From: a virus
Virus record (IMG/VR): IMGVR_UViG_3300021170_000010
Coordinates: 38,900 to 102,899 of that record
Strand: one strand, 5' to 3'
DNA: 64,000 nt
In this document: in pieces, positions 1 through 64,000 of the stretch
Layout of the letters: every line of letters begins with the position of its first letter
Position numbering within the stretch: position 1 is the stretch's first letter
Notes under the pieces: generated by a model
Database searches by the model: none
The model's input: only the letters and a program-made list of their open reading frames with translations
What the model was told of the DNA's origin: nothing
Made by a program: the position numbers and the translations under genes

Positions 1-518
1 CTGCTGCTCACGAGCCGCAGGTCCGGCCTCTGATCGAGCAGCGTGTCTATAGCCGGATCTACCGCCTTCGTACGGTCCCACCGGCCTAAGATCGCGAAGT
101 CGAGGTGTTCTCGGATCTTGAGCCAGAGTTGCCGCTTGTACGGCGCTCCGTGCTTCTCGTCGCGAATCCAGTAGGCTCCGTCTGCGAGTTCGCGGTGCGT
201 GTAGCCGGAGAAAATTCCGACGCTAAAGTCCGGACGGTATGCCTTGACCGCCAGGATCAGCGCGAGGAGTTCGTCGGCCTGCTGCATCGGTTCGCCGCCC
301 GACACGGTGATTCCCTTTGTGCCGACGGCGCAGTGAAGGATGATGTGCCGCGCGAGCGCCTGCGACTCCCAGAGCGTTCCGCCGGAGAGCGGATGCGTGG
401 CGGGATTGTGGCAGCCGGGGCAGTTGAGCGAGCAGCCTTGCAGCCAAATGCAGGTCCGTAACTCTGGGCCGTTGGCGCGCGTTCCGTGAAGGATCGCGTT
501 CTGGTGGATACGGATCAT
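1..518 (-). CDS. NrdG-like radical SAM (4Fe-4S) activating-type enzyme, truncated by window edge
   Basis: Not in ORF track. Hand translation from ATG 518: MIRIHQNAILHGTRANGPELRTCIWLQGCSLNCPGCHNP...GITVSGGEPMQQ...IFSGYT; CxxxCxxC and GGEP motifs typical of the NrdG family. Confidence 0.85.
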   Translation of the reverse strand, partial: MIRIHQNAILHGTRANGPELRTCIWLQGCSLNCPGCHNPATHPLSGGTLWESQALARHIILHCAVGTKGITVSGGEPMQQADELLALILAVKAYRPDFSVGIFSGYTHRELADGAYWIRDEKHGAPYKRQLWLKIREHLDFAILGRWDRTKAVDPAIDTLLDQRPDLRLVSS

Positions 519-706
519 TGCGTTCCTTTCGTGGCTACTTCTTCAATGTCGATAAGTTTCTGCGCGTATCGAACGCCGTTAAGCGCTGTGCGTAATTTCT
601 CACGCGCTTCTGCCGTCATATCGTCCTGCTCAATTAAAACGTCTTGAATTCTGGCGGCGGAATCACGAAGTGAAGATGAAGCTCCGTACGCGTCTTGCCA
701 TTTCAT
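515..706 (-). CDS. hypothetical protein
   Basis: 63-aa ORF overlapping both neighbours (ATGA coupling). Confidence 0.6.
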   Translation of the reverse strand: MKWQDAYGASSSLRDSAARIQDVLIEQDDMTAEAREKLRTALNGVRYAQKLIDIEEVATKGTQ

Positions 707-1233
707 CCAATTTCCTCCAAGTCGATACTACGAATCCGCGCCCACTCGATGAACGTTGATTCCATCGGAGATGGGACGCGGTACTGAACGATTGCTAATC
801 CGCCGGGGTTAGTGATCGAAGACGTTTCGATCTGGCCGTCGCCGCCGAAGACTTCCTGGATGGCATTGAACGTCGAGACGCAACCTCGATCCGGAAGCGT
901 GAATTCGAACATCATACCGTAGCCTCTTTCTGAGTTTCCGGATGACGGATACCTTTTGAAGTAGAGACCGGAAAAGACGAACGGCGGATGCGGCGTCGGC
1001 TTTACTCCGTTTAAAACGTCCTTGATCGTCACGGATTTGACCGAGTATGAATCCGTCCGGTACCAGTACGGGTTCTCGCCCATGCAGAAGACGCGGCAGC
1101 CGTGGAGCGTATCGTTGATATACGGCGAGCCGTAGCGGTCCGCGTAGACGTTCCGCTTCTCAGTAATCTCGCGCTGGAAGACGTCATTGGAATATATACG
1201 GACGCGGACCTCGAACTTGCCGAGCTTCTTCAT
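703..1233 (-). CDS. hypothetical protein
   Basis: Likely start MKKLGKF at 1233, coupled to the upstream stop. Confidence 0.6.
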   Translation of the reverse strand: MKKLGKFEVRVRIYSNDVFQREITEKRNVYADRYGSPYINDTLHGCRVFCMGENPYWYRTDSYSVKSVTIKDVLNGVKPTPHPPFVFSGLYFKRYPSSGNSERGYGMMFEFTLPDRGCVSTFNAIQEVFGGDGQIETSSITNPGGLAIVQYRVPSPMESTFIEWARIRSIDLEEIG

Positions 1234-1532
1234 ACGTCGATTCCTTCCGCGCGCAAGCGCTGCGCTAAATCGCCGCGATTCCATTGAAGGAAGCCATCTA
1301 CCTGATCGGGAAAGCCGATCCGGAGCCGCGCGAGGTTATCGTCGTCAGCTTTCATAATCGCTTGCGCGAGCGCCGTCTGGAAGTCTCCGAGAAGGCCGAA
1401 TTGCCACTTCAGCACGAACTTGGTAGCGTCGGTAAAGTCCGAAGATACGAGAGCCTCGGCGACGCTCTTAGGAATGGTTCTCCCCGGATTCTCCCATGGA
1501 AGAGACAGAGGACGATTAACGAATCCGCTCAT
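1230..1532 (-). CDS. small phage hypothetical protein
   Basis: 100 aa; coupled overlaps on both sides. Confidence 0.6.
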   Translation of the reverse strand: MSGFVNRPLSLPWENPGRTIPKSVAEALVSSDFTDATKFVLKWQFGLLGDFQTALAQAIMKADDDNLARLRIGFPDQVDGFLQWNRGDLAQRLRAEGIDV

Positions 1533-1711
1533 GCTTTCTGGTCCTCCTTCTGCCGGACGACTTCGAGGTACTCCGGCTTGTTGCGAATCGTCTTGGTCTT
1601 GTCGCCTCCGGCGAAGTCGGCAAGAACGCGTTCGCAGCCTTGACCATGAAAATTTTTCAGGTCAATTTCCGATTCGCCCTCTTCATCTACGGTGATGCTG
1701 ATCTCTTTCAT
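1529..1711 (-). CDS. DUF2997-family protein
   Basis: MKEISITVDEEGESEIDLKNFHGQGC...NKPEY matches the DUF2997 pattern; neighbours are DUF1257 and an AAA ATPase. Confidence 0.75.
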   Translation of the reverse strand: MKEISITVDEEGESEIDLKNFHGQGCERVLADFAGGDKTKTIRNKPEYLEVVRQKEDQKA

Positions 1712-2589
1712 GCGCTTCTCTTCCCTTTCTGTGCGGCAAGCCGCTCTTCGTGAAACCGTTTAACGACTTCGTAGATCGCTTCCGGCCAAATGCAGTACGT
1801 CCAGAGGTTTCCTTTACCGTTCGGAAAGCTGATCTCGTAGACGCCCCCGAACGCTCCCCCGAGCGTACAGATCTTCTCGCCGGAAGTATCTTCGATCACG
1901 TCTACCATCGAATCGGCCATCTTAAAGCGCGCGAGGCCGGACGTCTGTCCAGGCTCCCAATCGAGGCAGATCGGAAGTTTGATCTCTCCGATAGGAGTCC
2001 GCAGCTTTTCACGAAGTTTCCGCGTCTCAGCATCATTCCGTTTCTTCGTTTCTTCACCGGCTTTAATGCGCTCCTGGAGGGCGACTTCGTTTGCTCGCTC
2101 ATCTTCCGCAAAGGCCGCATCTAGTTGCGCTTCTTCGATGCGTTCGATCTGCTTAACGTCCGGTGCGGGAAGACCGTTCATAGAACGCCACCACGCCGGT
2201 ATTGGGTCACCGTGTCCGTCGTCTACTACGATGTTCGGTAGGGATAGGCCGCGTTCCTCAGCTTCGACAGAAACGTAGTTGTTATACGTAAACGCGGAGA
2301 CCACTACGACGAGAGCGCTAGAGTTATCTTCCGCCCACTTAACGAGGTAGCGCGCGTTGTCTTCCATGAGCGAAGTTCCAGGAAGCATTCCGCCGAAGTC
2401 GTATATCACGAGATCAGTTCCGACCTTGATGTCTCCGGGAGAATGCGCGCGGTACCACGCTAGTTTCGCAGGAGCTACGCGCTCTTTATATTCGCGTACG
2501 TGGTCCTTGACTTCTTGTTCCGGAGAGAATTCTCCGAATCCGTGGCCCATCGGATCGACAATGATAGCCGCCTTGATCTTCTGCGGCAT
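1708..2589 (-). CDS. hypothetical protein with N-terminal receiver(REC)-like domain and coiled coil
   Basis: AIIVD...DLVIYD...LVVVVSA spacing resembles the REC beta1/beta3/beta4 strands. Confidence 0.5.
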   Translation of the reverse strand: MPQKIKAAIIVDPMGHGFGEFSPEQEVKDHVREYKERVAPAKLAWYRAHSPGDIKVGTDLVIYDFGGMLPGTSLMEDNARYLVKWAEDNSSALVVVVSAFTYNNYVSVEAEERGLSLPNIVVDDGHGDPIPAWWRSMNGLPAPDVKQIERIEEAQLDAAFAEDERANEVALQERIKAGEETKKRNDAETRKLREKLRTPIGEIKLPICLDWEPGQTSGLARFKMADSMVDVIEDTSGEKICTLGGAFGGVYEISFPNGKGNLWTYCIWPEAIYEVVKRFHEERLAAQKGKRSA

Positions 2590-2591
2590 GG

Positions 2592-2996
2592 CTATCGCGC
2601 TCCGAAGCGGAGCATCACCTTTCCCTTAACCACTTCTCTTCCGAGAAGGACGTGGCCCTTCGCGCGGGCGACGGCCATGTGGCGCTGGACGGTATACCCC
2701 TGCTTTAACTTCCCCATCCAGGTATCGTCGAATTTAGCGCTATGATCATACGCGGAGATAACGGCCTGATAGGTTCCGTCTGGCTGTTTAGAGAAGCCGA
2801 TATCATTCGACGCGCTAATCCCGGTATTCTGGCGTCTGATTATGATATTAGCCTTCTCGTTTCGCTGGTCTCCGCCGTATCCGTAGAGGGGTTGCGCCTC
2901 GGAATGGACTTCATATTTGAACCCCATGTCATCGAGCGCCGCGCAGAGATACCGTTCATCGCGGATCGTAGTCTCAAAAATTCCATACTTTGACAT
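2592..2996 (-). CDS. DUF1257 (Ycf35-like) protein
   Basis: MSKY...ET.I.D...L..AL.DMG...NDIGF....DGTY..V.S.YD pattern; start at 2996. Confidence 0.8.
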   Translation of the reverse strand: MSKYGIFETTIRDERYLCAALDDMGFKYEVHSEAQPLYGYGGDQRNEKANIIIRRQNTGISASNDIGFSKQPDGTYQAVISAYDHSAKFDDTWMGKLKQGYTVQRHMAVARAKGHVLLGREVVKGKVMLRFGAR

Positions 2997-3016
2997 TTTA
3001 CGGTTGTCTCCTATTC

Positions 3017-3457
3017 TTAGTTTGTGGAATTCCAATGGTCTCGTTGCCATTGATTATGGCAGATACTGCAAAATCGGCTACCGCTAGCTGAGTTAATAGA
3101 ATCGTACGGATGGCCGTTTTTGCAATGCGTCTTACGGGCGTTAATAGCTGCTGGAGATTCGCCGCGTTCTTTATTGATTGAGAGAGGCACTGGATCTAGA
3201 TGTGATGGACGAACACATCGTCTATTTCGGCAAAGATGATCAAGCGTTAGACCGTCCGGGATTGGTCCGACGGAAATCTCGTATGAATAGCGATGGGTTA
3301 ATAGCACTCCACGTGGACGACGATTAATTTGGCCATATCCTGTAGCAGCCATAATGTATCCGGTCCATTCCCAACACGCACCTAAGTCCGGCCTTATAAT
3401 CGGTCCATCTTTATTAACGCGCTTCCAGAAGTCCGATTCCGTAGCTCTAGCTGACAT
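3017..3457 (-). CDS. HNH homing endonuclease
   Basis: CWEWTG...GYG...HR.SY...LDHLCRNRRCVRPSHL plus C-terminal THCKNGH...CSIC; more AT-rich than flanks. Confidence 0.9.
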   Translation of the reverse strand: MSARATESDFWKRVNKDGPIIRPDLGACWEWTGYIMAATGYGQINRRPRGVLLTHRYSYEISVGPIPDGLTLDHLCRNRRCVRPSHLDPVPLSINKERGESPAAINARKTHCKNGHPYDSINSASGSRFCSICHNQWQRDHWNSTN

Positions 3458-3581
3458 GGCGTCTCTCCTGATCCCAGTACGGAGAATGGCACTTCGGGCA
3501 ACAGCGCGGTTCCTTCGTAGACCTGCGCCACCATACGTGAAGGCAGCGCAGGCAGTGTAGTGGATTCTTGATTGATCGCAT
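3447..3581 (-). CDS. small C4 zinc-ribbon protein (44 aa)
   Basis: Hand-translated MRSIKNPLHCLRCLHVWWRRSTKEPRCCPKCHSPYWDQERRHVS. Confidence 0.7.
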   Translation of the reverse strand: MRSIKNPLHCLRCLHVWWRRSTKEPRCCPKCHSPYWDQERRHVS

Positions 3582-3586
3582 ACCTA

Positions 3587-3617
3587 TAGCGTAATACGAT
3601 AATAATATATTACGCTA
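3587..3617. promoter_or_regulatory. 10-bp perfect inverted repeat (operator-like) in AT-rich promoter region
   Basis: TAGCGTAATA-N11-TATTACGCTA immediately upstream of ATG 3581. Confidence 0.6.
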
Positions 3618-3629
3618 CTAGTATTTTTA

Positions 3630-5162
3630 CTAGCCGTTTACCTCCAGGAGCCGTGCTCCGTGCTGTTCTTCCTGCCGTTTCCGCTCGTACGTTCCCGCGT
3701 AGGAAGCTGAGATGAACTTGCCGTCCGCCTGTTCGCGGAGGCGCTGAATGACATCCGGCGAAGACTTCGCGACCGGAACGATGTAGGCTGATGCTTCGAT
3801 CAGAGAGATCCGGAAGCGGTATGCCGTCTGGCAGCACGTCTGAATCTCCGCACCGGTCCAGTCCTTGTCGGAAGGGATCTTCGCCTGCGCGGACTTCAGT
3901 CCGTACTTGCTGATGTAGAGCTTCCAGATCGCCTTCTTCTCTTCGTCCGTCGGGAGATCGCAGAAGAAAGTTGCGCTCTTGAACCGGCGCTTCATCTCCG
4001 GTGAGAGAGTTCCGAAGCTATTGCACGTCGCGATGACGAGTACGTACCCCTGCGATACGGCGTCGATCACCTTGAACGTCTGGCGCAAGGCGAGTCCGCT
4101 CTCCCCGACGAGGCTAGACTTCATCGCCCCGAGGTCGAACGCGATGGTCGGCTTCTTATGGCTGCCGCCGGTGCATTTGGCGAGCATCGACTTGCCGCTG
4201 CCAGCCGGTCCGATCAGCAGAACGGCCTGAATGTTCTTCCGCTCTCCCATCCACGTCAGGAGCGCTCCGACCATCTCGGTCGATACTCCGGACGTATCGG
4301 TTCCAGCTCCGGCCAGCTGCTTTTCAATTTCGTCAATCCAAACGACGCAGCGCGGCGGGTCCTGTCCGGCCATCATCCGCTCGAAGTACTGGATCGCGTT
4401 GTCCGAGCCGCGCATGTCCGCGAACGTCTCGCCTCCGCGCCAGACCGTCAGGCCCTTCGTCGCTTCGATCATGGACCGCTTCCGGTCCCAGAGGTCGTCG
4501 ATGGCGAGTCCAGCCTTGCTGATCGACTCCGCGCAAGCCTGCTCTGCAGGGAAAGCCGCCAGGCCGGAGATCGCTTCAACCGCGTCTCCGAGATCGTCCG
4601 GCGCTTCGAGTTTCGCGCTCTTGTAGATTAGCCGGACGATAATACCGAGTTGCTTTTCGTCCGGCAGCGGCTCGTCGATCACGCGGACGTCCTGCTGGAT
4701 CTCGGTGGGAAGGTCCATAGCCGGACAGACGAGCACGAGCATCCGTCCGGACGACTTGTAGTAGTCGCGGAGATTCCAGACGGCCTGAGAGACGCCGAGT
4801 TGGCTGATGACGCGGTGGGCGTTCAGGAAGAACGTGATCGCGCCGTTCATCCGCATTCTTCCGCTTTCGTCCGGTTCGCTACCCTGAATCCCCATGAGGA
4901 CCTGGAGCGCCGTGACCGGATCTATGAGTTGATCTGGCATTATTCCTTCCGGCATCCGGAGATCCTTAACAGCCTTCGCTCCGGCTTCTCCGAGTCCGCC
5001 GATGCCGCGCACGATATCCCACTGGATAAACGGCGTTCCGTCTCCGTTGAATAATTCGCGGATGGCCTTGATCGTCGCAGCGGGGTCCGCCGTCTGGACG
5101 CAGACGATGGGTGTGCACGCGGTTCGCGCCGCGCGGAATTGAGTGATGAGAGTCTTCGTCAT
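3630..5162 (-). CDS. Ycf46-like AAA+ ATPase with swapped Walker B / Walker A segments
   Basis: VVWIDEIEK (4346-4320) precedes GPAGSGKS (4211-4188); also LVGES, VIATCN, EMKRRF, FFCDLP; degenerate N-terminal domain; start MTKTL at 5162. Confidence 0.85.
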   Translation of the reverse strand: MTKTLITQFRAARTACTPIVCVQTADPAATIKAIRELFNGDGTPFIQWDIVRGIGGLGEAGAKAVKDLRMPEGIMPDQLIDPVTALQVLMGIQGSEPDESGRMRMNGAITFFLNAHRVISQLGVSQAVWNLRDYYKSSGRMLVLVCPAMDLPTEIQQDVRVIDEPLPDEKQLGIIVRLIYKSAKLEAPDDLGDAVEAISGLAAFPAEQACAESISKAGLAIDDLWDRKRSMIEATKGLTVWRGGETFADMRGSDNAIQYFERMMAGQDPPRCVVWIDEIEKQLAGAGTDTSGVSTEMVGALLTWMGERKNIQAVLLIGPAGSGKSMLAKCTGGSHKKPTIAFDLGAMKSSLVGESGLALRQTFKVIDAVSQGYVLVIATCNSFGTLSPEMKRRFKSATFFCDLPTDEEKKAIWKLYISKYGLKSAQAKIPSDKDWTGAEIQTCCQTAYRFRISLIEASAYIVPVAKSSPDVIQRLREQADGKFISASYAGTYERKRQEEQHGARLLEVNG

Positions 5163-5314
5163 GCGGCCTTCCTTTCTTTCCGCAGAGCCGCCGGATTGCC
5201 GCAGGCGAAGCATTTCGCCGTTGCGGTTCCTTCGCTTGAGACGGTTATCACAGCCGTCGGATGAGAACATTTAACGCACGGCATCAACGTTATCGCGTAC
5301 TTGGTCTTCGTCAT
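5159..5314 (-). CDS. small zinc-ribbon protein (51 aa)
   Basis: Hand-translated MTKTKYAITLMPCVKCSH...KCFACGN...KAA; ATGA overlaps on both sides. Confidence 0.6.
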   Translation of the reverse strand: MTKTKYAITLMPCVKCSHPTAVITVSSEGTATAKCFACGNPAALRKERKAA

Positions 5315-5691
5315 TTCTTGCCTTTCTCCTTCGCGGCCATAGACCGCAGTTTTTCGATGATCGAATTGAGGGTGACCTGAGTCTTATGCGCTTCGAGGTC
5401 ATCCCAATGATTCAGTCCGCAGCCGGAGCACTTCTCCTTCTTCGGGCGTAGCTTCGTAGCGTAGCGCTTTAGGATAACGAGCGCTTCGAGAGCCGCCTTA
5501 CCGCCTTCGGATAAAGCCGCGCAGGTCGGATTATCCGGATGATGATAACTGCGGCAGGATTCGCACCACGGGAAGCCGTTCTTATCGTCTCGATAATGAA
5601 ACGGACACGTCGATTGCGTTCCTTCGAGAACGCGCTTGCAATGATCGCACGTGTCCGGCCTCATTCCGGCTGCGATGGTTAGGTTGTTCAT
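5311..5691 (-). CDS. Cys/His-rich hypothetical protein
   Basis: Start MNNLTI at 5691 after GGAGG; CDHC, CESC and CSGC motifs. Confidence 0.6.
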   Translation of the reverse strand: MNNLTIAAGMRPDTCDHCKRVLEGTQSTCPFHYRDDKNGFPWCESCRSYHHPDNPTCAALSEGGKAALEALVILKRYATKLRPKKEKCSGCGLNHWDDLEAHKTQVTLNSIIEKLRSMAAKEKGKK

Positions 5692-5981
5692 GATGCCTCC
5701 TTGCGCGGAGCGTTCATAGCCGCGCCCGACTCCGTCATTTCCTTGATGCAGACCGGGCACAAGAGCATACCGGCGAAGGCGACGCCGTGGGATATGCAGA
5801 CCGTCCGCTCGCAGTCGCATTCGAACTGCGGACAGCCGGAGCAGAGATCCGCGCCGCACGTCGCGCACGGCTTCGTTTCGATCAAGGCGTGCTCTCCGTC
5901 TTCGTCTGCCTGGATCGGAACGTGGTGAAGAGCGCGGCAGCGCGCGCATTCGAGAAGGACCTTCGAGGGAAGGCTAGCCAT
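5688..5981 (-). CDS. Cys-rich zinc-finger protein
   Basis: CARC, CATC, CSGC, CDC, CPVC. Confidence 0.65.
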   Translation of the reverse strand: MASLPSKVLLECARCRALHHVPIQADEDGEHALIETKPCATCGADLCSGCPQFECDCERTVCISHGVAFAGMLLCPVCIKEMTESGAAMNAPRKEAS

Positions 5982-6405
5982 AGTTGACCATTCCTTCCGC
6001 GTCGATGGCCGCTTGGATGATCGCGGAGAGTTGCGTTAGACGTTCGGTGAAGTAGCCGTCGTCCGTTCCGCATTCGATCCAGCGTCCGCCGTTCTTCGTA
6101 CGGGTTTCTTCCGTCGGTCGTCCGGTATCGAGAGCGGGAACCGCGATTAGCGATTGAAGCGCGAAGGTAACGCGCTCCTGAAGGTCCTGAAGCGAGCCGT
6201 CTCCGAACGTTCCGCAGTATTCCGCTCCGGGGAATCCGAGGAGTTCCATGATGCGGCAGAAGTTTCCGTTGGCGACGTTTAGCTCCCACGGATTCTGATT
6301 GGTCTGAATGCGTCCGTACTCGGCGTTATCCTCGAAGGTCGGCTGCCAACCTTCCGGCGCGAGTTCCGTTCCGTCACTGCTATACGCTGAAAACGTTACG
6401 CTCAT
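5974..6405 (-). CDS. hypothetical protein
   Basis: 143 aa with AGGAG RBS. Confidence 0.65.
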   Translation of the reverse strand: MSVTFSAYSSDGTELAPEGWQPTFEDNAEYGRIQTNQNPWELNVANGNFCRIMELLGFPGAEYCGTFGDGSLQDLQERVTFALQSLIAVPALDTGRPTEETRTKNGGRWIECGTDDGYFTERLTQLSAIIQAAIDAEGMVNYG

Positions 6406-6416
6406 AGGATCTCCTT

Positions 6417-7961
6417 TTAATCGCAGTCCATCGTCTGGAGGTAGATCGGCGAGACGCCGAAGAACGCTTCCGTCTCGGCCTTCGCGCGGTGATCGAAGCG
6501 CGACTGCTGGCGTCCGGTATAGAGCCGGTATCCGGTTCCGAAGCCGGACGGCGTGAAGCTGTGGGATTTACCGGCCTTGAGTTCTGCCGTTACCTGCGCC
6601 TTCAGTTCCGGCGTGGCCAGGAAGCCGAGACCGGGGATCGACTCCGACCGGTCGATCCGCGCGCGGGATTCCGCTACCCGCTTAATTTGGTCACGGAATC
6701 GCTGTAGGACGTCCTCTACGGTGTCCGCCAGTTGCAGGTAGAAGGAATCCTCTACCCCGGTCCGGTCGAACGTCCTGACGCCCTGAGACGTCGTGAACGA
6801 GGTATGGCCGGAAGCCTTCGAGTCGTAGCTTGCGGGTTTCTCCTTTCCGGCATTTCGCCCGTAGAAGCGGAGCGTGATCGTGATACCGTCCGGCGACTTT
6901 GCCGTAAAGGTCGGCGTGATGAGCGCCTTGTCTCCGTATCCCCACCGGTCTTCTCCGACGGCTCCGGTCCATCCGGTGAACTCCGGAAGCGGTACGAAGA
7001 CGTCCGGAAGCTCCGGACAGAAGGAACCGTCCGCGTGGCAGATCGCCGCGAAGAGATCGGTAGCGGAGAACTCGACCGGCTTCCGGTGCTCGCGGCAGGT
7101 CTTCTCGATGATGGTCGCGTTCGGCGGCGCTTCGCCGTCGTGAACGTGCCACTCGTCCGGACCGTTGAAGAGATGCGGACGGTCCGAGTAGTGAGACGCC
7201 GAACAGTGGAAGATCACTTCGGAAGCGGCTGCGCTCGCGGCCAGCTTGTCAATGTCGAGGCCATCCGGCGTAAGAGAAGCCTTGACCGCTTCCATCGCTG
7301 CGAACCGCGTCATCCCGAGAACGATGTGCGCGATCTGGTCGATATGGAGAGGCACTTTATTCCAGGCCTTCTTAAAGACGTCCGCCACGAGGTCCTTACG
7401 GCGGTCGAATCTGCGGATCTGATACTCCGCGTTCAGGTCTTCTCCGAACGGACGCCAGAGGAAGCTCTTCGACGGATCGGTGAGTTCCGCGAGCGTCCGG
7501 TTCGGAACCGTGACGTACGTCTTTCCGACTTCCCCGTTCTTCCGGAGGAGCCGGATGATGACCTGGCCGACCATCGCGCGGGCGTAAGAAGCTATGTTCT
7601 CCGGGTGAACCGTCTCGCGCGTGACGATCTCGATGCGCCCCTTCTCGCCGGCGAGCTTCATCGTGAGTCCCGGCTTCTGCTGGTAGCGGTCGAGGTACTT
7701 CCACTCGGCCATCAGCGTGCCGACCGGCCACGGAGTCTTGACGCTCTCTAGCGTGATCCGGTCCGATTCCGCCTGGAGCGCTTGAGCCGCTAAGTTAACG
7801 GTATTCGTCGCTTCACGGATACGATCACCGAATAGCGTGTAGATCGTTCTGTTTAACTCCGCTTCGAGCGCGGACTTCTTAGCGTATTTCTCACTCTCGA
7901 TCTTGCTCTTGCTTTCCCGAGCGGCGTTAAGAGCCGCGCGGAGTTCTTCGATGTTCGGCAT
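6417..7961 (-). CDS. large hypothetical protein, N-terminal coiled coil
   Basis: Start MPNIEE at 7961 with GGAGG RBS. Confidence 0.7.
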   Translation of the reverse strand: MPNIEELRAALNAARESKSKIESEKYAKKSALEAELNRTIYTLFGDRIREATNTVNLAAQALQAESDRITLESVKTPWPVGTLMAEWKYLDRYQQKPGLTMKLAGEKGRIEIVTRETVHPENIASYARAMVGQVIIRLLRKNGEVGKTYVTVPNRTLAELTDPSKSFLWRPFGEDLNAEYQIRRFDRRKDLVADVFKKAWNKVPLHIDQIAHIVLGMTRFAAMEAVKASLTPDGLDIDKLAASAAASEVIFHCSASHYSDRPHLFNGPDEWHVHDGEAPPNATIIEKTCREHRKPVEFSATDLFAAICHADGSFCPELPDVFVPLPEFTGWTGAVGEDRWGYGDKALITPTFTAKSPDGITITLRFYGRNAGKEKPASYDSKASGHTSFTTSQGVRTFDRTGVEDSFYLQLADTVEDVLQRFRDQIKRVAESRARIDRSESIPGLGFLATPELKAQVTAELKAGKSHSFTPSGFGTGYRLYTGRQQSRFDHRAKAETEAFFGVSPIYLQTMDCD

Positions 7962-7963
7962 GG

Positions 7964-8149
7964 TTAATTGACCTCCACGTATTCCATCATCAGTTGAAGC
8001 GCGGCGTCGTAGGACGCGCACGCGAACAGGCGAGAGTTAAACTCCTTCGCCTTCTCGGGTTGGCCAGCGGTCTTCAGCGCGCGGGATACCTTCCCAGCAA
8101 GCGTGAAGACGTTTCCGTCGGTTCCGGTCAATTTCACTTTCGGCTTCAT
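7964..8149 (-). CDS. small phage protein
   Basis: KVKLTGTDGNVF...SYDAAL; AAGGAG RBS. Confidence 0.65.
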   Translation of the reverse strand: MKPKVKLTGTDGNVFTLAGKVSRALKTAGQPEKAKEFNSRLFACASYDAALQLMMEYVEVN

Positions 8150-8264
8150 ACGTTAAATCTCCTTTGGCGGCTGCGATCCTCAAGCCGCGTCTCTCGTAGT
8201 ACTTCACTTTCTCGCGCCACTTCTTGACGTCTTTCTCCTTGCGGCCTCAGCCGCTCTCTATGTT

Positions 8265-8639
8265 CTACCTTTCCGCGCGCCACTGGGCGATATAGGCGTC
8301 GCACCGCGCCTGAAATGGAAGCGCCATCAGCTTCGCTTCCGCGCGGCGCTGGAGCCTTCGGATCTGCTTCGAGATGGCCACGGCGCGCTCGTCGTTCGAA
8401 GAGGTAGAGCGGCAGGACCGGACCGGCTCCGGCGCTACCACGGCCAGCGGAGTAGGCGCGGCAGCCGCTTTACGCCACTCGTAGATCTCCGGACCGTAGT
8501 CGGCCAGGAGTTGCTTCTCGACGGAGGAGTAGTGCTTTACGTCTTCGAAGGCGACGGCGTGGAAGCCGCGCGCGAACAGGAGAGCGTCCGTCATCGGCTG
8601 GACCGGGACGATGCGGAGGAGCGTAGAGTAGGCGAACAT
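8265..8639 (-). CDS. hypothetical protein
   Basis: 124-aa ORF in operon context. Confidence 0.55.
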   Translation of the reverse strand: MFAYSTLLRIVPVQPMTDALLFARGFHAVAFEDVKHYSSVEKQLLADYGPEIYEWRKAAAAPTPLAVVAPEPVRSCRSTSSNDERAVAISKQIRRLQRRAEAKLMALPFQARCDAYIAQWRAER

Positions 8640-8641
8640 GG

Positions 8642-8998
8642 CTAGTACCCCATCTCCCGTTCTTCGCGCTCATCGCGGTAGCAGTCCGAGCAGACGCCGT
8701 TTTTGTAGATGCGCGGCCAACCGCGCAGGTTCGGAGTTGCGCCGCATTCGCGGCACTTGCGCGGAGCGGGTTTGCAGTCGAGGCAGATCGTGTACGGCTC
8801 CTTGATCGACTTGCCGCACTTCGAGCACTTGCCGGGAACGCGCGGTGCTTCCGCCGGAGCGTCCGCGACGATCTTCTGCGCGTCGGCTAGCTTCGCGCTC
8901 GTGATCGTCCAGCACTTGGAGTCGGCGTCCCACTTCGCGCCGAGCGCTTTAAGCGCATCCTTGACGGGATACGTATTACCGGTGATCTTGGCTTGCAT
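8642..8998 (-). CDS. DUF5710-like N-terminus plus two zinc-ribbon motifs
   Basis: TYPVKDALKALGAKWD..KCW; CSKC..CLDC; CREC..CSDC. Confidence 0.65.
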   Translation of the reverse strand: MQAKITGNTYPVKDALKALGAKWDADSKCWTITSAKLADAQKIVADAPAEAPRVPGKCSKCGKSIKEPYTICLDCKPAPRKCRECGATPNLRGWPRIYKNGVCSDCYRDEREEREMGY

Positions 8999-9000
8999 GG

Positions 9001-9162
9001 CTAGTTAACTCCCTTCGCGGCTAGGATCTCAGCGATGGTCGCGGTGGCCGTCTTCCGCACCGGAGGCGTTAGCGGCCTGCGGTCATTGATCAGGTTGCGG
9101 GTGGACATGAGGATCAGCGCGTACTGCGCGTCCAGGATGCGGGCGTTCATGCGTGCGGTCAT
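9001..9162 (-). CDS. hypothetical protein (53 aa)
   Basis: Hand-translated MTARMNARILDAQY...; AAGGAG RBS. Confidence 0.55.
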   Translation of the reverse strand: MTARMNARILDAQYALILMSTRNLINDRRPLTPPVRKTATATIAEILAAKGVN

Positions 9163-9260
9163 TGTGAATTCTCCTTGGGAGAACGCTCTCTGCGTAAACC
9201 CGAATAGCGGCTCTCACGAGCGGCTATTTTCGACCGGATCTCACGGTCTCTTCAGGGGTC

Positions 9261-9797
9261 TTAGATACCGAACGCGCTGACGTCGATCTCGACGGCCTGC
9301 GGCACTTCGACCGTCGGATGGTCGATCAGGCCGAGCGCGTCCGCGATTACCGCCGTGATCGGATTCGCGATGCCGAGCATCACGCTGTAGCGCTCCGCTT
9401 TCTCGTTGCGCGTTTCGGCCCACGCTGCGTAATTCCACGACGTAGCGGGCGGAGGCGTAAGCGCCTTATCAAGTAGCTTCTGCGCGACCTTGCGCCACCG
9501 CGCTTCCGGCGTCATCTTGCGGAGTTCCGCAGCCATTCCGGAGCACGTCGGAAGCGAGCCGTCCGGCATACAGATCTGGTAGCCGTCCACCCCACCGCGT
9601 CCCTTGCGAATGTCCTTCTGGCCATATGCGAGAAGCGTTCCGGGCTCGGCGTCGAACGAAAACTCTCCGGCCTGTCCCCAGCGTCCGTCCCAGTCGAGGA
9701 ACGTAAAGTTTGCGGTCAGCGAAGTCGTCACGATTGCCATCCACGGCTTGCCGTAGCGCTTCTCGTTGTAGGGCGAGGTCTTCTCGGTATACGTCAT
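9261..9797 (-). CDS. hypothetical protein, first gene of the leftward operon
   Basis: Start MTYTEK at 9797 with AAAGGAG RBS. Confidence 0.65.
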   Translation of the reverse strand: MTYTEKTSPYNEKRYGKPWMAIVTTSLTANFTFLDWDGRWGQAGEFSFDAEPGTLLAYGQKDIRKGRGGVDGYQICMPDGSLPTCSGMAAELRKMTPEARWRKVAQKLLDKALTPPPATSWNYAAWAETRNEKAERYSVMLGIANPITAVIADALGLIDHPTVEVPQAVEIDVSAFGI

Positions 9798-9840
9798 GAT
9801 GTCTAATCTCCTTTGATCTGTTCGCGTCATCAGCGGCACC

Positions 9841-10320
9841 GCGTGAAGGTCAGATCATTGCCGCCATAGGGATGGCTTTCCATCCCCTTGCTGTTTCATC
9901 GTCCCGATTCGTTTATCGTTAGTTGCGTCTCGGGCCGTTCCCGCTTCCGCCCTTCTTCCGTCGGACCGTTCCAGCTTTACTGGCGTCTCTGATCGGCTTT
10001 CTCGGGCGTCTTCGGCTCTAGTAGATTTCGCGTATCCCCCTGGCCTCGGAAGTTATCCATCTCGTCCCGGTCTCGAATCTTTCGCGCGGCGCGCTTACTG
10101 TCGGGTGGAAGTTTTCGGAACCGGTACGGGCGGAGGGTTTCGCTATTCTCTATTTCGTATTCGCTGCCGCTGGCGGACGACTTCTCCGCTTTATTTTTCC
10201 TCCGCGAACTATCGGGAGGCGCGTTCCTGATGAGAAAGAGCTTCGTGTCGAGGTCTACTTCAGATCAAGTCCAGACCGGTTGCTTTCCGCCGCTTCGGTC
10301 TGTTCTAACGTCTTCACGCT
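9841..10320 (-). ncRNA. candidate large structured ncRNA or 5' leader (~480 nt)
   Basis: No ORF of 60 aa or more; 5' GCGUGAAG..GUUAGA pairs with 3' UCUGAC.CUUCACGC; several nested stems; purine-rich on the minus strand; starts just after a TAAGAT -10-like hexamer. Confidence 0.6.
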
Positions 10321-10453
10321 TTCTATCTTAATACAAGCTAGCTGGAAAAGCTAGAAAAAACGCGTATTTATTTTTCCTACCTAAACCCTTTAGATTCAGC
10401 AAAACTACAAAAGCAGGTAGACGGATTAGGCGCAGGTAGCGTAGGATTAAGAT
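10321..10453. promoter_or_regulatory. AT-rich divergent promoter region
   Basis: Minus-strand TAAGAT (10330-10325); plus-strand TAGGAT (10442-10447) 6 nt before ATG 10454. Confidence 0.5.
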
Positions 10454-10654
10454 ATGGAAGCGAGTTCGAAGCGCGGCCCGATGCCGCTCGCCTGTCCGTA
10501 CTGCCGCCGTCCGTTCGCTGAAGAGTTCGTGATCTCCCTATTTTCGAGCTGGCGAAGCCTTAAGCGGAAGGTCTTTAGCGGAGGAAGGCTCGGAGGACGT
10601 CATCCGAAGGGATGCGCGTGCGGGCGCTGCGAGTGGTCGCGCGATGCTACCTAA
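10454..10654 (+). CDS. small Cys-rich basic protein (possible DNA-binding regulator)
   Basis: CPYC...GGRLGGRHP..CACGRC; overlaps the TnpB start. Confidence 0.55.
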   Translation: MEASSKRGPMPLACPYCRRPFAEEFVISLFSSWRSLKRKVFSGGRLGGRHPKGCACGRCEWSRDAT

Positions 10655-11780
10655 AATGATCCGCTCGTTCGAGTTCCGATTAAAGCTAACAAAGGCGCAG
10701 TTTCTGGCTTTCGAAGAAATCCTTCGCGATTCCTGCGAGACGTATAATGCCGCGCTCCAGGAGCGTAGGGATGCGTGGAGGATTTGCCGGAAGAAGATTA
10801 CGCTCTATGATCAGTATAATGAATTAACGGAACTGCGCCAAGATCCGCGCTTCGCGACCATTTCCGCTGAAATTCAGCGTGATCCTTTGCGTCGTATCGA
10901 CCGCGCGTTTAAAGCGTTCTTCCGCCGCTGTAAGCGCGGAGAAAAGCCAGGATATCCGCGCTTTAAATCACGCGATCACTACCATTCCTTCGCGTGGGGT
11001 TCTCCAGTTCTAAATCCCGATTCTATCCGTATTCCGAATCTCGGCTTAGTCCGCTATAAGGCCCACCGCCCGCTAGCCGGGACTCCGAAGCAGATCGTCG
11101 TGAAGCGCGTCGGAAAGAAGTGGATCGCGCGGATAGTCTGCGATCTTGGCCCAGCACCGTCGAAGGTGGCCATCTTAAATGCGGTCGGAATCGACCTCGG
11201 ACTGACGACGTTTGCTACGCTTTCGGACGGTTCCGAAGTACCGAATCCGCGCTTCGTTCAGAAGCACGCGCAGTCCATCGCGAGGGCGCAGAAGAATCTG
11301 GCGCGAAAGAAGCGCGGAAGTAAGAACCGGCTCCGCGCGAAAGAATCCGCGCGGCGAGCGTACCAGCGGATGGCGGACGCGCGGAAGAACTTCACGCATT
11401 ACATATCGAAGGAACTCGTGGCGCGGTACGACCTGATCGCGCACGAAGATTTGAAGATCGCGAATATGGCGCGAGGCCACTTCGCGAAGTCTATTTTAGG
11501 AGCGGCGTGGGGACAACTGCTATTTCAGTTAGCGTACAAGGCTGAGAGCGCCGGACGCTACGTGATAGCCGTTAATCCCCGGAATACGTCCCAGATCTGT
11601 TCACAGTGCGGCGCGCTAGTTCGGAAGAAACTCTCCGAACGTCAGCACGTCTGCGCCTGCGGAGCGGACCTGGGACGCGATCATAATGCCGCGATCAACG
11701 TATTGAACCTTGGGCTCGGTAGGAGCCTTGCAGCTGCGCAGGCGGCTTCAGAAGGATCAGTAAAATCCGCTACCCGCTAA
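10644..11780 (+). CDS. tnpB: IS200/IS605-family TnpB RNA-guided endonuclease
   Basis: HTH N-terminus, GYPRFK, RuvC GIDLG / HEDL / RDHNAAIN, Zn finger TSQICSQCG..CACG; catalytic D-E-D present. Confidence 0.95.
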   Translation: MLPKMIRSFEFRLKLTKAQFLAFEEILRDSCETYNAALQERRDAWRICRKKITLYDQYNELTELRQDPRFATISAEIQRDPLRRIDRAFKAFFRRCKRGEKPGYPRFKSRDHYHSFAWGSPVLNPDSIRIPNLGLVRYKAHRPLAGTPKQIVVKRVGKKWIARIVCDLGPAPSKVAILNAVGIDLGLTTFATLSDGSEVPNPRFVQKHAQSIARAQKNLARKKRGSKNRLRAKESARRAYQRMADARKNFTHYISKELVARYDLIAHEDLKIANMARGHFAKSILGAAWGQLLFQLAYKAESAGRYVIAVNPRNTSQICSQCGALVRKKLSERQHVCACGADLGRDHNAAINVLNLGLGRSLAAAQAASEGSVKSATR

Positions 11781-11800
11781 TCTCTTCACGCTAGTTTTCT
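11690..11800 (+). ncRNA. putative TnpB omega-RNA overlapping the ORF 3' end
   Basis: Expected location for the family; hairpins GGCTC-GGTAG-GAGCC and GCTGC-GCAG-GCGGC; boundaries uncertain. Confidence 0.45.
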
Positions 11801-12178
11801 TCGGCATAGGCCGGAGCGCTCTTCATACCATCGCTTCCACTCCTGTGAATCCGCTTCAACGTCTTCTCCGAGAATCATCGTCCGGAATCCGCGCTCACGC
11901 ATAGAGTCGTGCCAGACCCGCTGCGCTAGCGATACGCGGCCATCCTTGGCCTTCGTCTCGATAAACAGGACTTGGCATAGGGTCCGGTCTTCCGCGCCGA
12001 CTACGGGCCGCTGGCAAAGCAAATCTGCGGTACCAGGCAAGTAACCCGGCGGAAGAACCTGCCCCGGTCGATATCCAGGATCGGTTACTGTCACGGTCCA
12101 TCCGTCAAGAGCCAGGATCGTCACTATCGCGCTCTGAATGGCGCTCTCGCGGACCCGGACCTTGGCACGCTTCTTCAT
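11786..12178 (-). CDS. VRR-NUC domain nuclease
   Basis: ESAIQSAI...GTADLL...FIETKAKDGRVSLAQ..W (PD-(D/E)XK). Confidence 0.85.
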   Translation of the reverse strand: MKKRAKVRVRESAIQSAIVTILALDGWTVTVTDPGYRPGQVLPPGYLPGTADLLCQRPVVGAEDRTLCQVLFIETKAKDGRVSLAQRVWHDSMRERGFRTMILGEDVEADSQEWKRWYEERSGLCRRKLA

Positions 12179-12555
12179 CGGTATTCGATCTGGTACTCTC
12201 CCGGCAGCATGTCCGGTATAGACCACTTGCCGTCGATAACCGGCGCGGCAGTCTTCTCTCCTAGCGCGTTCGTCGCCACGACCTCGCGGGCATCGGCGGT
12301 TCCCGAGAGGATCACCCGACCGGGGTGGGCTGGGTCGGTGGAGGTGGTATATGGTTTCACCACCTCTGCGGACTTCTCAATCACCATCACATCTGCATCC
12401 TTTGCCCAAGCTCGATAGAATTGAATGCCCTGCTGCCATTCAGGAAACACAAGCTGTACTAATCCCTGAGTAACACGTGCGACCGTAAAATTCTGATCCC
12501 ATTTGCGCAGCACATCTCCCGGCCTCGGGTCCACTCGCGGATCGCGCTCACTCAT
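12175..12555 (-). CDS. hypothetical protein
   Basis: Start MSERDPRVDPRPGD at 12555. Confidence 0.55.
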   Translation of the reverse strand: MSERDPRVDPRPGDVLRKWDQNFTVARVTQGLVQLVFPEWQQGIQFYRAWAKDADVMVIEKSAEVVKPYTTSTDPAHPGRVILSGTADAREVVATNALGEKTAAPVIDGKWSIPDMLPGEYQIEYR

Positions 12556-12731
12556 TGCGGTAACTCCACACGGAAACGAAGCCGGCAATGTGGGCATTTA
12601 TAGTAGTCGCAGCACCCTTCGGAGCATTCACCATCGTCAATCGCATCGGGATGCTGGACACCACCCGCCGTTCCCATAGACACATTCCAAGGAGCATACT
12701 TCGTGCAGACGTACGCATTGCGCTCACTCAT
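12552..12731 (-). CDS. small zinc-ribbon protein (59 aa)
   Basis: Hand-translated MSERNAYVCTK...HPDA...CCDYYKCPHCRLRFRVELPQ. Confidence 0.6.
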   Translation of the reverse strand: MSERNAYVCTKYAPWNVSMGTAGGVQHPDAIDDGECSEGCCDYYKCPHCRLRFRVELPQ

Positions 12732-13038
12732 GGCCCACCGCCTTCAGCGCGGCGCGGCAAATCGCCAGCGGCGCAGTATCGGCCCACTCGATATGTTTTT
12801 CTCCGTCGCTCATCTCAATAATGCAGCGCCATATCATTTGGCCGTCCTTGAAGCCGGGAGCGTGGACAGCGGGGTATGTGTCAATCGCCTTGAATATCTT
12901 CACGTCACGTTGCGAACTCAGCTTCTTCGCTTCTATGAGGAATGCTACTGCCTGACGTTTTGTACTTTTCCCGAACGTCCAAGATGACTCTACTTCTTCC
13001 GGCTTCCAGCAGACTACGTAGCGCGTTATCCGCTTCAT
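12724..13038 (-). CDS. phage ABA-sandwich-like protein
   Basis: C-terminal ADTAPLAICRAALKAV motif. Confidence 0.6.
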   Translation of the reverse strand: MKRITRYVVCWKPEEVESSWTFGKSTKRQAVAFLIEAKKLSSQRDVKIFKAIDTYPAVHAPGFKDGQMIWRCIIEMSDGEKHIEWADTAPLAICRAALKAVGHE

Positions 13039-14786
13039 CCCTTTACCTCGATTCCGAAGGCCGCACGGATGCGCTTCTGCAACTCCTCAATACAGCCGTT
13101 CCACCCGGCTCCGTACAGCGGCCCAATAAAGCACTCGGTCATCTTGCTACCCTCGATCTTCTTCATGCACTCCTCCGCCGTCTTCCGCTGGACGCGGAGC
13201 AAGGTGTCGGCAATGCGACTATTCAGTACCGGAGCCTTTAGCTTTGATACTCTCTGTGCCTGCTTCAGTGCTTCTTCGCGGTCCATCATTTACCCTCCAC
13301 GATTGGCCGCAGGATCGCAGCCAGGGCTTTAATGCGAGTCAGGGCGTCGGCATGAATGACATTCCACGTTCGATCATCAATCAACGCCGAAGCACCATTA
13401 CATAGCATCTCTACAAGTAAATCTTTGTAATCCCATCGGTGCTCATCCGTCAGCCGCTCCTCAACCTGCCAGAGCGTGTCAAGGTCTAGGAGACGCGGGT
13501 GCCAAGCCATGCCACCCGCGTCAGTTTGCATTAACAACCACCACCGGTTCTGTGGCCAGCCGGTACTCCAGTAAGGCGGCAGTTCTGGCTTCGGACTCAT
13601 GAACGTGCAGATTACTTCCTCGTCGCTCATTAGAAGTTCCTCCGAAATGCACCACACTTAGGGCAGCTTTCAAACCGTCTCCATCCGTCTTCTGCTTTCC
13701 AACTATGAGTGCATAGTCTCCTTTCAATCATTTCGTTTGATAACTTGTCGCAGATCGCCTCGCGCTCTCGTCTAGCAACAAGCTCTCTTTCGAGTTCTGC
13801 CACGCGCCGTTCAAGCTCGTCGCTCATTTGGAGCACCTCCAATGCCATCAGGTAATCCTTCGATGATAAAGCGAACCATTTCCTTTGCCTGATCTGCCGA
13901 GAGAAGATTCGTACCGACTGGTTCATATGTGTGATTGTTCGGATTCAGCTTCTTGGCAGCATTCGCATCGAACTGAATGCCGCAATCCGGCTGAAAGTCC
14001 TTCGGCAGTCTCCATTGCAGGAAACGATTTACCATGTGCGTGATTTGTTCGTCGCTCATTTGCGGGCCTCCAGTGCGGTGTTAAGTCGTTTTACTCCACA
14101 TAAGCACTCTGCCGGGCAAAAGCACTGACAATCTTGCGCCGCCGCCTCGATCTTGCGGAGGGCGGCGAGTTCCTGCGTAGCGTATTCTAGTTGACCGACT
14201 GTAGACGAAGAATACTCACGCCATGAAGCAGTAGCATCGGCCTCGCGGTACTCCGCTATGAGGCGGGGAAGGCGCTCGCGGAGGCACGCGAAGAAGTATG
14301 CGGAGAGGTCATTGGACGGAGATATGGATTGCTGTAATTGCTCCAGTTCCTCGCAGATCTCCGCTATCGGTTGTTCGTCAGGCATTTACAGATCCTCCAG
14401 GAAGCAGCCACCGTCAATCTTCTCGGGAAACGCCATCGTCTCCGCATCGCGTCCAAAATTCCAATCACAGCAGAGTTGATGAGCATCCTCGAATGTGAAA
14501 TTACCTTTGAAGCGCGTTGGTAGGATAGCGCGTGAGATTATCCGATACTCCTTGACGGACGGAGGCAGTTCACTCATAGCTTTCCTTTCATCGCGGCGTC
14601 GGAATATTCAACTCCAGGCAGACAGATACTAAGCTTCGGGGCAGCGCACATATGAGCACCTTGCCATCCTGGATTAGTATCATCATAACGTCGGTGCATA
14701 GCTTCTCCGATTTTGTTCACCGATGATAATCCTTTAACTCTTTGCCGATCTCTCCATCTCTTAACGGCTTCCGTACTTTTGGCCAT
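13035..14786 (-). other. run of short coupled hypothetical genes (13035-13289, 13286-13630, 13630-13827, 13811-14059, 14056-14385, 14386-14577, 14574-14786)
   Basis: Overlapping stop/start codons; several begin MSDE/MSE. Confidence 0.55.
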
Positions 14787-14793
14787 AGGATAT

Positions 14794-15630
14794 TTATAGA
14801 ATCGGAAATACCTCAGCCTTCATCTGAGGAACGCGGAGCGGATTTGAGTACCCTTCCGGAAGGAACGGCTGAAGATCGCGCTTGATATAATGGCGCGCTC
14901 CGGTATCTACCAGGACTTCAATAACGTCCGCCGTGAATTTCTTCCAGTCGGTCGTCTTCGTTAACCCGATGTAATTCACGCGTCCGATCTTGTAGAGATC
15001 AACGAAGGTATGAGTCTGACGGATGATCTCAAGCGTCGCAGCCGTATCGAGCACCGGCTCTAAGCTGACCCAGGTGAAGATTCCGTTTTCGTGAAACGCG
15101 CGCAGCGCTTCGATCCGCTTCGCCGGAACCGCCGCATCGCGCTCCCACTTTAGTGAGAAGTTCTCGTCGAGCGAAGTGAGCGTAGACGCGAAGGCGTCTC
15201 TTCCTGACCGGAAGATTTCCATATCCATGAGAGCCTTCGTGCCGCCCTTCGTAAGAGTACATATCCCGAGGCCGTATGCCTGTAGGACTTCGAGCGTCTG
15301 GCGCGTTAGCGTTGTATCTCCAGGAGCGTATGGATCGGTAGTAAAGGAAAGCATCACCTGCTCCGTGATACCAAGAGTCTGATACTTGCGCGCATCCTTC
15401 TCCAGATTGCGGAGGAAGTTCTCGCGCGGCACGGCTCCGGCATCGAATTCTTCGCGCGTCATCCGCAGTACGTTCGGCACGTAGCAGTAGGCACACTTGT
15501 GCCCGCAGCCGCGATACGGATTGGTCGCTAAGGCTGAATATTCACCGGCTTGTCCGGACGGCGCGTAGATGATTGAGCAGCCTTTTACGCTCACTCCGTC
15601 GGCATTAAGTTGAGGTTTTACTTGAGTCAC
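14794..15630 (-). CDS. radical SAM protein, SplB/Rv2578c-like
   Basis: NPYRGCGHKCAYCY; FTTDPY; LTKG; RIEAL; WVSLEP. Confidence 0.85.
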   Translation of the reverse strand: MTQVKPQLNADGVSVKGCSIIYAPSGQAGEYSALATNPYRGCGHKCAYCYVPNVLRMTREEFDAGAVPRENFLRNLEKDARKYQTLGITEQVMLSFTTDPYAPGDTTLTRQTLEVLQAYGLGICTLTKGGTKALMDMEIFRSGRDAFASTLTSLDENFSLKWERDAAVPAKRIEALRAFHENGIFTWVSLEPVLDTAATLEIIRQTHTFVDLYKIGRVNYIGLTKTTDWKKFTADVIEVLVDTGARHYIKRDLQPFLPEGYSNPLRVPQMKAEVFPIL

Positions 15631-17747
15631 GATCTCCCCTTCTTCGTCCGCTTGATCTCGACCACGCGCTCCGGTTCGCGCTTCTCACCGATCACCGGCG
15701 ACGGCTTCCAGCGCGGAACGTCGAAGCGCGGAGCCGGAAAGAAGTTGATCTTCGAAGGTCGCGTGCCGCCGCAGCGGTTGCACGTTTCGATGCCGTCCTG
15801 CGGCCACTGGTATTGATGGCGGCAGAGGATCGAATTTAGGATGGCCAGAAACGGGTTCACGGCTTTACCTCGGTAGGCGTATCCGCTTTCGGGGTTGATC
15901 TATCCCATTTTCGTACGGGAGTATCGAACCATTTACGGTATCCAGCTATTGCTAACGCTATCGAGCGGCGGCTCGCGAGCGCTGCGGAGGCCACGCGTTC
16001 GGCGGTCCGCTTCATTTCCAGGTCGCGGTTCGCCGCCTCACGCGCTAATTGAAGCGTCTTCTGCGTGGCCGCGAGTTCTGCTTCGAGTTCGGCTATCCGC
16101 CTCGCCTGTTCCTGAGACTGAGCAACGTGAACGCGCGTTGATTCTTCGCGGTCCGGATCGTAGTCCATCTGGTGGTGCTGGTATCCGCTCATCCGATAAC
16201 CTCCGCGAAGATCTCCGGAGCCTTCTCGCGGAAGGCGTCTATTACCACGTCGTGCGTGATCCGTCTGCCTTCTAGGACGTCGAGATGGTTGCGGACCTCC
16301 TGAGCGTCGCGGAACTTCGTTACGCGCTGGAAATCCGATAGCTGGCCTTCGAGGACTTCAACTTGATCTTCCGCGATGCGCATCCGCGAAGCGTATTCTT
16401 CGGCTAGCGCTTCGGCCTTCCGCAGTGCCATGACGAGTCCGAGTTCTTCACCGACCTTGATCAGGCAGGCCGGAGTCGCGGACGGATTCTTACCGAAGTG
16501 GTCTTCCGCCGCGCCCCAGACCGTGAACGTCTCGCCGCAGTGATAGCAGGTCCAGCCGTGCGGCGGCTTAGGGTAGGTTCCGTAAGAAGCTTCGATCATG
16601 GCGTATTCCTTTCTCGATGATTGATAAATGAATTAGCTTACGACGGAAGCAACAAACAGAAGGACTCCGGGGACGAATAGCCACGGATGACGCAGCGCAG
16701 CCGGAGAAAATACCAACCCGCCGCTAAAGTAAGCCATCCAGATTGGAATCAATTCGACTATCGTCCGCTTGATCTCTGAGAAGTCCTTTTCGGGGAGGAT
16801 GTTCATTTTCTCTTCTCCTGCGCGCGCCTGATGTCGGACTTCAGACATTCGATCTTCATCTCGATGCTCTCGCGGACTTCTGCGAGCGCGTCGAGCGTCT
16901 CCTCCTGGCTGACGCTCGTATCGGAGAATATGTTATCCACCGCTTCGATAGCCAACGCGATCTTCCTCTTCATCTCTTCCTCCAATACATAATCCACGCT
17001 TCGATTAACGTCTTCCCGCGTCCCTGCCGCCGTTCCGGGTCCTGGAAGTCTACGACCCACGGACGATGCGCTCCCGGCAGATAATCGATGCCGGAAGTGA
17101 AGAGCGGCAGGACGTCGCCGAGAATCCGCTGGATCATCTCCGCGCCTTCTTCTTCCGCTCGACCGCGCAGTCGCAGTTCATAAACGGCTTGAAGCAGTTC
17201 GAGCAGCGCGTTTCCGAGACTTCCACGATCTTTTCTTTGCCTAGCTGAGAACGTAGCTTCATCGCGTTTCGATAGACCGGCGGGATCTTCTTGCCGTACG
17301 TATAGCAGGTGACGAATTCGTTCCCTGGATAGTTAAGGTTCGATATCACGTGCTCGGTGAGAGCGACGAGCACGTCCGCGAGTTCCTGGTAGGACGGAGC
17401 GCTCATACTCCGCCCCGCGCTTTAGCAAGAGCGGAATCGGCTGCGTCGCAAGCCATACCTAAATCCGCGAGAAGTTCGGAATCAGCCGTACTTGAAAATA
17501 GATCGCGTATTTCGGATCGAAGACGTTCCAGCGCCTCGTAGAGTTCCGACGCTGCGGCGTATAGATGAGCATTCCCCGGACCTTCCGGAGTGCCGGAGCA
17601 GGAATGATGATTCATCACCTGAGCGAGCCAGCAGGCATCTTTATCCGAGACGATCTCGAAGCAATCGACGCGCTGGCCGCAGATTACTACTTTCTGCTTG
17701 ACGTCCGAAACGCGGTGAGGCCCCGGCGTCCATAATCCATTCGGCAT
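15627..17747 (-). other. run of short coupled hypothetical genes (15627-15860, 15857-16192, 16189-16599, 16633-16806, 16803-16973, 17134-17406, 17403-17747)
   Basis: Coupled ORFs; 16189-16599 has a C2H2-like WTCYHC..F..H; 16633-16806 is hydrophobic; 17403-17747 has WTPGP...NA.L.AAA.ELYEAL. Confidence 0.55.
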
Positions 17748-17751
17748 AAAT

Positions 17752-18321
17752 CTATGGCCTAACCTTCCGAATAAGATCCGCCTCGCACTTCGGAGGCTTC
17801 GGTACTTCGTGCGCGGCTTCGAACGTCTTAATCTGGCGTTCCATCTTCTGATGGATCACCTCGAAGCTATCTTCGACTGGCCTATGCTGAGAAATCGCAT
17901 CCGCAATCTTTTGGTCATCTCTGGCATAGGAATCCAGAATCTGGATATACTTCGAACGGACGCACGGGTCTTTGATAGAGTTTGCCCATTCTCGTATGCA
18001 GGCGATCCGGAGATCGTTCGCCTTGACTTCGTTTAGCGAGTGATTCTCCGACGGATTAAGGTAGAGAACGGGGTTGAGCTTCCGTATCACCGCATACGTT
18101 CCGCCTTCTTCGTCGCAGGGAACCTCTTCGGGGATAATCGCGTTGCCGCGAATAGAACTACTCTGCGAGTTCTTCTGAACCGTACCAGCGGAAACCGGAC
18201 TGGTTCCGGCTTCGAAGGTATAGACCGGAGTGACGTGGTCCCAATACGTAACGAATAGTAGCGCGCAGATTATGACTACCGCGAATATGGGTACGCCCGC
18301 AATATCCAGAAATCGTTTCAC
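17752..18321 (-). CDS. membrane-anchored protein
   Basis: N-terminal hydrophobic helix IAGVPIFAVVIICALLFVTYW. Confidence 0.6.
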   Translation of the reverse strand: MKRFLDIAGVPIFAVVIICALLFVTYWDHVTPVYTFEAGTSPVSAGTVQKNSQSSSIRGNAIIPEEVPCDEEGGTYAVIRKLNPVLYLNPSENHSLNEVKANDLRIACIREWANSIKDPCVRSKYIQILDSYARDDQKIADAISQHRPVEDSFEVIHQKMERQIKTFEAAHEVPKPPKCEADLIRKVRP

Positions 18322-18500
18322 GCCATCCTCCGCGCCGTAAGCCTTTCAATATCCGCCCGCCAGATCATCCATTTATGATTGCCTGGTTGCTTTTCGCCAG
18401 GGATCTTCTTCGAATGCAGCCAGCGACGTATCGTCGTCGCCTTTACTCCGTAGATCGACGCTACCTCATCGATTGTTATAAATTCGCTCTGCGCGTCCAT
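18318..18500 (-). CDS. excisionase-like helix-turn-helix DNA-binding protein
   Basis: ITIDEVASIYGVKATTIRRW...IPG.K....W. Confidence 0.8.
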   Translation of the reverse strand: MDAQSEFITIDEVASIYGVKATTIRRWLHSKKIPGEKQPGNHKWMIWRADIERLTARRMA

Positions 18501-18730
18501 CGACTGATCTTAATACGTATTCTACGCGCTTGTCTAGTAGTTTTTAGGATTATGCGCTATTCTTCGCGCCTAGATTCCGTAGAAAGTTGTTTACTTGCTA
18601 ACGCTTTACTGCGTAAACTAAATTCGGAAACGCTCTGCGGTTCCCGGCGGCTCTTCGGCGCTGAGAAACCTCCGTTGAGCAACGGAAAGTACCAAACTTT
18701 TCGTTGCGGCGTCCCCAAAATCCCTCAATC

Positions 18731-19186
18731 ATGCCGGTCGGCACGCGGATCACCCAGGATTCGATAGAGAAGTTCAGGTTCGACGGAGCGCTTCCGCTGC
18801 GCAGGCGCTCGGACGGCGCATTCCTCGATACCGTTTCGTTCTCGGACCTCCGCGCAGAAGTGATCGCCTACGACGTCGAAGCTGTCTTAACAGGTGACGG
18901 CAGGCCGAAGTACTTCCGCAGGATCGACGCGCAGAAGCCAGCCGTAGCTCCCGTCTTCGTGCCGCGCCGGTCTACTTCTCCCGAGATCTACCAGTCGAAC
19001 GTCAACGCGCTCTTCCAGCACGCGAAGATCCGCCACTACAAAGAACATCTCGACGCGGTGACCGTGGACCGTTCATCCGGATATCCGCGCGTCGTCGGAG
19101 AATCCGATTCATCCGGAGGATCGTTTACGTATTCGTTTCAGCTTCTTAGGTCGAAGCATGATCCGAGAAAGCGAGCCGAAATCTGA
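18731..19186 (+). CDS. hypothetical protein, first rightward gene
   Basis: Start MPVGT at 18731 after a divergent AT-rich spacer. Confidence 0.55.
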   Translation: MPVGTRITQDSIEKFRFDGALPLRRRSDGAFLDTVSFSDLRAEVIAYDVEAVLTGDGRPKYFRRIDAQKPAVAPVFVPRRSTSPEIYQSNVNALFQHAKIRHYKEHLDAVTVDRSSGYPRVVGESDSSGGSFTYSFQLLRSKHDPRKRAEI

Positions 19187-19443
19187 CGCGCCTCACCGTC
19201 CGTGAAGCTCAGGCCGTCGAATCGATGGCTTCCGGCTCCTGTCTGAAAGAAACCGCGCACGCTATGGGAATCTCGGAAGGTTCCCTTAAAGCCAGCCTCG
19301 GAATCGCTCACGCTCGTACCGGCATGTCCACGTACCAGCTCTGCTACGCGCTCGGCAGAGGTGAGATCGAAGTACGTAATCTGACGCGCGGCAAGCAGAA
19401 GATCGGCGTGCTCAAAGCTAATCTCCCGGAGAAGGCCGCATGA
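19183..19443 (+). CDS. LuxR-type HTH protein
   Basis: LTVREAQAVESMASG...KETAHAMGISEGS; the motif begins upstream of ATG 19225, CTG 19183 is a possible start. Confidence 0.65.
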   Translation: MTRLTVREAQAVESMASGSCLKETAHAMGISEGSLKASLGIAHARTGMSTYQLCYALGRGEIEVRNLTRGKQKIGVLKANLPEKAA

Positions 19444-20112
19444 CTACGCGCGGAGCGAAGTACCTGGCAGCCGAAAGAATGGCCCTCGCCGCGACGGAGG
19501 AAGCCGAAGCTGCGTCGCCGGAGCCTTCCGCGTCTATTCCCACCGTCCGCGCCTCCGCGCCGCTCTTCGAACTCGCTGCGGCCCACGACGGCCAGCCGCC
19601 GGAACCCTGGCTCGTCCGCTTGTTCCTGGTCCTCTTCGGGGATAGAGCCGCGAAGAAGATGGCGGTAGAATAAACGTATGGCGTGGCAGTTTAATCCTTC
19701 ATTTGAGACCGGTTCTCTAGTGACCGTCGCGTCTGATATCAGTCGCTACGGCGGACATTACGGATTTTCTTCTCCTAGTGGCGAAGCGTTTTTCAATAGG
19801 GCTATCGAAGAATTCCTTAAACCGAATCTAAACGGATGGCTGTCGCTTACGGGATCTATCTGCCGGGACTATATCGCGGATAGGTTTATTCTTTCGGTTC
19901 AAGGCGTTAAGCCGAACTTTGAGACGTTTACCTCTTCTAGGGTAATTGAATCGTCGAAACTTCGGAATAACGGACTGGAAGAGTTGCGCAACGGCGTAGA
20001 ATGGCTGGTCGATGAACTTAACGGAACCCACCGGAATCATCTACCGAAGTCTCCCGCGCCATCTTCCGCTATGATCGAACCGTCCGGTGAACGCCAGATC
20101 ATTCTCGATTGA
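19440..20112 (+). other. two hypothetical genes (19440-19673, 19678-20112)
   Basis: Coupled ORFs. Confidence 0.5.
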
Positions 20113-20182
20113 AGCGAGAAAGCGCTTAGTATTAGGATTTTTTATACTAACGCAGTAGCGTATTACGTAGGTTTACAGTATC

Positions 20183-20845
20183 GTGCCGATTGACCTCAAC
20201 GCCCCGTTTCTCTGGACTAAAAAGCGTGAGCAAGCCTGTGCTCTTCTCGTCGAAGGACGGCTCCAGGAATTCGAGATCTGCGCGAAGATCGGCGTTTCCC
20301 GCCAGTCTCTTCATGCCTGGAAGCAGCATTCGGAGTTTAAGGCGAAGTACGACGCGCTGTTCGAGGAATCAATCGAAGGCATCCGCAAGCGCTACTGGGC
20401 CGTAAAAGAGCGTCGGATCGAAAGCTATTTCTCCGACCTCGATAAACTTGAGCAGATCGAGAAGGAACGTGGCGAACAAGTAGCGCTTCTCGCGGCGCAG
20501 GAGCCCATAGGCGACGTCGAAGCGGAAGGCGGCGTAAACTACGCCGGTGGCGCTAGCACCGGATTCATCACGCGGGACTATCGCGGTAAGGACGGCCAGA
20601 AGGTCGTCTATCAATTTGACGCGGCTCTCTTTCAAGCGAAACTGACGGCGCGCAAGCAGCTTTCACAGGAACTCGGCCAGTGGGTTGAAAAGCAGGCGCA
20701 GACGACTCCGGATGGTGCGGAGGCCGCTACCACGAATCTGGCGCTGATTCCGAATGATAATCTCGTGAAGGCGATAGAGTTGCTGACGCCGAAGACGGAG
20801 CAGGCAGCGCCTCCGGCGCAGGTCGAAGGCGAAGAGAAGAAGTGA
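20183..20845 (+). CDS. terS: terminase small subunit (HTH type)
   Basis: EICAKIGVSRQSLHAWKQHSEF HTH; ELGQW motif; upstream of TerL. Confidence 0.7.
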   Translation: MPIDLNAPFLWTKKREQACALLVEGRLQEFEICAKIGVSRQSLHAWKQHSEFKAKYDALFEESIEGIRKRYWAVKERRIESYFSDLDKLEQIEKERGEQVALLAAQEPIGDVEAEGGVNYAGGASTGFITRDYRGKDGQKVVYQFDAALFQAKLTARKQLSQELGQWVEKQAQTTPDGAEAATTNLALIPNDNLVKAIELLTPKTEQAAPPAQVEGEEKK

Positions 20846-21038
20846 TGCTTACGCTTATCGATAGAAACGGAACGCGTGAACGTCCTATCTGCGTCGAATG
20901 CCGGAAGTTTCATAGACCTGAAAATTGTCCGAAACTCCGAGCGAAAAAGCGGCGTAAGCGGCTCGCAGATAAGCGCTTCTTCGAGGGATTAATTGCCTAT
21001 CGAGAAGCGCTTGAGGCTGCGCGAGAGGCTCGTCAGGC

Positions 21039-21602
21039 GTGAGCGGTACGCGAAAAAACTGTAGCGTTCAGGGTGCTACAGTTAAGGTCCAAAGTGTAGC
21101 GTCTTGGGCGCTACAGTTTCCAGTATCATGGTCACGTAAGCCGTCTAGCGTAACCCTAGACTTTTCTTTGAGTTCTCTCGCCTATCGGCTATATGATCTG
21201 CTAGCGCTAAAGAATTATAAGAAGCACTTCGGAACGAATTTGGTCGAAGCGTCGGCGCGCGAACTCGCTCCAGTAGTTAAAAAACATCCAACAACTGTAG
21301 CGCGGGCATTGAAGGAATTGGAAGGCGTTCGACCGGAGGGGCAACCGAGGGGACACGCCCATACTGAACGCCTTAGCAGGCGCGGTCAGAAGTCTTTATA
21401 TCGGTTGACTTCTCTCGTATTCGATCAAGCCGTACGAGTTGAAGCGGCTCCGAATCAAGTCGTCGATGTCCAGGGCCGAGACTTGGAGAAAGTACGCTCT
21501 TCCCGTTATTGTCCGAAGTGCGGAAGAAAGGCTCGTAGTACTTCAGGAGTCTGCGACCGCTGCTTAAAGGATTGGGCCAAAAAGACTCAACAGGCCGGAT
21601 AA
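21039..21602 (+). CDS. winged-HTH protein with C-terminal zinc ribbon
   Basis: SARELA...TTVARALKELE; CPKC..CDRC. Confidence 0.55.
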   Translation: MSGTRKNCSVQGATVKVQSVASWALQFPVSWSRKPSSVTLDFSLSSLAYRLYDLLALKNYKKHFGTNLVEASARELAPVVKKHPTTVARALKELEGVRPEGQPRGHAHTERLSRRGQKSLYRLTSLVFDQAVRVEAAPNQVVDVQGRDLEKVRSSRYCPKCGRKARSTSGVCDRCLKDWAKKTQQAG

Positions 21603-21942
21603 AGAAATTGGTCGTTATTGAAAAAGACGGAACGGAAAAGCGCCGATGCGCGTGGTGCGAAACGCTCCGTACCGATACGTATTGCTGCAATCCTGAGCGG
21701 CGTAAGGTTAACCGTCAGTACATGTGCGGTCAATGCCATACGTCGATACTCCAGCACGTCATCGCGCATTACCAAGAGCAGATCTCGAATGGAACTCCGC
21801 GTGAAGAGCGCATGGTCCTAATGCCGCTAAGAGTTTTCAGCAACAAACTTTGCGATGAAATTAGGGATGCTCTTCAGGAGATCGACGATAGACCTAACGT
21901 GATACCGTTTCCCTGCGGGAACGCGTCTTAAAGGTAATCTAA

Positions 21943-22110
21943 ATGACCATCTTCATTTCACTGCTCGTAGCTCTCGTCGGCGTGCTGATGTACGCCTTAA
22001 GCGTCAACCCAAAACTCCAGGAGATCGGGCGCATCTCGTTCTTCTGCGGCCTGTTCGTCTTCCTGCTCCGGCTCAGTCCGGAGACGGTGTCACTGTTCGG
22101 CGCTCACTGA
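21943..22110 (+). CDS. small two-TM membrane protein (55 aa)
   Basis: Hand-translated MTIFISLLVALVGVLMYALSVNPKLQEIGRISFFCGLFVFLLRL... Confidence 0.65.
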   Translation: MTIFISLLVALVGVLMYALSVNPKLQEIGRISFFCGLFVFLLRLSPETVSLFGAH

Positions 22111-22113
22111 TCA

Positions 22114-22335
22114 ATGCCGATGCCGTTTCCTTCCGCTCCGTCCGATTACGTTATGCTGACGTGCGCCGTCGTGCTCGTTGCCATACTGATCGTCTGGATG
22201 TGGAAGCCGCGCTCTCAGCGCTATCCGCAGTGGCGCTGCGGCGGTTGCGGAAAGAATTTTACGGTTCTCGACGTTCAATCCCCTGGTTACGTGATCGAAT
22301 GTCCGAACTGCGCGAAGAAGGAGAACGTCCGCTAG
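22114..22335 (+). CDS. TM plus zinc-ribbon small protein
   Basis: Hydrophobic stretch, then CGGC..CPNC. Confidence 0.55.
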   Translation: MPMPFPSAPSDYVMLTCAVVLVAILIVWMWKPRSQRYPQWRCGGCGKNFTVLDVQSPGYVIECPNCAKKENVR

Positions 22336-23886
22336 ATGGCCGCAGCTCTCGTAGTTCCCGGCGTAGGACGCGTCACGCTGACGGACCTTCACCGCGAGCT
22401 TGCGCGCCGTGACGCCCTTTACTTCGACTGGTGGACTTCGGACTTCAAGCGCTCACGTCCTAAGCATCTTCAATTCATCAGCGAAAAGATCTGTAGGCAG
22501 CTGGATCGCGGCGGCGCGCGCATCATCGTCTGCGCTCCTCCAGGCCACGGTAAATCCGAACTGATCAGCCGCGCGGTGTCGGCGTGGTTTATTTGGAAGT
22601 ATCCGGAGCGGCGCATCGGATTGCTCGGATATTCCGATGCGTTCGCGGATTCGTGGGGACGGAAGGTACGTGACCTCCTCGTCGAACACTCCGAACTCGG
22701 CGTGGCGCTCGATCAGGGGAAAGACGCGGCAGTCGGAGAGTGGCGCACGAAGAAGGGCGGCGGAATGATCTGCGCCGGAATTATGGGCGGAATCATGGGG
22801 CGCAGGCTTCACCTTGCAACTGTCGATGATCCCGTCAAAAATGCCGCCGACGCTTATTCTCCGACGTACCAGTACAACATGAGGCAGACGTATCAATCGA
22901 CCATCGGCAGCCGCTTGGAGCCAAACGCATCTGTGATCGTCACGATGCAGCGCTGGCCTTCGAGCGACTTCGTTACTTGGTTGATCGAGCAGAAGGAATC
23001 CGGACGTGAAGATTGGGAATTGATCCTGCTGCCAGCCATCGCTGAAGCGGACGACCCGATAGGACGTCAGATGGGCGAGCCGCTCTGGCCGGAGCGCTAC
23101 GACCTCAACGCCCTGGAAGCCAAGCGCCTCTCGCTCGAAGATCCGGCCTTCTGGCGCTCGCAGTGGCAGCAGTCGCCGCCGGAGGCATCTACCGAAGGTC
23201 TGGCGTATCACGCCTTCAGCGCGCAGCATTCCTTCGTTCCCTGCGACTACGATCCGAAGCTGCCGCTCTGCTTGGCCTGCGATTTCAACGTTGACCCGAT
23301 GGCGTGGCTGATCGCGCAGGTCCAGCGCGACTTCTCGCCGCAGTGGTACGACACAATGGGACTCGTCACTCATGAGGAGACGAGCAACAAGACCATCCGC
23401 ATCCTCGACGAGATCTTCCTCGCGAACACGACCACGCAGGCGGCGACGTATGAATTCATAGAGCGCGCCGAACGGCTAGTACCGCGCGGCCAGAAGATCG
23501 AGGTCATAGTCTACGGCGACGCCAGCGGCCATTCTAGGAAGACTTCCGGCTTGATGGACTACCGCGTCATCCAGGAGCGGCTCGAACGCGCTGGCAGGTT
23601 CGTGGTTTCAGTGCGGGCTACGCATAAAGATCCTCCGGTACGCGACCGCGTTACGACGGTGAACAACGCATTTCTGAACGCTCGCGGAGAGCGGCGCTTG
23701 CTGGTAGATCCGCGATGCAAAGAATTGAAGAAAGACTTCATGCAGATGAGGTGGAAGCGCGACGTCGCTGGAAATCCGACGGGCGAACTGGATAAGTCGA
23801 ACACGCAGCGGTCGCACATAAGCGACGCGCTCGGATACCTATGCTGGGGCGAACTCAAGATGCAGGGAAAGGCAGGCTGGCAATGA
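22336..23886 (+). CDS. terL: terminase large subunit
   Basis: Walker A APPGHGKS, Walker B TVDDP, MQRW, nuclease CDFN, YGDASG, HISDALGY. Confidence 0.95.
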   Translation: MAAALVVPGVGRVTLTDLHRELARRDALYFDWWTSDFKRSRPKHLQFISEKICRQLDRGGARIIVCAPPGHGKSELISRAVSAWFIWKYPERRIGLLGYSDAFADSWGRKVRDLLVEHSELGVALDQGKDAAVGEWRTKKGGGMICAGIMGGIMGRRLHLATVDDPVKNAADAYSPTYQYNMRQTYQSTIGSRLEPNASVIVTMQRWPSSDFVTWLIEQKESGREDWELILLPAIAEADDPIGRQMGEPLWPERYDLNALEAKRLSLEDPAFWRSQWQQSPPEASTEGLAYHAFSAQHSFVPCDYDPKLPLCLACDFNVDPMAWLIAQVQRDFSPQWYDTMGLVTHEETSNKTIRILDEIFLANTTTQAATYEFIERAERLVPRGQKIEVIVYGDASGHSRKTSGLMDYRVIQERLERAGRFVVSVRATHKDPPVRDRVTTVNNAFLNARGERRLLVDPRCKELKKDFMQMRWKRDVAGNPTGELDKSNTQRSHISDALGYLCWGELKMQGKAGWQ

Positions 23887-24097
23887 AACTTCTTTTGACC
23901 GATACGCTGTTGTTCCTTCTGGAGAACGCGCGGAGGACGGGCGACAACGCCGCGCACCAGAAAGCTACGCAACTGACGGCTGCGTTCGAAGCGGAAATGA
24001 GGGCGTCGTCGGAAGAACCTGAAGCCGCGCAGCAGAAACCGACCAAACCGGTCCTGACTGGGATCATAACTGGATCTCAAACGCCGGAGAAGCTGAA

Positions 24098-24472
24098 GTG
24101 ACCAAGTACGAATTCACCGTCACGATTGGAGCGTCTGCGCTGAACTTGGCGGCGCAGGCATTTCTCGGAACGGTCAACGTGGCGTATCCCGCAGGATGGA
24201 TCGCGGCATACGGAACCGGTACCTTGCGAGCGGCCAAGCTGTCGTTTCAAATGCTCGAAGGTGGATCGGGGCGCGGGTTCGTCGGCAATTCTTCCGTGAC
24301 CGCAGCCGGTGCGAACGCGGATTACGAGTTGGCGGCGGCTTCGGCGACGGCTCCCGGCGGATTCGCCAGCGTCGAATCCCATACAGACGCGAACATCGTA
24401 GACCTCGCGCAGTACTGGATCCACGGCTCGAATTCCGGCGACAAGGCGCTGGTAAGCTTCCAGACCGTTTAA
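24098..24472 (+). CDS. small beta-rich virion protein (possible head decoration)
   Basis: Ala/Gly/Ser-rich beta pattern between TerL and portal. Confidence 0.45.
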   Translation: MTKYEFTVTIGASALNLAAQAFLGTVNVAYPAGWIAAYGTGTLRAAKLSFQMLEGGSGRGFVGNSSVTAAGANADYELAAASATAPGGFASVESHTDANIVDLAQYWIHGSNSGDKALVSFQTV

Positions 24473-26058
24473 TGCCGACCGTAAAACAACTCGACCGGAA
24501 GCATCCTGAGTGGCAGCTTCGTTCCGATCAGTGGGAGAACATCCGACTGCTCTACGAAGGAGCCATAGAGATGAAGAACAACGGCGACAACTTCGTGCCG
24601 CGCAGGCCGAAGGAGATGTTCGACGTGTTCTACGAGCGCCAGCGGCGGTTGACGTATCAGAACATACTGCAATCGGCCCTAGGCTGGTACCTCGGCAAAC
24701 TATTCCAGAATGATCCGGAGATCAAACCCAGCGCTAAAGAGAACAACTCCGACGACCGCTTCGCGGCGTTCCTTCAGGACTGCGATCAGTGCGGCGGCAC
24801 GTTCGTCAACGTCGCCGGTCGCCAGCTTCTCGAAATGATGATGCTCTATCGAAGGGCGTTCGTCCTGATCGACAAGCCGAAGCGTCCGGACCCGAGCGTC
24901 GCCACGATCAACACGCGCGCTGATGAGAAGGCGCTCGGACTCGATCAGCCGTACGTCGTCTTGTACGAGCCGAAGAACGTATTTAATTGGCAGCTCGACA
25001 AGTACGGGAACCTGAAGTGGATCATCATCAAGACCGTGGAAGACGACCAGGACGATCCTCTCGGTCCATCACAGCGCGTCGCGAACTGGTACGTCTTCGA
25101 CCGGCAGAAGTTCCAGCACTTCCAGTTCAAGAGTCCGGAGAAGGATACCCGTAACATAGCGGCGTTCTGGAAGGATTCCGTCCTTGACGACGAGAACGCG
25201 CAGCCGGAACTCGTCGATGCGGGGCCGCACGCTTTATCCGCGTTCGATCAGGTCCCGGTTAGGTGCTGCGAGCTTCCGCTGTCTCTCTGGTTTGCCAACC
25301 GGACGTATCTCCAGATCCTGGAGCACGTCGATCAATACAATGGCTATACGTGGAAGCTGTTCATGTCGAACTACCCTCAACTCGTGATCCAGACGGAGAG
25401 GGAGCTCACCGGGATCACGAAGAGCGAGGTATCGTTCGTTCAGCTCGATCCGAACGATAAGATCTTCTACCTGGAACCGGACGGAAAATCCCTCGACCAT
25501 TCGCGGATGCAGTTGATGGATCTCAGACAGGAGGTCTATCGCGGCTTCCACCTTCAGGCTCAGGCGAAGCAGAACACGGCGACTGCGGACGGCGCTTCGG
25601 GGTACTCGAAAGAGATGGAGATGGCTCCGGCGGTTGACATGCTGGCCGCGTTCGGCGACATCCTTCGCGCGCAGCAGCAGTTAATCCTAACGGACTACAA
25701 GAAGTGCGCCGGGATGCCGTACGATGGAACGGACCAGCCGGACGTGAACGGCTACCGCTTCGAGACGAAGCCGATCATGCAGAATATCGCCGTGGCGCAG
25801 GCCGTCGTCGATCTCGGTTTACCGGACAAGTCTCCGACGCTGGAGCGCTACCTCGACAAGCAGGTCGCCATAGCGGCCATGGACGGCGCGAACGAAGACG
25901 ATAAGGAAGCCGCATTAAAAGAGATCGACGAGGCTCCGACGCGGAAGGAGCAGAAGGACGCGGAACAGCAGGCGCAGGCCGACGCGTTCCAGAAGTCGTT
26001 CCAGCGGAACACGGCGAAGCAAGTGATCGCCGGAGAACAGGCCGCAGTGGCGGCATAG
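24472..26058 (+). CDS. portal protein
   Basis: Start MPTVKQL at 24472; HPEW...LLYEG...P.RPKE....Y.R..R..Y.N; ASG.SK motif; position after TerL. Confidence 0.85.
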   Translation: MPTVKQLDRKHPEWQLRSDQWENIRLLYEGAIEMKNNGDNFVPRRPKEMFDVFYERQRRLTYQNILQSALGWYLGKLFQNDPEIKPSAKENNSDDRFAAFLQDCDQCGGTFVNVAGRQLLEMMMLYRRAFVLIDKPKRPDPSVATINTRADEKALGLDQPYVVLYEPKNVFNWQLDKYGNLKWIIIKTVEDDQDDPLGPSQRVANWYVFDRQKFQHFQFKSPEKDTRNIAAFWKDSVLDDENAQPELVDAGPHALSAFDQVPVRCCELPLSLWFANRTYLQILEHVDQYNGYTWKLFMSNYPQLVIQTERELTGITKSEVSFVQLDPNDKIFYLEPDGKSLDHSRMQLMDLRQEVYRGFHLQAQAKQNTATADGASGYSKEMEMAPAVDMLAAFGDILRAQQQLILTDYKKCAGMPYDGTDQPDVNGYRFETKPIMQNIAVAQAVVDLGLPDKSPTLERYLDKQVAIAAMDGANEDDKEAALKEIDEAPTRKEQKDAEQQAQADAFQKSFQRNTAKQVIAGEQAAVAA

Positions 26059-26092
26059 AAGTAAACTTCCATACTTACGCAGGAGAAATGAA

Positions 26093-26770
26093 ATGAAAGA
26101 AACGAGACGCAGAATCTTCCAGATGATCGCAGCACTATTCGGCGGTACTACCGTCGCTTCGGCCCTACCTTCCGTTCGCCGTCCGCTTCCCACTGGAGCA
26201 GAGATACTGAAGTCCTTCGACGCGCGGGATTGGGCCAAGGCGTTCGTCGCGCACGTCCACCAGATTCCCAGTATCGCAACGGACGAAGAGACGATGTCGG
26301 GATGGTTCGCTAACGCGCTGATGCGCGGATTCGATGAGGCAAAGCAAAAAGCGGAACGGCTTATGCGCCGTCCGTACGCGGTTCCGCCAGTTCTTTGGTA
26401 CGAGAACGAACGCGGAGAGCGATGGATACCGGTATCACTGGATAAACTACAGTCTCCAGATGATTCTCCAGAAGGATTCAAATACCAACGTTCTCAGTTT
26501 CCGTGCGAGTTGCACGATTCGTGTTGCACTACGCGCGGACAGGTTATGAGCGGTTCGTCCGGATGGAATGAAGAACTCGTTATGGCACTCGCCACGACCG
26601 GATATAAACTCGGAGAGGCCATCTTGATCGTAGGTAATATGTGTGAGCGCTGCACGAACGCAGCCGCATACTGGTACGGTCTCGATTGGGGATACGCAAA
26701 TGGTTCTATCGAGTGGCGCAGAGCGAATACGGAGTGTGAGTTTTGCGCTCCGAGAAAAGTATCCGCTTAG
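26093..26770 (+). CDS. hypothetical protein with twin-arginine-like N-terminus
   Basis: TRRRIFQMIAALFGG..VASA; DARDWAKAF...GWFANA segment; C-terminal Cys motifs. Confidence 0.55.
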   Translation: MKETRRRIFQMIAALFGGTTVASALPSVRRPLPTGAEILKSFDARDWAKAFVAHVHQIPSIATDEETMSGWFANALMRGFDEAKQKAERLMRRPYAVPPVLWYENERGERWIPVSLDKLQSPDDSPEGFKYQRSQFPCELHDSCCTTRGQVMSGSSGWNEELVMALATTGYKLGEAILIVGNMCERCTNAAAYWYGLDWGYANGSIEWRRANTECEFCAPRKVSA

Positions 26771-26803
26771 AAAGTCTTTACCTACTTACGCAGTGAGGAT
26801 CAA

Positions 26804-27250
26804 ATGAGTCAACTAACGTTCAGGAGTTCACGCATCATCTACTACGGACCACACGCTTGCGAAAACTGCGGCGCGATGGTCTGTAAAATGTCAATAGAGT
26901 TCGGCGGCAACGCTTTTAACTACCCGTCGGAGCCGATCTATCCGAACACGGAATGGCATGCCCACGTCTGCGATCCGAAGGCTACGGTCGAGTGGAAGTC
27001 GCGACCGGGATATCACGGAACGGTAGAACCTCCGAGCCATCCAGCACCGTCTAGCGCAGGCATCTATCAGGACGTTACGGACTCTAGCGGTCGCGTATTC
27101 CGATTTGAAGAAGCGACTTCGTCTTCCGGACGTTTAGCGACGGCGTATACGCCAGAAGATTTTGACGGCTATCACGCGCGGATTGGTGACCGTGTCCAAT
27201 TTACTTCGGATAGTAAAGGCGGAATCACTAGCTATCGGAGGATCGCATGA
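26804..27250 (+). CDS. hypothetical protein with zinc ribbon
   Basis: CENC...HVC. Confidence 0.55.
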   Translation: MSQLTFRSSRIIYYGPHACENCGAMVCKMSIEFGGNAFNYPSEPIYPNTEWHAHVCDPKATVEWKSRPGYHGTVEPPSHPAPSSAGIYQDVTDSSGRVFRFEEATSSSGRLATAYTPEDFDGYHARIGDRVQFTSDSKGGITSYRRIA

Positions 27251-27615
27251 ACCTCCGATACTGTCCGCTCTCCCACGTTTCCCGAGAAGATCAATGCACG
27301 CGCCTTACTCAGCACGGGATGGTGCGCTCCGGCCTCCACTGCCCGCAGTGCCGAGCGCTGACGAAGCGCGTCGGTGACTTAGAATCCATGGCACCGCGCT
27401 TGCTAGACGTGCTCGTCGCAGTTCACTCAGGAGCGTCGAACAAGCGGATCGCCTTCACGCTCGGCATCGGAGCGCGAACCGTCAACGTTCTCGTGAGCCG
27501 CATGCTGGCCGCAACTGGATGCTCGAATAGAACAGAAGCCGCGCTGCTTTGGGAGCGCGCGCTCGCGAGCACAAAAGTATCCGCGCCGAAGCGCAGATTG
27601 GCGGTGGTGGCATGA
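27247..27615 (+). CDS. LuxR-type HTH protein
   Basis: GASNKRIAFTLGIGARTV..LVSRM...G.SNRTEAA. Confidence 0.8.
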   Translation: MNLRYCPLSHVSREDQCTRLTQHGMVRSGLHCPQCRALTKRVGDLESMAPRLLDVLVAVHSGASNKRIAFTLGIGARTVNVLVSRMLAATGCSNRTEAALLWERALASTKVSAPKRRLAVVA

Positions 27616-28196
27616 TGCTCACCGTGCGTCCCAGCTACGCCTTCGACCTCGTCGATACGAAGACGGTCTTTTCGATTCCGGTTCCGCCGCGACTCTCCGG
27701 AGGCGTCACGGTCCTAGAGACGTGCGCGCTTCTGTCATTCGCCAAATGGCTGGAAGGAAAGCGCGGTCCGAACGGTGCTTCTATGTTCGAGTTCGGAACG
27801 TTCAAGGGACAGACGACGCGAACTATAGTCCTGAATCTTCCGGCTCTGGCCGTATCGACGCTTGATTTGAATCCATCGCTATCCGACGTTCTGCTCAACG
27901 GGAGTCTCAACGTCACGCGATTGAAGGGTCATTCCGGATCGTTCGACTTCGCGCCGTTCAGCAAAACGTTCGACCTGATCTTTATCGACGGAGGTCACGA
28001 CTACTATACAGTAAAGTCCGATACAGAGAACGCCGTTCGCATGGTTCGTCCCGGCGGAATAATCGTCTGGCACGACTACGGCACTCCGGAGTGGGACGTC
28101 ACCAAGTATCTCGACGAGGTAGCGGAGACGCTGAACATCCATCGCGTGGAAGAGACGAGCCTCTGCTTCTATGAGGAGCCGGGGGTGGCAGCGTGA
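27612..28196 (+). CDS. class I SAM methyltransferase (Methyltransf_24-like)
   Basis: FEFGTFKG; FDLIFIDGGHDY..VKSD; PGGIIVWHDY. Confidence 0.9.
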   Translation: MMLTVRPSYAFDLVDTKTVFSIPVPPRLSGGVTVLETCALLSFAKWLEGKRGPNGASMFEFGTFKGQTTRTIVLNLPALAVSTLDLNPSLSDVLLNGSLNVTRLKGHSGSFDFAPFSKTFDLIFIDGGHDYYTVKSDTENAVRMVRPGGIIVWHDYGTPEWDVTKYLDEVAETLNIHRVEETSLCFYEEPGVAA

Positions 28197-29296
28197 TCAT
28201 ATTCGGCGCTCCCTATAATCCGTCGCACGCCTGGACCGCAGGATGGGGCGATATCCTCGAAGGCATGCGGAAGACCGGCGAGAGGGTCGAGTTCGATCCT
28301 GCGTGGGATAAGACGGATCGTCCCATCGACTTCGACGCGCCTCTGCTCCAATCGACTCGCGCCATAGACATGCTGCCGACGAAGCCGTATCTTCGGAGCC
28401 GCGCGCGGAACATCGCCCAGTCGGTTCCGTGCGAGCAGTTCATCCTGCGGGACTACATCGCGAACGCGCATCGATACTGGGACCACATCGTGGCCGGATG
28501 CGAATGGTCCGCCGAGATGATACGCTCCGCCGGTTATCATTCGGTCAGCGTGATCACGCACGGCGCGAATACGGAGACGTTCACCCCTGCGGAAGATGAT
28601 AAGCCGCGCGACCGCTTCACTATCTTCTCGGGCGGCAAGATGGAGTGGCGTAAGGGTCAGGACGTCGCGATACAGGCCGTCGGCTACCTGATGCAGAAGT
28701 ACTCCGACGTCGAGTTGATCTTCGACTGGTACAATCCTTGGCCGAAGACTGCGGAGAATATCCGGATGACGCGGCTGTACGCGGATAATCCGGACTTGAG
28801 CACGCACCAGATCATGCGGAAGTGCGGCATTGACTTCGGGCGCGTTCGGACGCTTCAGACCGCCTCGGCTACTCCGGAAGAGCACGTCGCCGATAAACTC
28901 CAGGCGTATCGGCAGAGCGACGTCGGGATCTTCCCGAACCGCGCGGAGGGAACTCCGAACTCGATGATGGTCGATATGATGGCCTGCGCGAAGCCGGTCA
29001 TTGCGCTCTACGCTCACGGTCAGCGCGACGTTCTCGACTACCATCAACCGGTCACTTGCACGGAATCCGACGACCTAGAGATCAGAAGTAAGGAAGACGG
29101 CAAACTCCAGGCCGTGTGGTTCGAGCCGCACGTAGACGAATTCATAGCGAAGCTCGAATGGGCATATCGCCACCGGGACGCGCTACCCGCGCTCGGCGCT
29201 GCGAACCGCGAGCGAATCAAGAAGCACGCTCCGGACGTGATCGGGCGGCAGTACGTGGACGTCTGCTCCGGCGTTGGATTGGAGGTGGCAGCATGA
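28193..29296 (+). CDS. GT-B (family 4-like) glycosyltransferase
   Basis: HGANTETF.P; EWRKGQD; YRQSDVGIFPNRAEG; MACAKPVI. Confidence 0.85.
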   Translation: MIIFGAPYNPSHAWTAGWGDILEGMRKTGERVEFDPAWDKTDRPIDFDAPLLQSTRAIDMLPTKPYLRSRARNIAQSVPCEQFILRDYIANAHRYWDHIVAGCEWSAEMIRSAGYHSVSVITHGANTETFTPAEDDKPRDRFTIFSGGKMEWRKGQDVAIQAVGYLMQKYSDVELIFDWYNPWPKTAENIRMTRLYADNPDLSTHQIMRKCGIDFGRVRTLQTASATPEEHVADKLQAYRQSDVGIFPNRAEGTPNSMMVDMMACAKPVIALYAHGQRDVLDYHQPVTCTESDDLEIRSKEDGKLQAVWFEPHVDEFIAKLEWAYRHRDALPALGAANRERIKKHAPDVIGRQYVDVCSGVGLEVAA

Positions 29297-31929
29297 AGAC
29301 CTCTGAACTACTAGCCTGCCACGGCGCTATGAGCACGCTGATGGAAGAACAGAAACTTCAGATAGAGCCTGGAATAAAACAAGGTACGCTTCCTGATATC
29401 CATATTCGTATATCTGCTCTGCTGACCGAGATCGCTCTGCGCAAACCGCAGGAATCCGAACATACGGCGCGGCTCTGGCGCATGGTTCTAGAACTCGATT
29501 CGCAGTCGGCGGAAGCCTATAACGGCATCGGCTATTACGAGCAGTCGCGGAAGAACTGGCTCGAAGCCTCGGCTCTCTTCGGGCGCGCGGCGCAGTTATC
29601 CGATACTCCGCTGGCATTCCTGAACGCTTCTATCGCGCACGATCAACTCGGTAACGTCGATGACGCCATGGTATTCGCGAAAGAAGCTATAGCGCGCGAT
29701 CCGAAGTGCGTCGCGGCGTACGCGCATCTCTACACGCTGTTCGATCAAGAGAATGAACTGGACGCGGCTCGCCAGGTCCTTCTGGACGGTCTAGCGCACT
29801 CTCCGGATTCTCCCGAACTTCTGTTCTGTACCGCCGAACTCGATCTGAAGCAGAGGCGCTACGAGCAGGGATGGAAGAACTACGAGCATCGCGGCACGAT
29901 GGGCACGTCGAGCTTCAGGGGAACGCTCGCGCAACTCCGCAGCGACATGGACGAATATCCGGAATGGACCGGCCAGCCGCTCGAAGGCAAGACCATCGTC
30001 GTGATGCGTGATCAGGGCCTCGGCGACGAGATCATGTTCGCGCGTTATCTGCCCATCCTTAAGGCGCAGGGCGCGACGGTCTGGTTATATACCTATCCGC
30101 GCGCCGCACGCCTCTTGGCCTCGCTAGCCTGCGTAGACGCGGTTTATACGTTTCTGCCGGACATTCCGTGCGAGTTCGACTACTGGGTAGCTATGGGGAG
30201 TCTGGCGCTACGGGCGAATCAGAGGTTAATAAGGTTTTTAGATGATTTCAACGAGTTAGGTCTTTCCGCAGATGAGAAAGACTGGAAAGTACGCGATGAA
30301 ATCTTAACGCCAAAGCGTCTCGAATTCGGACCGTTCCTCAGTTCACGCGTGGTTCGGCAAATCAAGCAATCTTCGAACCTGAAGGTCGGACTCCGCTGGG
30401 CCGGAAATCCCGCTCAAGCGAAGGAGCGCTTTCGCGGTGTTCCGTTCGAATCGCTGAATCCGCTCCTCGACATTCCCGGTATCGACTTCTATTCGCTTCA
30501 GGACGGAGAAGCGGCGAAGCAGTCCGGAGATCTTCTCGTTCATCTAGCGGAATACGGGCATGACGTGGCGGACTGTGCGGCTGCGATCAACGCTCTTGAT
30601 CTCGTAATCACGGTCGATACGATGATCGCGCATCTTGCCGGATCGCTCGGTAAGGACGTCTGGATCATGCTCGGACAGCCTAGCGACTGGCGCTGGGGAA
30701 GCGGACTATCCGGATCGACGCCGTGGTATCCGACTACGCGGCTGTTCCGTAAGAGTGTATGCGACGTGCCGAAGCAGATTAAAGCGGTTCTACGGAACGT
30801 GGTAATGGAGAGGGGTGGCGCAGCGGTAGCGCGCGAGGATCATGACCTTGAGGTCGCGGATTCAAATCCCGTCCCCGCACGGTTCATACCTGTCGGAGAT
30901 TCGTATACGAAAGATGACTGCATAGCTCACGGTAAAGATTACCTAAGCGGTAATCCGGTCTCTATACTACGTGATCTAGTTAAAGAATCAGGCTGTCGTG
31001 TAGACGAAGTATCGTTTACTATCGCTGAAAATTATTGCGCTGAGAATATCGGGATGCAGTTCGATAAAGTTCCTCCAGTGCTGGAACATCCGAATGCTTC
31101 CGTTCCTCCGGAGTTCCGCTATGCGCAGAAGGAGCCGCGCAAGATCGTTCTATGCTTTACAGCCGACTGCCGCTACGGCAAGATGGTCTGGCGCGATAAC
31201 GACTCCTACGTAGGCCGCTCACTCGATCTCTACGGCGAGTACAGCGAAGGCGAAGTGGACGTATTCCGCCGCCTCTTGAAGCCAGGTGATACGGTCATCG
31301 AAGCCGGAGCGAATATCGGCGCGCATACGGTCCCGATTGCTCAGATTCTCGGCTACGGAAACGGTACTAATACGTTAGGCACAGTATACGCCTTCGAGCC
31401 GCAGAAAGAATACTGCCATCTACTCGCAGAGAACGCGCCGTCGAACGTCGATATAACTCTCGCCGCTCTATCCGATTACCAAGGCGAGATCGACGTAGAG
31501 AACGTAGAACTCGAAAAGACGCACGCACCGAACTGGTATGGAGTAGACCGTCCGAACAAAGTTTCATGCATAACTATAGACGCGCTCGACTTCTTAGCGC
31601 TTCACTTCCTGAAGATCGACGTGGACGGCCAGGAGCACGCCATCTTGCGCGGCGGAGAGAAGACCATTGAGAGGCATCGTCCGATTATCTACGTCGAATA
31701 CGACAAGCCGGACTGCTATCCGGACATGATCCTCTGGCTCGACGAGCGCGGCTACCGCGTCTACAAGCACGCCGCGCGGATGTTCAATCTTCAGAACTTT
31801 CGCGGCAACGCGGTCAACGTCTTCGGCGGTCTCGGAAGCACGATGCTGCTCTGCATTCCGAAGGAACGAGCGGACCTGCGGTTCGATACTCTCGGTCTTC
31901 CGCTGGATCGCATGAAGGTTCGGAGATAA
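29293..31929 (+). CDS. TPR + GT9-like glycosyltransferase + FkbM methyltransferase fusion
   Basis: TPR helices; W.GQPLEGKTI..DQGLGDEIMFARY; VGLRWAGNP; LDLVITVDT..AHLAG; PWYP; LYGEYSEGE; EAGANIGAH; KIDVDG.E. Confidence 0.85.
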   Translation: MKTSELLACHGAMSTLMEEQKLQIEPGIKQGTLPDIHIRISALLTEIALRKPQESEHTARLWRMVLELDSQSAEAYNGIGYYEQSRKNWLEASALFGRAAQLSDTPLAFLNASIAHDQLGNVDDAMVFAKEAIARDPKCVAAYAHLYTLFDQENELDAARQVLLDGLAHSPDSPELLFCTAELDLKQRRYEQGWKNYEHRGTMGTSSFRGTLAQLRSDMDEYPEWTGQPLEGKTIVVMRDQGLGDEIMFARYLPILKAQGATVWLYTYPRAARLLASLACVDAVYTFLPDIPCEFDYWVAMGSLALRANQRLIRFLDDFNELGLSADEKDWKVRDEILTPKRLEFGPFLSSRVVRQIKQSSNLKVGLRWAGNPAQAKERFRGVPFESLNPLLDIPGIDFYSLQDGEAAKQSGDLLVHLAEYGHDVADCAAAINALDLVITVDTMIAHLAGSLGKDVWIMLGQPSDWRWGSGLSGSTPWYPTTRLFRKSVCDVPKQIKAVLRNVVMERGGAAVAREDHDLEVADSNPVPARFIPVGDSYTKDDCIAHGKDYLSGNPVSILRDLVKESGCRVDEVSFTIAENYCAENIGMQFDKVPPVLEHPNASVPPEFRYAQKEPRKIVLCFTADCRYGKMVWRDNDSYVGRSLDLYGEYSEGEVDVFRRLLKPGDTVIEAGANIGAHTVPIAQILGYGNGTNTLGTVYAFEPQKEYCHLLAENAPSNVDITLAALSDYQGEIDVENVELEKTHAPNWYGVDRPNKVSCITIDALDFLALHFLKIDVDGQEHAILRGGEKTIERHRPIIYVEYDKPDCYPDMILWLDERGYRVYKHAARMFNLQNFRGNAVNVFGGLGSTMLLCIPKERADLRFDTLGLPLDRMKVRR

Positions 31930-31935
31930 CGGGCC

Positions 31936-32073
31936 ATGCCCCTCAAAGCCGGACGCAGTAACTCAGTCGTCAGCGCGAATATAAAAGAACTCATAGCGAC
32001 CGGCAAGTATCCCCAGCGTCAGGCCGTGGCGATTGCGATGAGCAACGCAGGACGCGCGCGCAAGAAGAAATAG
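31936..32073 (+). CDS. small basic head-module protein (45 aa)
   Basis: Hand-translated MPLKAGRSNSVVSANIKELIATGKYPQRQAVAIAMSNAGRARKKK (QAVAIA motif). Confidence 0.7.
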   Translation: MPLKAGRSNSVVSANIKELIATGKYPQRQAVAIAMSNAGRARKKK

Positions 32074-32086
32074 GAGTCTAACGAAA

Positions 32087-32572
32087 ATGAAGGCAGCTAA
32101 CAAGCAGGTCATCGACGATCTTCAGACCGGTGCGCAGATGCTCGCGCACATCGCCGGTCAATTCAAGGTTGACAAGATCAACCTAAACGTTATGGGCCTG
32201 AAGTGGCTCGCCAAGCGCCTCTGCAAGTGGCATCACATGACGGGCCACCAGCTCTGCATAGTCACGAAGCGTATCTTCCAATTCGGTGAAGACCCGGAGT
32301 ACGACGCCGGTACGGTATCCGGCGCGGACACGGTCGAAGAGATCCTGACGCGCGCGGAAGAACTCGTTACGGCGGCTCACGATCAGTTCTGCGAATTCCG
32401 TAAGGCTACGTACGAGGCGAAGGCCGACTATACGTCGGACATCTGGGAGCACGCCATCCAAGATCTGGATCACATCTTGACGCACGTCGAGCGCGAGATT
32501 ACCCTTCTGACGAAGACGCTCCACGGTGCCGAAGCCGCGTACGTCGGATCGCGTCTCGACGACAGCGAGTAA
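32087..32572 (+). CDS. bacterioferritin-like protein lacking ferroxidase ligands
   Basis: End-to-end similarity to Bfr (VI..L, Q[YF], GLK.L, RI....P, DY.S) but Glu/His ligands substituted. Confidence 0.7.
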   Translation: MKAANKQVIDDLQTGAQMLAHIAGQFKVDKINLNVMGLKWLAKRLCKWHHMTGHQLCIVTKRIFQFGEDPEYDAGTVSGADTVEEILTRAEELVTAAHDQFCEFRKATYEAKADYTSDIWEHAIQDLDHILTHVEREITLLTKTLHGAEAAYVGSRLDDSE

Positions 32573-32626
32573 AATTCTCGTGACTCTCTACTTGACAAAG
32601 TAGCGAATTTTCGACCACAATAGCTT

Positions 32627-32857
32627 GTGGTTGAGATTTGCGCAGACTGCCGTGCGCTCCTCGACGCGTACGGTGCTAGTCTTCGTGAATACCGAAGGGC
32701 TATAGCGAACTACCGGGACGGTCTAGCGCGCAGGGATACGGACATTAACGGAGTGCGGGGAATGGTGGGCGAATCGTGGGCAAAGGCTAAGAGCGCCAGG
32801 TTGTCATTACAGCAGCACAAAGCCAGCGTCCACGGCTTCCCTGCGCCACTGTGGTAA
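32627..32857 (+). CDS. IS passenger hypothetical protein
   Basis: CADC...H; downstream of TTGACA in the left TIR. Confidence 0.45.
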   Translation: MVEICADCRALLDAYGASLREYRRAIANYRDGLARRDTDINGVRGMVGESWAKAKSARLSLQQHKASVHGFPAPLW

Positions 32858-33069
32858 TGGTCCAATCAACGCGAGTTCTTCGCCTTGCGCTTCACCGGCG
32901 CCTTCGGCCCGCGCTTGCGTGGTATATGAGACATCGGCATCGGCGGGGCCTTCAGCAACGCGCGCAGCACGGCGTTGAACTGGTCTTCCGGAACAGGGAG
33001 ATGCCTTCAACCCTAGAAACGCTCCGGAAATAGCGGTGAATAGAATGGGTTTGGTTTTGTCTGATCCGA

Positions 33070-33561
33070 TTGGGAGGATTCGTGAACATCGTTTCCGCTA
33101 GACACGATCTCTTAGAGAATCTCAAAGAGAGTAGCGACTACAGAGAAGCGTATGTGGCTGAGAGTGTCTATGCGCTCCTTGCATCTCAGATTCGGGTGCT
33201 TCGCGAGCAACGCGCCTGGTCCCAGAAGCGCCTTGGAAGAGAAGCCAATATGGCGCAAGAAAGAATTTCGATTTTGGAAGATCCAAACTCTGACACGAAG
33301 CCAACACTGACTACTCTTCTTCGGATTGCTGCTGCTTATGATGTTGGCCTGGATGTTCGCTTTATTCCATTCAGCCGCGTGTTGGATGGGTCATTTAACA
33401 ATAACCCTGAATCCCTCGGGGTTCCTAGTTTCGCTAGCGAAGCAATGGATATCGATCAATCCGACAGCAGATTGACGCATGAAATCGGGCTTGATGAGAT
33501 GGCGCGTAGAGCGCGCCGCGCCATTGAAGAAGCTCTGTGTAGACGGCATCCGCTTCGATAG
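33070..33561 (+). CDS. XRE/HigA-like HTH protein inside the IS
   Basis: QIRVLREQRAWSQKRLG...QERISILE...TLTTLLRIA. Confidence 0.75.
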   Translation: MGGFVNIVSARHDLLENLKESSDYREAYVAESVYALLASQIRVLREQRAWSQKRLGREANMAQERISILEDPNSDTKPTLTTLLRIAAAYDVGLDVRFIPFSRVLDGSFNNNPESLGVPSFASEAMDIDQSDSRLTHEIGLDEMARRARRAIEEALCRRHPLR

Positions 33562-34162
33562 AGACGTTATCCTTCAGCTTGTCGATGACGTGGTGACGAT
33601 TGACGGTCGGAACGTGCCACGTCCTCACCTTGCCGTCGCGCTCCACCATTCCGAACACCGGCTCTTTGTCGTACTTCGCACGCTTGCGGCGCTTGTCGTA
33701 TTTCTTCGCGCCGACGTAGGTTTCGTCCGCTTCGATCGTGCCAGTGAGCGGTGTGGCTGTCGCGTGCTCAAACAGGTTCATCGCTTCGCGGATGCGGTGA
33801 TTCAGGTACCACGCGGTCTTGTACGCCACGTTCAGATCGCGCTTCATCTGAAGGGCGCTGAGGCTCTTTTTCGCGTTGCACATGAGCGCGATGGCCATGT
33901 ACCACTTCTCAAGATCCAGGTGCGTATCGTTGAACAGTGTGCCCGTCATCGGCGTGAACTGATACTTGCAGGCGCGGCACTGGTAGATGTAGCGAGTCTT
34001 CTGAATGCCGTGGCGGTTCGGCTTGCTCTTCGTCGCCATGAACGTAACCTTGTCGCTGTCGCACTTCAGGCAACGCACGCCGTCCGGCCAGCGCATCGCG
34101 GCGAGATGCTTCACGCAGGCTTCTTCATCCGCGAACTTTTTGGTTACGTCTATCAGGTTCAT
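33434..34162 (-). pseudogene. IS1595 transposase, C-terminally truncated
   Basis: RWPDG..C..C Zn ribbon, KTAW....RIR, EADETY; similarity stops at AVYT (~33537), before the remaining DDE residues. Confidence 0.85.
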
Positions 34163-34255
34163 TCAGGCCACCACTAGATGTAGTATGGCTCTTGCCGCGT
34201 GCTTTGTCAAGTAGATAATCACGAAAATTCTTTAAACGAAAGGAGGAAACGAAAA

Positions 34256-34453
34256 ATGGCAGCCTCGGTTTCTGGTGCGAAGACGATCTCAACAAATATC
34301 TCGCCCGCTCATCCGGCATCGACGATGACGACGATCCTGGCGACGGCGGTGGAGAATATGACGGTTTCTCAGCTTTACTTCCTAGAAGCGTGCCTGCGCC
34401 AGCGCGCGGGCGGCGAAGACCCGAATACGGTCATCGGAACGCTCTTCAGCTAG
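34256..34453 (+). CDS. hypothetical protein
   Basis: AGGAGG RBS, ATG 34256. Confidence 0.6.
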   Translation: MAASVSGAKTISTNISPAHPASTMTTILATAVENMTVSQLYFLEACLRQRAGGEDPNTVIGTLFS

Positions 34454-34560
34454 GCCAAGTTTTCGGCAGCACCCAGCCGCGTGGGTAATCGCGGGTGCAG
34501 TAAAATCAACCGGGCCGCGCCGGTCTAAACATTCGCGGGGCAGTAGAAAGGTAAACCCCA

Positions 34561-35334
34561 ATGAAGTATTTTAACGATGTAAGCAGAGGTCCGCTCATGA
34601 TGCCTGCGGGGGCAGGCGGAGGCGCGGGCGGCGGTGCCGGAGCCGCAGAACCAGTTCCGGGGGCATTTGATCCAGCAGCTTTCCAGGCGGCGATTCTCGC
34701 TGAGTTCAATAAGGGAATCAACGCTCTGGACAAGAAGATCAACGCGGTAGCAGAAAAACTCGCGGCTCCTCCGAATCCCAATCCGCCAGCTCCGGGAGCC
34801 GATCCGAACGATCCTCCGGCAGATCCGCCGAAGGCTAAGACCGTCGCGGAAGTCGCTCTAGAACTCCAGCGCGTCAACCGAACGCTCGAAGCCGAAGTGA
34901 AGAAGCGCGAGGCATCGGAGAAGGTCGCGATGGAAAAGGAAGCTCTCGTGTTGGAGGCGAACCGCAAGGCCGCTTTTATGGAGAGCATTCAAGACCTGCC
35001 GTTCGCAGTCGGGAAGGACGGAGTATCGAAGGCGCGCGCGCAGTTCATCGACGCATACATGCCGAAGGTCAAGCGCGCCGAAGACGGCGAGTTCGTCGTG
35101 GATACGGAAGCCGGTCCGGTAGGGGTGAAGCAGTATATGCAGTCGGAGTTCGAAGCATCACCTTATCTGGCCGCTCCCCAAGGTCACGGCGGATCGGGCG
35201 CGGCTCCGGGCGCGCGAGTGGCCGGAGGCAACAAGATGCCAGACTACGCCAGTATGACCGCAACGCAGCTTTCGGCTATTCCGGTGGCAGAGCGAGACGC
35301 GCATTTGGCGGAGCTGGTTCACAGTCTTACATAG
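34561..35334 (+). CDS. capsid scaffolding protein
   Basis: Gly/Pro linker, coiled coil, GGSG near C-terminus; directly upstream of MCP. Confidence 0.7.
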   Translation: MKYFNDVSRGPLMMPAGAGGGAGGGAGAAEPVPGAFDPAAFQAAILAEFNKGINALDKKINAVAEKLAAPPNPNPPAPGADPNDPPADPPKAKTVAEVALELQRVNRTLEAEVKKREASEKVAMEKEALVLEANRKAAFMESIQDLPFAVGKDGVSKARAQFIDAYMPKVKRAEDGEFVVDTEAGPVGVKQYMQSEFEASPYLAAPQGHGGSGAAPGARVAGGNKMPDYASMTATQLSAIPVAERDAHLAELVHSLT

Positions 35335-35397
35335 CGGCGGATTATTCGCGCCGTCGTTAAACCTCAACAACCGAAAAACTCTTAAGGAGAGTGAACC

Positions 35398-36321
35398 ATG
35401 GCGACCATCACGTCGCAAAATACGGCCCAGGCGATTGTCAAGCTGGTGGCCGCCAAATACCTCGACGCGCTCATCGGTGCAACCGTAATGGCCAACATCG
35501 TGAACCGCGACTATGAACCGACTCTGGCGCAGGCCGGAGACACCGTCAACATTCCGATTCCTCCGGTGTTGACGGCCAACACGATCTCCGAAGGCGGCTC
35601 GGTCGTTCCTCAGACGCCGTCGCTCGGAAACGCGCAGATCATCCTGAACCAGCACATCGAGTCCACCGTGGCGATCCCCGATGCGACGAAGGTGCTGGCC
35701 GTGCCGGATCTCTTGAAGATCTACATGGAACCGGCGGTCAATGCCTGCGCCGAGCGCATCGAGACCGATCTGCTCAACCTCTACACCAACTTCACGGTCA
35801 ACGCCGCGACCGGCGGCGCGACTGCGGTGGACGAGGCGCGCATCGACTTGGCGGAGACGGAACTCTTCGCGCAGAAGGTCCCGAAGAACCAGCAGAAGTT
35901 CCTGATCGTGTCCGGCGCGACCTACGGCGCTCTCCGTCAACTGCCGCGCTTCACCGACTGGAACAACCTCGGTCCGAACAGCCAGCCTTCCGCGCAGATC
36001 ACCGGAATGCTCCCTGGCGGCGCTGCCGACGGTCGCATCAAGGACTTCTGGGTCTATCGCTCCCAGTTCGTCGCGAAGCCGTCTAGTACGACCTACAACG
36101 TGGCCTTCGCTCGCGACGGCATCGCGCTCGTCATGCGCAAGCTACCGCAGCCGCTTCCCGGCACCGGTGCCATTGCCGAGTTCGTCGAGAAGGGCGGATT
36201 CGGCCTGCGCGTCATCATGAGCTACCAGTCCGGCACGCTCGCCCAGCAGTTCACCGTCGATGCCCTCTACGGCTGCGGAATCCTCCGCAATTCGTTCGGC
36301 GTCCAGGTCCAGACCAATTAA
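35398..36321 (+). CDS. major capsid protein (P22 coat-like)
   Basis: VNRDYE....GDTVNIP; D.LYG near C-terminus; strong RBS and biased codon use. Confidence 0.85.
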   Translation: MATITSQNTAQAIVKLVAAKYLDALIGATVMANIVNRDYEPTLAQAGDTVNIPIPPVLTANTISEGGSVVPQTPSLGNAQIILNQHIESTVAIPDATKVLAVPDLLKIYMEPAVNACAERIETDLLNLYTNFTVNAATGGATAVDEARIDLAETELFAQKVPKNQQKFLIVSGATYGALRQLPRFTDWNNLGPNSQPSAQITGMLPGGAADGRIKDFWVYRSQFVAKPSSTTYNVAFARDGIALVMRKLPQPLPGTGAIAEFVEKGGFGLRVIMSYQSGTLAQQFTVDALYGCGILRNSFGVQVQTN

Positions 36322-36340
36322 AGGAGAAACGACAACCGAT

Positions 36341-36916
36341 ATGTCAACCGCAACTCAGACCCCGCTGGCCAGCAGCATCGAGCGCCTCCAGCGCGCTTAT
36401 ATGGCCGGATGGGGACAACTCAATCCGAGAGTGCTGGACCCGAACTGGAGCAATCGCTACGCGCGCCGTGAGGTCCTCGCGACGCTCGCACTGGCCGACC
36501 AGAGCATCACGCCGGAATCCGTCGTTCATATCGCGGAGAGTAATCCGGATGATGCCGATCTTCTCGGAACGAAGGGAAGCAATCCCATCGTCTGCGAAGC
36601 AACGGGACGCGTCGCCGCCCAGCGGATCGCGGAAGGCTCACACCGCTTGGCGACTCCCGAAGAGATCCATTCGTTTCGGCAGGCTCAGATCAAACGAGAA
36701 GAAGCCTGCGCCGAGATGGAGCGCAATAATCCGCAGAACCGCAAGAACACGGAGCGCATCGTCGAGCGCACCGTCGTCATGACGCAAGCCGAAGCGGAGC
36801 GCGCCGGTTATACCTTGACCGCGCCGCCCCAGAACCAGAAATCCACCACGGGCGACACCACTTCTGCCGCCGCCGTGCTCCAGAACAAGGCAGAAGGAAG
36901 GGGTAACCAGAAATGA
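36341..36916 (+). CDS. head-module hypothetical protein
   Basis: AAGGAG RBS, start 36341. Confidence 0.55.
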   Translation: MSTATQTPLASSIERLQRAYMAGWGQLNPRVLDPNWSNRYARREVLATLALADQSITPESVVHIAESNPDDADLLGTKGSNPIVCEATGRVAAQRIAEGSHRLATPEEIHSFRQAQIKREEACAEMERNNPQNRKNTERIVERTVVMTQAEAERAGYTLTAPPQNQKSTTGDTTSAAAVLQNKAEGRGNQK

Positions 36917-37329
36917 CGATCACCGCATTGACCACTGGCCTCCAGACGGTGAGCGCCACCGGGGCCGTATCTCCGACCGCCGGTGTGGACATCTCGGCCA
37001 TGAGCAAGCAGGTCACCGTCTGCATCGAGTGCATTCAGTTGACGGCGTCGAAGACCATAGCCGTCCAATTGGAGACGTCCACGAATGCCTTCACCGCGTC
37101 CGTCGCAGCCAACGTATTCCAGTTTATCGGAGCGGAAGGCGAAGGCGGCACTACGTTCACCGCAGGCGACTACACGCAGGCAACCGATAAGCGCTCCGTC
37201 ATCGTCAAGCAGCAGCTTCCGTTCTCGGCGGCGAACTACTTCGGCGCTTCCGGCGCGAAGGCTCGGCTGAACGTGATCGGCGTCGATGGATCGGCGGGCG
37301 GAACGTTCAACGCTTGGCTCGAAACCTAA
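36913..37329 (+). CDS. putative head decoration / spike-base protein
   Basis: Thr/Ala/Gly-rich beta pattern, position after MCP. Confidence 0.5.
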   Translation: MTITALTTGLQTVSATGAVSPTAGVDISAMSKQVTVCIECIQLTASKTIAVQLETSTNAFTASVAANVFQFIGAEGEGGTTFTAGDYTQATDKRSVIVKQQLPFSAANYFGASGAKARLNVIGVDGSAGGTFNAWLET

Positions 37330-37348
37330 TCGAGCAATTCTCCAACTC

Positions 37349-37393
37349 GGGGCGGCGGAGATTGCCCTCAAGCCATCCGCCGTCCCTATTTTC
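37349..37393 (+). terminator. hairpin, putative intrinsic terminator
   Basis: GGGGCGGCGGA...TCCGCCGTCCC followed by TATTTTC. Confidence 0.5.
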
Positions 37394-37418
37394 ATAATCT
37401 ACTTTAAGCGACCATCCA

Positions 37419-38393
37419 ATGCTCTTTACTGACCGCATGTTCTGCACAGCCGAGGCGCTGTCGTTCATCGACGGAGAACTATCTAACGTCGCTAAAGCGG
37501 AGAGTCTAGACATCAGCGACGCGGAGACATCGGTCCTCTGGCACTACACGCTGTCAGCGGGAGAGAAGCTGCTCTCGCGCGTCCAGAACTTTAGCGGCTA
37601 CCTTGTTGGGGTCGGCGTCAATTCGAACCACGCGGCTGCCGTGATGAACGTCCTCAGTACAGCGATCAATAGGCCGCGCGCGCTGCTTCAGCAGATCACC
37701 GTCGCGGAACCGGACCACACGCGCCACGCGTTCGCGCGCTGGTGCCGCTATTCGGTGCTCAAGGACTTCTATCAGAACGTCTTCCGCCGCAAATTGAACG
37801 ACCGCTACGAGCGGAAGATGAACGACTTCGCGGAGGAAGAGAAGGCTCACTGGACGATCCTGAAGGGACGCGGACTTCCGATCATTCTTTCTCCTCTGGC
37901 CGCACCGGGAGCGATCTGGACGTACGGCGCTGGCACCTGGGGTTCATCGAACGTGACGACCACGGCTGGTGGCTCCCAGCCTGGAGCGGCTACGTACGAC
38001 GTCTCGATCACGTGGTGTTCTCTGCCAGCATACGTCAATTACGCGAATCAGAACGGAGCGGAAAGCGCAGGGTCTATACCGCAATCTCAAGCGGTGGCTG
38101 CGAACCACGTTTTACAGATCAACCTCGCCGGATTGAATCCGCCGACGTCGATCATGCCGGTAGCGATAGGAACCGCTCAGGGGATCTTCGCGCCCATGAA
38201 CGCAACGCACTGGAACGTCTACGTCGGTCCGCAGAACGGCGCGCGCTGCTTGCAGAATGCCGTTCCGATTCCGATAGCGACGACCACGTACACGCTGGCC
38301 GACGTTCCGGTCGTTAATGGAAACTTCGAGAACGCAGGACAACCGGCGCAGTATGACTTCTCTATACCGGATGGACTTTGCTGGAGAGCATAA
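37419..38393 (+). CDS. putative head-tail adaptor with C-terminal beta domain
   Basis: Helical N-terminus, beta-rich C-terminus (ATHWNVYVG); position. Confidence 0.5.
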   Translation: MLFTDRMFCTAEALSFIDGELSNVAKAESLDISDAETSVLWHYTLSAGEKLLSRVQNFSGYLVGVGVNSNHAAAVMNVLSTAINRPRALLQQITVAEPDHTRHAFARWCRYSVLKDFYQNVFRRKLNDRYERKMNDFAEEEKAHWTILKGRGLPIILSPLAAPGAIWTYGAGTWGSSNVTTTAGGSQPGAATYDVSITWCSLPAYVNYANQNGAESAGSIPQSQAVAANHVLQINLAGLNPPTSIMPVAIGTAQGIFAPMNATHWNVYVGPQNGARCLQNAVPIPIATTTYTLADVPVVNGNFENAGQPAQYDFSIPDGLCWRA

Positions 38394-39871
38394 TGAAACT
38401 TATAGTATCAACCGCATTCTTTGCCGTGAATCTTTGGGCGCAAGGCGTGGTAAATCCTCCAGCGGTAGCGACGTATCCCGCTGCTGGTATCGCCAAATCG
38501 ACAGGTAGCGCGTGGGCTTCGAGTTACGGTGTGACGGGAACTGGCAGCAACGTAATGCTGAATTTGGACCCCACATTCCCGCTCAACAATAGCGGCCCTG
38601 TCCTGACGTGGGACCCGCAGCAGGCTGATGGGATCAAGTTCTACCATAACCTTTCAGTCGCGGCGAATCCAGGTGACCCGACCAACGGAAATCCGGCCAC
38701 TAACTGGACGTACAACATAAATTCTGGCGGCGGTGCGGCCAATCCAGCGCAGACAGGGTGGGGATGGGCCGAGGAAGGCAACTATTGCCCGACTTACCAC
38801 AACGGTACCGATCTCGTGGTGGATGGGTCGAATAACCTGAATGTTAGCAGTGCCTCTTACAACTTCGTCGCTGGCGACGTTAACCGGCAAATTCAGATCA
38901 CGGCTGGCACCGGCTGGACACACGGCTATTACACCGTCTCCAGCGTGGCCGCAAACAAAGCAATTCTTGCATCGTCCCCTGCGCCTGTAGGTACGACGGG
39001 CGGCACGTGGTGGCTGGATGACTGTAGACATGAGGCGCACGTCTTCTTTGTGGACCGCAGCGGCGTGCAGCATCGACCGTTCTCCTTGACAGTGAGCAAA
39101 TATGATTCGCTCGGCGCGGCAGGATCATGGGTTTATCTGCTTCACTTCAACACCATAAGTTTCTTCAACGGAGACGACGGAGCGGGGACCAGCGGCAACA
39201 TCAGCGCAGGAACCATCAACATGCTCGGCTACAAAACCGCTGGCACATATACGGACGGCTGGACAATTGGCACAAACCCTAGCACCGCTCAGGTGACATT
39301 TGGTAGCTTGGGTTCCCACTCCAACGCCTTGATTTTCAGCGCCTGGACATCGATCTCAATGGGTAACGTCTCGATCAACCCCAACAACGGTAATGCCCTC
39401 TCGGTTACCGGCAACGTACTTGCCTCGGCTGGCTTGCAAGGCGCGAGCGGCAACTTCGTCACCGCTGGAGCTCCACTCGTGATTTTCAATAACACATCGG
39501 GCGGCACCAACACGTCCGACATCCGATTTCAGTCAAACGGAACGAATCGCTGGCAGATCAACGACAATGGCGGCATCGGAATGCATGACTATGTTGGCGC
39601 TCGATCCGTTTTTTTCGCGGCAAGCAACGGGCCGCTTGAACTGATGCCGGATGGCGGCAAAGGTGTAACGGTGGGCAGCACGGTTACTGACCCAGGAGCC
39701 AATAATCTAGCAGTGACAGGCACGATCAAGTTCCTTGGCACAAACAGCACCGCCGCCGTGGTCGGGGTTATCGGCTCAACTTGCCCAGCGGTCACATGCA
39801 CGGCAGCTTATACCTGGGTGCAGGCCGTCGCCGCAGACGGCTCAACGATTTGGATACCGGCCTGGAAATAA
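38393..39871 (+). CDS. fibre-like protein with N-terminal signal peptide
   Basis: Start 38393 (TAATG overlap): MKLIVSTAFFAVNLWA/Q; G/S/T/N-rich; fibre-like C-terminus WVQAVAADGSTIWIPAWK. Confidence 0.65.
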   Translation: MKLIVSTAFFAVNLWAQGVVNPPAVATYPAAGIAKSTGSAWASSYGVTGTGSNVMLNLDPTFPLNNSGPVLTWDPQQADGIKFYHNLSVAANPGDPTNGNPATNWTYNINSGGGAANPAQTGWGWAEEGNYCPTYHNGTDLVVDGSNNLNVSSASYNFVAGDVNRQIQITAGTGWTHGYYTVSSVAANKAILASSPAPVGTTGGTWWLDDCRHEAHVFFVDRSGVQHRPFSLTVSKYDSLGAAGSWVYLLHFNTISFFNGDDGAGTSGNISAGTINMLGYKTAGTYTDGWTIGTNPSTAQVTFGSLGSHSNALIFSAWTSISMGNVSINPNNGNALSVTGNVLASAGLQGASGNFVTAGAPLVIFNNTSGGTNTSDIRFQSNGTNRWQINDNGGIGMHDYVGARSVFFAASNGPLELMPDGGKGVTVGSTVTDPGANNLAVTGTIKFLGTNSTAAVVGVIGSTCPAVTCTAAYTWVQAVAADGSTIWIPAWK

Positions 39872-39873
39872 TC

Positions 39874-40164
39874 ATGCGCAAATTAACGATCTTCTCAATG
39901 TTCGCCTGTGCCGCTTTCGCTCAGGATCAACCGCCCGCTGCCAAGCCCATCGCGCCCGAGTACATGACCTTGGCGACCGCGCTTGACCAGCAGATGCGGC
40001 GGATTATCGCGGAGTCGAATGCGGCTATGAAGCGGCTCGAAGCGCACGCCTGCGAAGAGGCAAATATCCCGGCAGATAAGTGCGCGGTGAACTGGCAGGC
40101 TGGTACGGTGGGCGTGAAGCCGGAGCCCGCGAAAACGGCCACCTCGGAACCGTCGAAGAACTAG
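39874..40164 (+). CDS. small signal-peptide protein (possible fibre chaperone)
   Basis: MRKLTIFSMFACAAFA/Q; helix; C..C pair. Confidence 0.65.
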   Translation: MRKLTIFSMFACAAFAQDQPPAAKPIAPEYMTLATALDQQMRRIIAESNAAMKRLEAHACEEANIPADKCAVNWQAGTVGVKPEPAKTATSEPSKN

Positions 40165-40165
40165 A

Positions 40166-42475
40166 ATGAACGCGCTATATAAAATTATCGTCAGCATCCT
40201 CCTGGCAGCCTGTACCGCGTGGTGTCAGGATACCCTGACGACCGTATCCGAAGTGATCCACGACGGAGCCGGAAATCCAGTCAGCGGTTCCTGCACGTTC
40301 CGCGCGGCTACAGGAAGATTCCTCGGAGCAGCGCAGGACCAGATAATCGGCGAGCCGGTTACCGTGAAGTTCAAGAGCGGAGCGTTCTTCGCGAAGATCG
40401 TTCCGACGGATACGGGAGTACCGGTAGGGCAGTATTATGCCGCATCGTGCGTCTCCGATACGCGCGGATGGAGCAAGACCGGAATCTGGCTCGTGCCTAC
40501 CTCGTCTACGCCGGTGACGTGGAATTCGATATGGGGAACGACGCCTCCGAATCCGTCTGCCATGATTCCGCCGTCTCAGGTAGTCTCTGCTGGAATCGGA
40601 GCCGGAACGTTCTGCTTCCTATCAGTGAACGGAACGGTCGGATGGAATCCATGCCCGAACACAAGCGCCGCGAATTATAACTTTACGCCGCAGACTCCGG
40701 GCGGAACGCTAACGTCCGGAATAACGAACACGATCTCTCTTCCTCTCGGATGCCCGCTCGGAGTTTCTGGAACTGACGTAGCGCACTACGTATACCTTTC
40801 TAACGGTACCGGGACTGCGGAAGCCACTCCGATAACCGGCGGGACCTGCACCAGTGGAGCGCCATCCGGAACGATCACCGTAACGCCTGCTAACAACCAC
40901 AGCGGAGCGTGGACGGTCGGTAGCGCATCAGTCGGTATTCAGGAGGCCATAAACTCCGCTATAGTCGGCTCTATCGTCCCCGTTCCTCCTGGAGCGTACA
41001 CCGTCTCTCCGATCACGATATCGAGTAAGATCAATCTCTCGCTTTCGTCCGGAGCGGTCCTGACGCTGCGGAACAATAGCAACTTCCCGGTTATAACGAT
41101 AACCGCTGGCGGATCTTCGATATCTGGCGGGGAGATCAACGGAAACGGAACCAATAATACGTCTCCGCCGACCATCGGAAACGACGGCGTGGCCGTCAAC
41201 GGGGCCTCTAAGGTCGAAGTCTCCGGAATCTATATTCACAATTGCGCTAATGCCGGAGTACTTCTGACCGGCGCTACCACTGAATCAAGCGTTCACGATA
41301 ATCACTTTTCGGCTAACGGGATGCCAGCGTGGATGAGCGGTTCCGGAGTAGCGCAGAACGTAATCCGAAACAATACATCGAACGGCGACGTCGATGGAAT
41401 CTACGCGAACTCCGCTGGCCGGAACATAATCGCGTCGAACATCATAGAGAACACGACCGGCCCGTGGCCGTCTCCGGATAACGCAGGTTGCATATACTTT
41501 GATACGGCTCAGACCGTAACCGGAAATACTCTCACGAACTGCGGCAACAAAGGTATAACTAACTTTTTCGCAACGAACTGCACGATCACGAATAACGTCA
41601 TCCTGAATTCTGGCGCGTTGGCTACTTCGGTCTATCGCGGTACCGCCATCGAGATTAACGACGGCAATAGCTGCGTGATCCAGGGGAACTTTATTAGGTC
41701 TCCATCGGGAGCCGGTATCCTGATTCTAGATACGATAAACGCGGTCGTCACGTCGAATCGAATCGAGAACGCAGGCCAATGGTGTCCGGCTCATTTAAGT
41801 GAATCGCAGCCGCAGGTGTGCAGTGCCATCGCTATGTTCTGGGAATCGCAGAGCCCGTCTGTGGCCAGTACGGCGAACAACACAATCGCCCTTAACGTCT
41901 TTACCGGAGCCGCCGTATATGGCATTCGCGAGGACGACTTCAATTCGCCCGTTCAGCAGGCTCACTTCCTGACGAATACCTACCTCGGCAATTACGGGTT
42001 CGCCAGCGGAACGACGGATCTTTCTCTCGCTCCGAATACGACGGCCATAGTGGCCTGCAACAACCTGAACGCCATCTACGGTAGCGTCGGGTGTAGTTTA
42101 TTGAATCCAGTCTTCAGCGGCCTTACGGTGGCGACCGGTAATATGGAAGTGCAGACGATACCAGTCGCGACATTTAAAGTAGGCACCGGCCCTAACGGTG
42201 GAAACGCTGATGGCATCCTGATGAAGTGGGACAACGGACCACACAACGGCTACACGGACGTAAGCGGCCCGTTCATTGGTCTGCGTCCCTGGATCATCAC
42301 GGACCAATCGACCAGTTGGAACGGCTGCGTGCAATACGAAGGCACCGGCAGTCCGAACGGCGTCGTCACCGGAAACCCCTGCGACCGGTACTGGAACAAG
42401 TCCGGCGGATCGGGAACGACCATGTACGTGAAGGAATCCGGTACGGCGTCGAATACTGGATGGGTCGGGAAGTAG
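40166..42475 (+). CDS. beta-helix (pectate-lyase-like) spike/depolymerase with signal peptide
   Basis: MNALYKIIVSILLAACTAWC/Q; parallel beta-helix repeats (I.NN.I.N); C-terminal GSPNGVVTG...YVKESG..NTGW spike motif. Confidence 0.75.
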   Translation: MNALYKIIVSILLAACTAWCQDTLTTVSEVIHDGAGNPVSGSCTFRAATGRFLGAAQDQIIGEPVTVKFKSGAFFAKIVPTDTGVPVGQYYAASCVSDTRGWSKTGIWLVPTSSTPVTWNSIWGTTPPNPSAMIPPSQVVSAGIGAGTFCFLSVNGTVGWNPCPNTSAANYNFTPQTPGGTLTSGITNTISLPLGCPLGVSGTDVAHYVYLSNGTGTAEATPITGGTCTSGAPSGTITVTPANNHSGAWTVGSASVGIQEAINSAIVGSIVPVPPGAYTVSPITISSKINLSLSSGAVLTLRNNSNFPVITITAGGSSISGGEINGNGTNNTSPPTIGNDGVAVNGASKVEVSGIYIHNCANAGVLLTGATTESSVHDNHFSANGMPAWMSGSGVAQNVIRNNTSNGDVDGIYANSAGRNIIASNIIENTTGPWPSPDNAGCIYFDTAQTVTGNTLTNCGNKGITNFFATNCTITNNVILNSGALATSVYRGTAIEINDGNSCVIQGNFIRSPSGAGILILDTINAVVTSNRIENAGQWCPAHLSESQPQVCSAIAMFWESQSPSVASTANNTIALNVFTGAAVYGIREDDFNSPVQQAHFLTNTYLGNYGFASGTTDLSLAPNTTAIVACNNLNAIYGSVGCSLLNPVFSGLTVATGNMEVQTIPVATFKVGTGPNGGNADGILMKWDNGPHNGYTDVSGPFIGLRPWIITDQSTSWNGCVQYEGTGSPNGVVTGNPCDRYWNKSGGSGTTMYVKESGTASNTGWVGK

Positions 42476-42482
42476 CGTAGGC

Positions 42483-43322
42483 ATGCCTTCTCTCGATAAG
42501 ATCCACGCGCAGCAATCCGCGTATCAGGACGCGATGGTCCGCGCGTTCGAAGAGCATCTACGCGCCATAGTCACGGCTTCTCAGGCGAGCGTAACGGCGA
42601 AACTACAGCACGATCTCGTGATCGAAGACGGCATAATCCAGCAGACTCCGGGGAATCTTAAACTCATCAGGAATCTGAATAATCTTCTCGTTAAGGAGAT
42701 GAAGAAGCGCGGATTAAAGACGCTTCTGAACGCCTATGCCGGAGAGTTTCCGCAGCAGCTTCAGTTCTTCGATCAGACGCTGGAGTACCTCTCAGAGCAA
42801 ATGGATACTCCGCTTCCGAAGATCAAGTTCACCGGAGCCGACATAAGCGTCATGTCGAGCTTCCAGGCGAACGCGGTATCGAGTCTTGAAACGGCTATGG
42901 AGACGGCGGCTGCGGCAGTAATGACGCGCGGTATGTTGAGCGTCGGCGGCCTACGCTTCGGAGAGCTGGTAGAAACGCTCGGTAAGCGCCTCGACGTTGG
43001 AATCGCTCAGGCGCGAACGATAGCCGATACCGGAATGAGTGTGTTCTACCGGACGGCGACGGATCGCGGATATCGGGCTATCGAGGCTTCGTTTGGAAAG
43101 ACCGTAGTGAAGTATAAGTATAGCGGTCCGAACGACGTACTGACGCGTCCGTTCTGCGTTCATCTTCTCGCGGTCGATAAAGCGTATACGCGAGAGCAGA
43201 TCGACAAGATGAGCAACGGTCAACTCCCGAACGTCTTCATCAGTGGCGGTGGTTGGAACTGCCGCCATAATTTCCTCCTCGACGTAAGCGAACTAGAAGT
43301 TATGGCTGCGGAGGCCGCATGA
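42483..43322 (+). CDS. head morphogenesis / minor capsid protein (SPP1 gp7/MuF-like)
   Basis: YSGPND..TRPFC...GGWNCRH. Confidence 0.75.
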   Translation: MPSLDKIHAQQSAYQDAMVRAFEEHLRAIVTASQASVTAKLQHDLVIEDGIIQQTPGNLKLIRNLNNLLVKEMKKRGLKTLLNAYAGEFPQQLQFFDQTLEYLSEQMDTPLPKIKFTGADISVMSSFQANAVSSLETAMETAAAAVMTRGMLSVGGLRFGELVETLGKRLDVGIAQARTIADTGMSVFYRTATDRGYRAIEASFGKTVVKYKYSGPNDVLTRPFCVHLLAVDKAYTREQIDKMSNGQLPNVFISGGGWNCRHNFLLDVSELEVMAAEAA

Positions 43323-43541
43323 CGCCGATTCCGGAAGGAATCAAGAAAGAGCGTACTCCTTCTGAGACTCTTATAGCCGCACTAGAAGACTTCGGAGAAT
43401 CCGAACCTCAGATGTGCGTGATTATCTGGACGAGTGACAACGGTGATATAAATTGGAGTACTTCGACGCGCAATCGGTCTCCGATAGTCGGAATGCTAGA
43501 GACGGTGAAGCATTTGATCCTGAAACGTATGGAAGACGACC

Positions 43542-44321
43542 ATGCCTAGCGGCGCGACGTTCACTACTCCCGGAGGCGGAAACGCGGCTATATCAATCCG
43601 ACAGGAAGTTCACGCGCTTATGACCGTAACGGCTGGAGATATGCTCTACGTCGGACAGGCATACCGCGCTCGGATCGTGAAGCGTACGCTCCAGGGGACC
43701 GACGTCAATGGAGTACCGTTTGCCGCGTACTCGCAGAAAGGTCCCTACTACTTCTACCCGAATAGGGAAGTCGGAGCCGCTCACGGACCGAAGGCCACGG
43801 CTAGCAGCCGCAAGGCTCGTGCGACGGCTGCGAAAGGTAGACAACGGCTCGCTAAGGGCCAAAGAACGCCCTACGGTATCCGCTACGCCAGCTACGGGGC
43901 AGCTAAGGCGGCTCACGGAGTCGGAAACGTCAACCTCTACGGCATGGAGCAGCATACGCACATGCTTGATACGATTATGGTGCGCGCCGGAGGTTCGGAG
44001 TTGCCGCCCAGTTCCGGCGGCGCGGACTTCGGAAGTGAGTTCTCTTCGTTCGAAGCGAATACTCCGGAGAACAATCTGGCCATCGGATTCTACGGCCCTG
44101 AGGCGGAACGCGCGCGCGGAAATAATGAAGGCGTTCCGAAGGTCAATCTTCCGAAGCGGGAATTCTTCGCTCTTAACGACATGGACCTGCGCGTCGGAGA
44201 GCGGGCGATAGGGCAGAGGATGATGTCGCGCGCGCAGGCCGGATCATCCGGGGCATCTCCCGCGTCGAACGTGGCGCAATATCAGAGCGGTCCGATAACG
44301 ATAGACGACGTGGGATTCTAA
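43542..44321 (+). CDS. neck / tail completion protein
   Basis: G.DV.G..F..YS; LPKREFF. Confidence 0.6.
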   Translation: MPSGATFTTPGGGNAAISIRQEVHALMTVTAGDMLYVGQAYRARIVKRTLQGTDVNGVPFAAYSQKGPYYFYPNREVGAAHGPKATASSRKARATAAKGRQRLAKGQRTPYGIRYASYGAAKAAHGVGNVNLYGMEQHTHMLDTIMVRAGGSELPPSSGGADFGSEFSSFEANTPENNLAIGFYGPEAERARGNNEGVPKVNLPKREFFALNDMDLRVGERAIGQRMMSRAQAGSSGASPASNVAQYQSGPITIDDVGF

Positions 44322-44324
44322 CGA

Positions 44325-44891
44325 ATGGCCGACGTCTGCCGCATCGCGCGACAAGCTCTGTTCAATCGGATCTCTGATCAGACGCTTGGGTTCAATGCTA
44401 CGTACGCAGCCGTTCAGCCGGGGTATTTAGACTTCTTTAGCGGAGATCCGGTCGATCCAATCGTCATTGACTTCTCGGCGGGTTCGGTAAATTTCAACTT
44501 CGGACGCGTGCCGCCGGACTTGATCGAAGAAACGTCCGCGTTCACGTATCCGTTTCTAACGATATCAGCAGAGCGGATTCAGCCGTGGGGAACCGGGAAC
44601 CGCGTCCACTACCAGCAGTTTTCCGGCGCGATACAGGGATTCGTTGAAGTCCACGTTTCCTGGGAGCAAGAAGAAGTACGCGACTTCGAAACTCTTCCTG
44701 ACGCCGTGATCGACGCAATGTTCCAGTGCGTGCAGGCTCCGTCCATGAGCCAGCCAAACGTTGCGAATTCCTGGAACACTCTGAACTTCCGGTACGATCT
44801 GAGCGCTCAGAAGACTCCGGTGTTAGCCCTCGGCCAGGGATGGCGCAGGACGATTCTGTTCGCGTGCTCGTTCGAGGCGATGATCGCCTGA
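44325..44891 (+). CDS. putative tail terminator
   Basis: Size and position before the major tail gene; YPFLTI. Confidence 0.5.
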   Translation: MADVCRIARQALFNRISDQTLGFNATYAAVQPGYLDFFSGDPVDPIVIDFSAGSVNFNFGRVPPDLIEETSAFTYPFLTISAERIQPWGTGNRVHYQQFSGAIQGFVEVHVSWEQEEVRDFETLPDAVIDAMFQCVQAPSMSQPNVANSWNTLNFRYDLSAQKTPVLALGQGWRRTILFACSFEAMIA

Positions 44892-44913
44892 AAGGTATAA
44901 GGAGAATCAAAAA

Positions 44914-45240
44914 ATGGTCTATCGTTTCGTTGGTTCGTCCGTCGATCTCGGCGGCAGAATGGTCGAGCGCTTCGGAGAGAAGGTCGAACTCGATGAGGCG
45001 TTCGTGCGCGAACTGGCTGATCGGAACTGCTTCCTGCCGGACGCTGACTTCGCCGCGTGCGGCTTTACTCCGACAGAACTTGAAGCTAACTATTCCACGC
45101 AGCTTCACGTCGGCGCGAAGACGGAGTTCATCGCCAAGCGCGACAAGGCTTGGGCAGCGCTGGCTGCGTATCGGAAAGCGCTAAAGACTCCATCGGCGGA
45201 TGTCGTCGCCCCAATCGTACCCGTAAAGGAAGGTGAATAG
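44914..45240 (+). CDS. hypothetical tail-module protein
   Basis: AAGGAG RBS. Confidence 0.55.
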   Translation: MVYRFVGSSVDLGGRMVERFGEKVELDEAFVRELADRNCFLPDADFAACGFTPTELEANYSTQLHVGAKTEFIAKRDKAWAALAAYRKALKTPSADVVAPIVPVKEGE

Positions 45241-45242
45241 CC

Positions 45243-46292
45243 ATGGCCGTTTGGTCAGCAAGTCCTCTTGATCGGGTGTTCGTCCAAGCGCAGGCTTCGA
45301 ACACTCCGCGAACCATCACGAACAGCGCCGGAACGTGGACGAACACCGGCTCTATCCTCACGCGCCACCAGAGCCTCACTCTTACGCAGAACAGGCCGAC
45401 GACGACGGCTCCGTATAAAACCGGAACGCGGTCGAACCTCAACGGCATCGCGGGGCGCACGTCCGGCGGATTTACCTGGACCGGTCCGCTGATCCCGAAC
45501 GGCGTGACGTCTACGAATCCAGATCTCGATCCGATGTTCTCTGCTATGTTCGGACAGGTCGGATCTGCCGGAGCGTACACTATGCTCGATACCGGCATCC
45601 TGCCGTTCGCTCTCTTCCGCTTCAATCGTTCCGGCGGATCGAGTCCGGAGCATCAAATCGCGGGCGGATGTATTCCGCAGCGCGTGACGTTCACGTTCGG
45701 CGGCGAGCACATGATGATGAGCGTCGAAGGAAAGTGCGTCGCGATCTGTAGTTCGGCCCAGTTCTCGCAGTATCCGTTCACCGGATTCGATACCGTGTCG
45801 CAGTTCGGCCTGACGACGTTTCCGACGGAGCCGAGTTCCGGCGCTCCGATCACAGTTCACGGCAGCCTGATCAACGGCTTCGGCGGAACGGCGACTATGT
45901 TCACGGTTTCTCCGCTCGGTCTGCGCGGCACGTATTCCATCGTCCTGAATACCGGCCTCGACTTCGCGGAAGATGGGTACCTCGACGGTTATCCGTTTGC
46001 CATTACGTCCGGGCGCAGAACGGCGTCGATCAGTAACATGCACTTCATCGACTCCGACGACACGAACCTGAAGACGCTCAAGGTGAATTCGTTTACGAAG
46101 ACCTCCGGCGACATAGTGATCGTCGTCAACAATATCTCGGGAGCCACCGCGACGTTCACGCTGAAGAGCGTCCAATTGAATCCGTATCAGATCGTCGAGA
46201 ACGGCGGAGCGTTCGACATCAACTTTTCAGAAGCCACGGCCCACGCGAGCGCCATCGGCAACATCGACGACTTCAGCTTGGCGTTTACGTAG
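45243..46292 (+). CDS. major tail (tube) protein
   Basis: 349 aa, beta-rich, upstream of chaperone and TMP. Confidence 0.7.
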   Translation: MAVWSASPLDRVFVQAQASNTPRTITNSAGTWTNTGSILTRHQSLTLTQNRPTTTAPYKTGTRSNLNGIAGRTSGGFTWTGPLIPNGVTSTNPDLDPMFSAMFGQVGSAGAYTMLDTGILPFALFRFNRSGGSSPEHQIAGGCIPQRVTFTFGGEHMMMSVEGKCVAICSSAQFSQYPFTGFDTVSQFGLTTFPTEPSSGAPITVHGSLINGFGGTATMFTVSPLGLRGTYSIVLNTGLDFAEDGYLDGYPFAITSGRRTASISNMHFIDSDDTNLKTLKVNSFTKTSGDIVIVVNNISGATATFTLKSVQLNPYQIVENGGAFDINFSEATAHASAIGNIDDFSLAFT

Positions 46293-46307
46293 AAAGAAAG
46301 AGACGGT

Positions 46308-46949
46308 ATGGCATTTTCAGCAGAATACGAGTTCGCTTCAGCGGCAGTTCCTGGATCGAAGATCACGCTCCGCCGCATGGGGTTCGCGCGGCGGACGGAG
46401 GTAGACTTTAAGGCGCTGAAGCTGCGCCAGAGGATGCGCGAGATCGAGCAGGAATATCCTCCGCAGAACGATAGGGAGAAGGAGATATCGCGCCAACTCC
46501 AGGCAGCTATGAAGAAGCTGGAGTATACTCCGGAAGCCGATAAGCTGGCCGTCTATTCTGCCGACGTCGCGCCGCTCGAAGAAGAATTCCGCAACGTCCC
46601 GATATCGGTAGAGATTCGGAAGACTCGCGCCGCGTTCGATCAGGAGTATGCGCTCGTCGATTCGCAGATCCGCTTGATCTGGATTCGAGAAGGATTCGTT
46701 AAGATCGAGGGCGGCGAAGCGGACGGCATGACGGTCGATCAGATCCTCGATTCGGCTCCTCAGGCGCTCTCATTTGAGATCTACGCGGCGCTTCTTTCGG
46801 ACGGGCGATTGACGGGAGAAGAATCAAAAAACTCGCAATCGCATTCCACTTCGGACGCACCGGCGGGTGGGACAAGCGAGAGTACAAGTGCGCCGGGTGC
46901 GTCGAATGGAACAACCGAAACTGCTATACCAAGCACCCAGGCAGCGTAG
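46308..46949 (+). CDS. tail assembly chaperone (G)
   Basis: Position; slippery A AAA AAC at 46826-46832. Confidence 0.75.
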   Translation: MAFSAEYEFASAAVPGSKITLRRMGFARRTEVDFKALKLRQRMREIEQEYPPQNDREKEISRQLQAAMKKLEYTPEADKLAVYSADVAPLEEEFRNVPISVEIRKTRAAFDQEYALVDSQIRLIWIREGFVKIEGGEADGMTVDQILDSAPQALSFEIYAALLSDGRLTGEESKNSQSHSTSDAPAGGTSESTSAPGASNGTTETAIPSTQAA

Positions 46950-47266
46950 CGCCGAAGCGTCAGCAATGGTGGATGCCGCGCTACGAGGTCCGCGTACGCA
47001 AGGCTCGGCGGATGACGCAGGGATGGGACGTGATTCCTACTCCCGCGCCGATCAACGACGGACCAGCTACGGCGGAATGTCCGGTATCACTGATATCTCA
47101 ACGCTCCGTGGAACTAATTCAAGTGGCGTCCGCCATCGTCTCCGGAGAAACGATCAACGCGGACATCGTGGAACTACCCGGTTCCGTAGTTGACGCTCTT
47201 CGAATCATTCAGCGCGAAACAAAGATGGCCGAGAACGCGATAGACGAAGCCGTTCATAACGAGTGA
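46826..47266 (+). CDS. tail assembly chaperone GT extension via -1 frameshift
   Basis: -1 frame is open from the slippery site (LAIAFHFG...WWMPRYEV) into ORF 46973-47266. Confidence 0.75.
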   Translation, partial: KKLAIAFHFGRTGGWDKREYKCAGCVEWNNRNCYTKHPGSVAPKRQQWWMPRYEVRVRKARRMTQGWDVIPTPAPINDGPATAECPVSLISQRSVELIQVASAIVSGETINADIVELPGSVVDALRIIQRETKMAENAIDEAVHNE

Positions 47267-47271
47267 TCTAG

Positions 47272-50202
47272 ATGGCCTACGAGTTAAACATCCACGCAGG
47301 AGTGTCCGGCCAGCAGCAGGCTGACGCGCTCGTCGGTACGACTGACAAACTCAGCGGCAGCACGTCTAAACTCAACGACGCGCTATACGGGCAGGCGAAG
47401 GCATCGGAAGCCGCGTCGCTGAAGCTAGTCCAACTTCAGATAGAGGAAGCGAAGCTGGAGCAACTCCGCGAGCGGCATCGGATGCAGATCGAAGGGTTAG
47501 CCGCTTCTCAGACGAAGAGCACCGTCGTTAACGAGCAGTTTAATGCGTCGCTCGGACGTACGACTGGTAGCGCTATGGCGGCAACGGCTGCGCTGCGTGA
47601 ATTAGAAGGCGCTAGCTCTATGCGCGCGGCGGGAAGATTCCTAGCTGGCTTACCGACGCTCGGAGCAGCGCTACAGTTCGCATTTCCGCTAGTTGGAGCT
47701 ATCGCTCTATTCGAGGTACTTAGTAAGGTCGGAGATAAACTTGGCATCCACCTAAATTTCTGGAAGCAGATCGCAGACGCTCAGAAAGAGTCCAACAAAC
47801 TCCTTGAAGACGCAACTAAGACGTATGAACAGAACATCAAAAAGTTGAAGGAACTACGTGATGAGGAGTATAGAGCTAAATACGGACCAGAGGCGGCAGC
47901 AAGGCGGCAGGCCGGAGAATTAGGACAGGATAAAGCGGCGGCTGATAGGCAGGTCCAAAGACTCCAGCGCGAGATTGACGCGATCCGAAGAATTACTGGT
48001 CCGGCTACCGGCGGCTCGGCCTGGGGGATGGGCCTAGATCCGTCTGGCAAGTTTCTGCGCCAAGGCTTTACGCAGTTTCCTGTTCCGACGCAGCAAGAGG
48101 CCGGAGACCTCTCTGGAGTATTCGATTTCGGCCTAGCTCCCGGAGCGATGGTACCGTCTTCTGAACAGAAGATCATGCAGGCTCGTATTCCAGCTCTTCT
48201 GCGCCAGCAGTTGGCCCTACGTTCAAGCGCTATGGTGTCTACGGCGACGGCTAATGCTAAACTGGCGCAGGCTGCGGCTAGGACATCATTTAGTGAGACA
48301 GACTCGATAGCCGAACTTCAGAAGCGGTCGCGAGAGATGTTTGGCGCAGCGATCTATGGCGGAGAAGATTCACCGCAACGCCATCTATCCGTAGCGATGG
48401 CAAAGATCGAAGAAGAGCGTAAGGATACTTTAAGAAAAGACGAAGAACGAGCGCTGAAGACTCACGTCGCTGCGCAGCCGCGCGCCATAAATGAAGCGTT
48501 CGATCTTCAGAAAACCGCCGCGTTCTTAAAGTTCCTGACGGAGTCATCTTCTGCGCTGGAGAAGTTTAATCATGAATTGATCGACGGGGCGGAACGGATT
48601 AACCGCGAACTGCTCGGAGCTGGTGATGCGGTAGAGCAGCACAAACGCTGGTTATCCGGAATGATATCCCACGGAGAAGGCGTCCTGGATTCCAGGGGAA
48701 ATCTTAATCCGGCATTTTTCGGATTCGGAGCGTTCGACGTCGAAGGTCCAGCGCGAACGATGTCATCTCCTGAAGAACAACTCCGCGATGCGCGTAGAAC
48801 GGGGTCAATTAATCTACGCCGCGCGGCACGTGCTACTCCTGGGGAATTAGCGGACGGAGCGACCGGAGCCGCGATGCGTTCGTTTCAGGTTCGTATGGAT
48901 AACGCAGAGCGAGAATATCAGGCAGAACTTCGCATAGCTAATCTAAAGCACGATGAAGGTGAACGCGCGCAGGCTAGGCAGGATGCTCTCGATCAAAAGA
49001 ACGAGAAGATATTCGAAGCGCAGATGGACCGTGAAGACGTAATTCTCTCACTGATTGACGCTCAGATCAACCGAGTCGCCGGAGTAGGAGCGAATCTCAT
49101 TACTGCTGCGCAGCACGGCAAAGCCGGATCGTTCGTGCGCTCTCAATTTGAAGGTCTGGAATCGACCGTCATACAGAACGTTCTAAAGATGGCCATCGGC
49201 TCCGGAACCGGCCAGTCCGTTCTCGGTTCTCTTCATCTTCCTGGAGGACTCGGAAAGATCTTCAGTGGTACGCCGTTTGGCGCAGACCCTACGAAGATCG
49301 CCACGCAGGATAATACGGCTGCGACGAACGCGAACACCGCAGCGACGATGGGATTGACGCGCGCTATGTCAATGTCACGTTCCGGTGGCGGCGGAGCTGC
49401 GGTTCCTATGTTTGGAGCCGGTGACCCAGGCGGCGGTAATTTCTTCGGGCCTCCTGATGTATTCGGATTAGATCCTATGATGCAGAATGGGGATTTACCG
49501 CTTACCCATACGTCTTCGATCTATAACATGAATTTAACCCCAGGAGGTTCAGTAGCCTATAGCCCGACGGCTGGAAAGTTAACGGCTACGCAAGTAGTCG
49601 GTATGGCTGCTGCGGCTGGTGCGGCGGCTTACGGAGCATATAGCGGATTTAAAGCTGGTGGCGCTCAGGGAGCGCTCATGGGAACTAGCTCTATCCTCGG
49701 CGCAGCCTCAATGATTCCTGGCCCACAACAGCCGTTCGTTGCGGCAGCAGCGGCTATTACCGGAACCATTGCAGCGATCATGGGTGATCCGAAAGCGAAC
49801 CGTGAAGCAGAGATCACACGTCATCTTAAGTATTCCCAGTTTATGGCTCCCATAGCAATCTCGGAAAGCATGAGCACGTCCGGAACATTCTCTGACTTCG
49901 ACCGCTTCGGCGGCGTGCGTAGTTCTAATCTTTCGGCAATGCCGCAGGTCGCGCAGGGATACTTCGACTATAGGCATAACCAGGTCGTTCCAGGATACGT
50001 AACGAGTCCGTTCGGCGGCCCGAGTCCGAATCAGGCATCGGCTGGCCATCCGCAAGCCGTGGTAAATAATATCTACGCGATGGACGGTAATGACGTAGAG
50101 AGAGTCCTAACGCGCCATCCCGCAGCCGTCGGTAAGGCTATGAACCACGCAGTCGTACTTGGTCACGCCACGGAGTTCCAGACGACGATGAGGAGCCAAT
50201 AG
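47272..50202 (+). CDS. tape measure protein
   Basis: 976 aa, helical and Ala-rich with hydrophobic segments; follows the chaperone. Confidence 0.85.
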   Translation: MAYELNIHAGVSGQQQADALVGTTDKLSGSTSKLNDALYGQAKASEAASLKLVQLQIEEAKLEQLRERHRMQIEGLAASQTKSTVVNEQFNASLGRTTGSAMAATAALRELEGASSMRAAGRFLAGLPTLGAALQFAFPLVGAIALFEVLSKVGDKLGIHLNFWKQIADAQKESNKLLEDATKTYEQNIKKLKELRDEEYRAKYGPEAAARRQAGELGQDKAAADRQVQRLQREIDAIRRITGPATGGSAWGMGLDPSGKFLRQGFTQFPVPTQQEAGDLSGVFDFGLAPGAMVPSSEQKIMQARIPALLRQQLALRSSAMVSTATANAKLAQAAARTSFSETDSIAELQKRSREMFGAAIYGGEDSPQRHLSVAMAKIEEERKDTLRKDEERALKTHVAAQPRAINEAFDLQKTAAFLKFLTESSSALEKFNHELIDGAERINRELLGAGDAVEQHKRWLSGMISHGEGVLDSRGNLNPAFFGFGAFDVEGPARTMSSPEEQLRDARRTGSINLRRAARATPGELADGATGAAMRSFQVRMDNAEREYQAELRIANLKHDEGERAQARQDALDQKNEKIFEAQMDREDVILSLIDAQINRVAGVGANLITAAQHGKAGSFVRSQFEGLESTVIQNVLKMAIGSGTGQSVLGSLHLPGGLGKIFSGTPFGADPTKIATQDNTAATNANTAATMGLTRAMSMSRSGGGGAAVPMFGAGDPGGGNFFGPPDVFGLDPMMQNGDLPLTHTSSIYNMNLTPGGSVAYSPTAGKLTATQVVGMAAAAGAAAYGAYSGFKAGGAQGALMGTSSILGAASMIPGPQQPFVAAAAAITGTIAAIMGDPKANREAEITRHLKYSQFMAPIAISESMSTSGTFSDFDRFGGVRSSNLSAMPQVAQGYFDYRHNQVVPGYVTSPFGGPSPNQASAGHPQAVVNNIYAMDGNDVERVLTRHPAAVGKAMNHAVVLGHATEFQTTMRSQ

Positions 50203-50205
50203 CGC

Positions 50206-51219
50206 GTGGCCGGTCTTCTGCCACTGGTCCGCACGGCTACCGGCGCGGGAGCGACGTGCCTCTATCCTGTTACGCGCAAGGTGACGTTCCTGACCGACGT
50301 AGCGATGGCGCAGAACTGCACAGAGCAGAGATCGAGAACGCGGCCTCCACTCGTTACCCTTCAACTTCCGTACTCGCGGATCAACGCGACGGATATGACG
50401 TCTATGCGTAACTTCGTCGCCAGCCAGAAGGGGCAGTTCGATCAGACCTGGGGAGTCGTGATCGGTCTCGCTTCTTTCGGCACGATCTCGCTTGGTAGTC
50501 CTACGCATCTTTCCATCAGCGCGCCGATGTTCGTGAATCCGGACTGCGTGGGCCAGCAGGTAGTCGTAGCTGGAGCCGGTCCAGCGGGAGCGCTTTTCGT
50601 CTCCACGATTGCGTCGTTCACGGATTCGCAGCACGTCGTGACGACAGATCCGGCTTCTACAGCCGTAAGCGGAGCGGACACGCGATGGGGCATCTACTAT
50701 CCGCACATGACGCTCACCGATAGAAACTTTCAGGTAAGTGAGCGCGACTATCAGCAGTACGACTTCGTGATCAACGCGCGCCAGACGATAAACCCGTACG
50801 TGAATACGGGAACGGCAGGTACGAACTTTCCGCGTCTCGGCAACGGAGCGCCAGCGCAGTTTCCCTACGCACAGATCGACCGCTATCAGGTAACGCTGAA
50901 CGATAACCAGAATGTCGGCATCCGGTATTCGTGGGCGTGGATCGGCGGAGGATTGACCGGATTCCCGTCGAGCGCTCTGCGCGGTTATGAACTTCACGGC
51001 CCAGCGCTCATCAATCCCGACCTCGCTCTATGGGAAGCGCACTTCGTGGCGAACTGGGGTATGTGGAGCGGTGGAACGACGGCTAGCGGATTCTCCTACG
51101 TCGATCCAGACAACTCGACCACGTACACGGGCTTCCGCTACGACCAGGACGTGATGGAGATCAGCCACGCGAACTTCAACCAGAACTCTACGGTCCTGAA
51201 GATCATGCAGTCGTTCTGA
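50206..51219 (+). CDS. distal tail (Dit-like) protein
   Basis: YP..R...F.T.V.....EQR; F.YVDP...RYDQD; follows TMP. Confidence 0.55.
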   Translation: MAGLLPLVRTATGAGATCLYPVTRKVTFLTDVAMAQNCTEQRSRTRPPLVTLQLPYSRINATDMTSMRNFVASQKGQFDQTWGVVIGLASFGTISLGSPTHLSISAPMFVNPDCVGQQVVVAGAGPAGALFVSTIASFTDSQHVVTTDPASTAVSGADTRWGIYYPHMTLTDRNFQVSERDYQQYDFVINARQTINPYVNTGTAGTNFPRLGNGAPAQFPYAQIDRYQVTLNDNQNVGIRYSWAWIGGGLTGFPSSALRGYELHGPALINPDLALWEAHFVANWGMWSGGTTASGFSYVDPDNSTTYTGFRYDQDVMEISHANFNQNSTVLKIMQSF

Positions 51220-51222
51220 TAA

Positions 51223-54200
51223 ATGGCGTCTCTTCCGGCAATACTAACGAGCAAGGAGCAGGCATACTTCCCTTGCCTACTCGCGCAGATCCAGTTCGAG
51301 AACGGTTCCTTCGGCTACTTCTCAACGCACAACTTCAACACGGCTGAAGGCGGAAACCAGTACCAGAGTAATTCGTATCTAGCGCGGCTCAACAACCAGA
51401 CGATCAGTACGATTCAGGCGCGATCTTCCCAAGGCGTCGATAGCATTTCAGACGTAACGCTCGAATTCGACAACGCGGACCAGTATATTCTTCTGACGTA
51501 CGAGATGGCGGCAGGTATGGGATTCAAGGGGGCAATCGTAAAACTCGCGCTGATCATGTGCGACATAACGAACCTCGGAGTCTACATCTTCAACAACGAT
51601 TCCGTCACGCCGTTCAAGTTTACTGGCGTGTGCGACGCTCCCGCACGGTCTCCGATGGGCGCTTCTACGATGGCCGTCCGCGCGACGACCAGCCACAATA
51701 TGGCGATGGTCAACTTTCCCATCGAACTCTGTGAGACGCGCTGCGTGAACCTTTTCCCGATCAATGCGGCTCGCCGTCTGGCCGGAGCGACCGACCAGAG
51801 CGCCTACGAATGGGGATGCGGATATAACCCCGATCAGGCCGGAACCGATCCAGAGATAGGCGGCGATTGCAGGCGCGGGAACACGACGACTCCGAACGCG
51901 ACGGACAGCTTCGGAAACGTGATTGCGGATGGCAGCGGAAACTACATCGTCTGTGATTACACGAAGACCGGATGCGTCGCGCGCGGTATGTACTCGACGG
52001 ATTCCAGCGCCCGCGCGACCGGACGATTCAAGGGAGTTCAGTGGGCACCGTCCTGGCGCGAAGGCCAGTCGAAGTCCTACGTTCAGGGAAAGAACGTGAC
52101 GGTATTCGCATTCCTGAATCAGGGAATCTACGGCAAGCCGTACCCGCTCGTCTATGGAACGCAGTGGGTAAATAGTCCTCTGATCGCTAACACCATAGGC
52201 GACGGCAACTCGACGCGCATGGAGATCGTCGTTGCGAACGGCGACATCGGGCAGAACGGCGTTCAGATGCTCGTTATCAACGGCATCATAATCCCAGCAT
52301 GGAGTACGCAGGGAGTCGATAAGCTGGAGCGTTGGAACTTCTTAGATAACCTGAATTCCCCTCAGATCTCCGCTCATACGGGAAGCCGAAACGGGTATGC
52401 CAGCCAGGACGCTGAATACAACGGGCAAGGAGATCCGTACGGTGGACTGGCAACAATCGAGGCCGTCGTCTATTCCGACCTCGCTCAGTCGAACTCGACG
52501 GCCAGCGTTCAGGCTCTCATAAACGGCACGCGGATCGCGAAGTACGCGCCGATTGCGACGTATAACAACGGATTGATCACGTTTCCGACCGGCGTGCCGA
52601 ACGTGGACGTGGCCGGTAACGCTCCGTTCACGATTCAGGTCCTCCAGAATTCCCTGAGCGCCGCTAATGGAACGTGGGGCCTTTCGAGTTGGTCGTACGG
52701 ACCTCCTGGAACGGTGACGCTCGCTTCTGGTCCTTCCGGAACCGGAACCGGCGGATGGATTCGCTACCTGTCTTATGGGCAGATCGCAGGGATCACGTCT
52801 CCCGCTGGGAATACGTACACGAGCTTCGGCCAGAATCCAGCGTGGGCCGTCTTCGATATCCTGATCTGGGCGAACTACAGCTACGCCGAACTAGACATCA
52901 CGAGTTTCTACAACGCTGCGGTCATCTGCGATCAGCCGGTGACGTATACGGACCTGAACGGAAACTCCGCGACTCATCCGCGCTATATTTTCCAGTACTG
53001 CTTCGAAGAGTTGACGCGCGCTAACGAAGTGATCGCCTCCGCGCTGAGGTCGTTTAACGGGCAACTCGTCGATAACAGCGACAGCGGATTGAAGCAACTG
53101 TTCATCCGGCAGACGCTGGCCGATCAGCAACCGGCTGCACTTCCGGGGAGCAACTATAACACGGCCATCTCTTCGATCCACGCGGACGGAACGAGCGGTA
53201 ACGGATTCGTCGCGTACCTGATCGACGAAGGCGTCGTGCTTCAGGATGAGAACGGTAATCCGCAAATGGAAGGGCCTTCCTGCGCGCCGAACGCGCAAGC
53301 GCCCAACTACATTCAGTTCCAGTTTCAGGATGCGGATAACCAGTGGGTATCAGATAGCCTTTCCGTAGTGGATCCAGAAGACGTGGCGCGGTCCTCGGGA
53401 TACCTTCTCGGAGGCTCACAGATTCCGGCGAACTACCCGATACGCGGCGTATCGAGTTTCGATCAAGGCCACCGCATCGCCAACGCGATCCTGGCAGAGA
53501 ATTACCGTGGCAATACGAACCGCGATACGCGCGGCACGTATACGTGGACTCCTACGACGACGCAGCGCCTTGAGCATCTCCGCGCCGGTCAGATCTGCCT
53601 GCTGCGCTTTCAGAGCCAGCAACTGTCGCCGCTGGTAGCGCTTCAGTCTCCTCCGGGAACTCCGATAACCGGAGTCCTCGTTCGCGTAGAGGCCATCAAC
53701 CCTAAGATGGACTACAAGCGGATGACCGTCACGCTGAAGATGCACGAGGACTATTGGTATACGACTACGTATGGTCAGACGGCTGTACCGCCGTACTCCG
53801 ACCCGACGAAGTCCGTCACGGGGCGTCCTCCGCTTCCGTGGAGGCCGTATGCCGAGCAACCCATATCCGGCGACTCGATGTTCTCGACTACGGAGTGGGG
53901 ATTCTCCGTTTCTCAGTTCTACGGACAGGCGGCTGACGGCTCACCGATAGCGCAGCTATTGATCAGCGGATGCTCTCCTGTAAATCAGTTCAGTCCGACG
54001 CTTCAACCTCCGCAGGTCGGGGTTCAGGGAACGACGGCCAATACCGGCGGGACGATTCCCGGCGGCCAGACGATCACTGGCGCTATCGCCGTTCAGGATT
54101 CTAACGGACTATGGTCTCCGCTCTCTAAGTTCTTCTCGGTCTACATCCCTACCGGAACGAACACGAACACGTTCATAAGTCCTCCGGTGGCTTGGCCTGC

Positions 54201-55650
54201 CGGAATGGCGCACTGGACGCTATTCGCCGGATTGGGGCACAATAAACTCTGTGAACAAGCCACTGGAAGCACGACGCCCGCTACCGTCGCATTCACGAGC
54301 CTGAACGTTTCAACGTACGGACCTCCTGACCCGATAGCCGATTCCCTACAGTTTGAGGTCAAGCCAGAAGTTCACGGAGGCGTATGGGGTGATGCCTGCT
54401 CGGTCGATGCCACTTCTAACGGAGACGGAACCGGATTCCTCACGTTCAGCGTCGCATGCACGACTCACCAGTTCCAGCAGGTAGACGCGACTCACGGATA
54501 TGACCTAAGCGTGCTCGCGCTTCCGATTGCGAATCAGCTGAATGTTCCGATAGCGGACTTCCACGTCATCGATAACACCGGAGCCGTCTACCACGTTTCT
54601 CCAGACCCATCGCTGGTAGTGATCAATGGAGTCACTGGAGTGAAGGCCGGAACGGTCTTCAAGCTGAACTACTTTCCGACGACGATCACGGCCATCACGA
54701 TCAAAGATCCAAACACCGTCAACGCCTACGATCCTTCCGGATTCGGCGGTACTGGAAATGAATTAGTCGGAACGCGCCTTCGCATTACGAAGGGAACCGG
54801 ACGCGGCCAAGAGCGCAATATCGTGGGCAACAACGCGGATACGATTACGATAGACAAAGCGTGGCATACTACCCCGGATAATACTTCGCGCTACATCATA
54901 GAGACAGCCGCTTGGCAGGATCTTCCGTACTCGACGATATCGAACACGGCCCTTGTTCCTTCCCCGATTCCGAACGTTGGCTCAATCGACATCCAGAACT
55001 ACTCGCAGGAAGTCGTTCTGATTCGAGCCCTCGTCCTAGACCAGAACGGAAACTCTTCGGTCAAGCGCTGGTCGCCGATTAGGGAAGCGTACGTATGGGG
55101 TTCCGGAGCCGCTAGGACGATCACTACCAGCCAGACGATGCTTTCCACGGACCGCTTTCCGCGATTCGATACGTCAGGTATTACGCGGCCAACGGCGACG
55201 ACGCTGAATGGTGCATTGAATAACTCCCAAACCAACGTTACGCTGACCGCTGCCACCTCTCAGCCGAACGGCACGTACATCGGCATCGATACCGGCGGAA
55301 ACTATGAAGCGATGCTTATGACCGCAGGAAGCGGAACGGCGTCTATCACGGTGGTTCGCGGTCAACTAGGAACGACCGCAGTATCGCATCTAACGCTCGT
55401 GGCGGTCGTCATCCCGGGAGCCTTGACGTATACGCTTCTGCCTGCGTCTCAAGTGCCTAATTCCGTCCTGTACGCGACGAGGCTGAAGACGACGGTCGGC
55501 GGAGTTCTGGACATAAACTACGTCGTCATACTTCCGGGCGGTTCTGACGTTCTTCCGCTCGCGTCCGATGGCTCAACTCCGACGTCGATCATACTTCGCG
55601 ATTCGACGACGGCGAACGGTACTTCCGTGATCAAATTTCCAGCGAACTAG
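51223..55650 (+). CDS. tail tip / hub (central fibre) protein
   Basis: 1475 aa; PLVYG, NPAW...DIL, ELD..SF..AA..CD motifs; Cys cluster. Confidence 0.75.
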   Translation: MASLPAILTSKEQAYFPCLLAQIQFENGSFGYFSTHNFNTAEGGNQYQSNSYLARLNNQTISTIQARSSQGVDSISDVTLEFDNADQYILLTYEMAAGMGFKGAIVKLALIMCDITNLGVYIFNNDSVTPFKFTGVCDAPARSPMGASTMAVRATTSHNMAMVNFPIELCETRCVNLFPINAARRLAGATDQSAYEWGCGYNPDQAGTDPEIGGDCRRGNTTTPNATDSFGNVIADGSGNYIVCDYTKTGCVARGMYSTDSSARATGRFKGVQWAPSWREGQSKSYVQGKNVTVFAFLNQGIYGKPYPLVYGTQWVNSPLIANTIGDGNSTRMEIVVANGDIGQNGVQMLVINGIIIPAWSTQGVDKLERWNFLDNLNSPQISAHTGSRNGYASQDAEYNGQGDPYGGLATIEAVVYSDLAQSNSTASVQALINGTRIAKYAPIATYNNGLITFPTGVPNVDVAGNAPFTIQVLQNSLSAANGTWGLSSWSYGPPGTVTLASGPSGTGTGGWIRYLSYGQIAGITSPAGNTYTSFGQNPAWAVFDILIWANYSYAELDITSFYNAAVICDQPVTYTDLNGNSATHPRYIFQYCFEELTRANEVIASALRSFNGQLVDNSDSGLKQLFIRQTLADQQPAALPGSNYNTAISSIHADGTSGNGFVAYLIDEGVVLQDENGNPQMEGPSCAPNAQAPNYIQFQFQDADNQWVSDSLSVVDPEDVARSSGYLLGGSQIPANYPIRGVSSFDQGHRIANAILAENYRGNTNRDTRGTYTWTPTTTQRLEHLRAGQICLLRFQSQQLSPLVALQSPPGTPITGVLVRVEAINPKMDYKRMTVTLKMHEDYWYTTTYGQTAVPPYSDPTKSVTGRPPLPWRPYAEQPISGDSMFSTTEWGFSVSQFYGQAADGSPIAQLLISGCSPVNQFSPTLQPPQVGVQGTTANTGGTIPGGQTITGAIAVQDSNGLWSPLSKFFSVYIPTGTNTNTFISPPVAWPAGMAHWTLFAGLGHNKLCEQATGSTTPATVAFTSLNVSTYGPPDPIADSLQFEVKPEVHGGVWGDACSVDATSNGDGTGFLTFSVACTTHQFQQVDATHGYDLSVLALPIANQLNVPIADFHVIDNTGAVYHVSPDPSLVVINGVTGVKAGTVFKLNYFPTTITAITIKDPNTVNAYDPSGFGGTGNELVGTRLRITKGTGRGQERNIVGNNADTITIDKAWHTTPDNTSRYIIETAAWQDLPYSTISNTALVPSPIPNVGSIDIQNYSQEVVLIRALVLDQNGNSSVKRWSPIREAYVWGSGAARTITTSQTMLSTDRFPRFDTSGITRPTATTLNGALNNSQTNVTLTAATSQPNGTYIGIDTGGNYEAMLMTAGSGTASITVVRGQLGTTAVSHLTLVAVVIPGALTYTLLPASQVPNSVLYATRLKTTVGGVLDINYVVILPGGSDVLPLASDGSTPTSIILRDSTTANGTSVIKFPAN

Positions 55651-55659
55651 AAATCAAGA

Positions 55660-58113
55660 ATGGGTCAGCTAACTATATTAGCGGGAGCGGGACCGGCAGG
55701 AGCCGCAGGATCGAGCGCTACTCCGACCGCTCTTCAGATCACGTTCTCGGGAAGCAATGCTTCTCAGAACGTTGCGTTCCGAGCCTCACTCATCGCGACC
55801 GGCGGCGTTCTTCCATACACGTTCTCTATCTCTTCTGGAAGCCTTCCGCCTGGGCTTTCCTTAACGACTGCGACCGGACTCATCTCCGGTACGCCGACAA
55901 CTCCTGGAACGTACGCCTTCACGGGAATGGTGACGGATTCCGCTTCTACAACGGCCACCGTTAGCTGCTCGATCACGGTGACGCAGGAAGCTCTCGGAGA
56001 CTTCACTATTGGAACGATCACGGCTGCGTGGGATGACGTCCGCAATACCGGTCTTCTGATCAGTATTCCGGTAACGCCTCCGAGTCCCATGGGAGACGTA
56101 GTCGGCGGACACATCTATCTTGAAATTCCGGACGTTTCATCGAACGGCCAGTTCGTCCTCGGCGTATCGACCCCTGGATCAGCCGCGCCGTCCGGCCAGT
56201 GGACGCCCCTCGACATCCGCCAGATTCCGTACCTCTCCGCGCAGCAACCATGGGTGATCCTCATTCCGACGGATTGGTATAACATGGGCGTCATCAATAC
56301 AGCGCTCGTGCCGAACCTCAGCATTCGCGTCTACGTGCGCAGCTATTCTGCGGCGATTGATCCAGCTCCGATTCAAGCCGGTCTTGCCGGTGCAACTCCG
56401 AGCGGCCTCGTAACGATTCCGGCTCAGACGGTGCTCAAGCCGAATTCAGGAGTTGAATACGAGCCGTGCATAAACGGCATCACAGCGCAATCTGGAATAC
56501 TTTCTGCGGTGGCGATAGCGACTGCTGGAAGCGGGCAGACGGACGGAACCTATATTCTCGCCGATACAGGCGGAGGAGATGGAGTTAACGCTTCGATCAC
56601 AGTGGTGATTTCCGGCGGACTTGCGACGACGGTAACCGTGCGGACCGGAGGTACTGGATATAACATACTTCCGCCGACGTTCGTACCGAACTTTGCAGGC
56701 GGAACAGGTCCGACGTTTACCTTGACGTTGAGCCTGACGCCGGATAACTCGACGGGAAAGCTGATTTCGCCGGTCGCGGTTACGGCGGACACCACAAATC
56801 TACCCAATCCTCTTCCGACGGATTTCGCGTATGAGTTGGTCGGTATCTGGGATAATGATCCCGCCCAGACTCAGATTATCCTAACCGGATTACAGACGGT
56901 TAACGGGCTTGTACCTTGCGGTCCGGATAATATCCTCGTACCGCATTCAGTCGATCTCCAGACACCGACGACGGCGCAGTGGGTAACGATCTTCGCGCGG
57001 TCCGTAAAGGTTCGGCCTAACAGCGTCGGAGCGCCTACGCTCGGCACTCCAGGCCAGATCTTCCGCAATACCATTGTTCCGGGAGTAACGCCTCAGGCAA
57101 GAATCAGGATTGGAACTGGAAGCGGAGTTAATGATCTGTCTCAGTCGATCCAGTCAAAGGTCGGACCGATGCTTCAAGCATCTCCTGGCGTATGGCTAGA
57201 CGGAAAGCCTCTCGGCGTGACGACTGGTTATGTTGCGTCATCGGCAATCACGAACCCTAAAGTCGCGTCACTTGCTATTGCGGCAGGTAATATGCAATCG
57301 GCGAGCGTCACACTGGCAAATGCCGCCCTTGATAATCTTGTTGTTCTAACTGCGAATATGGCTAATCTAGCGACGACTGCGGCCAAGCTGGCATCATCGT
57401 CGGTCTATACGGCAGCATATCAGGCCGTCTCGATTCCGACGGGCGCGTACCAGAACCTATCCGTCGGAAATGCCGCGATTGCTAACCTTGCTATCGGAAC
57501 CTCCAATATTCAGAACCTTGCGGTAACGGACGCAAAGATTAATGATCTAAGCGTAGGGAAATTAACCGCTGGTACGATCTCCGTAGCCGTCAGCCTTACT
57601 GCTCCTACGATTACGGTTTCAGGAGGATCGTTCACAATAAATATAGACTCTACAAACGGAGTTAAGTGTACTGGCGGCGGAACGACGACGTTAATACAGA
57701 ATCTTTCGGCCTACAGCGTGGTTAATGGTTTCGTGTGTTATAACACTACCGGAGGAACGGGCGCCGTACTAATCAGCCCTGGAAATATACTATTAGCCTC
57801 GAACGTATCTTCTGGTATAAACCAGGTCCTTATTTCTAGCGCTGCATTTATTCACTTGTTTGACGGCGCTGGCTCTACGGCAGTAGCTCTAAGCGCAGCG
57901 TCCGGTCTTCAGCTATTCGCTGGGAATATATCCGTAAGCGTCGGAAACGTAACCGTTAGCTCCGGAACTATCTTTGCCAATAGTACAATCGAGACAAACA
58001 ATCTATTCAAGTGTAGCGGAAGCAGTGGTTTCTCTGGCAGTAAAACTGTATCCGATGGATCTGCCACCCATACCGTTACCATTACCGGCGGCATAATAAC
58101 AGGTTGGACATAA
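55660..58113 (+). CDS. tail fibre protein with Ig-like (He_PIG) domain
   Basis: ATGG..PYTFS..SGSLPPGLSL...G.ISGTPT; AIANLA/VTDAKI repeats; GGIITG C-terminus. Confidence 0.75.
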   Translation: MGQLTILAGAGPAGAAGSSATPTALQITFSGSNASQNVAFRASLIATGGVLPYTFSISSGSLPPGLSLTTATGLISGTPTTPGTYAFTGMVTDSASTTATVSCSITVTQEALGDFTIGTITAAWDDVRNTGLLISIPVTPPSPMGDVVGGHIYLEIPDVSSNGQFVLGVSTPGSAAPSGQWTPLDIRQIPYLSAQQPWVILIPTDWYNMGVINTALVPNLSIRVYVRSYSAAIDPAPIQAGLAGATPSGLVTIPAQTVLKPNSGVEYEPCINGITAQSGILSAVAIATAGSGQTDGTYILADTGGGDGVNASITVVISGGLATTVTVRTGGTGYNILPPTFVPNFAGGTGPTFTLTLSLTPDNSTGKLISPVAVTADTTNLPNPLPTDFAYELVGIWDNDPAQTQIILTGLQTVNGLVPCGPDNILVPHSVDLQTPTTAQWVTIFARSVKVRPNSVGAPTLGTPGQIFRNTIVPGVTPQARIRIGTGSGVNDLSQSIQSKVGPMLQASPGVWLDGKPLGVTTGYVASSAITNPKVASLAIAAGNMQSASVTLANAALDNLVVLTANMANLATTAAKLASSSVYTAAYQAVSIPTGAYQNLSVGNAAIANLAIGTSNIQNLAVTDAKINDLSVGKLTAGTISVAVSLTAPTITVSGGSFTINIDSTNGVKCTGGGTTTLIQNLSAYSVVNGFVCYNTTGGTGAVLISPGNILLASNVSSGINQVLISSAAFIHLFDGAGSTAVALSAASGLQLFAGNISVSVGNVTVSSGTIFANSTIETNNLFKCSGSSGFSGSKTVSDGSATHTVTITGGIITGWT

Positions 58114-58122
58114 GGAGAAATA

Positions 58123-58643
58123 ATGACAAGCCCAGGAAAAACGATCTATCTTATTTCAATAATCAATTCCGCAAATTCAGCAGTATCCTACTGTATAGTG
58201 GGATCTTCACTATCTACCGCGATCACGCAGGCACAGACGGCAGCTGGCGTTTCCCATGATCCGTTGAGTACGCAGAAGATGGGCGGCATGTCGTCCGGCG
58301 TGATCGACTTTGAGGTATAAATATGACTCCAGTACACAACCACGAACTACCGCCTTCCGGTCCAGTGATCGTTCCGAAACCAGCTACTTCGTACGAGCTT
58401 ACGGAGGCGGAATATACTCATGTTATAGCGGTCGGAAATCGTATAGCACAGGCAAAGCTATACGTCTACGATCTGAACGTTCAACTCGAAGAGCTTCAGA
58501 AGAAGATCCGCATCGCCGTGGCTGATGTTAACGCTACGGACCAATCCCTCGGCGGAGCATTATCGATTCTCGCTGACGCTCATGGATTCAAGCAAGCGAA
58601 ACTTAGCCAGGATATGAAAACCCTGATAGCGACGGTGGTATAA
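58123..58643 (+). other. two small genes (58123-58320; 58323-58643 coiled coil), possible fibre chaperones
   Basis: RBSs; position after the fibre gene. Confidence 0.5.
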
Positions 58644-58645
58644 CG

Positions 58646-59248
58646 ATGGCCTGGTCCTACGATCCTTCAGCATGGGTGGATGGCTCTCCGGTCGTCCACG
58701 CGACGGACTTCCAGCATATCGCTGCCGACATCCACACGTGGGGCGGCGACGTTAATGCCGGGGCGCATAACCTGACGAACGTCGCTGGCCTATCGTATCC
58801 CGGTGTGATGACAATCTCCGGAGCGACATTGGGGACTAGCGGCATCCGGCTCACCCCGACTACCGGCAGCGGCGCTCTGAGCGTCGGTGGTTCTGGTTCT
58901 GCCGATGATAAGCTATTCCTGGAGTGCTTCAATAACGCGGCATCCGGTTCCGCCGCCGAAGTCTGGCTGACTGGATACGCCGTAGCGGCTATGCCGAAGC
59001 TGTTCGTTGTAGCGACGACCGTAACGTACGGAAGTACGACCGGCTTCGGAATCGGAACGTCTTCTCCGACGGTCAGCGGCACTGGAATCTTGCACGTCAC
59101 AGGCAATACCACGAGATTGCTCGATACGAGTCGAACCCCAGCGAATAGCGCGGCATCCGGTAATGACGGAGAGGTATGTATGGATAATTCTTACGTATAC
59201 ATCCATACCGGCGGTTCCTGGCGCAGGGCGGCGGTATCGACGTTCTAA
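58646..59248 (+). CDS. short tail fibre-like protein
   Basis: C-terminal TP..S..SG..GE...D..Y.Y......W.R motif. Confidence 0.65.
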   Translation: MAWSYDPSAWVDGSPVVHATDFQHIAADIHTWGGDVNAGAHNLTNVAGLSYPGVMTISGATLGTSGIRLTPTTGSGALSVGGSGSADDKLFLECFNNAASGSAAEVWLTGYAVAAMPKLFVVATTVTYGSTTGFGIGTSSPTVSGTGILHVTGNTTRLLDTSRTPANSAASGNDGEVCMDNSYVYIHTGGSWRRAAVSTF

Positions 59249-59310
59249 ACGAAAGATTAAAAACGCGGAACGAGACCGCGCAGTAGCGTAGAATAATAGC
59301 GCATCGAGAG

Positions 59311-59871
59311 ATGCAGAAAGAAAAGGACTACCCCATGAACGCAGCAACGCAACTCGCAGCAGACTATTCCATCAAGTTCTTTGGCGTCTACGAAGACGCT
59401 GGCGATGGAGTGAACTATAACCTCGTGACGCCTCCGACGGACAAGCCGTTCATCGACAAGGCAACGGGCCAGATGATCGACGCGGGAGCGCCGGTCTTCG
59501 ACCGCAACGTTCAGTACATCGCGACGCCTCAGGCGCACGGCGACTTCGGAGCGATCCTCGAAGCGTGCGGCTATACGGTCGTGAAGGCCGACGGTCCTCC
59601 GGAGCCGAGCTTCGTCTACGACTTCCAGCACGGCAACCTCTGGCCCGCTGGCGCTCCCTGGTGGCTCGTGACCGGTCCGAAGTCGGACGGCAGCGGCGAA
59701 GCGACCGTGCCGATCAATCCGGCGGTGGTCTCGGCTCAGATCTTCTTGGACAAGGTCGTCAAGAAGTACGACGTCGATCATCCGGAGAACGAGTTCCCTG
59801 GCGCGGCTACCGCTATCACCGATATCAAGCTTCAGGTTCAGAACGCCATCGACGGAAAGGCGAACTACTAG
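59311..59871 (+). CDS. hypothetical protein
   Basis: Own promoter-like spacer; biased codon use. Confidence 0.6.
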   Translation: MQKEKDYPMNAATQLAADYSIKFFGVYEDAGDGVNYNLVTPPTDKPFIDKATGQMIDAGAPVFDRNVQYIATPQAHGDFGAILEACGYTVVKADGPPEPSFVYDFQHGNLWPAGAPWWLVTGPKSDGSGEATVPINPAVVSAQIFLDKVVKKYDVDHPENEFPGAATAITDIKLQVQNAIDGKANY

Positions 59872-59975
59872 TCTCCTTCATGGGGAGCCATTCTCTGCCG
59901 CTTCAGATCTCTTCCGAGTCCGAGGCGGCGGGGATGGTTAACGCTCTCCGTGATCTACCGAAAGAAAGAGAACCC

Positions 59976-60434
59976 ATGAATATCAAACGTTCGATCTTCA
60001 TCACGCCCGCGCTTCTGGCAATGCTCCTATTCGTTGGAGCTTCGACCGGATGCGTCAAGTCAGGCGCAGGCGCGACGCTCGTTCCGAAGACCCCGCAGCA
60101 GTCGGTGCTCGTATACAACGCCACGCTCGTCAAGGCTGACTACGCGGTATCCGATACCTGTAAGTCTCTCGGAGCGGCCAAGACCCTATCGCTCGCCCAG
60201 ACGAAATCCTGCCTCGTCGTCACAGACAAGATCGCGACCGTAGGCGATTCCATCCAGTCTATCGCCACGTCCACGTCTCCATGGACGGCGGCTGCCGCTC
60301 AGATTAAAGCGCTGCTCGATCAACTCGGAGCGCAAGCGCTTCTGTCTCAAGCCGGGATAACGTCCCAGGAGGTCCAGACGCTCTACTCGTCGGTCCTGGC
60401 GGCGATCACGCTCATCCAAGCGGAGGTGAAATAG
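59976..60434 (+). CDS. lipoprotein
   Basis: MNIKRSIFITPALLAMLLFVGASTG/C lipobox-like. Confidence 0.65.
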   Translation: MNIKRSIFITPALLAMLLFVGASTGCVKSGAGATLVPKTPQQSVLVYNATLVKADYAVSDTCKSLGAAKTLSLAQTKSCLVVTDKIATVGDSIQSIATSTSPWTAAAAQIKALLDQLGAQALLSQAGITSQEVQTLYSSVLAAITLIQAEVK

Positions 60435-60435
60435 C

Positions 60436-60639
60436 ATGGGAGCCTTATTCCTGGTCCTGAGCCAAGTCCTCCAACTCCTGCCGGTCGCGGCTACGACCGT
60501 CCAGGGAATCCGCAACCTTATCGCGAGCGATCCGTCGGTCCCGGCAGAACTCGCTGCGATCCTCAAAAGCGAAACAGACGACAGCGCGGCAGTCCATCAG
60601 AACTTGAAGGACTTCGTCGCCGCGAATCCGGGAGTATAA
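60436..60639 (+). CDS. small amphipathic/membrane protein
   Basis: GGAGG RBS; hydrophobic N-terminus. Confidence 0.55.
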   Translation: MGALFLVLSQVLQLLPVAATTVQGIRNLIASDPSVPAELAAILKSETDDSAAVHQNLKDFVAANPGV

Positions 60640-60644
60640 CTTTA

Positions 60645-60816
60645 GAGGGCTGCGCGTTCGCGGTGGGACCGTACGGCGAGAGCCGGTAAGACCAGAAAGG
60701 GGCGGCTTAACTAACCGCAGAAACGAGTATGGTCGAGACTGTCGAGGGCATGTCGGCTAACTGTATCGTCGAGAGACGAAGCATCCAGCCTTATCGAGAG
60801 GACGCGCCGAGCCTTC
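60645..60816 (+). ncRNA. candidate structured RNA (~170 nt)
   Basis: Closing stems GAGGGC/GCCTTC and GCGCGTTC/GGACGCGC; two GAGA tetraloop hairpins. Confidence 0.55.
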
Positions 60817-60998
60817 AAAAAAAGGAAGGTGATGAGAATTGACCAAACTATTCCGAACGGTACGACGCGCTGTCCTCCTGGCATTATTTGTTCAGCCGGG
60901 ATTCCAGTATGCGTTACAAACCGTTCGGATTATCCCGCGCCCCGGCGTGGTAAGGCTTGCGGGATAGGAAAGGCCACGCAAAAAAAGGAATATAAATT

Positions 60999-61349
60999 AT
61001 GACGCTGCAGCAAGCATTCACATTCGCGTGGAAGGAAGCGAAGTCTCTCTCGGCCTCGGTTACTTCCTACTTCGCAGCTAACGAAGCCACGATCAAGACG
61101 GTCGTGGACGACGTCAGTAAGGTGGCCGTCCTATCCGGCGCTCCGGCGGCTACCGTGACGAACCTGGACCACTTCGAAGAGTCCCTGGTCGGAACGGTGG
61201 CCGCAGCAGCCGCCGACGTGACCAAGGCGCAGTCTATGCAGGATATATTCGGGGATTCTCTCCCGCACATCCAGGCCATCGTCGCGACGCTGAAGAACCA
61301 TCCGACGGTTCAGTCGGTTACGGAAACCATTAAGGCCCAGCAGCAGTAG
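60999..61349 (+). CDS. hypothetical helical protein (lysis region)
   Basis: 116 aa; followed by a terminator-like hairpin. Confidence 0.55.
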   Translation: MTLQQAFTFAWKEAKSLSASVTSYFAANEATIKTVVDDVSKVAVLSGAPAATVTNLDHFEESLVGTVAAAAADVTKAQSMQDIFGDSLPHIQAIVATLKNHPTVQSVTETIKAQQQ

Positions 61350-61359
61350 TTTTTCTCCA

Positions 61360-61400
61360 GCGGGGCGCGTTTCACGTTTCGCGCGCTCCGCGCTTTTCTC
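61360..61400 (+). terminator. putative intrinsic terminator
   Basis: GCGGGGCGCG...CGCGCTCCGC followed by GCTTTTCT. Confidence 0.55.
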
Positions 61401-61449
61401 CTTCCCTAGATATTCTTCCCGTAAAATCATAATGCAAGGATGGTTCGCC

Positions 61450-61812
61450 ATGAAACTTCCTTTAGGTTTCGGAGAACTCGACTTCTCAGATTGGCTACGC
61501 GGCCTTCTAGCCGCATTCATAACGGGCGGATCTTCCGCAGTCGTTAGCGGAGTCGTCGTGACCGCAAATGATCCCCAGCACTACGCTCTCGGGACCGTTA
61601 AGTTCTTCGAGGTGGTCGGCTCCGTATTCCTCGTGAGCGGCACACTGAACATGTTTTCTTTTCTGCGTACGAAGCCGCTTCCTGAATTGAAAGTAGTGAC
61701 GACTACCGTTCAGAAGACGGAGCCGCTGCGCCCTTCCGGAACGGTCGTTACGACCGTAGCCGAAACCCATACCGAGCCAATTTCTCCGGATGGTCCGAAG
61801 GCTACAACCTAA
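61450..61812 (+). CDS. putative holin (two TM segments)
   Basis: W..GL.AAFI.GG...; FLRTKPLP after the second TM. Confidence 0.55.
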   Translation: MKLPLGFGELDFSDWLRGLLAAFITGGSSAVVSGVVVTANDPQHYALGTVKFFEVVGSVFLVSGTLNMFSFLRTKPLPELKVVTTTVQKTEPLRPSGTVVTTVAETHTEPISPDGPKATT

Positions 61813-62135
61813 TGCGTCTCTCCGAATTGCAGCCGCGCTGGATTCATCCTAACGTCTTCGTCTTCCTGTGCCCGCATTGCCAGAAGGATTTCTTAGCCTG
61901 TAAGAATATTGCGATGAGCGAGCGCGATCAGTGGGCGATGTTCGAAAAAGAGTTCGGCGAAGACTGGAACACCTTGGTTATTCCGATGAAGCCCGAGTTC
62001 TCTTGGGCGATTAGCGGTACCATTCCACAGAGACTCAATGCGTCCTTCCCCGACGACCTGACCGTCACGCCCTCAATCGACGCAAGCGCTTCCGGCCACT
62101 GGCATGGATTCATTACGAACGGTATGATTACCTAG
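61812..62135 (+). CDS. DUF6527-like protein
   Basis: FLCPHC...W...LTVTPSI....HWHGFITNG. Confidence 0.7.
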   Translation: MRLSELQPRWIHPNVFVFLCPHCQKDFLACKNIAMSERDQWAMFEKEFGEDWNTLVIPMKPEFSWAISGTIPQRLNASFPDDLTVTPSIDASASGHWHGFITNGMIT

Positions 62136-62138
62136 ATC

Positions 62139-62819
62139 ATGAAGGTTATTAGTTTCCTTCTCTTCTCCGCGCTTGCCGTCTCCGCGTGGCAGAAGGTCGA
62201 TCTGAAGTCTATCGACGCCGCGCAGAAGAAGGCCGGAGCCGATCAAGCGGCTGCCAGTAAAGCCGCTGCGGATTCTACTGCCCTAGAACGCTACAAGCTG
62301 AAGGAGCGGTCTGACGCGGCCAAGAAGGTAGATAAGGACCGTTTCTCGAAGCTCGAAGAGGGGTTAAAGGAAGTTCGGGAAGCTAGGGCCAAAGAAGTCC
62401 AGGACGCGAAGGATGCCGCCGACGCGGTAGTCAAGAGAGCCGCAGAAGATCACGCAGACCTTATGAAGGCGATCCGTAATGCCTCCATAGGCGTGATAGC
62501 CACGCTAATCGGAGCGCTGATTATGTTCGCGGCGAAGTCGTTCTCAGATAGAAGACATCATCGCAGAGAAGAATCCCAGATAGCGGGGTTGGTCAATACC
62601 AGCAACCACATTAAGGGACTCGTGAATTCGACGTACACGGCGGCTCTTCAGGGCCGATTAGATTCTACTCAGATCGCTCTAACGGCTCTCCTGGAAGTGG
62701 TGGCAAGCGCGGAGAAGCACGGAGAGGTTGCCAGTCCGGAAACGAAGCCGAGGATCGAAGCCGCGCGCAAGACGATCCGGGAACTTGAAATAACCCTCGC
62801 GGACCGTCTCAAGGCTTGA
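62139..62819 (+). CDS. signal peptide + coiled coil + TM protein (spanin/holin-like region)
   Basis: MKVISFLLFSALAVSA; coiled coil; IGVIATLIGALIMFA. Confidence 0.55.
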   Translation: MKVISFLLFSALAVSAWQKVDLKSIDAAQKKAGADQAAASKAAADSTALERYKLKERSDAAKKVDKDRFSKLEEGLKEVREARAKEVQDAKDAADAVVKRAAEDHADLMKAIRNASIGVIATLIGALIMFAAKSFSDRRHHRREESQIAGLVNTSNHIKGLVNSTYTAALQGRLDSTQIALTALLEVVASAEKHGEVASPETKPRIEAARKTIRELEITLADRLKA

Positions 62820-62845
62820 TCTATTATGGAAGAAGGAAGCGCGAT

Positions 62846-64000
62846 ATGGAAAGGTTAAAGTCCGCTCCGGGACGTCTCATTATCCATCACCGTGGAATCT
62901 CCGCTTCCGACCGGCGCATCGTTAACGCGCTGAAACCTCATCGCGCGAAACTCATATCTCATCATCCGGATCTCGGCGCTTCGGTGATCGAGGTTCCGGT
63001 CGGAACGGAAGGCGCGGCACGCGACTCCCTGCTTTCCCATCCGCTGATGCGCGACGTAGAGTTGGACTACTACGCCAGCACGAAGTCCTCCGCGCCGAAC
63101 GATCCGTTATTCTCGCAGCAGTGGTACCTGAAGACGATCCAGGCTATGGCTGCGTGGTCGATCACGACCGGATCGAGCGCGCCGATAGCCGTGATCGACA
63201 CCGGCGTTGACGCGACGCATCCGGACCTCGCGGGAGTGGTTCTGCCGGGATGGAACTTTGTGGCCAGTACGTCAGACTCAACGGATTCGCTCGGCTACGG
63301 GACGGCGGTAGCCGGAGTCATAGCGGCCAAGTCTAATAACGCCATCGGCGTATGCGGAATCACCTGGAAGAACCCGATCCTTCCGCTGGTCGTCGTGGAC
63401 GCGAACGACTATGCCGCGTACTCGAATATCGGAGCTGCAATCCAGTACGCGGTTGACTTCGGCGCGCGAATCTTGAATATCAGCATCGGCGGAGCGATGT
63501 CTTCTACGTTCTTGCAGAGCGCGGTAGACTACGCCTGGAGCAAAGGCGCGGTCGTGTTCTCTGCCGCGATGAACAACGGCTCCAGCGCTCCGTACTATCC
63601 GGCTGCGTGCGATAAGGCCGTGGCTCTCAGCGCGACCGACGGAGGCGACGCCATAGCTAGCTTCTCCGACTTCGGTCCGTGGATCGTTCTATCTGCTCCC
63701 GGAACCGCGATCCTTACGACGGCGAAGGGCGGCGGTTACCAGGAGTGGGAGGGTACGTCCTTCGCGTCTCCGATTGCGGCTGCCGTGGCCGCTCTAGTCC
63801 TGGCCGTTAATCCGTCCCTTAGCGCTGCGGCTCTAGTGGATCTCTTGATCCATAATTCAGACGACCTCGGAACGCCGGGACGAGACGATAAGTTCGGATG
63901 GGGAAGGATAAATGCCTTCCGCGCGGTGTCTGCGGCGGCGGGGTCGCCAGTGCCAGCGTCCGCAGTTCCTCAACCGAAGCCTAATCCTATGCCTTCACCA
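62846..64000 (+). CDS. S8 subtilase (thermitase-like), catalytic His replaced by Tyr; runs off window
   Basis: Not in ORF track. Hand translation from ATG 62846: PNDP...QW, IAVIDTGV...HPDL, LGYGTAVAG, SAAMN, GTSFASP. Confidence 0.85.
   Translation, partial: MERLKSAPGRLIIHHRGISASDRRIVNALKPHRAKLISHHPDLGASVIEVPVGTEGAARDSLLSHPLMRDVELDYYASTKSSAPNDPLFSQQWYLKTIQAMAAWSITTGSSAPIAVIDTGVDATHPDLAGVVLPGWNFVASTSDSTDSLGYGTAVAGVIAAKSNNAIGVCGITWKNPILPLVVVDANDYAAYSNIGAAIQYAVDFGARILNISIGGAMSSTFLQSAVDYAWSKGAVVFSAAMNNGSSAPYYPAACDKAVALSATDGGDAIASFSDFGPWIVLSAPGTAILTTAKGGGYQEWEGTSFASPIAAAVAALVLAVNPSLSAAALVDLLIHNSDDLGTPGRDDKFGWGRINAFRAVSAAAGSPVPASAVPQPKPNPMPSP

What the first reader, a model, noticed from the sequence alone, without database searches (positions are those of the whole stretch)
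3630..5162. AAA+ ATPase with an internally permuted fold: Walker B comes before Walker A
Established: in classical and Ycf46-type AAA+ proteins the order is Walker A (beta1), VGES pore loop (beta2), Walker B hhhhDE (beta3), sensor-1 ATxN (beta4), Arg finger. Seen: the reading is FADMRG...PPRC[VVWIDEIEKQLAG...DTSGVS...LLTWMGE]RKNIQ[AVLLIGPAGSGKS...FDLG...LVGES...VIDAVS]QG[YVLVIATCN...EMKRRF]. The two beta-alpha blocks are swapped cleanly, in one open frame, with every motif intact. Inference: this is a non-circular permutation that is topologically feasible because the sheet is all-parallel. The intact motifs suggest a functional, possibly phage-specific AAA+ variant.
Basis: partly seen in the sequence, partly recalled or inferred. 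Interest (0 to 1): 0.85.

Follow-up and report, generated by a model that had tools for sequence, protein, structure and literature searches.

The report
AAA ATPase with swapped Walker blocks
A soil phage gene encodes an AAA-type motor ATPase in which the 41-residue piece carrying Walker B lies in front of the 60-residue piece carrying Walker A. Hundreds of phage and prophage relatives share this order and keep every catalytic residue, so a fold thought to have a fixed chain order has been rewired and still looks functional.

Summary
The gene at window 3630-5162 (minus strand, 510 aa) has a degenerate N-terminal AAA-like domain (D1) in normal order, followed by a catalytic classical-AAA domain (D2).

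**The swap.** In D2 the strand-helix unit with Walker B (residues 272-312) precedes the unit with Walker A and pore loop 1 (313-372). Sensor 1, the Arg fingers and the lid follow as usual. Pfam, PDB profiles and BLAST against normal-order relatives all match it in out-of-order pieces. Swapping the blocks back in silico doubles the score, with a maximum exactly at these breakpoints.

**Not an assembly error.**
- More than 430 checked homologues have the same order. They include cultured Tunturiibacter phage Tunturi_3, 153 IMG/VR contigs and at least 508 bacterial genomes.
- D277, E278, K324, N381 and R393 are essentially invariant.

**Fold.** AlphaFold is very confident (pLDDT 93-96). The model superposes on Vps4, spastin and p97-D2. 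Coevolution places the strands as in the normal 5-1-4-3-2 sheet.

**Context.** The gene belongs to a conserved AAA / DUF1257 / DUF2997 module. Other phages (RcTiptonus, SM1) carry this module with a normal-order AAA.

I found no paper describing the swap. This scan has met the same family before on at least seven other genomes. Activity, oligomer state and biological role are untested.

The parts
3630..5162 (-). Whole gene: 510-aa two-domain AAA ATPase (P0001), stop codon included
   Evidence: The start at 5162 is supported by the Shine-Dalgarno-like site and by homologue N-termini.
5167..5174 (-). Shine-Dalgarno-like AAGGAAGG, 4 nt before the ATG
   Evidence: read directly from the sequence
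4461..5162 (-). D1 (residues 1-234): degenerate AAA-like domain plus helical lid. Normal strand order, no P-loop, no acidic Walker B pair.
   Evidence: DSSP of the model. Foldseek aligns the whole protein on tandem D1-D2 AAA proteins Rix7, NVL and p97. This domain is shared with Corndog gp96.
4350..4460 (-). D2 entry (residues 235-271): short strand, helix alpha0 (254-265) and the conserved PPR loop, which here leads into beta3 instead of beta1
   Evidence: Coevolving pairs link alpha0 with alpha1, beta1 and beta5.
4227..4349 (-). Block B (residues 272-312): beta3 with Walker B, pore-loop-2 region GTDTSGVS, and helix alpha3 (LLTWM). This is the relocated unit.
   Evidence: Matches PF00004 positions 48-97. 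Aligns to RcTiptonus gp60 365-404 at 45% identity and to p97 369-420.
4329..4334 (-). Walker B catalytic pair D277-E278
   Evidence: D in 161 of 162 and E in 162 of 162 family sequences. Invariant in A1.
4047..4226 (-). Block A (residues 313-372): beta1, P-loop, alpha1, beta2, pore loop 1, alpha2
   Evidence: Matches PF00004 positions 1-54. Aligns to p97 312-362.
4188..4211 (-). Walker A GPAGSGKS (residues 318-325), with K324
   Evidence: K324 in 162 of 162 and G321 in 162 of 162
4098..4112 (-). Pore loop 1, LVGES (residues 351-355). Leu stands where most classical AAA proteins have an aromatic residue.
   Evidence: G353 in 159 of 162; alignment
3957..4046 (-). Residues 373-402: beta4 with sensor 1 (T379, N381), helix with Arg fingers R392-R393, and beta5
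   Evidence: N381 in 156 of 162, R393 in 156 of 162, R392 in 140 of 162. DSSP.
3633..3956 (-). C-terminal helical lid and tail (residues 403-510)
   Evidence: Collinear with Corndog gp96.
3017..3457 (-). HNH homing-type endonuclease gene lying between the AAA gene and the DUF1257 gene. It is probably a selfish insertion into the module.
   Evidence: PF13392 at 6.9e-10. A similar gene appears near the AAA gene in only 2 of 81 related viral loci.
2592..2996 (-). DUF1257 (Ycf35-like) gene. The likely start is the MSK at 2996; the open frame reaches 3050.
   Evidence: PF06868 at 6.2e-12. Homologues begin with MSK, MSH or MSQ. Present in 135 of 161 related loci on the same strand.
1708..2589 (-). 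293-aa gene of unknown family between DUF1257 and DUF2997
   Evidence: No Pfam or PADLOC match. No relatives in the fetched loci.
1529..1711 (-). Small DUF2997-like gene (60 aa)
   Evidence: Pfam match is weak here (E 0.025). A profile seeded with this gene finds a small gene right after DUF1257 in 107 of 161 loci, and the Tunturi_3 counterpart passes Pfam's cut-off.

Best explanation
This is a real gene for a two-ring-type AAA ATPase. It has an inactive D1 and a catalytic classical-AAA D2.

**The rearrangement.** Within D2 the chain order of two adjacent segments has been exchanged:
- Normal order: alpha0, [beta1 (P-loop), alpha1, beta2, pore loop 1, alpha2], [beta3 (Walker B), alpha3], beta4 (sensor 1).
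- Order here: alpha0, [beta3, alpha3], [beta1 ... alpha2], beta4.

**Why it can fold (inferred).** Strands beta1, beta4 and beta3 are neighbours in the parallel 5-1-4-3-2 sheet and start at the same edge. The three new connections (alpha0 to beta3, alpha3 to beta1, alpha2 to beta4) are therefore short. All crossovers keep their hand. The same three-dimensional ATP site can be built from Walker A Lys324, Walker B Asp277/Glu278, sensor-1 Asn381 and Arg392/393 supplied by the neighbouring subunit.

**Likely function (inferred).** I infer that the protein still assembles into a ring and hydrolyses ATP to remodel or unfold a protein substrate through its pore loops. It probably works with the co-encoded DUF1257 and DUF2997 proteins. 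The normal-order AAA does so in the same module of other phages.

**Likely origin (inferred).** The swap most likely arose once. The simplest route is a tandem duplication of the beta1-alpha3 segment followed by loss of the first beta1-alpha2 copy and the last beta3-alpha3 copy. That amounts to a circular permutation of an internal segment.

**Shown versus inferred.**
- Shown: the order, its conservation, conservation of the catalytic residues, the gene neighbourhood, a confident predicted fold, and coevolution consistent with the canonical sheet.
- Inferred: ATPase activity, hexamer formation, substrate, the role of the partners, and the evolutionary route.
For: **Order and exact breakpoints.**

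**Family-wide.**
- The 120 best homologues at 45-62% identity all have the same order.
- The 150 best representatives of 50%-identity clusters are all collinear with the query at E < 1e-98. 1141 representatives reach E <= 1e-30.
- All AAA genes in the 80 fetched IMG/VR loci, Tunturi_3 and the 80 fetched bacterial-genome loci are collinear with the query (161 sequences).
- Cultured phage Tunturi_3 gp103 has the same order at 37% identity.

**Selection on the active site.**
- D277, E278, K281, K324, G353, T379, N381, R392 and R393 are invariant in A1; across the 162 sequences, D277, E278, K281 and K324 stay at 161-162 of 162, while R392 falls to 140 of 162.
- Some members carry inteins at the P-loop or near the Arg-finger helix.

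**Fold.**
- AlphaFold2: pLDDT 93.4 and pTM 0.88 for the whole protein; 95.6 and 0.91 for D2 alone.
- D2 superposes on Vps4 (Z 17.1, rmsd 2.8 A, 209 residues), FIGNL1, p97-D2 and spastin. The roughly 44 residues left out are about the size of block B. This is what a sequential aligner should leave out if block B is out of chain order.
- Mean-field DCA: the strongest pair of all is C272-S370, which is the start of beta3 against the end of alpha2. That is the ancestral junction, now 98 residues apart in the chain. Other supporting pairs are beta3-beta4 (V274-V376, I279-A378), beta1-beta4 (L315-I377), beta1-beta5 (L316-C401, Q312-S396), alpha3-beta4, alpha3-alpha2 and alpha3-alpha4.

**Same module with a normal-order AAA.** RcTiptonus gp60-63 and Pseudomonas phage SM1 gp026-030.

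**Single split.** In a tree of 68 permuted and 58 normal-order proteins, the two groups are separated by one bipartition (support 0.89-1.0).

**Independent assembly.** Identical sequence at depth 52.6.
Against: - No biochemical or structural experiment exists for any member.
- I could not read model coordinates, so the Lys324 to Asp277/Glu278 distance and the sheet order were not measured directly.
- AlphaFold and DCA use the same alignment, so they are not fully independent.
- DCA had only about 200 effective sequences. It gave no clear beta3-beta2 pair and at least one unexpected pair (alpha0-beta2).
- Most members have Ala, Ser or Cys instead of Gly just before the Walker A Lys. From my own knowledge MCM proteins carry a similar A-K-S P-loop and are active, but I did not test this here.
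- Pore loop 1 lacks the usual aromatic residue.
- The tree sampled normal-order relatives narrowly (RcTiptonus-like proteins, Corndog, SM1). 'Single origin' is therefore only as good as that sample.
Confidence: 0.78

Rival explanations
1. Assembly or chimera artefact: the order was produced by a mis-join in this metagenome contig.
For: The window comes from a metagenome-derived virus record. The only sequencing run that holds it is probably its own source.
Against: The same order occurs in more than 430 independent sequences from many studies. These include a cultured phage and a complete Nitrospira moscoviensis chromosome. A second assembler reproduces 3400-5400 with no differences at depth 52.6.
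Confidence: 0.01
2. The motifs are kept but the domain is no longer a working ATPase. It would be a nucleotide-binding or purely structural pseudo-enzyme, or the moved strand would occupy a new position so that Walker A and Walker B do not form one site.
For: - There is a deviant residue before the P-loop Lys in about 75% of members.
- Pore loop 1 has no aromatic residue.
- The PPR loop that normally leads into beta1 now leads into beta3, so the adenine pocket may differ.
- Coordinates were never inspected.
Against: - The catalytic Glu, the Lys, sensor 1 and an Arg finger are near-invariant across sequences only 37-60% identical. A dead enzyme would be expected to lose them.
- The window protein itself has a canonical GPAGSGKS P-loop.
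- Inteins sit at the P-loop.
- DCA places beta3 beside beta4 and the end of alpha2.
Confidence: 0.1
3. Three-dimensional domain swap: block B (beta3-alpha3) inserts into the sheet of the neighbouring protomer. The active site would then be completed only in the oligomer.
For: Block B sits at the start of D2 after a flexible-looking loop. Coevolution cannot tell contacts within a chain from contacts between chains.
Against: The monomer model is very confident through 266-320 (pLDDT 83-98 per ten-residue block). The alpha0-beta3 and alpha3-beta1 linkers are only about 6 residues long. That is short for reaching a neighbouring subunit.
Confidence: 0.06
4. The swapped order arose several times independently in Ycf46-like ATPases rather than once.
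For: Normal-order and permuted forms occupy the same gene module in different phages. That could suggest repeated conversion.
Against: Breakpoints are identical in all aligned members. Permuted and normal-order proteins separate in one bipartition with a long branch.
Confidence: 0.05

Closest known systems
Normal-order Ycf46-like phage AAA ATPases of the AAA / DUF1257 / DUF2997 module (Rhodobacter phage RcTiptonus gp60, Pseudomonas phage SM1 gp026; also Mycobacterium phage Corndog gp96, which lacks the partners)
   Same: - Degenerate D1 followed by a catalytic classical-AAA D2 and lid.
- The same family-specific motifs: DEIEK, the LTWMQ helix, LPPE...R.
- RcTiptonus and SM1 have the same downstream DUF2997 gene, and SM1 also a Pfam-confirmed DUF1257 gene.
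- UniProt names the SM1 protein 'ycf46'-like.
   Different: They have Walker A before Walker B and match PF00004 in one stretch. The window protein aligns to them only in out-of-order pieces, or after the blocks are swapped back.
Tunturiibacter phage Tunturi_3 gp103 (GenBank PP885686, annotated 'ATPase')
   Same: Same permuted order, 37% identity over 96% of the length, and followed by DUF1257 (gp102) and DUF2997 (gp101). It is the only member I found in a cultured phage.
   Different: Its P-loop is GVPGVSKS. There is no HNH gene between the AAA and DUF1257 genes. The paper on this phage does not mention the ATPase.
Classical AAA clade: Vps4, spastin, FIGNL1, p97/Cdc48 D2. For the whole protein: tandem D1-D2 proteins Rix7, NVL and p97.
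   Same: These are the best structural matches (Z 15-17, rmsd 2.5-3.3 A, about 200-210 residues). They share pore loop 1 after beta2, sensor 1 Asn and a double Arg in the second region of homology.
   Different: All solved structures have the standard chain order. No PDB sequence matches collinearly. About 44 residues of the predicted D2 core stay unaligned by a sequential aligner.
Circularly permuted GTPases (YlqF/YawG family, G4-G5-G1-G2-G3). This comparison is from my own knowledge and was not tested here.
   Same: A P-loop NTPase whose motif order is rearranged in sequence while the fold and site are kept.
   Different: Those are whole-domain circular permutations in the GTPase (TRAFAC) class. 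Here both ends of the domain stay fixed and only two internal neighbouring segments change places, in the AAA+ class.

Membership tests
AAA (Pfam PF00004), classical AAA clade | Walker A P-loop GxxxxGK[ST] | tested here: met
   GPAGSGKS at 318-325. K324 and G321 are present in 162 of 162 sequences. Most relatives have A, S or C before the Lys.
AAA (Pfam PF00004), classical AAA clade | Walker B hhhhDE | tested here: met
   VVWIDE at 273-278. D277 in 161 of 162, E278 in 162 of 162.
AAA (Pfam PF00004), classical AAA clade | Sensor 1 polar residue after beta4, and Arg finger(s) in the second region of homology | tested here: met
   ATCN with N381 (156 of 162); R392 (140 of 162) and R393 (156 of 162).
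AAA (Pfam PF00004), classical AAA clade | Chain order Walker A, then Walker B, then sensor 1 (collinear with the family profile) | tested here: not met
   Residues 258-310 match profile positions 48-97, and residues 314-367 match positions 1-54. PDB profile hits are out of order.
AAA (Pfam PF00004), classical AAA clade | Alpha-beta-alpha fold with parallel sheet 5-1-4-3-2 and a helical lid | tested here: met
   Prediction level only. AlphaFold pLDDT 95.6. Vps4 Z 17.1, rmsd 2.8 A, 209 residues aligned. DCA pairs for beta3-beta4, beta1-beta4, beta1-beta5 and beta3 against the end of alpha2. The beta3-beta2 pairing is not shown, and coordinates were not inspected.
AAA (Pfam PF00004), classical AAA clade | ATP hydrolysis and ring (hexamer) assembly | not testable with these tools
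   Needs purified protein.
Ycf46-like AAA / DUF1257 / DUF2997 module | N-terminal non-catalytic AAA-like domain before the catalytic domain | tested here: met
   D1 (residues 1-234) has normal strand order and no P-loop. It aligns to the Corndog gp96 N-domain and to tandem AAA structures.
Ycf46-like AAA / DUF1257 / DUF2997 module | DUF1257 and DUF2997 genes next to the AAA gene on the same strand | tested here: met
   DUF1257 at 2592-2996 (6.2e-12). DUF2997-like at 1529-1711 (weak, E 0.025). DUF1257 is present in 135 of 161 related loci and DUF2997 in 107 of 161. Both pass Pfam cut-offs in Tunturi_3 and SM1.
Ycf46-like AAA / DUF1257 / DUF2997 module | Collinear alignment of the catalytic domain with normal-order members | tested here: not met
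   Two out-of-order alignments to RcTiptonus gp60 and SM1 gp026. A single alignment appears only after the in-silico swap.
Circularly permuted P-loop NTPases (YlqF/YawG-type) | Whole-domain circular permutation (new N- and C-termini) | tested here: not met
   alpha0 and everything from beta4 to the lid keep their places. Only residues 272-372 are re-ordered.
IetA defence ATPase (NCBIfam NF042959, PADLOC IetA) | Score above the curated family cut-off | tested here: not met
   35.4 bits against a cut-off of 510. PADLOC IetA scores 43 bits in two pieces. This is generic AAA similarity only.

The most novel reading that the evidence does not exclude
This family is the first recognised natural non-circular (internal segment-swap) permutation of the AAA+ / ASCE P-loop core. 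The reading is that it is a fully active ring ATPase. It would then show that the order of the beta-alpha units around the ATP site is not required for AAA+ mechanochemistry. The family also offers matched natural pairs: permuted and normal-order enzymes in the same AAA / DUF1257 / DUF2997 module. These allow a direct test of how chain connectivity affects folding, coupling between subunits and substrate threading.
Probability: 0.55. Interest if true: 0.85.

Novelty: new variant of a known kind. Interest (0 to 1): 0.75.

Why it matters
AAA+ ATPases are among the most studied molecular machines. Their motif order (Walker A, Walker B, sensor 1, Arg finger) is treated as a constant in textbooks, in profile models and in annotation pipelines.

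**A natural experiment in protein topology.**
- The family is large and old. It keeps every catalytic residue while two core segments are exchanged.
- It shows which connections in the fold can be dispensed with.
- It gives a concrete case for the duplication-and-loss route to internal permutations.
- It supplies matched permuted and normal-order enzymes in the same phage module for comparative biochemistry.

**Practical consequences.**
- Profile searches hit these proteins only in fragments, so they are under-annotated. Tunturi_3 gp103 is annotated only as 'ATPase' and many others are called 'hypothetical'.
- Structure aligners that respect chain order underestimate their similarity to known structures.

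**A second open question.** The conserved link to DUF1257 (Ycf35) and DUF2997 also points to a function for two widespread uncharacterised families of cyanobacteria and plastids.

Tried and rejected
- **Complex prediction, AAA plus DUF1257.** No verdict (score 0.00, below the mark). This is not evidence either way.
- **The look-up of encoding contigs.** I took gene context from the search for related loci instead.
- **The search for related loci with the DUF1257 alignment A3.** It had no conserved stretch to search with.
- **tblastn of two DUF1257 proteins against cultured phages.** Only Tunturi_3 was found, or nothing. This is too insensitive for such small proteins. I reached the normal-order module through Corndog gp96 hits instead.
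- **Sequencing runs.** One DNA run holds the stretch, and it is probably the source sample. No RNA holder is listed, so nothing can be said about expression.
- **Literature.** No paper mentions a permuted AAA or P-loop order in this family. Phrases such as 'permuted AAA' or 'Walker B precedes' returned zero papers. The Tunturi phage paper does not discuss the ATPase. The library lacks most subscription journals, so absence is not proof.
- **PADLOC and NCBIfam.** Only generic IetA, CDC48 and TRIP13 similarity. The protein is not a member of a known defence system.
- **The 293-aa gene between DUF1257 and DUF2997.** No family and no relatives in the fetched loci.
- **BFVD fold search.** The best hits are normal-order 'ycf46'-like phage proteins at TM 0.6. 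No collinear permuted member was retrieved.
Full report
**1. What is in the sequence**

The window is the last 64 kb of a complete 102,899-bp IMG/VR phage genome with direct terminal repeats. On the minus strand, 3630-5162 is an open frame of 510 codons. The start at 5162 is preceded by AAGGAAGG at a 4-nt spacing. The N-termini of homologues align with it. The longer frame from 5270 is therefore unlikely to be used.

Reading along the protein, the motifs come in this order:
- Walker B, VVWIDE (273-278)
- The LLTWM helix
- Walker A, GPAGSGKS (318-325)
- Pore loop LVGES (351-355)
- Sensor 1, ATCN (378-381)
- RR (392-393)

**2. The order is real and not a chance resemblance**

- *Pfam.* PF00004 hits the protein in three stretches. 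Scanned as separate pieces, residues 258-310 match profile positions 48-97 (23.2 bits). Residues 314-367 match positions 1-54 (30 bits). Both are above the 21.2-bit cut-off.
- *Normal-order relatives.* Corndog gp96, RcTiptonus gp60 and SM1 gp026 each match the same profile in one stretch covering positions 1-130.
- *PDB profile.* A profile of the family against all PDB sequences finds no collinear match. Against p97 D2 it aligns profile 296-346 to p97 312-362, profile 254-302 to p97 369-420, and profile 339-435 to p97 397-500.
- *BLAST.* Against RcTiptonus gp60 there are two out-of-order alignments. One is the 37-residue Walker B piece at 45% identity.
- *Swap-back test.* Exchanging residues 272-312 and 313-372 in silico raises the best score as shown below, each as one collinear alignment through the ATPase core. 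Sliding the three breakpoints by 5, 10, 20 residues or more lowers the score in every case.

| Reference | Native (bits) | Swapped back (bits) |
|---|---|---|
| Corndog gp96 | 58 | 113 |
| RcTiptonus gp60 | 51 | 98 |
| SM1 gp026 | 45 | 92 |

The event is therefore a clean exchange of a 41-residue block (beta3, pore-loop-2 region, alpha3) with a 60-residue block (beta1, P-loop, alpha1, beta2, pore loop 1, alpha2). The cuts fall just before beta1, beta3 and beta4. The loop motifs stayed with the preceding helices. For example, the PP[RK] loop that normally leads into beta1 now leads into beta3.

**3. It is a family trait, not an assembly error**

- The 120 best homologues in a 5.8-billion-protein collection are 45-62% identical over the full length. 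All show the same order.
- An exhaustive search of 1.84 billion cluster representatives finds 5738 hits, 1141 of them at E <= 1e-30. The best 150 are all at E < 1e-98 and collinear with the whole query.
- IMG/VR holds 153 viral contigs with a relative.
These are mostly Acidobacteriota (Bryobacteraceae, Terriglobia), Nitrospirota and Armatimonadota, and they include the complete chromosome of Nitrospira moscoviensis.
- In that chromosome the gene lies between a class II ribonucleotide reductase and primase-like and SNF2 genes. This looks like an integrated element.
- In all 161 AAA genes taken from these loci the order is the same.
- The cultured Tunturiibacter phage Tunturi_3 (gp103, annotated 'ATPase') has it at 37% identity.
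- A second assembly of the probable source run reproduces 3400-5400 without a difference at depth 52.6.

**4. The catalytic residues are under selection**

Conservation across 162 sequences:

| Residue | Role | Count of 162 |
|---|---|---|
| D277 | Walker B | 161 |
| E278 | Walker B | 162 |
| K281 | conserved Lys of the DEIEK motif | 162 |
| G321 | P-loop | 162 |
| K324 | P-loop | 162 |
| G353 | pore loop 1 | 159 |
| T379 | sensor 1 region | 156 |
| N381 | sensor 1 | 156 |
| R393 | Arg finger | 156 |
| R392 | Arg finger | 140 |

The residue just before the P-loop Lys is relaxed: Ala 98, Gly 41, Ser 17, Cys 6. The window protein has the canonical Gly. From my own knowledge MCM proteins carry a similar A-K-S P-loop and are active.

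Five members carry inteins or homing-endonuclease inserts. Three break the alignment at the P-loop and two near residue 386. Inteins typically settle in such indispensable sites.

**5. The predicted fold**

- AlphaFold2 with family alignments gives pLDDT 93.4 and pTM 0.88 for the whole protein. For D2 alone it gives 95.6 and 0.91.
- D1 (residues 1-234) has the normal strand order but no P-loop. Foldseek aligns the whole model on tandem D1-D2 AAA proteins Rix7, NVL and p97/Cdc48.
- In D2 the elements run alpha0 (254-265), beta3 (272-276), alpha3 (293-307), beta1 (311-317), alpha1 (324-334), beta2 (339-342), alpha2 (354-370), beta4 (374-380), helix (388-393), beta5 (397-400), lid.
- D2 superposes on Vps4 (Z 17.1, rmsd 2.8 A, 209 residues), FIGNL1, p97 D2 and spastin. 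About 44 residues of the roughly 253-residue core are left out. A chain-order-respecting aligner should leave out about that many if block B is in its usual place in space but not in sequence.
- I could not read coordinates. As a separate check I ran mean-field DCA on 264 family sequences, about 200 effective.
  - The strongest pair of all is C272-S370. This is the first residue of beta3 against the last turn of alpha2. It is the ancestral covalent junction, now 98 residues apart.
  - R271-Q371 supports the same contact.
  - Further pairs link beta3 with beta4 (V274-V376, I279-A378), beta1 with beta4 (L315-I377), and beta1 with beta5 (L316-C401, Q312-S396).
  - Others link alpha3 with beta4, alpha2 and alpha4, and alpha0 with alpha1, beta1 and beta5.
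  - This is the contact pattern of the canonical 5-1-4-3-2 sheet.
  - A beta3-beta2 pair did not appear, and a few pairs look like noise.

**6. Why the swap is tolerated, and how it may have arisen (inference)**

Strands beta1, beta4 and beta3 are adjacent and parallel, and they begin on the same edge of the sheet.
- The end of alpha3 normally enters beta4. It is one strand away from the start of beta1.
- The end of alpha2 normally enters beta3. It is one strand away from the start of beta4.
- alpha0 has to reach two strands further, to beta3. The conserved six-residue GxxPPR loop can span this.
- No crossover changes hand.

The simplest route is a tandem duplication of the beta1-alpha3 segment, followed by loss of the first beta1-alpha2 copy and the last beta3-alpha3 copy. 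That is a circular permutation of an internal segment. I did not find intermediates.

In a tree of 68 permuted proteins (blocks re-ordered for alignment) and 58 normal-order proteins, the two groups are split by one bipartition with support 0.89-1.0. The mean permuted-to-normal distance is 4.29 substitutions per site, against 1.8-2.0 within each group. Corndog gp96 is the nearest normal-order sequence. The normal-order sample is narrow, so a single origin is likely but not proven.

**7. Gene context and likely function**

Downstream on the same strand lie:
- An HNH endonuclease (3017-3457)
- DUF1257 / Ycf35-like (2592-2996; Pfam 6.2e-12)
- A 293-aa gene with no known family
- A small DUF2997-like gene (1529-1711)
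- Further on, an NrdG-like radical SAM gene

Profiles seeded from the window genes find DUF1257 in 135 of 161 related loci and DUF2997 in 107 of 161. They are on the same strand, usually directly after the AAA gene, and DUF2997 directly follows DUF1257. In Tunturi_3 both pass Pfam's cut-offs.

One MAG has an apparent AAA-DUF1257 fusion (L097, 647 aa).

Following a lead from earlier notes of this scan, I checked Rhodobacter phage RcTiptonus and Pseudomonas phage SM1. Both have a normal-order AAA of the same two-domain type. It is followed by a gene of about 230-320 aa, a 126-aa gene (DUF1257 in SM1) and DUF2997. The permuted enzyme therefore occupies the same slot as a normal-order one in a conserved module.

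The function of the module is unknown. DUF1257 is the uncharacterised plastid and cyanobacterial Ycf35 family (PMC13060386). In cyanobacteria DUF2997, Ycf35 and ferredoxin fed7 cluster together (PMC4284462).

My working model is a ring-forming protein remodeller or unfoldase. D1 would serve as a scaffold or adaptor-binding ring. DUF1257 and DUF2997 would serve as adaptors or clients. The module would act in the early, nucleotide-metabolism part of the phage programme. I give this low confidence for the biology, and moderate confidence that the protein is an active AAA.

**8. Comparison with what is known, and novelty**

The protein meets every residue-level criterion of the classical AAA clade. 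It fails the one criterion nobody lists because it is taken for granted: the chain order.
- It is not a circular permutation like the YlqF/YawG GTPases (my own knowledge).
- No solved structure and no BFVD model shows this order.
- Full-text searches found no description.
- The paper on Tunturi phages does not mention the gene.
- Earlier agents of this scan reached the same reading on at least seven other genomes. This finding is therefore a further member of a family the scan already knows, though apparently not the literature.

I class it as a new variant of a known kind.

**9. Limits**

- There are no experiments on any member.
- No coordinates were inspected.
- AlphaFold and DCA share their input alignment.
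- The literature library is incomplete.
- The complex prediction with DUF1257 gave no verdict.

Noticed in passing
window 3017-3457 (-): An HNH homing-type endonuclease gene sits between the AAA and DUF1257 genes, and its end overlaps the long form of the DUF1257 frame. Similar genes are near the AAA gene in only 2 of 81 related viral loci. It looks like a recent selfish insertion into the module.
   Followed up: partly
P0126, P0156, P0194, P0226, P0234 (permuted family); P0310, P0315, P0318, P0319, P0322, P0323, P0325 and others (normal-order family): Some members of the permuted family, and apparently some of the normal-order family, carry intein or homing-endonuclease inserts (proteins of about 650-900 aa). 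In the five permuted members checked with Pfam, the inserts sit at the P-loop (break near residues 321-325) or near residue 386. The normal-order members are flagged only by their length (846-876 aa) and, for some, precomputed intein or HNH domains; their insert positions were not examined.
   Followed up: partly
L097:3796-5739 (+): One Acidobacteriota MAG has a single 647-aa frame joining the permuted AAA (residues 2-491) to DUF1257 (residues 501-646). It is either a natural fusion or a lost stop codon. It is the only such case among 161 loci.
   Followed up: partly
window 10644-11780 (+): A TnpB / IS605 OrfB-type gene (PF01385, PF07282) inside the phage genome.
   Followed up: no
window 3-518 (-): A radical SAM / Fer4_12 gene (NrdG-like activase) runs off the window's left edge, about 1 kb downstream of the DUF2997-like gene. 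The Nitrospira moscoviensis copy of the AAA gene lies next to a class II ribonucleotide reductase. Together these hint at a link with nucleotide metabolism.
   Followed up: partly
family alignment, position of residue 323 of P0001: The Gly before the Walker A Lys is replaced by Ala in 98, Ser in 17 and Cys in 6 of 162 members (typical P-loop GPPGAAKS). The window protein keeps Gly.
   Followed up: yes
L133, L118, L091, L112 and other bacterial loci: In many bacterial-genome copies the DUF1257-DUF2997 pair lies about 0.7-1.3 kb upstream of the AAA gene instead of downstream. It is still on the same strand.
   Followed up: partly
window 1708-2589 (-): A 293-aa gene between DUF1257 and DUF2997 has no family match and no relatives in the 161 fetched loci. 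RcTiptonus and SM1 have unrelated-looking genes of 230-320 aa in the module, but there they lie between the AAA and DUF1257 genes.
   Followed up: partly

Follow-up and report, generated by a model that had tools for sequence, protein, structure and literature searches.

Fibre- and spike-like proteins with predicted Sec signal peptides in the late operon of a soil phage

The window analysed here, a stretch of 64,000 nucleotides, is part of a complete 102.9-kb (~103-kb) soil phage genome with terminal repeats, and the host of this phage is probably a member of the Acidobacteriota (Acidobacteria). Its late operon contains three tightly coupled genes, encoding a fibre-like protein (P0001), a small protein (P0002) and a beta-helix spike (P0003), with a capsid gene (phrog_283) on one side and connector and tail genes on the other (Table 1). 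Compact related modules have homologues of the product encoded directly upstream behind their major capsid gene; Pfam and PHROG gave no family for this product or for the flanking genes across 36338-38393. The product encoded directly downstream weakly matched the head-morphogenesis family phrog_758 (2.7e-5). A search of the + strand between 35345 and 46500 found no sigma-70-like promoter or intrinsic terminator, with a consensus that may not suit the host. The same phage encodes tail-tip proteins of 337, 1475 and 817 aa, all without a signal, and hence the trio is accessory and is not needed as the sole receptor binder. Compact related structural modules lack the trio. The phage also encodes a glycosyltransferase and methyltransferases with a possible role in glycan modification, and an S8 subtilase gene at the phage end adjoins another signal-bearing protein. 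A tblastn search with P0001 and P0003 found no match in 50,697 phage records, and thus no cultured relative; signal peptides and mass spectrometry go unmentioned in the Tunturi phage paper. We looked for a phage-borne DsbA-like protein or signal peptidase and found none.

Table 1. Features of the trio and its neighbouring genes (positions in the window)
Feature	Position	Strand	Basis or remark
Upstream structural-module gene, 324 aa	37419..38393	+	stop overlaps P0001 start
P0001, 492 aa, fibre-like	38393..39871	+	ORF, translation
P0001 signal peptide, residues 1-16 (MKLIVSTAFFAVNLWA)	38393..38440	+	heuristic scan; cut before Gln17
P0001 beta-barrel module, ~80 aa, residues 132-212	38786..39028	+	AF2 pLDDT 94-98
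P0001 C-terminal domain, residues 430-492, C464-x4-C469 loop	39680..39868	+	common to ~30 protein C-termini
P0002, 96 aa, predicted exported	39874..40164	+	translation
P0003, 769 aa, right-handed beta-helix, depolymerase/lyase fold	40166..42475	+	Pfam, AF2, Foldseek
P0003 signal peptide, residues 1-20	40166..40225	+	heuristic scan; cut before Gln21
P0003 pre-helix module, residues 164-280, with C196/C228	40655..41005	+	AF2 pLDDT >90
Downstream gene, 279 aa	42483..43322	+	starts 7 nt past P0003 stop

A preliminary description of this DNA had noted that the three N-termini run from basic to hydrophobic residues and then to a cleavage site with Gln at +1, and the three ORFs indeed begin in this way, a small-x-small segment preceding the Gln, with MKLIVSTAFFAVNLWA/Q in P0001, MRKLTIFSMFACAAFA/Q in P0002 and MNALYKIIVSILLAACTAWC/Q in P0003. 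The n-regions carry K2, R2K3 and K6, respectively, the h-regions have 13-14 residues, and the cleavage motifs are LWA/Q, AFA/Q and AWC/Q, consistent with the sequence features of Sec and signal peptidase I substrates (charged n-region, h-region of ~8-15 residues, small residues at -3/-1). In AF2 models, residues 2-16 of P0001 form a lone helix and P0003 has a helix at residues 2-18. Our signal-peptide calls combine a crude von Heijne-type heuristic with conservation in homologues. The same type of scan flagged ~8 of 163 ORFs in the whole genome, and by our own arithmetic the chance of finding three adjacent ones is ~0.01. The P0001 ATG overlaps the upstream stop (ATAATG, 38390-95) and has GGAG 6 nt upstream, while the P0002 and P0003 starts lie 2 nt and 1 nt past the preceding stops. 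In P0001 no further in-frame Met occurs before residue 55, in P0003 none before residue ~133, and a TTG at 38378 would add merely five residues before the P0001 signal. Translational coupling fixes the starts. The signal is no artefact of start-codon choice. True starts further downstream were ruled out by the tight coupling and the lack of a nearby in-frame start.

In P0001, the signal (residues 1-16) is followed by a low-complexity fibre region; an inserted beta-barrel module and a conserved domain at the C-terminus complete the protein. Its homology is mosaic, confined to the inserted module and the C-terminal domain, and the protein has no Pfam or PHROG family, no PDB sequence match and no homology to annotated fibre families. 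AF2 folds no part of P0001 with confidence except the beta-barrel module. Copies of this module, 1-8 per protein, occur in more than 100 further proteins, and by VIA-align (Z 6-7) it weakly resembles beta-barrels of phage tail proteins, among them lambda gpJ, phi92 endosialidase and the Solidus tailspike. P0001 has four cysteines (C132, C211, C464 and C469). As described previously, C132 and C211 bracket the inserted module; these flanking cysteines are not conserved in other proteins that host it. Six viral contigs encode proteins of 590-971 aa with the same C-terminal domain immediately behind their head genes. Hence, P0001 has a modular fibre architecture with relatives in structural modules. 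Its nearest ESM Atlas clusters are all viral (scores 0.88), which we take as a lead only.

P0003 matched Beta_helix (PF13229, 5.4e-21) and NosD (PF05048, 4.4e-11) in Pfam, and AF2 placed the beta-helix at residues 290-610. A Foldseek search of the PDB returned the VPS lyase RbmB of Vibrio cholerae (9ozl) first (E 1.6e-6, TM 0.70 for the target); next came AlgE epimerases, a K1 capsule lyase and the tailspikes of CBA120, Dettilon and Sf6. In BFVD, hits to pectate-lyase or tailspike models of phages numbered more than 100. At the sequence level, P0003 has no similarity to solved spikes. The pre-helix module is common to 135 proteins and 147 viral contigs at 50-66% identity. In the AF2 models of both large proteins, confidence dropped away from the conserved modules. 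The N-terminal domain (residues 21-160) was modelled with pLDDT of 30-45, and its relatives are all signal-bearing; a search limited to this region returned the query itself as the sole match. The preliminary description had placed phage fibre or spike motifs at the C-termini of both large proteins. This holds for the fibre; for the C-terminal 160 residues of the spike, a single relative was found. The close cysteine pairs that the description listed are at the expected positions in all three proteins. Mature P0003 has 17 cysteines, including 150/163, 196/228, 540/552, 631/643 and 721/739; with an odd number not all of them can be paired, and several sit in the helix core.

P0002 has a signal at residues 1-16, a helical core that contains C60/C70, and a tail rich in Pro, Ala and Lys. 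It matched no Pfam or PHROG family, and its nearest ESM Atlas clusters contain viral proteins of 90-100 aa (scores 0.91 and 0.90). A weakly similar, signal-bearing protein of 108 aa follows a signal-bearing spike on contig L036 (28% identity, E 0.008, from a single comparison). We consider P0002 a candidate for a helper that assists the spike or the fibre in the periplasm.

Conservation of the signal in homologues had been suggested as a check, and about half of 168 non-redundant spike relatives carry it. The signal is present in 78 of 139 database relatives and in about one third of the relatives on viral contigs, and signal-less relatives start exactly at the mature motif, as expected for a removable unit in front of the mature domain. 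The presence of the signal was linked to that of C196/C228: among the 168 relatives, 82 have both, 61 have neither and 25 are discordant (82/12/13/61), many of the latter being visibly N-truncated or mis-started. The pair is almost never reduced to a single Cys, and Val or Ala replaces C196/C228 in signal-less relatives. Fisher tests of this association gave p = 4e-7 for database proteins and p = 3e-8 for viral loci. The link also holds when the N-domain architectures are taken separately (21/6/0/47 for type A and 8/1/1/3 for type B), and type B has a second Cys-to-Val switch as well. Phylogenetically cautious tests point the same way and are underpowered: a tree-based test contained just 3 independent pairs on supported branches, and among the 16 closest pairs differing in signal, 6 changed in the expected direction, 1 in the opposite direction and 9 showed no difference (p = 0.125).

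The CxxxxC motif of the P0001 C-terminal domain shows the same behaviour: 13 of 15 signal-bearing members have it, as against 6 of 14 signal-less ones, three of these six being N-truncated. On viral contigs, the signal-bearing L168 has both cysteines, and the six signal-less fibres encoded just after the head genes have S...N instead. Relatives with this domain have very similar signals ending in WA/Q, FA/Q or LG/Q. As the signal tracks cysteine pairs in two unrelated domains, export and oxidative folding are well supported. The preliminary description had proposed export and disulfide formation in the periplasm, and the recurrence of signals together with the cysteine pair in homologues argues for this proposal; judged from these sequence patterns, the trio is very probably exported and oxidatively folded, with disulfides formed in the periplasm.

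We compared the genomic position of the genes in relatives. In the signal-bearing L006 and the signal-less L029, the spike occupies the same position among homologues of portal, capsid and Ad3-like adaptor proteins. Both fibre-like proteins of L006, an incomplete contig, are signal-bearing. Signal-less fibres with the P0001 C-terminal domain sit right after the head genes, and L019 and L036 contain rows of signal-bearing large late proteins, including a pair of spike and small protein. The genes flanking the trio showed no similarity to the Ad3-like adaptor of L029 by BLASTP. In our reading, the trio proteins, which sit in the same operon slot, may derive from virion fibres and spikes that related phages make in the cytoplasm.

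All three proteins have Gln at +1, as do 49 of 89 signal-bearing relatives by a crude cleavage-site call. In a Bryobacteraceae MAG that carries the module, +1 Gln occurs in 8 of 41 crude signal peptides compared with a background of 4%, and the same MAG, whose link to the host is inferred, encodes a glutaminyl cyclase (PF05096, E 2e-99). The +1 Gln of the trio probably becomes pyroglutamate. The signal peptidase I substrates of Bacteroidetes expose Gln at +1, which is known as the Q-rule (PMC5837995), and exported proteins obeying this rule, with unexplained function, are encoded by Porphyromonas gingivalis phages (PMC10367356). The trio resembles these cases in its +1 Gln and in phage genes copying a host habit. 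It differs in that the probable host belongs to the Acidobacteriota, a phylum not analysed in PMC5837995, that the enrichment in the one Bryobacteraceae contig is moderate (8 of 41), and that the published description of the P. gingivalis phage proteins does not identify them as fibres or spikes.

What happens to the exported proteins can be read in several ways. We tentatively favour a model in which the trio is a late-expressed cassette for host-glycan recognition, with a small helper beside the fibre and the beta-helix depolymerase spike. The products very probably leave the cytoplasm. Their cleavable type I Sec signals are very probably cut before Gln by the host signal peptidase I, and the proteins very probably fold in the oxidising periplasm, where the cysteine pairs become disulfides. 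DNA-filled, tailed particles would be finished in the cytoplasm without the trio, while trio trimers wait in the periplasm. Once holin, endolysin and spanin merge the compartments at lysis, the trio might dock as accessory head-proximal or neck fibres. Tailspikes and tail fibres of P22 and T4 are added spontaneously and late in assembly, which the proposed docking resembles. The gain would be disulfide-stabilised, pyroGlu-capped appendages fit for acidic soil, and any undocked surplus would also thin the host exopolysaccharide. That relatives have signal-less spikes and fibres at orthologous positions of their structural modules argues for a virion role, although the docking step is our inference and we hold it at somewhat less than even confidence; no docking domain or partner for the trio was identified. 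Docking after lysis entails dilution.

Alternatively, the trio could act as a free exported enzyme with blockers that never become particle-bound, either late in infection or from a lysogen, a reading that we hold to be only slightly less likely than docking. The beta-helix enzyme would cut or remodel the host exopolysaccharide or O-antigen from the periplasm and from outside, and the fibre would bind the same glycan, so that receptors are removed or masked on the infected cell and on debris; the outcome would be superinfection exclusion and the release of progeny from the matrix. A free role is favoured by the best fold match of P0003 being a secreted biofilm-polysaccharide lyase, followed by alginate epimerases and lyases, by the signal-less tail-tip proteins that the phage retains, and by the absence of the trio from minimal homologous structural modules. 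The phage glycosyltransferase and methyltransferases, the tailspike-like EPS enzymes that bacteria export, such as WceF via Tat (PMC7949094), and the unexplained exported +1 Gln proteins of P. gingivalis phages (PMC10367356) also fit this reading. However, lysis would set a cytoplasmic enzyme free in any case, which leaves little for a late gene to gain from export, and a non-enzymatic fibre and helper are harder to account for as free proteins. Moreover, the trio sits in the slot of signal-less virion-type fibres and spikes in relatives and has no promoter or terminator signal of its own, and in the incomplete L006 both fibre-like proteins are signal-bearing.

The signals could instead remain uncleaved and tether the proteins to the inner membrane, facing the periplasm or serving as a cytoplasmic assembly platform, with release by another protease or at lysis. 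The P0001 residue at -3 is Leu, which is not ideal for cleavage, the h-regions have 13-14 residues, and the phage encodes an S8 subtilase beside another signal-bearing protein. We consider this reading unlikely, given that small -1 residues, a conserved +1 Gln and short h-regions typify cleaved signals, and that signal-less relatives start exactly at the mature motif. It is very improbable that there is no export at all and that the N-termini are hydrophobic by chance or form buried helices in virion proteins of the cytoplasm, with structural or metal-binding cysteines: predictors do give false-positive signals on phage capsid proteins (PMC10367356), ours is crude and the cysteine count of mature P0003 is odd, but the pattern is common to three adjacent genes and the segment is present or absent as a unit that tracks cysteine pairs in two domains. 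Finally, we rejected as highly improbable a P0003 lipoprotein, cut by signal peptidase II before Cys16 and membrane-anchored, an exclusion factor of the T5 Llp or Cor kind, since the L-A-A-C at residues 13-16, which had been missed in the preliminary description, fits a lipobox pattern together with Lys6 and gives an even number of free cysteines if Cys20 is counted, but its Cys16 is not conserved in an alignment with P0055, P0097, P0058, P0061 and L036, in which the relatives of the N-terminal domain all align on small-x-small and the conserved Gln.

The preferred reading, export followed by docking, has partial counterparts in known systems. P22 gp9, Sf6, CBA120 TSP3 and Dettilon gp208 share with P0003 the right-handed beta-helix fold, the structural-operon position and the order of N-terminal non-catalytic domain, helix and C-terminal domain, and signal-less P0003 relatives fill the spike slot between capsid and adaptor genes. 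To our knowledge, known tailspikes lack a signal peptide and fold in the cytoplasm; P0003 has a Sec-type signal, a +1 Gln and a cysteine pair that tracks the signal. V. cholerae RbmB is secreted. Pantoea WceF is also exported and has a tailspike-like trimer fold (PMC7949094). Both are beta-helix polysaccharide enzymes acting outside the cytoplasm, as we read P0003. Unlike P0003, which is encoded in a phage late operon, they are chromosomal, lie in EPS or biofilm clusters and have no accompanying fibre or helper gene, and WceF uses the Tat route instead of Sec.

Among phage proteins, pVIII and pIII of Inovirus are virion proteins with Sec signals like the trio, and pIII is disulfide-bonded in the periplasm before it joins the particle. 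They have no sequence or fold relation to the trio, and Inovirus particles are put together at the envelope and extruded through it without lysis, whereas here we have a tailed dsDNA phage with a head and tail assembled in the cytoplasm. The exported morons and exclusion factors lambda Lom and Bor, T5 Llp and Cor are phage proteins with signal peptides encoded in or beside structural genes, but they are small, are either outer-membrane proteins or lipoproteins, and have expression signals of their own, in contrast to the large fibre and spike homologues translationally coupled in the operon described here. In the literature, we found no description of signal peptides on tailed-phage fibres or spikes and no precedent for docking after lysis. 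It is conceivable, and we suggest it with reserve, that many tailed phages of Acidobacteriota, among them the present one, use a two-compartment assembly in which exported, pyroGlu-capped and disulfide-bonded receptor-recognising fibres and spikes are attached at lysis; if so, this route would be new for Caudoviricetes.

In textbooks, tailed-phage assembly is wholly cytoplasmic. Exported, disulfide-bonded fibres and spikes would, if true, imply either a final assembly step outside the cell or spike-derived enzymes that phages routinely send to the envelope, where they strip receptors. The combination of signal and cysteine pair provides a simple sequence marker that is testable on cultured Acidobacteria phages. 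Either fate bears on what determines host range in abundant soil bacteria, on telling structural from auxiliary phage genes in metagenomes, and on making stable depolymerases by periplasmic instead of cytoplasmic expression.

Re-examination of the operon recovered exactly the three ORFs and N-termini given in the preliminary description, and its cysteine positions held in all three products: the 492-aa fibre-like protein P0001, the 96-aa protein P0002 and the 769-aa beta-helix spike P0003 (the trio). P0001 starts in an ATAATG that overlaps the upstream stop, with GGAG 6 bases upstream, P0002 and P0003 start 2 and 1 bases past the preceding stops, and the next gene begins 7 bases beyond the P0003 stop. 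Because the three genes are translationally coupled to those preceding them, their start sites are fixed, and there were no alternative in-frame starts nearby. All three products passed a crude scan for the n-, h- and c-regions of a Sec-type signal, which flagged about 8 of the 163 ORFs of the whole genome; the chance of three adjacent positives calculated from this rate is ~0.01. None of the tail-tip proteins (337, 1475 and 817 aa) had a signal-like N-terminus. P0001 contains two cysteine pairs (132/211 and 464/469), mature P0002 one (60/70), and mature P0003 has 17 cysteines, many closely paired. The export signals of the trio are a real observation, better than chance.

When comparing the spike with its database relatives, we found a similar N-terminal segment in about half of them (78 of 139 proteins, a set that includes fibre relatives); on viral contigs, about a third of the relatives had a signal-like segment. 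Signal-less relatives start directly at the mature motif, as in the pair M-ATPTPVFPAAVATD versus ...AFAQ-TAKFPTAIATD. Among 89 signal-bearing relatives, a crude call of the cleavage site placed Gln at +1 in 49. The conserved module ahead of the P0003 helix contains the cysteine pair C196/C228, which in relatives is either kept as Cys/Cys or replaced by Val (or a gap)/Ala. The database proteins comprised 63 with signal and Cys pair, 10 with the signal only, 19 with the pair only and 27 with neither (p = 4e-7, Fisher); the corresponding counts for viral loci were 16, 3, 4 and 36 (p = 3e-8, Fisher), and for the merged 168 sequences 82, 12, 13 and 61. Several discordant relatives are N-terminally truncated or have an internal signal behind a mis-called start. 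The link persists within separate N-terminal architectures, in one of which a further cysteine (G-F-C-x-Q-G-G) is replaced by valine in signal-less forms. It was also seen in the C-terminal domain of the P0001 type, which is unrelated to the spike module: 13 of 15 signal-bearing members have CxxxxC (C464/C469 in P0001), compared with 6 of 14 signal-less ones, three of the six being truncated, and on viral contigs the signal-bearing member reads TCPAVTC and six signal-less members SPA(V/T)TN. The short module tree contained just three independent signal/Cys contrasts on supported branches, and among the 16 closest pairs differing in signal, 6 differed in the expected direction, 1 in the opposite and 9 not at all (p = 0.125). 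For these reasons the association, which is strong in raw counts and recurrent across several lineages and two domains, falls short of rigorous phylogenetic proof. The recurrence of the signal and its tracking of Cys pairs back the earlier proposal of export and disulfide folding, and on this comparative evidence the trio would very probably be exported and folded oxidatively.

P0003 is a right-handed beta-helix (Pfam 5e-21) with an AF2 model that is confident over residues 160-610. Its nearest solved structures are RbmB, a secreted matrix lyase of Vibrio cholerae, alginate epimerases and a K1 capsule lyase, along with several tailspikes of phages, and more than 100 phage pectate-lyase/tailspike models in BFVD match it. 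P0001 is a mosaic without full-length relatives. Its 80-residue beta-barrel module, the only part with a confident AF2 fold, recurs in more than 100 proteins and weakly resembles barrels of phage tail proteins (Z 6-7), and its C-terminal domain is common to ~30 proteins. P0002 is similar to members of a phage protein family of 90-100 aa and, weakly, to a small signal-bearing protein encoded after a signal-bearing spike at a related viral locus (L036).

It is quite possible that the trio docks on particles at lysis. A virion role is favoured by the position of the three genes inside the late operon, where their strand showed neither a promoter-like nor a terminator-like site, and by the positional orthology of spikes with and without a signal. 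At two related loci, L006 (signal) and L029 (no signal), homologous genes for portal, capsid and Ad3-like adaptor flank the spike, and both capsid genes belong to the same PHROG as the capsid of this phage. A second signal-bearing protein of L006 retains a conserved N-terminal fibre domain, and signal-less fibres with the P0001 C-terminal domain are encoded directly after head genes, like P0001. Pointing the same way, the 107-kb viral contig L019 has six signal-bearing late genes in a row (5837-22140), with products of 838, 147, ~1240, 1578, 707 and 515 aa, most with Gln at +1; one shares with P0003 both the N-terminal domain and the module, and its signal lies behind a mis-called upstream start. 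Against this genomic context stands the somewhat doubtful alternative that the trio is a free enzyme or blocker and not part of the virion. It is favoured by the retention of signal-less tail-tip proteins in this phage, the absence of the trio from compact 14-18-kb relatives, the failure to find a docking domain or partner for the trio, and the best fold match of P0003, a secreted bacterial lyase; bacteria are also known to export tailspike-like EPS enzymes, for example WceF (PMC7949094). That the N-terminal segment is an uncleaved anchor, that it marks a lipoprotein, or that there is no export are each very improbable; the apparent lipobox of P0003 is not conserved in the alignment of relatives, while the Gln after the signal is.

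The phage record is complete (102,899 bp, direct terminal repeats), and the window covers its final 64 kb. Its late region lies on the + strand in the order terminase, portal, capsid, trio, tail (see table). An IS1595-family transposase gene and a TnpB gene are mobile elements within the phage genome. The methyltransferase and glycosyltransferase products and FkbM homologues are possible modifiers of host glycans or of virion proteins; FkbM homologues adjoin spike genes at five other viral loci (L013, L014, L058, L062 and L077). ARAGORN called a tRNA-Met in the 937-aa ORF; this call is spurious unless the ORF really consists of two genes. A Pfam scan of ten genes, nine of them within 58323-64000, gave no match to a holin, endolysin or spanin.

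Features of the phage genome in window coordinates
Feature	Position	Strand	Remarks
TnpB (OrfB_IS605 / Cas12f-like TNB)	10644-11780	+	early region
189-aa protein	17752-18321	-	N-terminus with a strong transmembrane anchor (h-region score 48, heuristic scan); no Pfam family
Large terminase	22336-23886	+	
Probable portal	24196-26058	+	homologues in the compact relatives flanked by terminase and capsid genes
Methyltransf_24 gene, GT1/GT4 glycosyltransferase, 937-aa TPR + FkbM-methyltransferase ORF	27549-31929		between portal and scaffold/capsid genes
937-aa ORF	29116-31929		
tRNA-Met	30808-30881		inside 937-aa ORF
IS1595-family transposase	33434-34162	-	between packaging and head genes
Scaffold-like gene		+	upstream of major capsid gene
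P22-type major capsid	35398-36321	+	phrog_283 at 3e-33
Three small/medium genes		+	between major capsid gene and trio
324-aa upstream gene	37419-38393		
P0001	38393-39871	+	
P0002	39874-40164	+	
P0003	40166-42475	+	
Gene directly downstream of trio		+	weak likeness to head-morphogenesis proteins
1475-aa tail protein	51223-55650		
337-, 1475-, 817-aa tail proteins			matches: pectin-lyase-like, host-specificity-like, Ig/tail-fibre
Tail genes	up to 58113	+	include 976-aa protein of tape-measure size
226-aa protein	62139-64000 region		fourth signal-bearing product, MKVISFLLFSALAVSA/WQ..., no Cys
S8 subtilase	extends past window end		after 226-aa protein gene; Pfam 8.5e-43

The compact module was present on dozens of viral contigs of ~14-18 kb (L092-L150, e.g. 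L095, L115 and L143), none with signal-bearing genes. In these relatives it comprises the terminase, the portal, a capsid with 60-64% identity to that of this phage, a homologue of the 324-aa upstream gene and a ~1300-aa homologue of the 1475-aa tail protein. Judging from their size and gene content, the contigs may be gene-transfer-agent-like or satellite-like elements of Acidobacteria.

Bacterial MAGs that carry the conserved module of P0003 belong to Bryobacterales, Sulfotelmatobacter, Terracidiphilus and other Terriglobia and, in one case, to Planctomycetota. From this distribution we infer that the phage probably has an acidobacterial host. In 300 kb of a Bryobacteraceae contig (G001:C73:1-300000, loci L153-L167), 8 of 41 crudely predicted signals (~20%) have Gln at +1, against a Gln background of 4%, and the same MAG encodes a glutaminyl cyclase (Glu_cyclase_2, G001:C162:18758-19456). 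This single MAG hints at a habit resembling the Q-rule outside Bacteroidetes, the phylum for which the rule was defined in a paper whose scope did not include Acidobacteria (PMC5837995). Neither a DsbA-like protein nor a signal peptidase was found among the phage products, and the phage would depend on its host for both.

In fold and gene position the trio resembles phage tailspikes and fibres, but export signals, +1 Gln and signal-linked disulfides set it apart. The Inovirus virion proteins pIII and pVIII are likewise exported, but as components of an extruded filamentous particle, and the exported proteins encoded near tail genes in other phages, Lom and Bor of lambda and Llp of T5, differ in being small membrane proteins. 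Phages of P. gingivalis encode exported proteins with +1 Gln, of which the function is not known (PMC10367356). A full-text literature search yielded no description of tailed-phage fibres or spikes with Sec signals. Overall, the comparative evidence supports export well.
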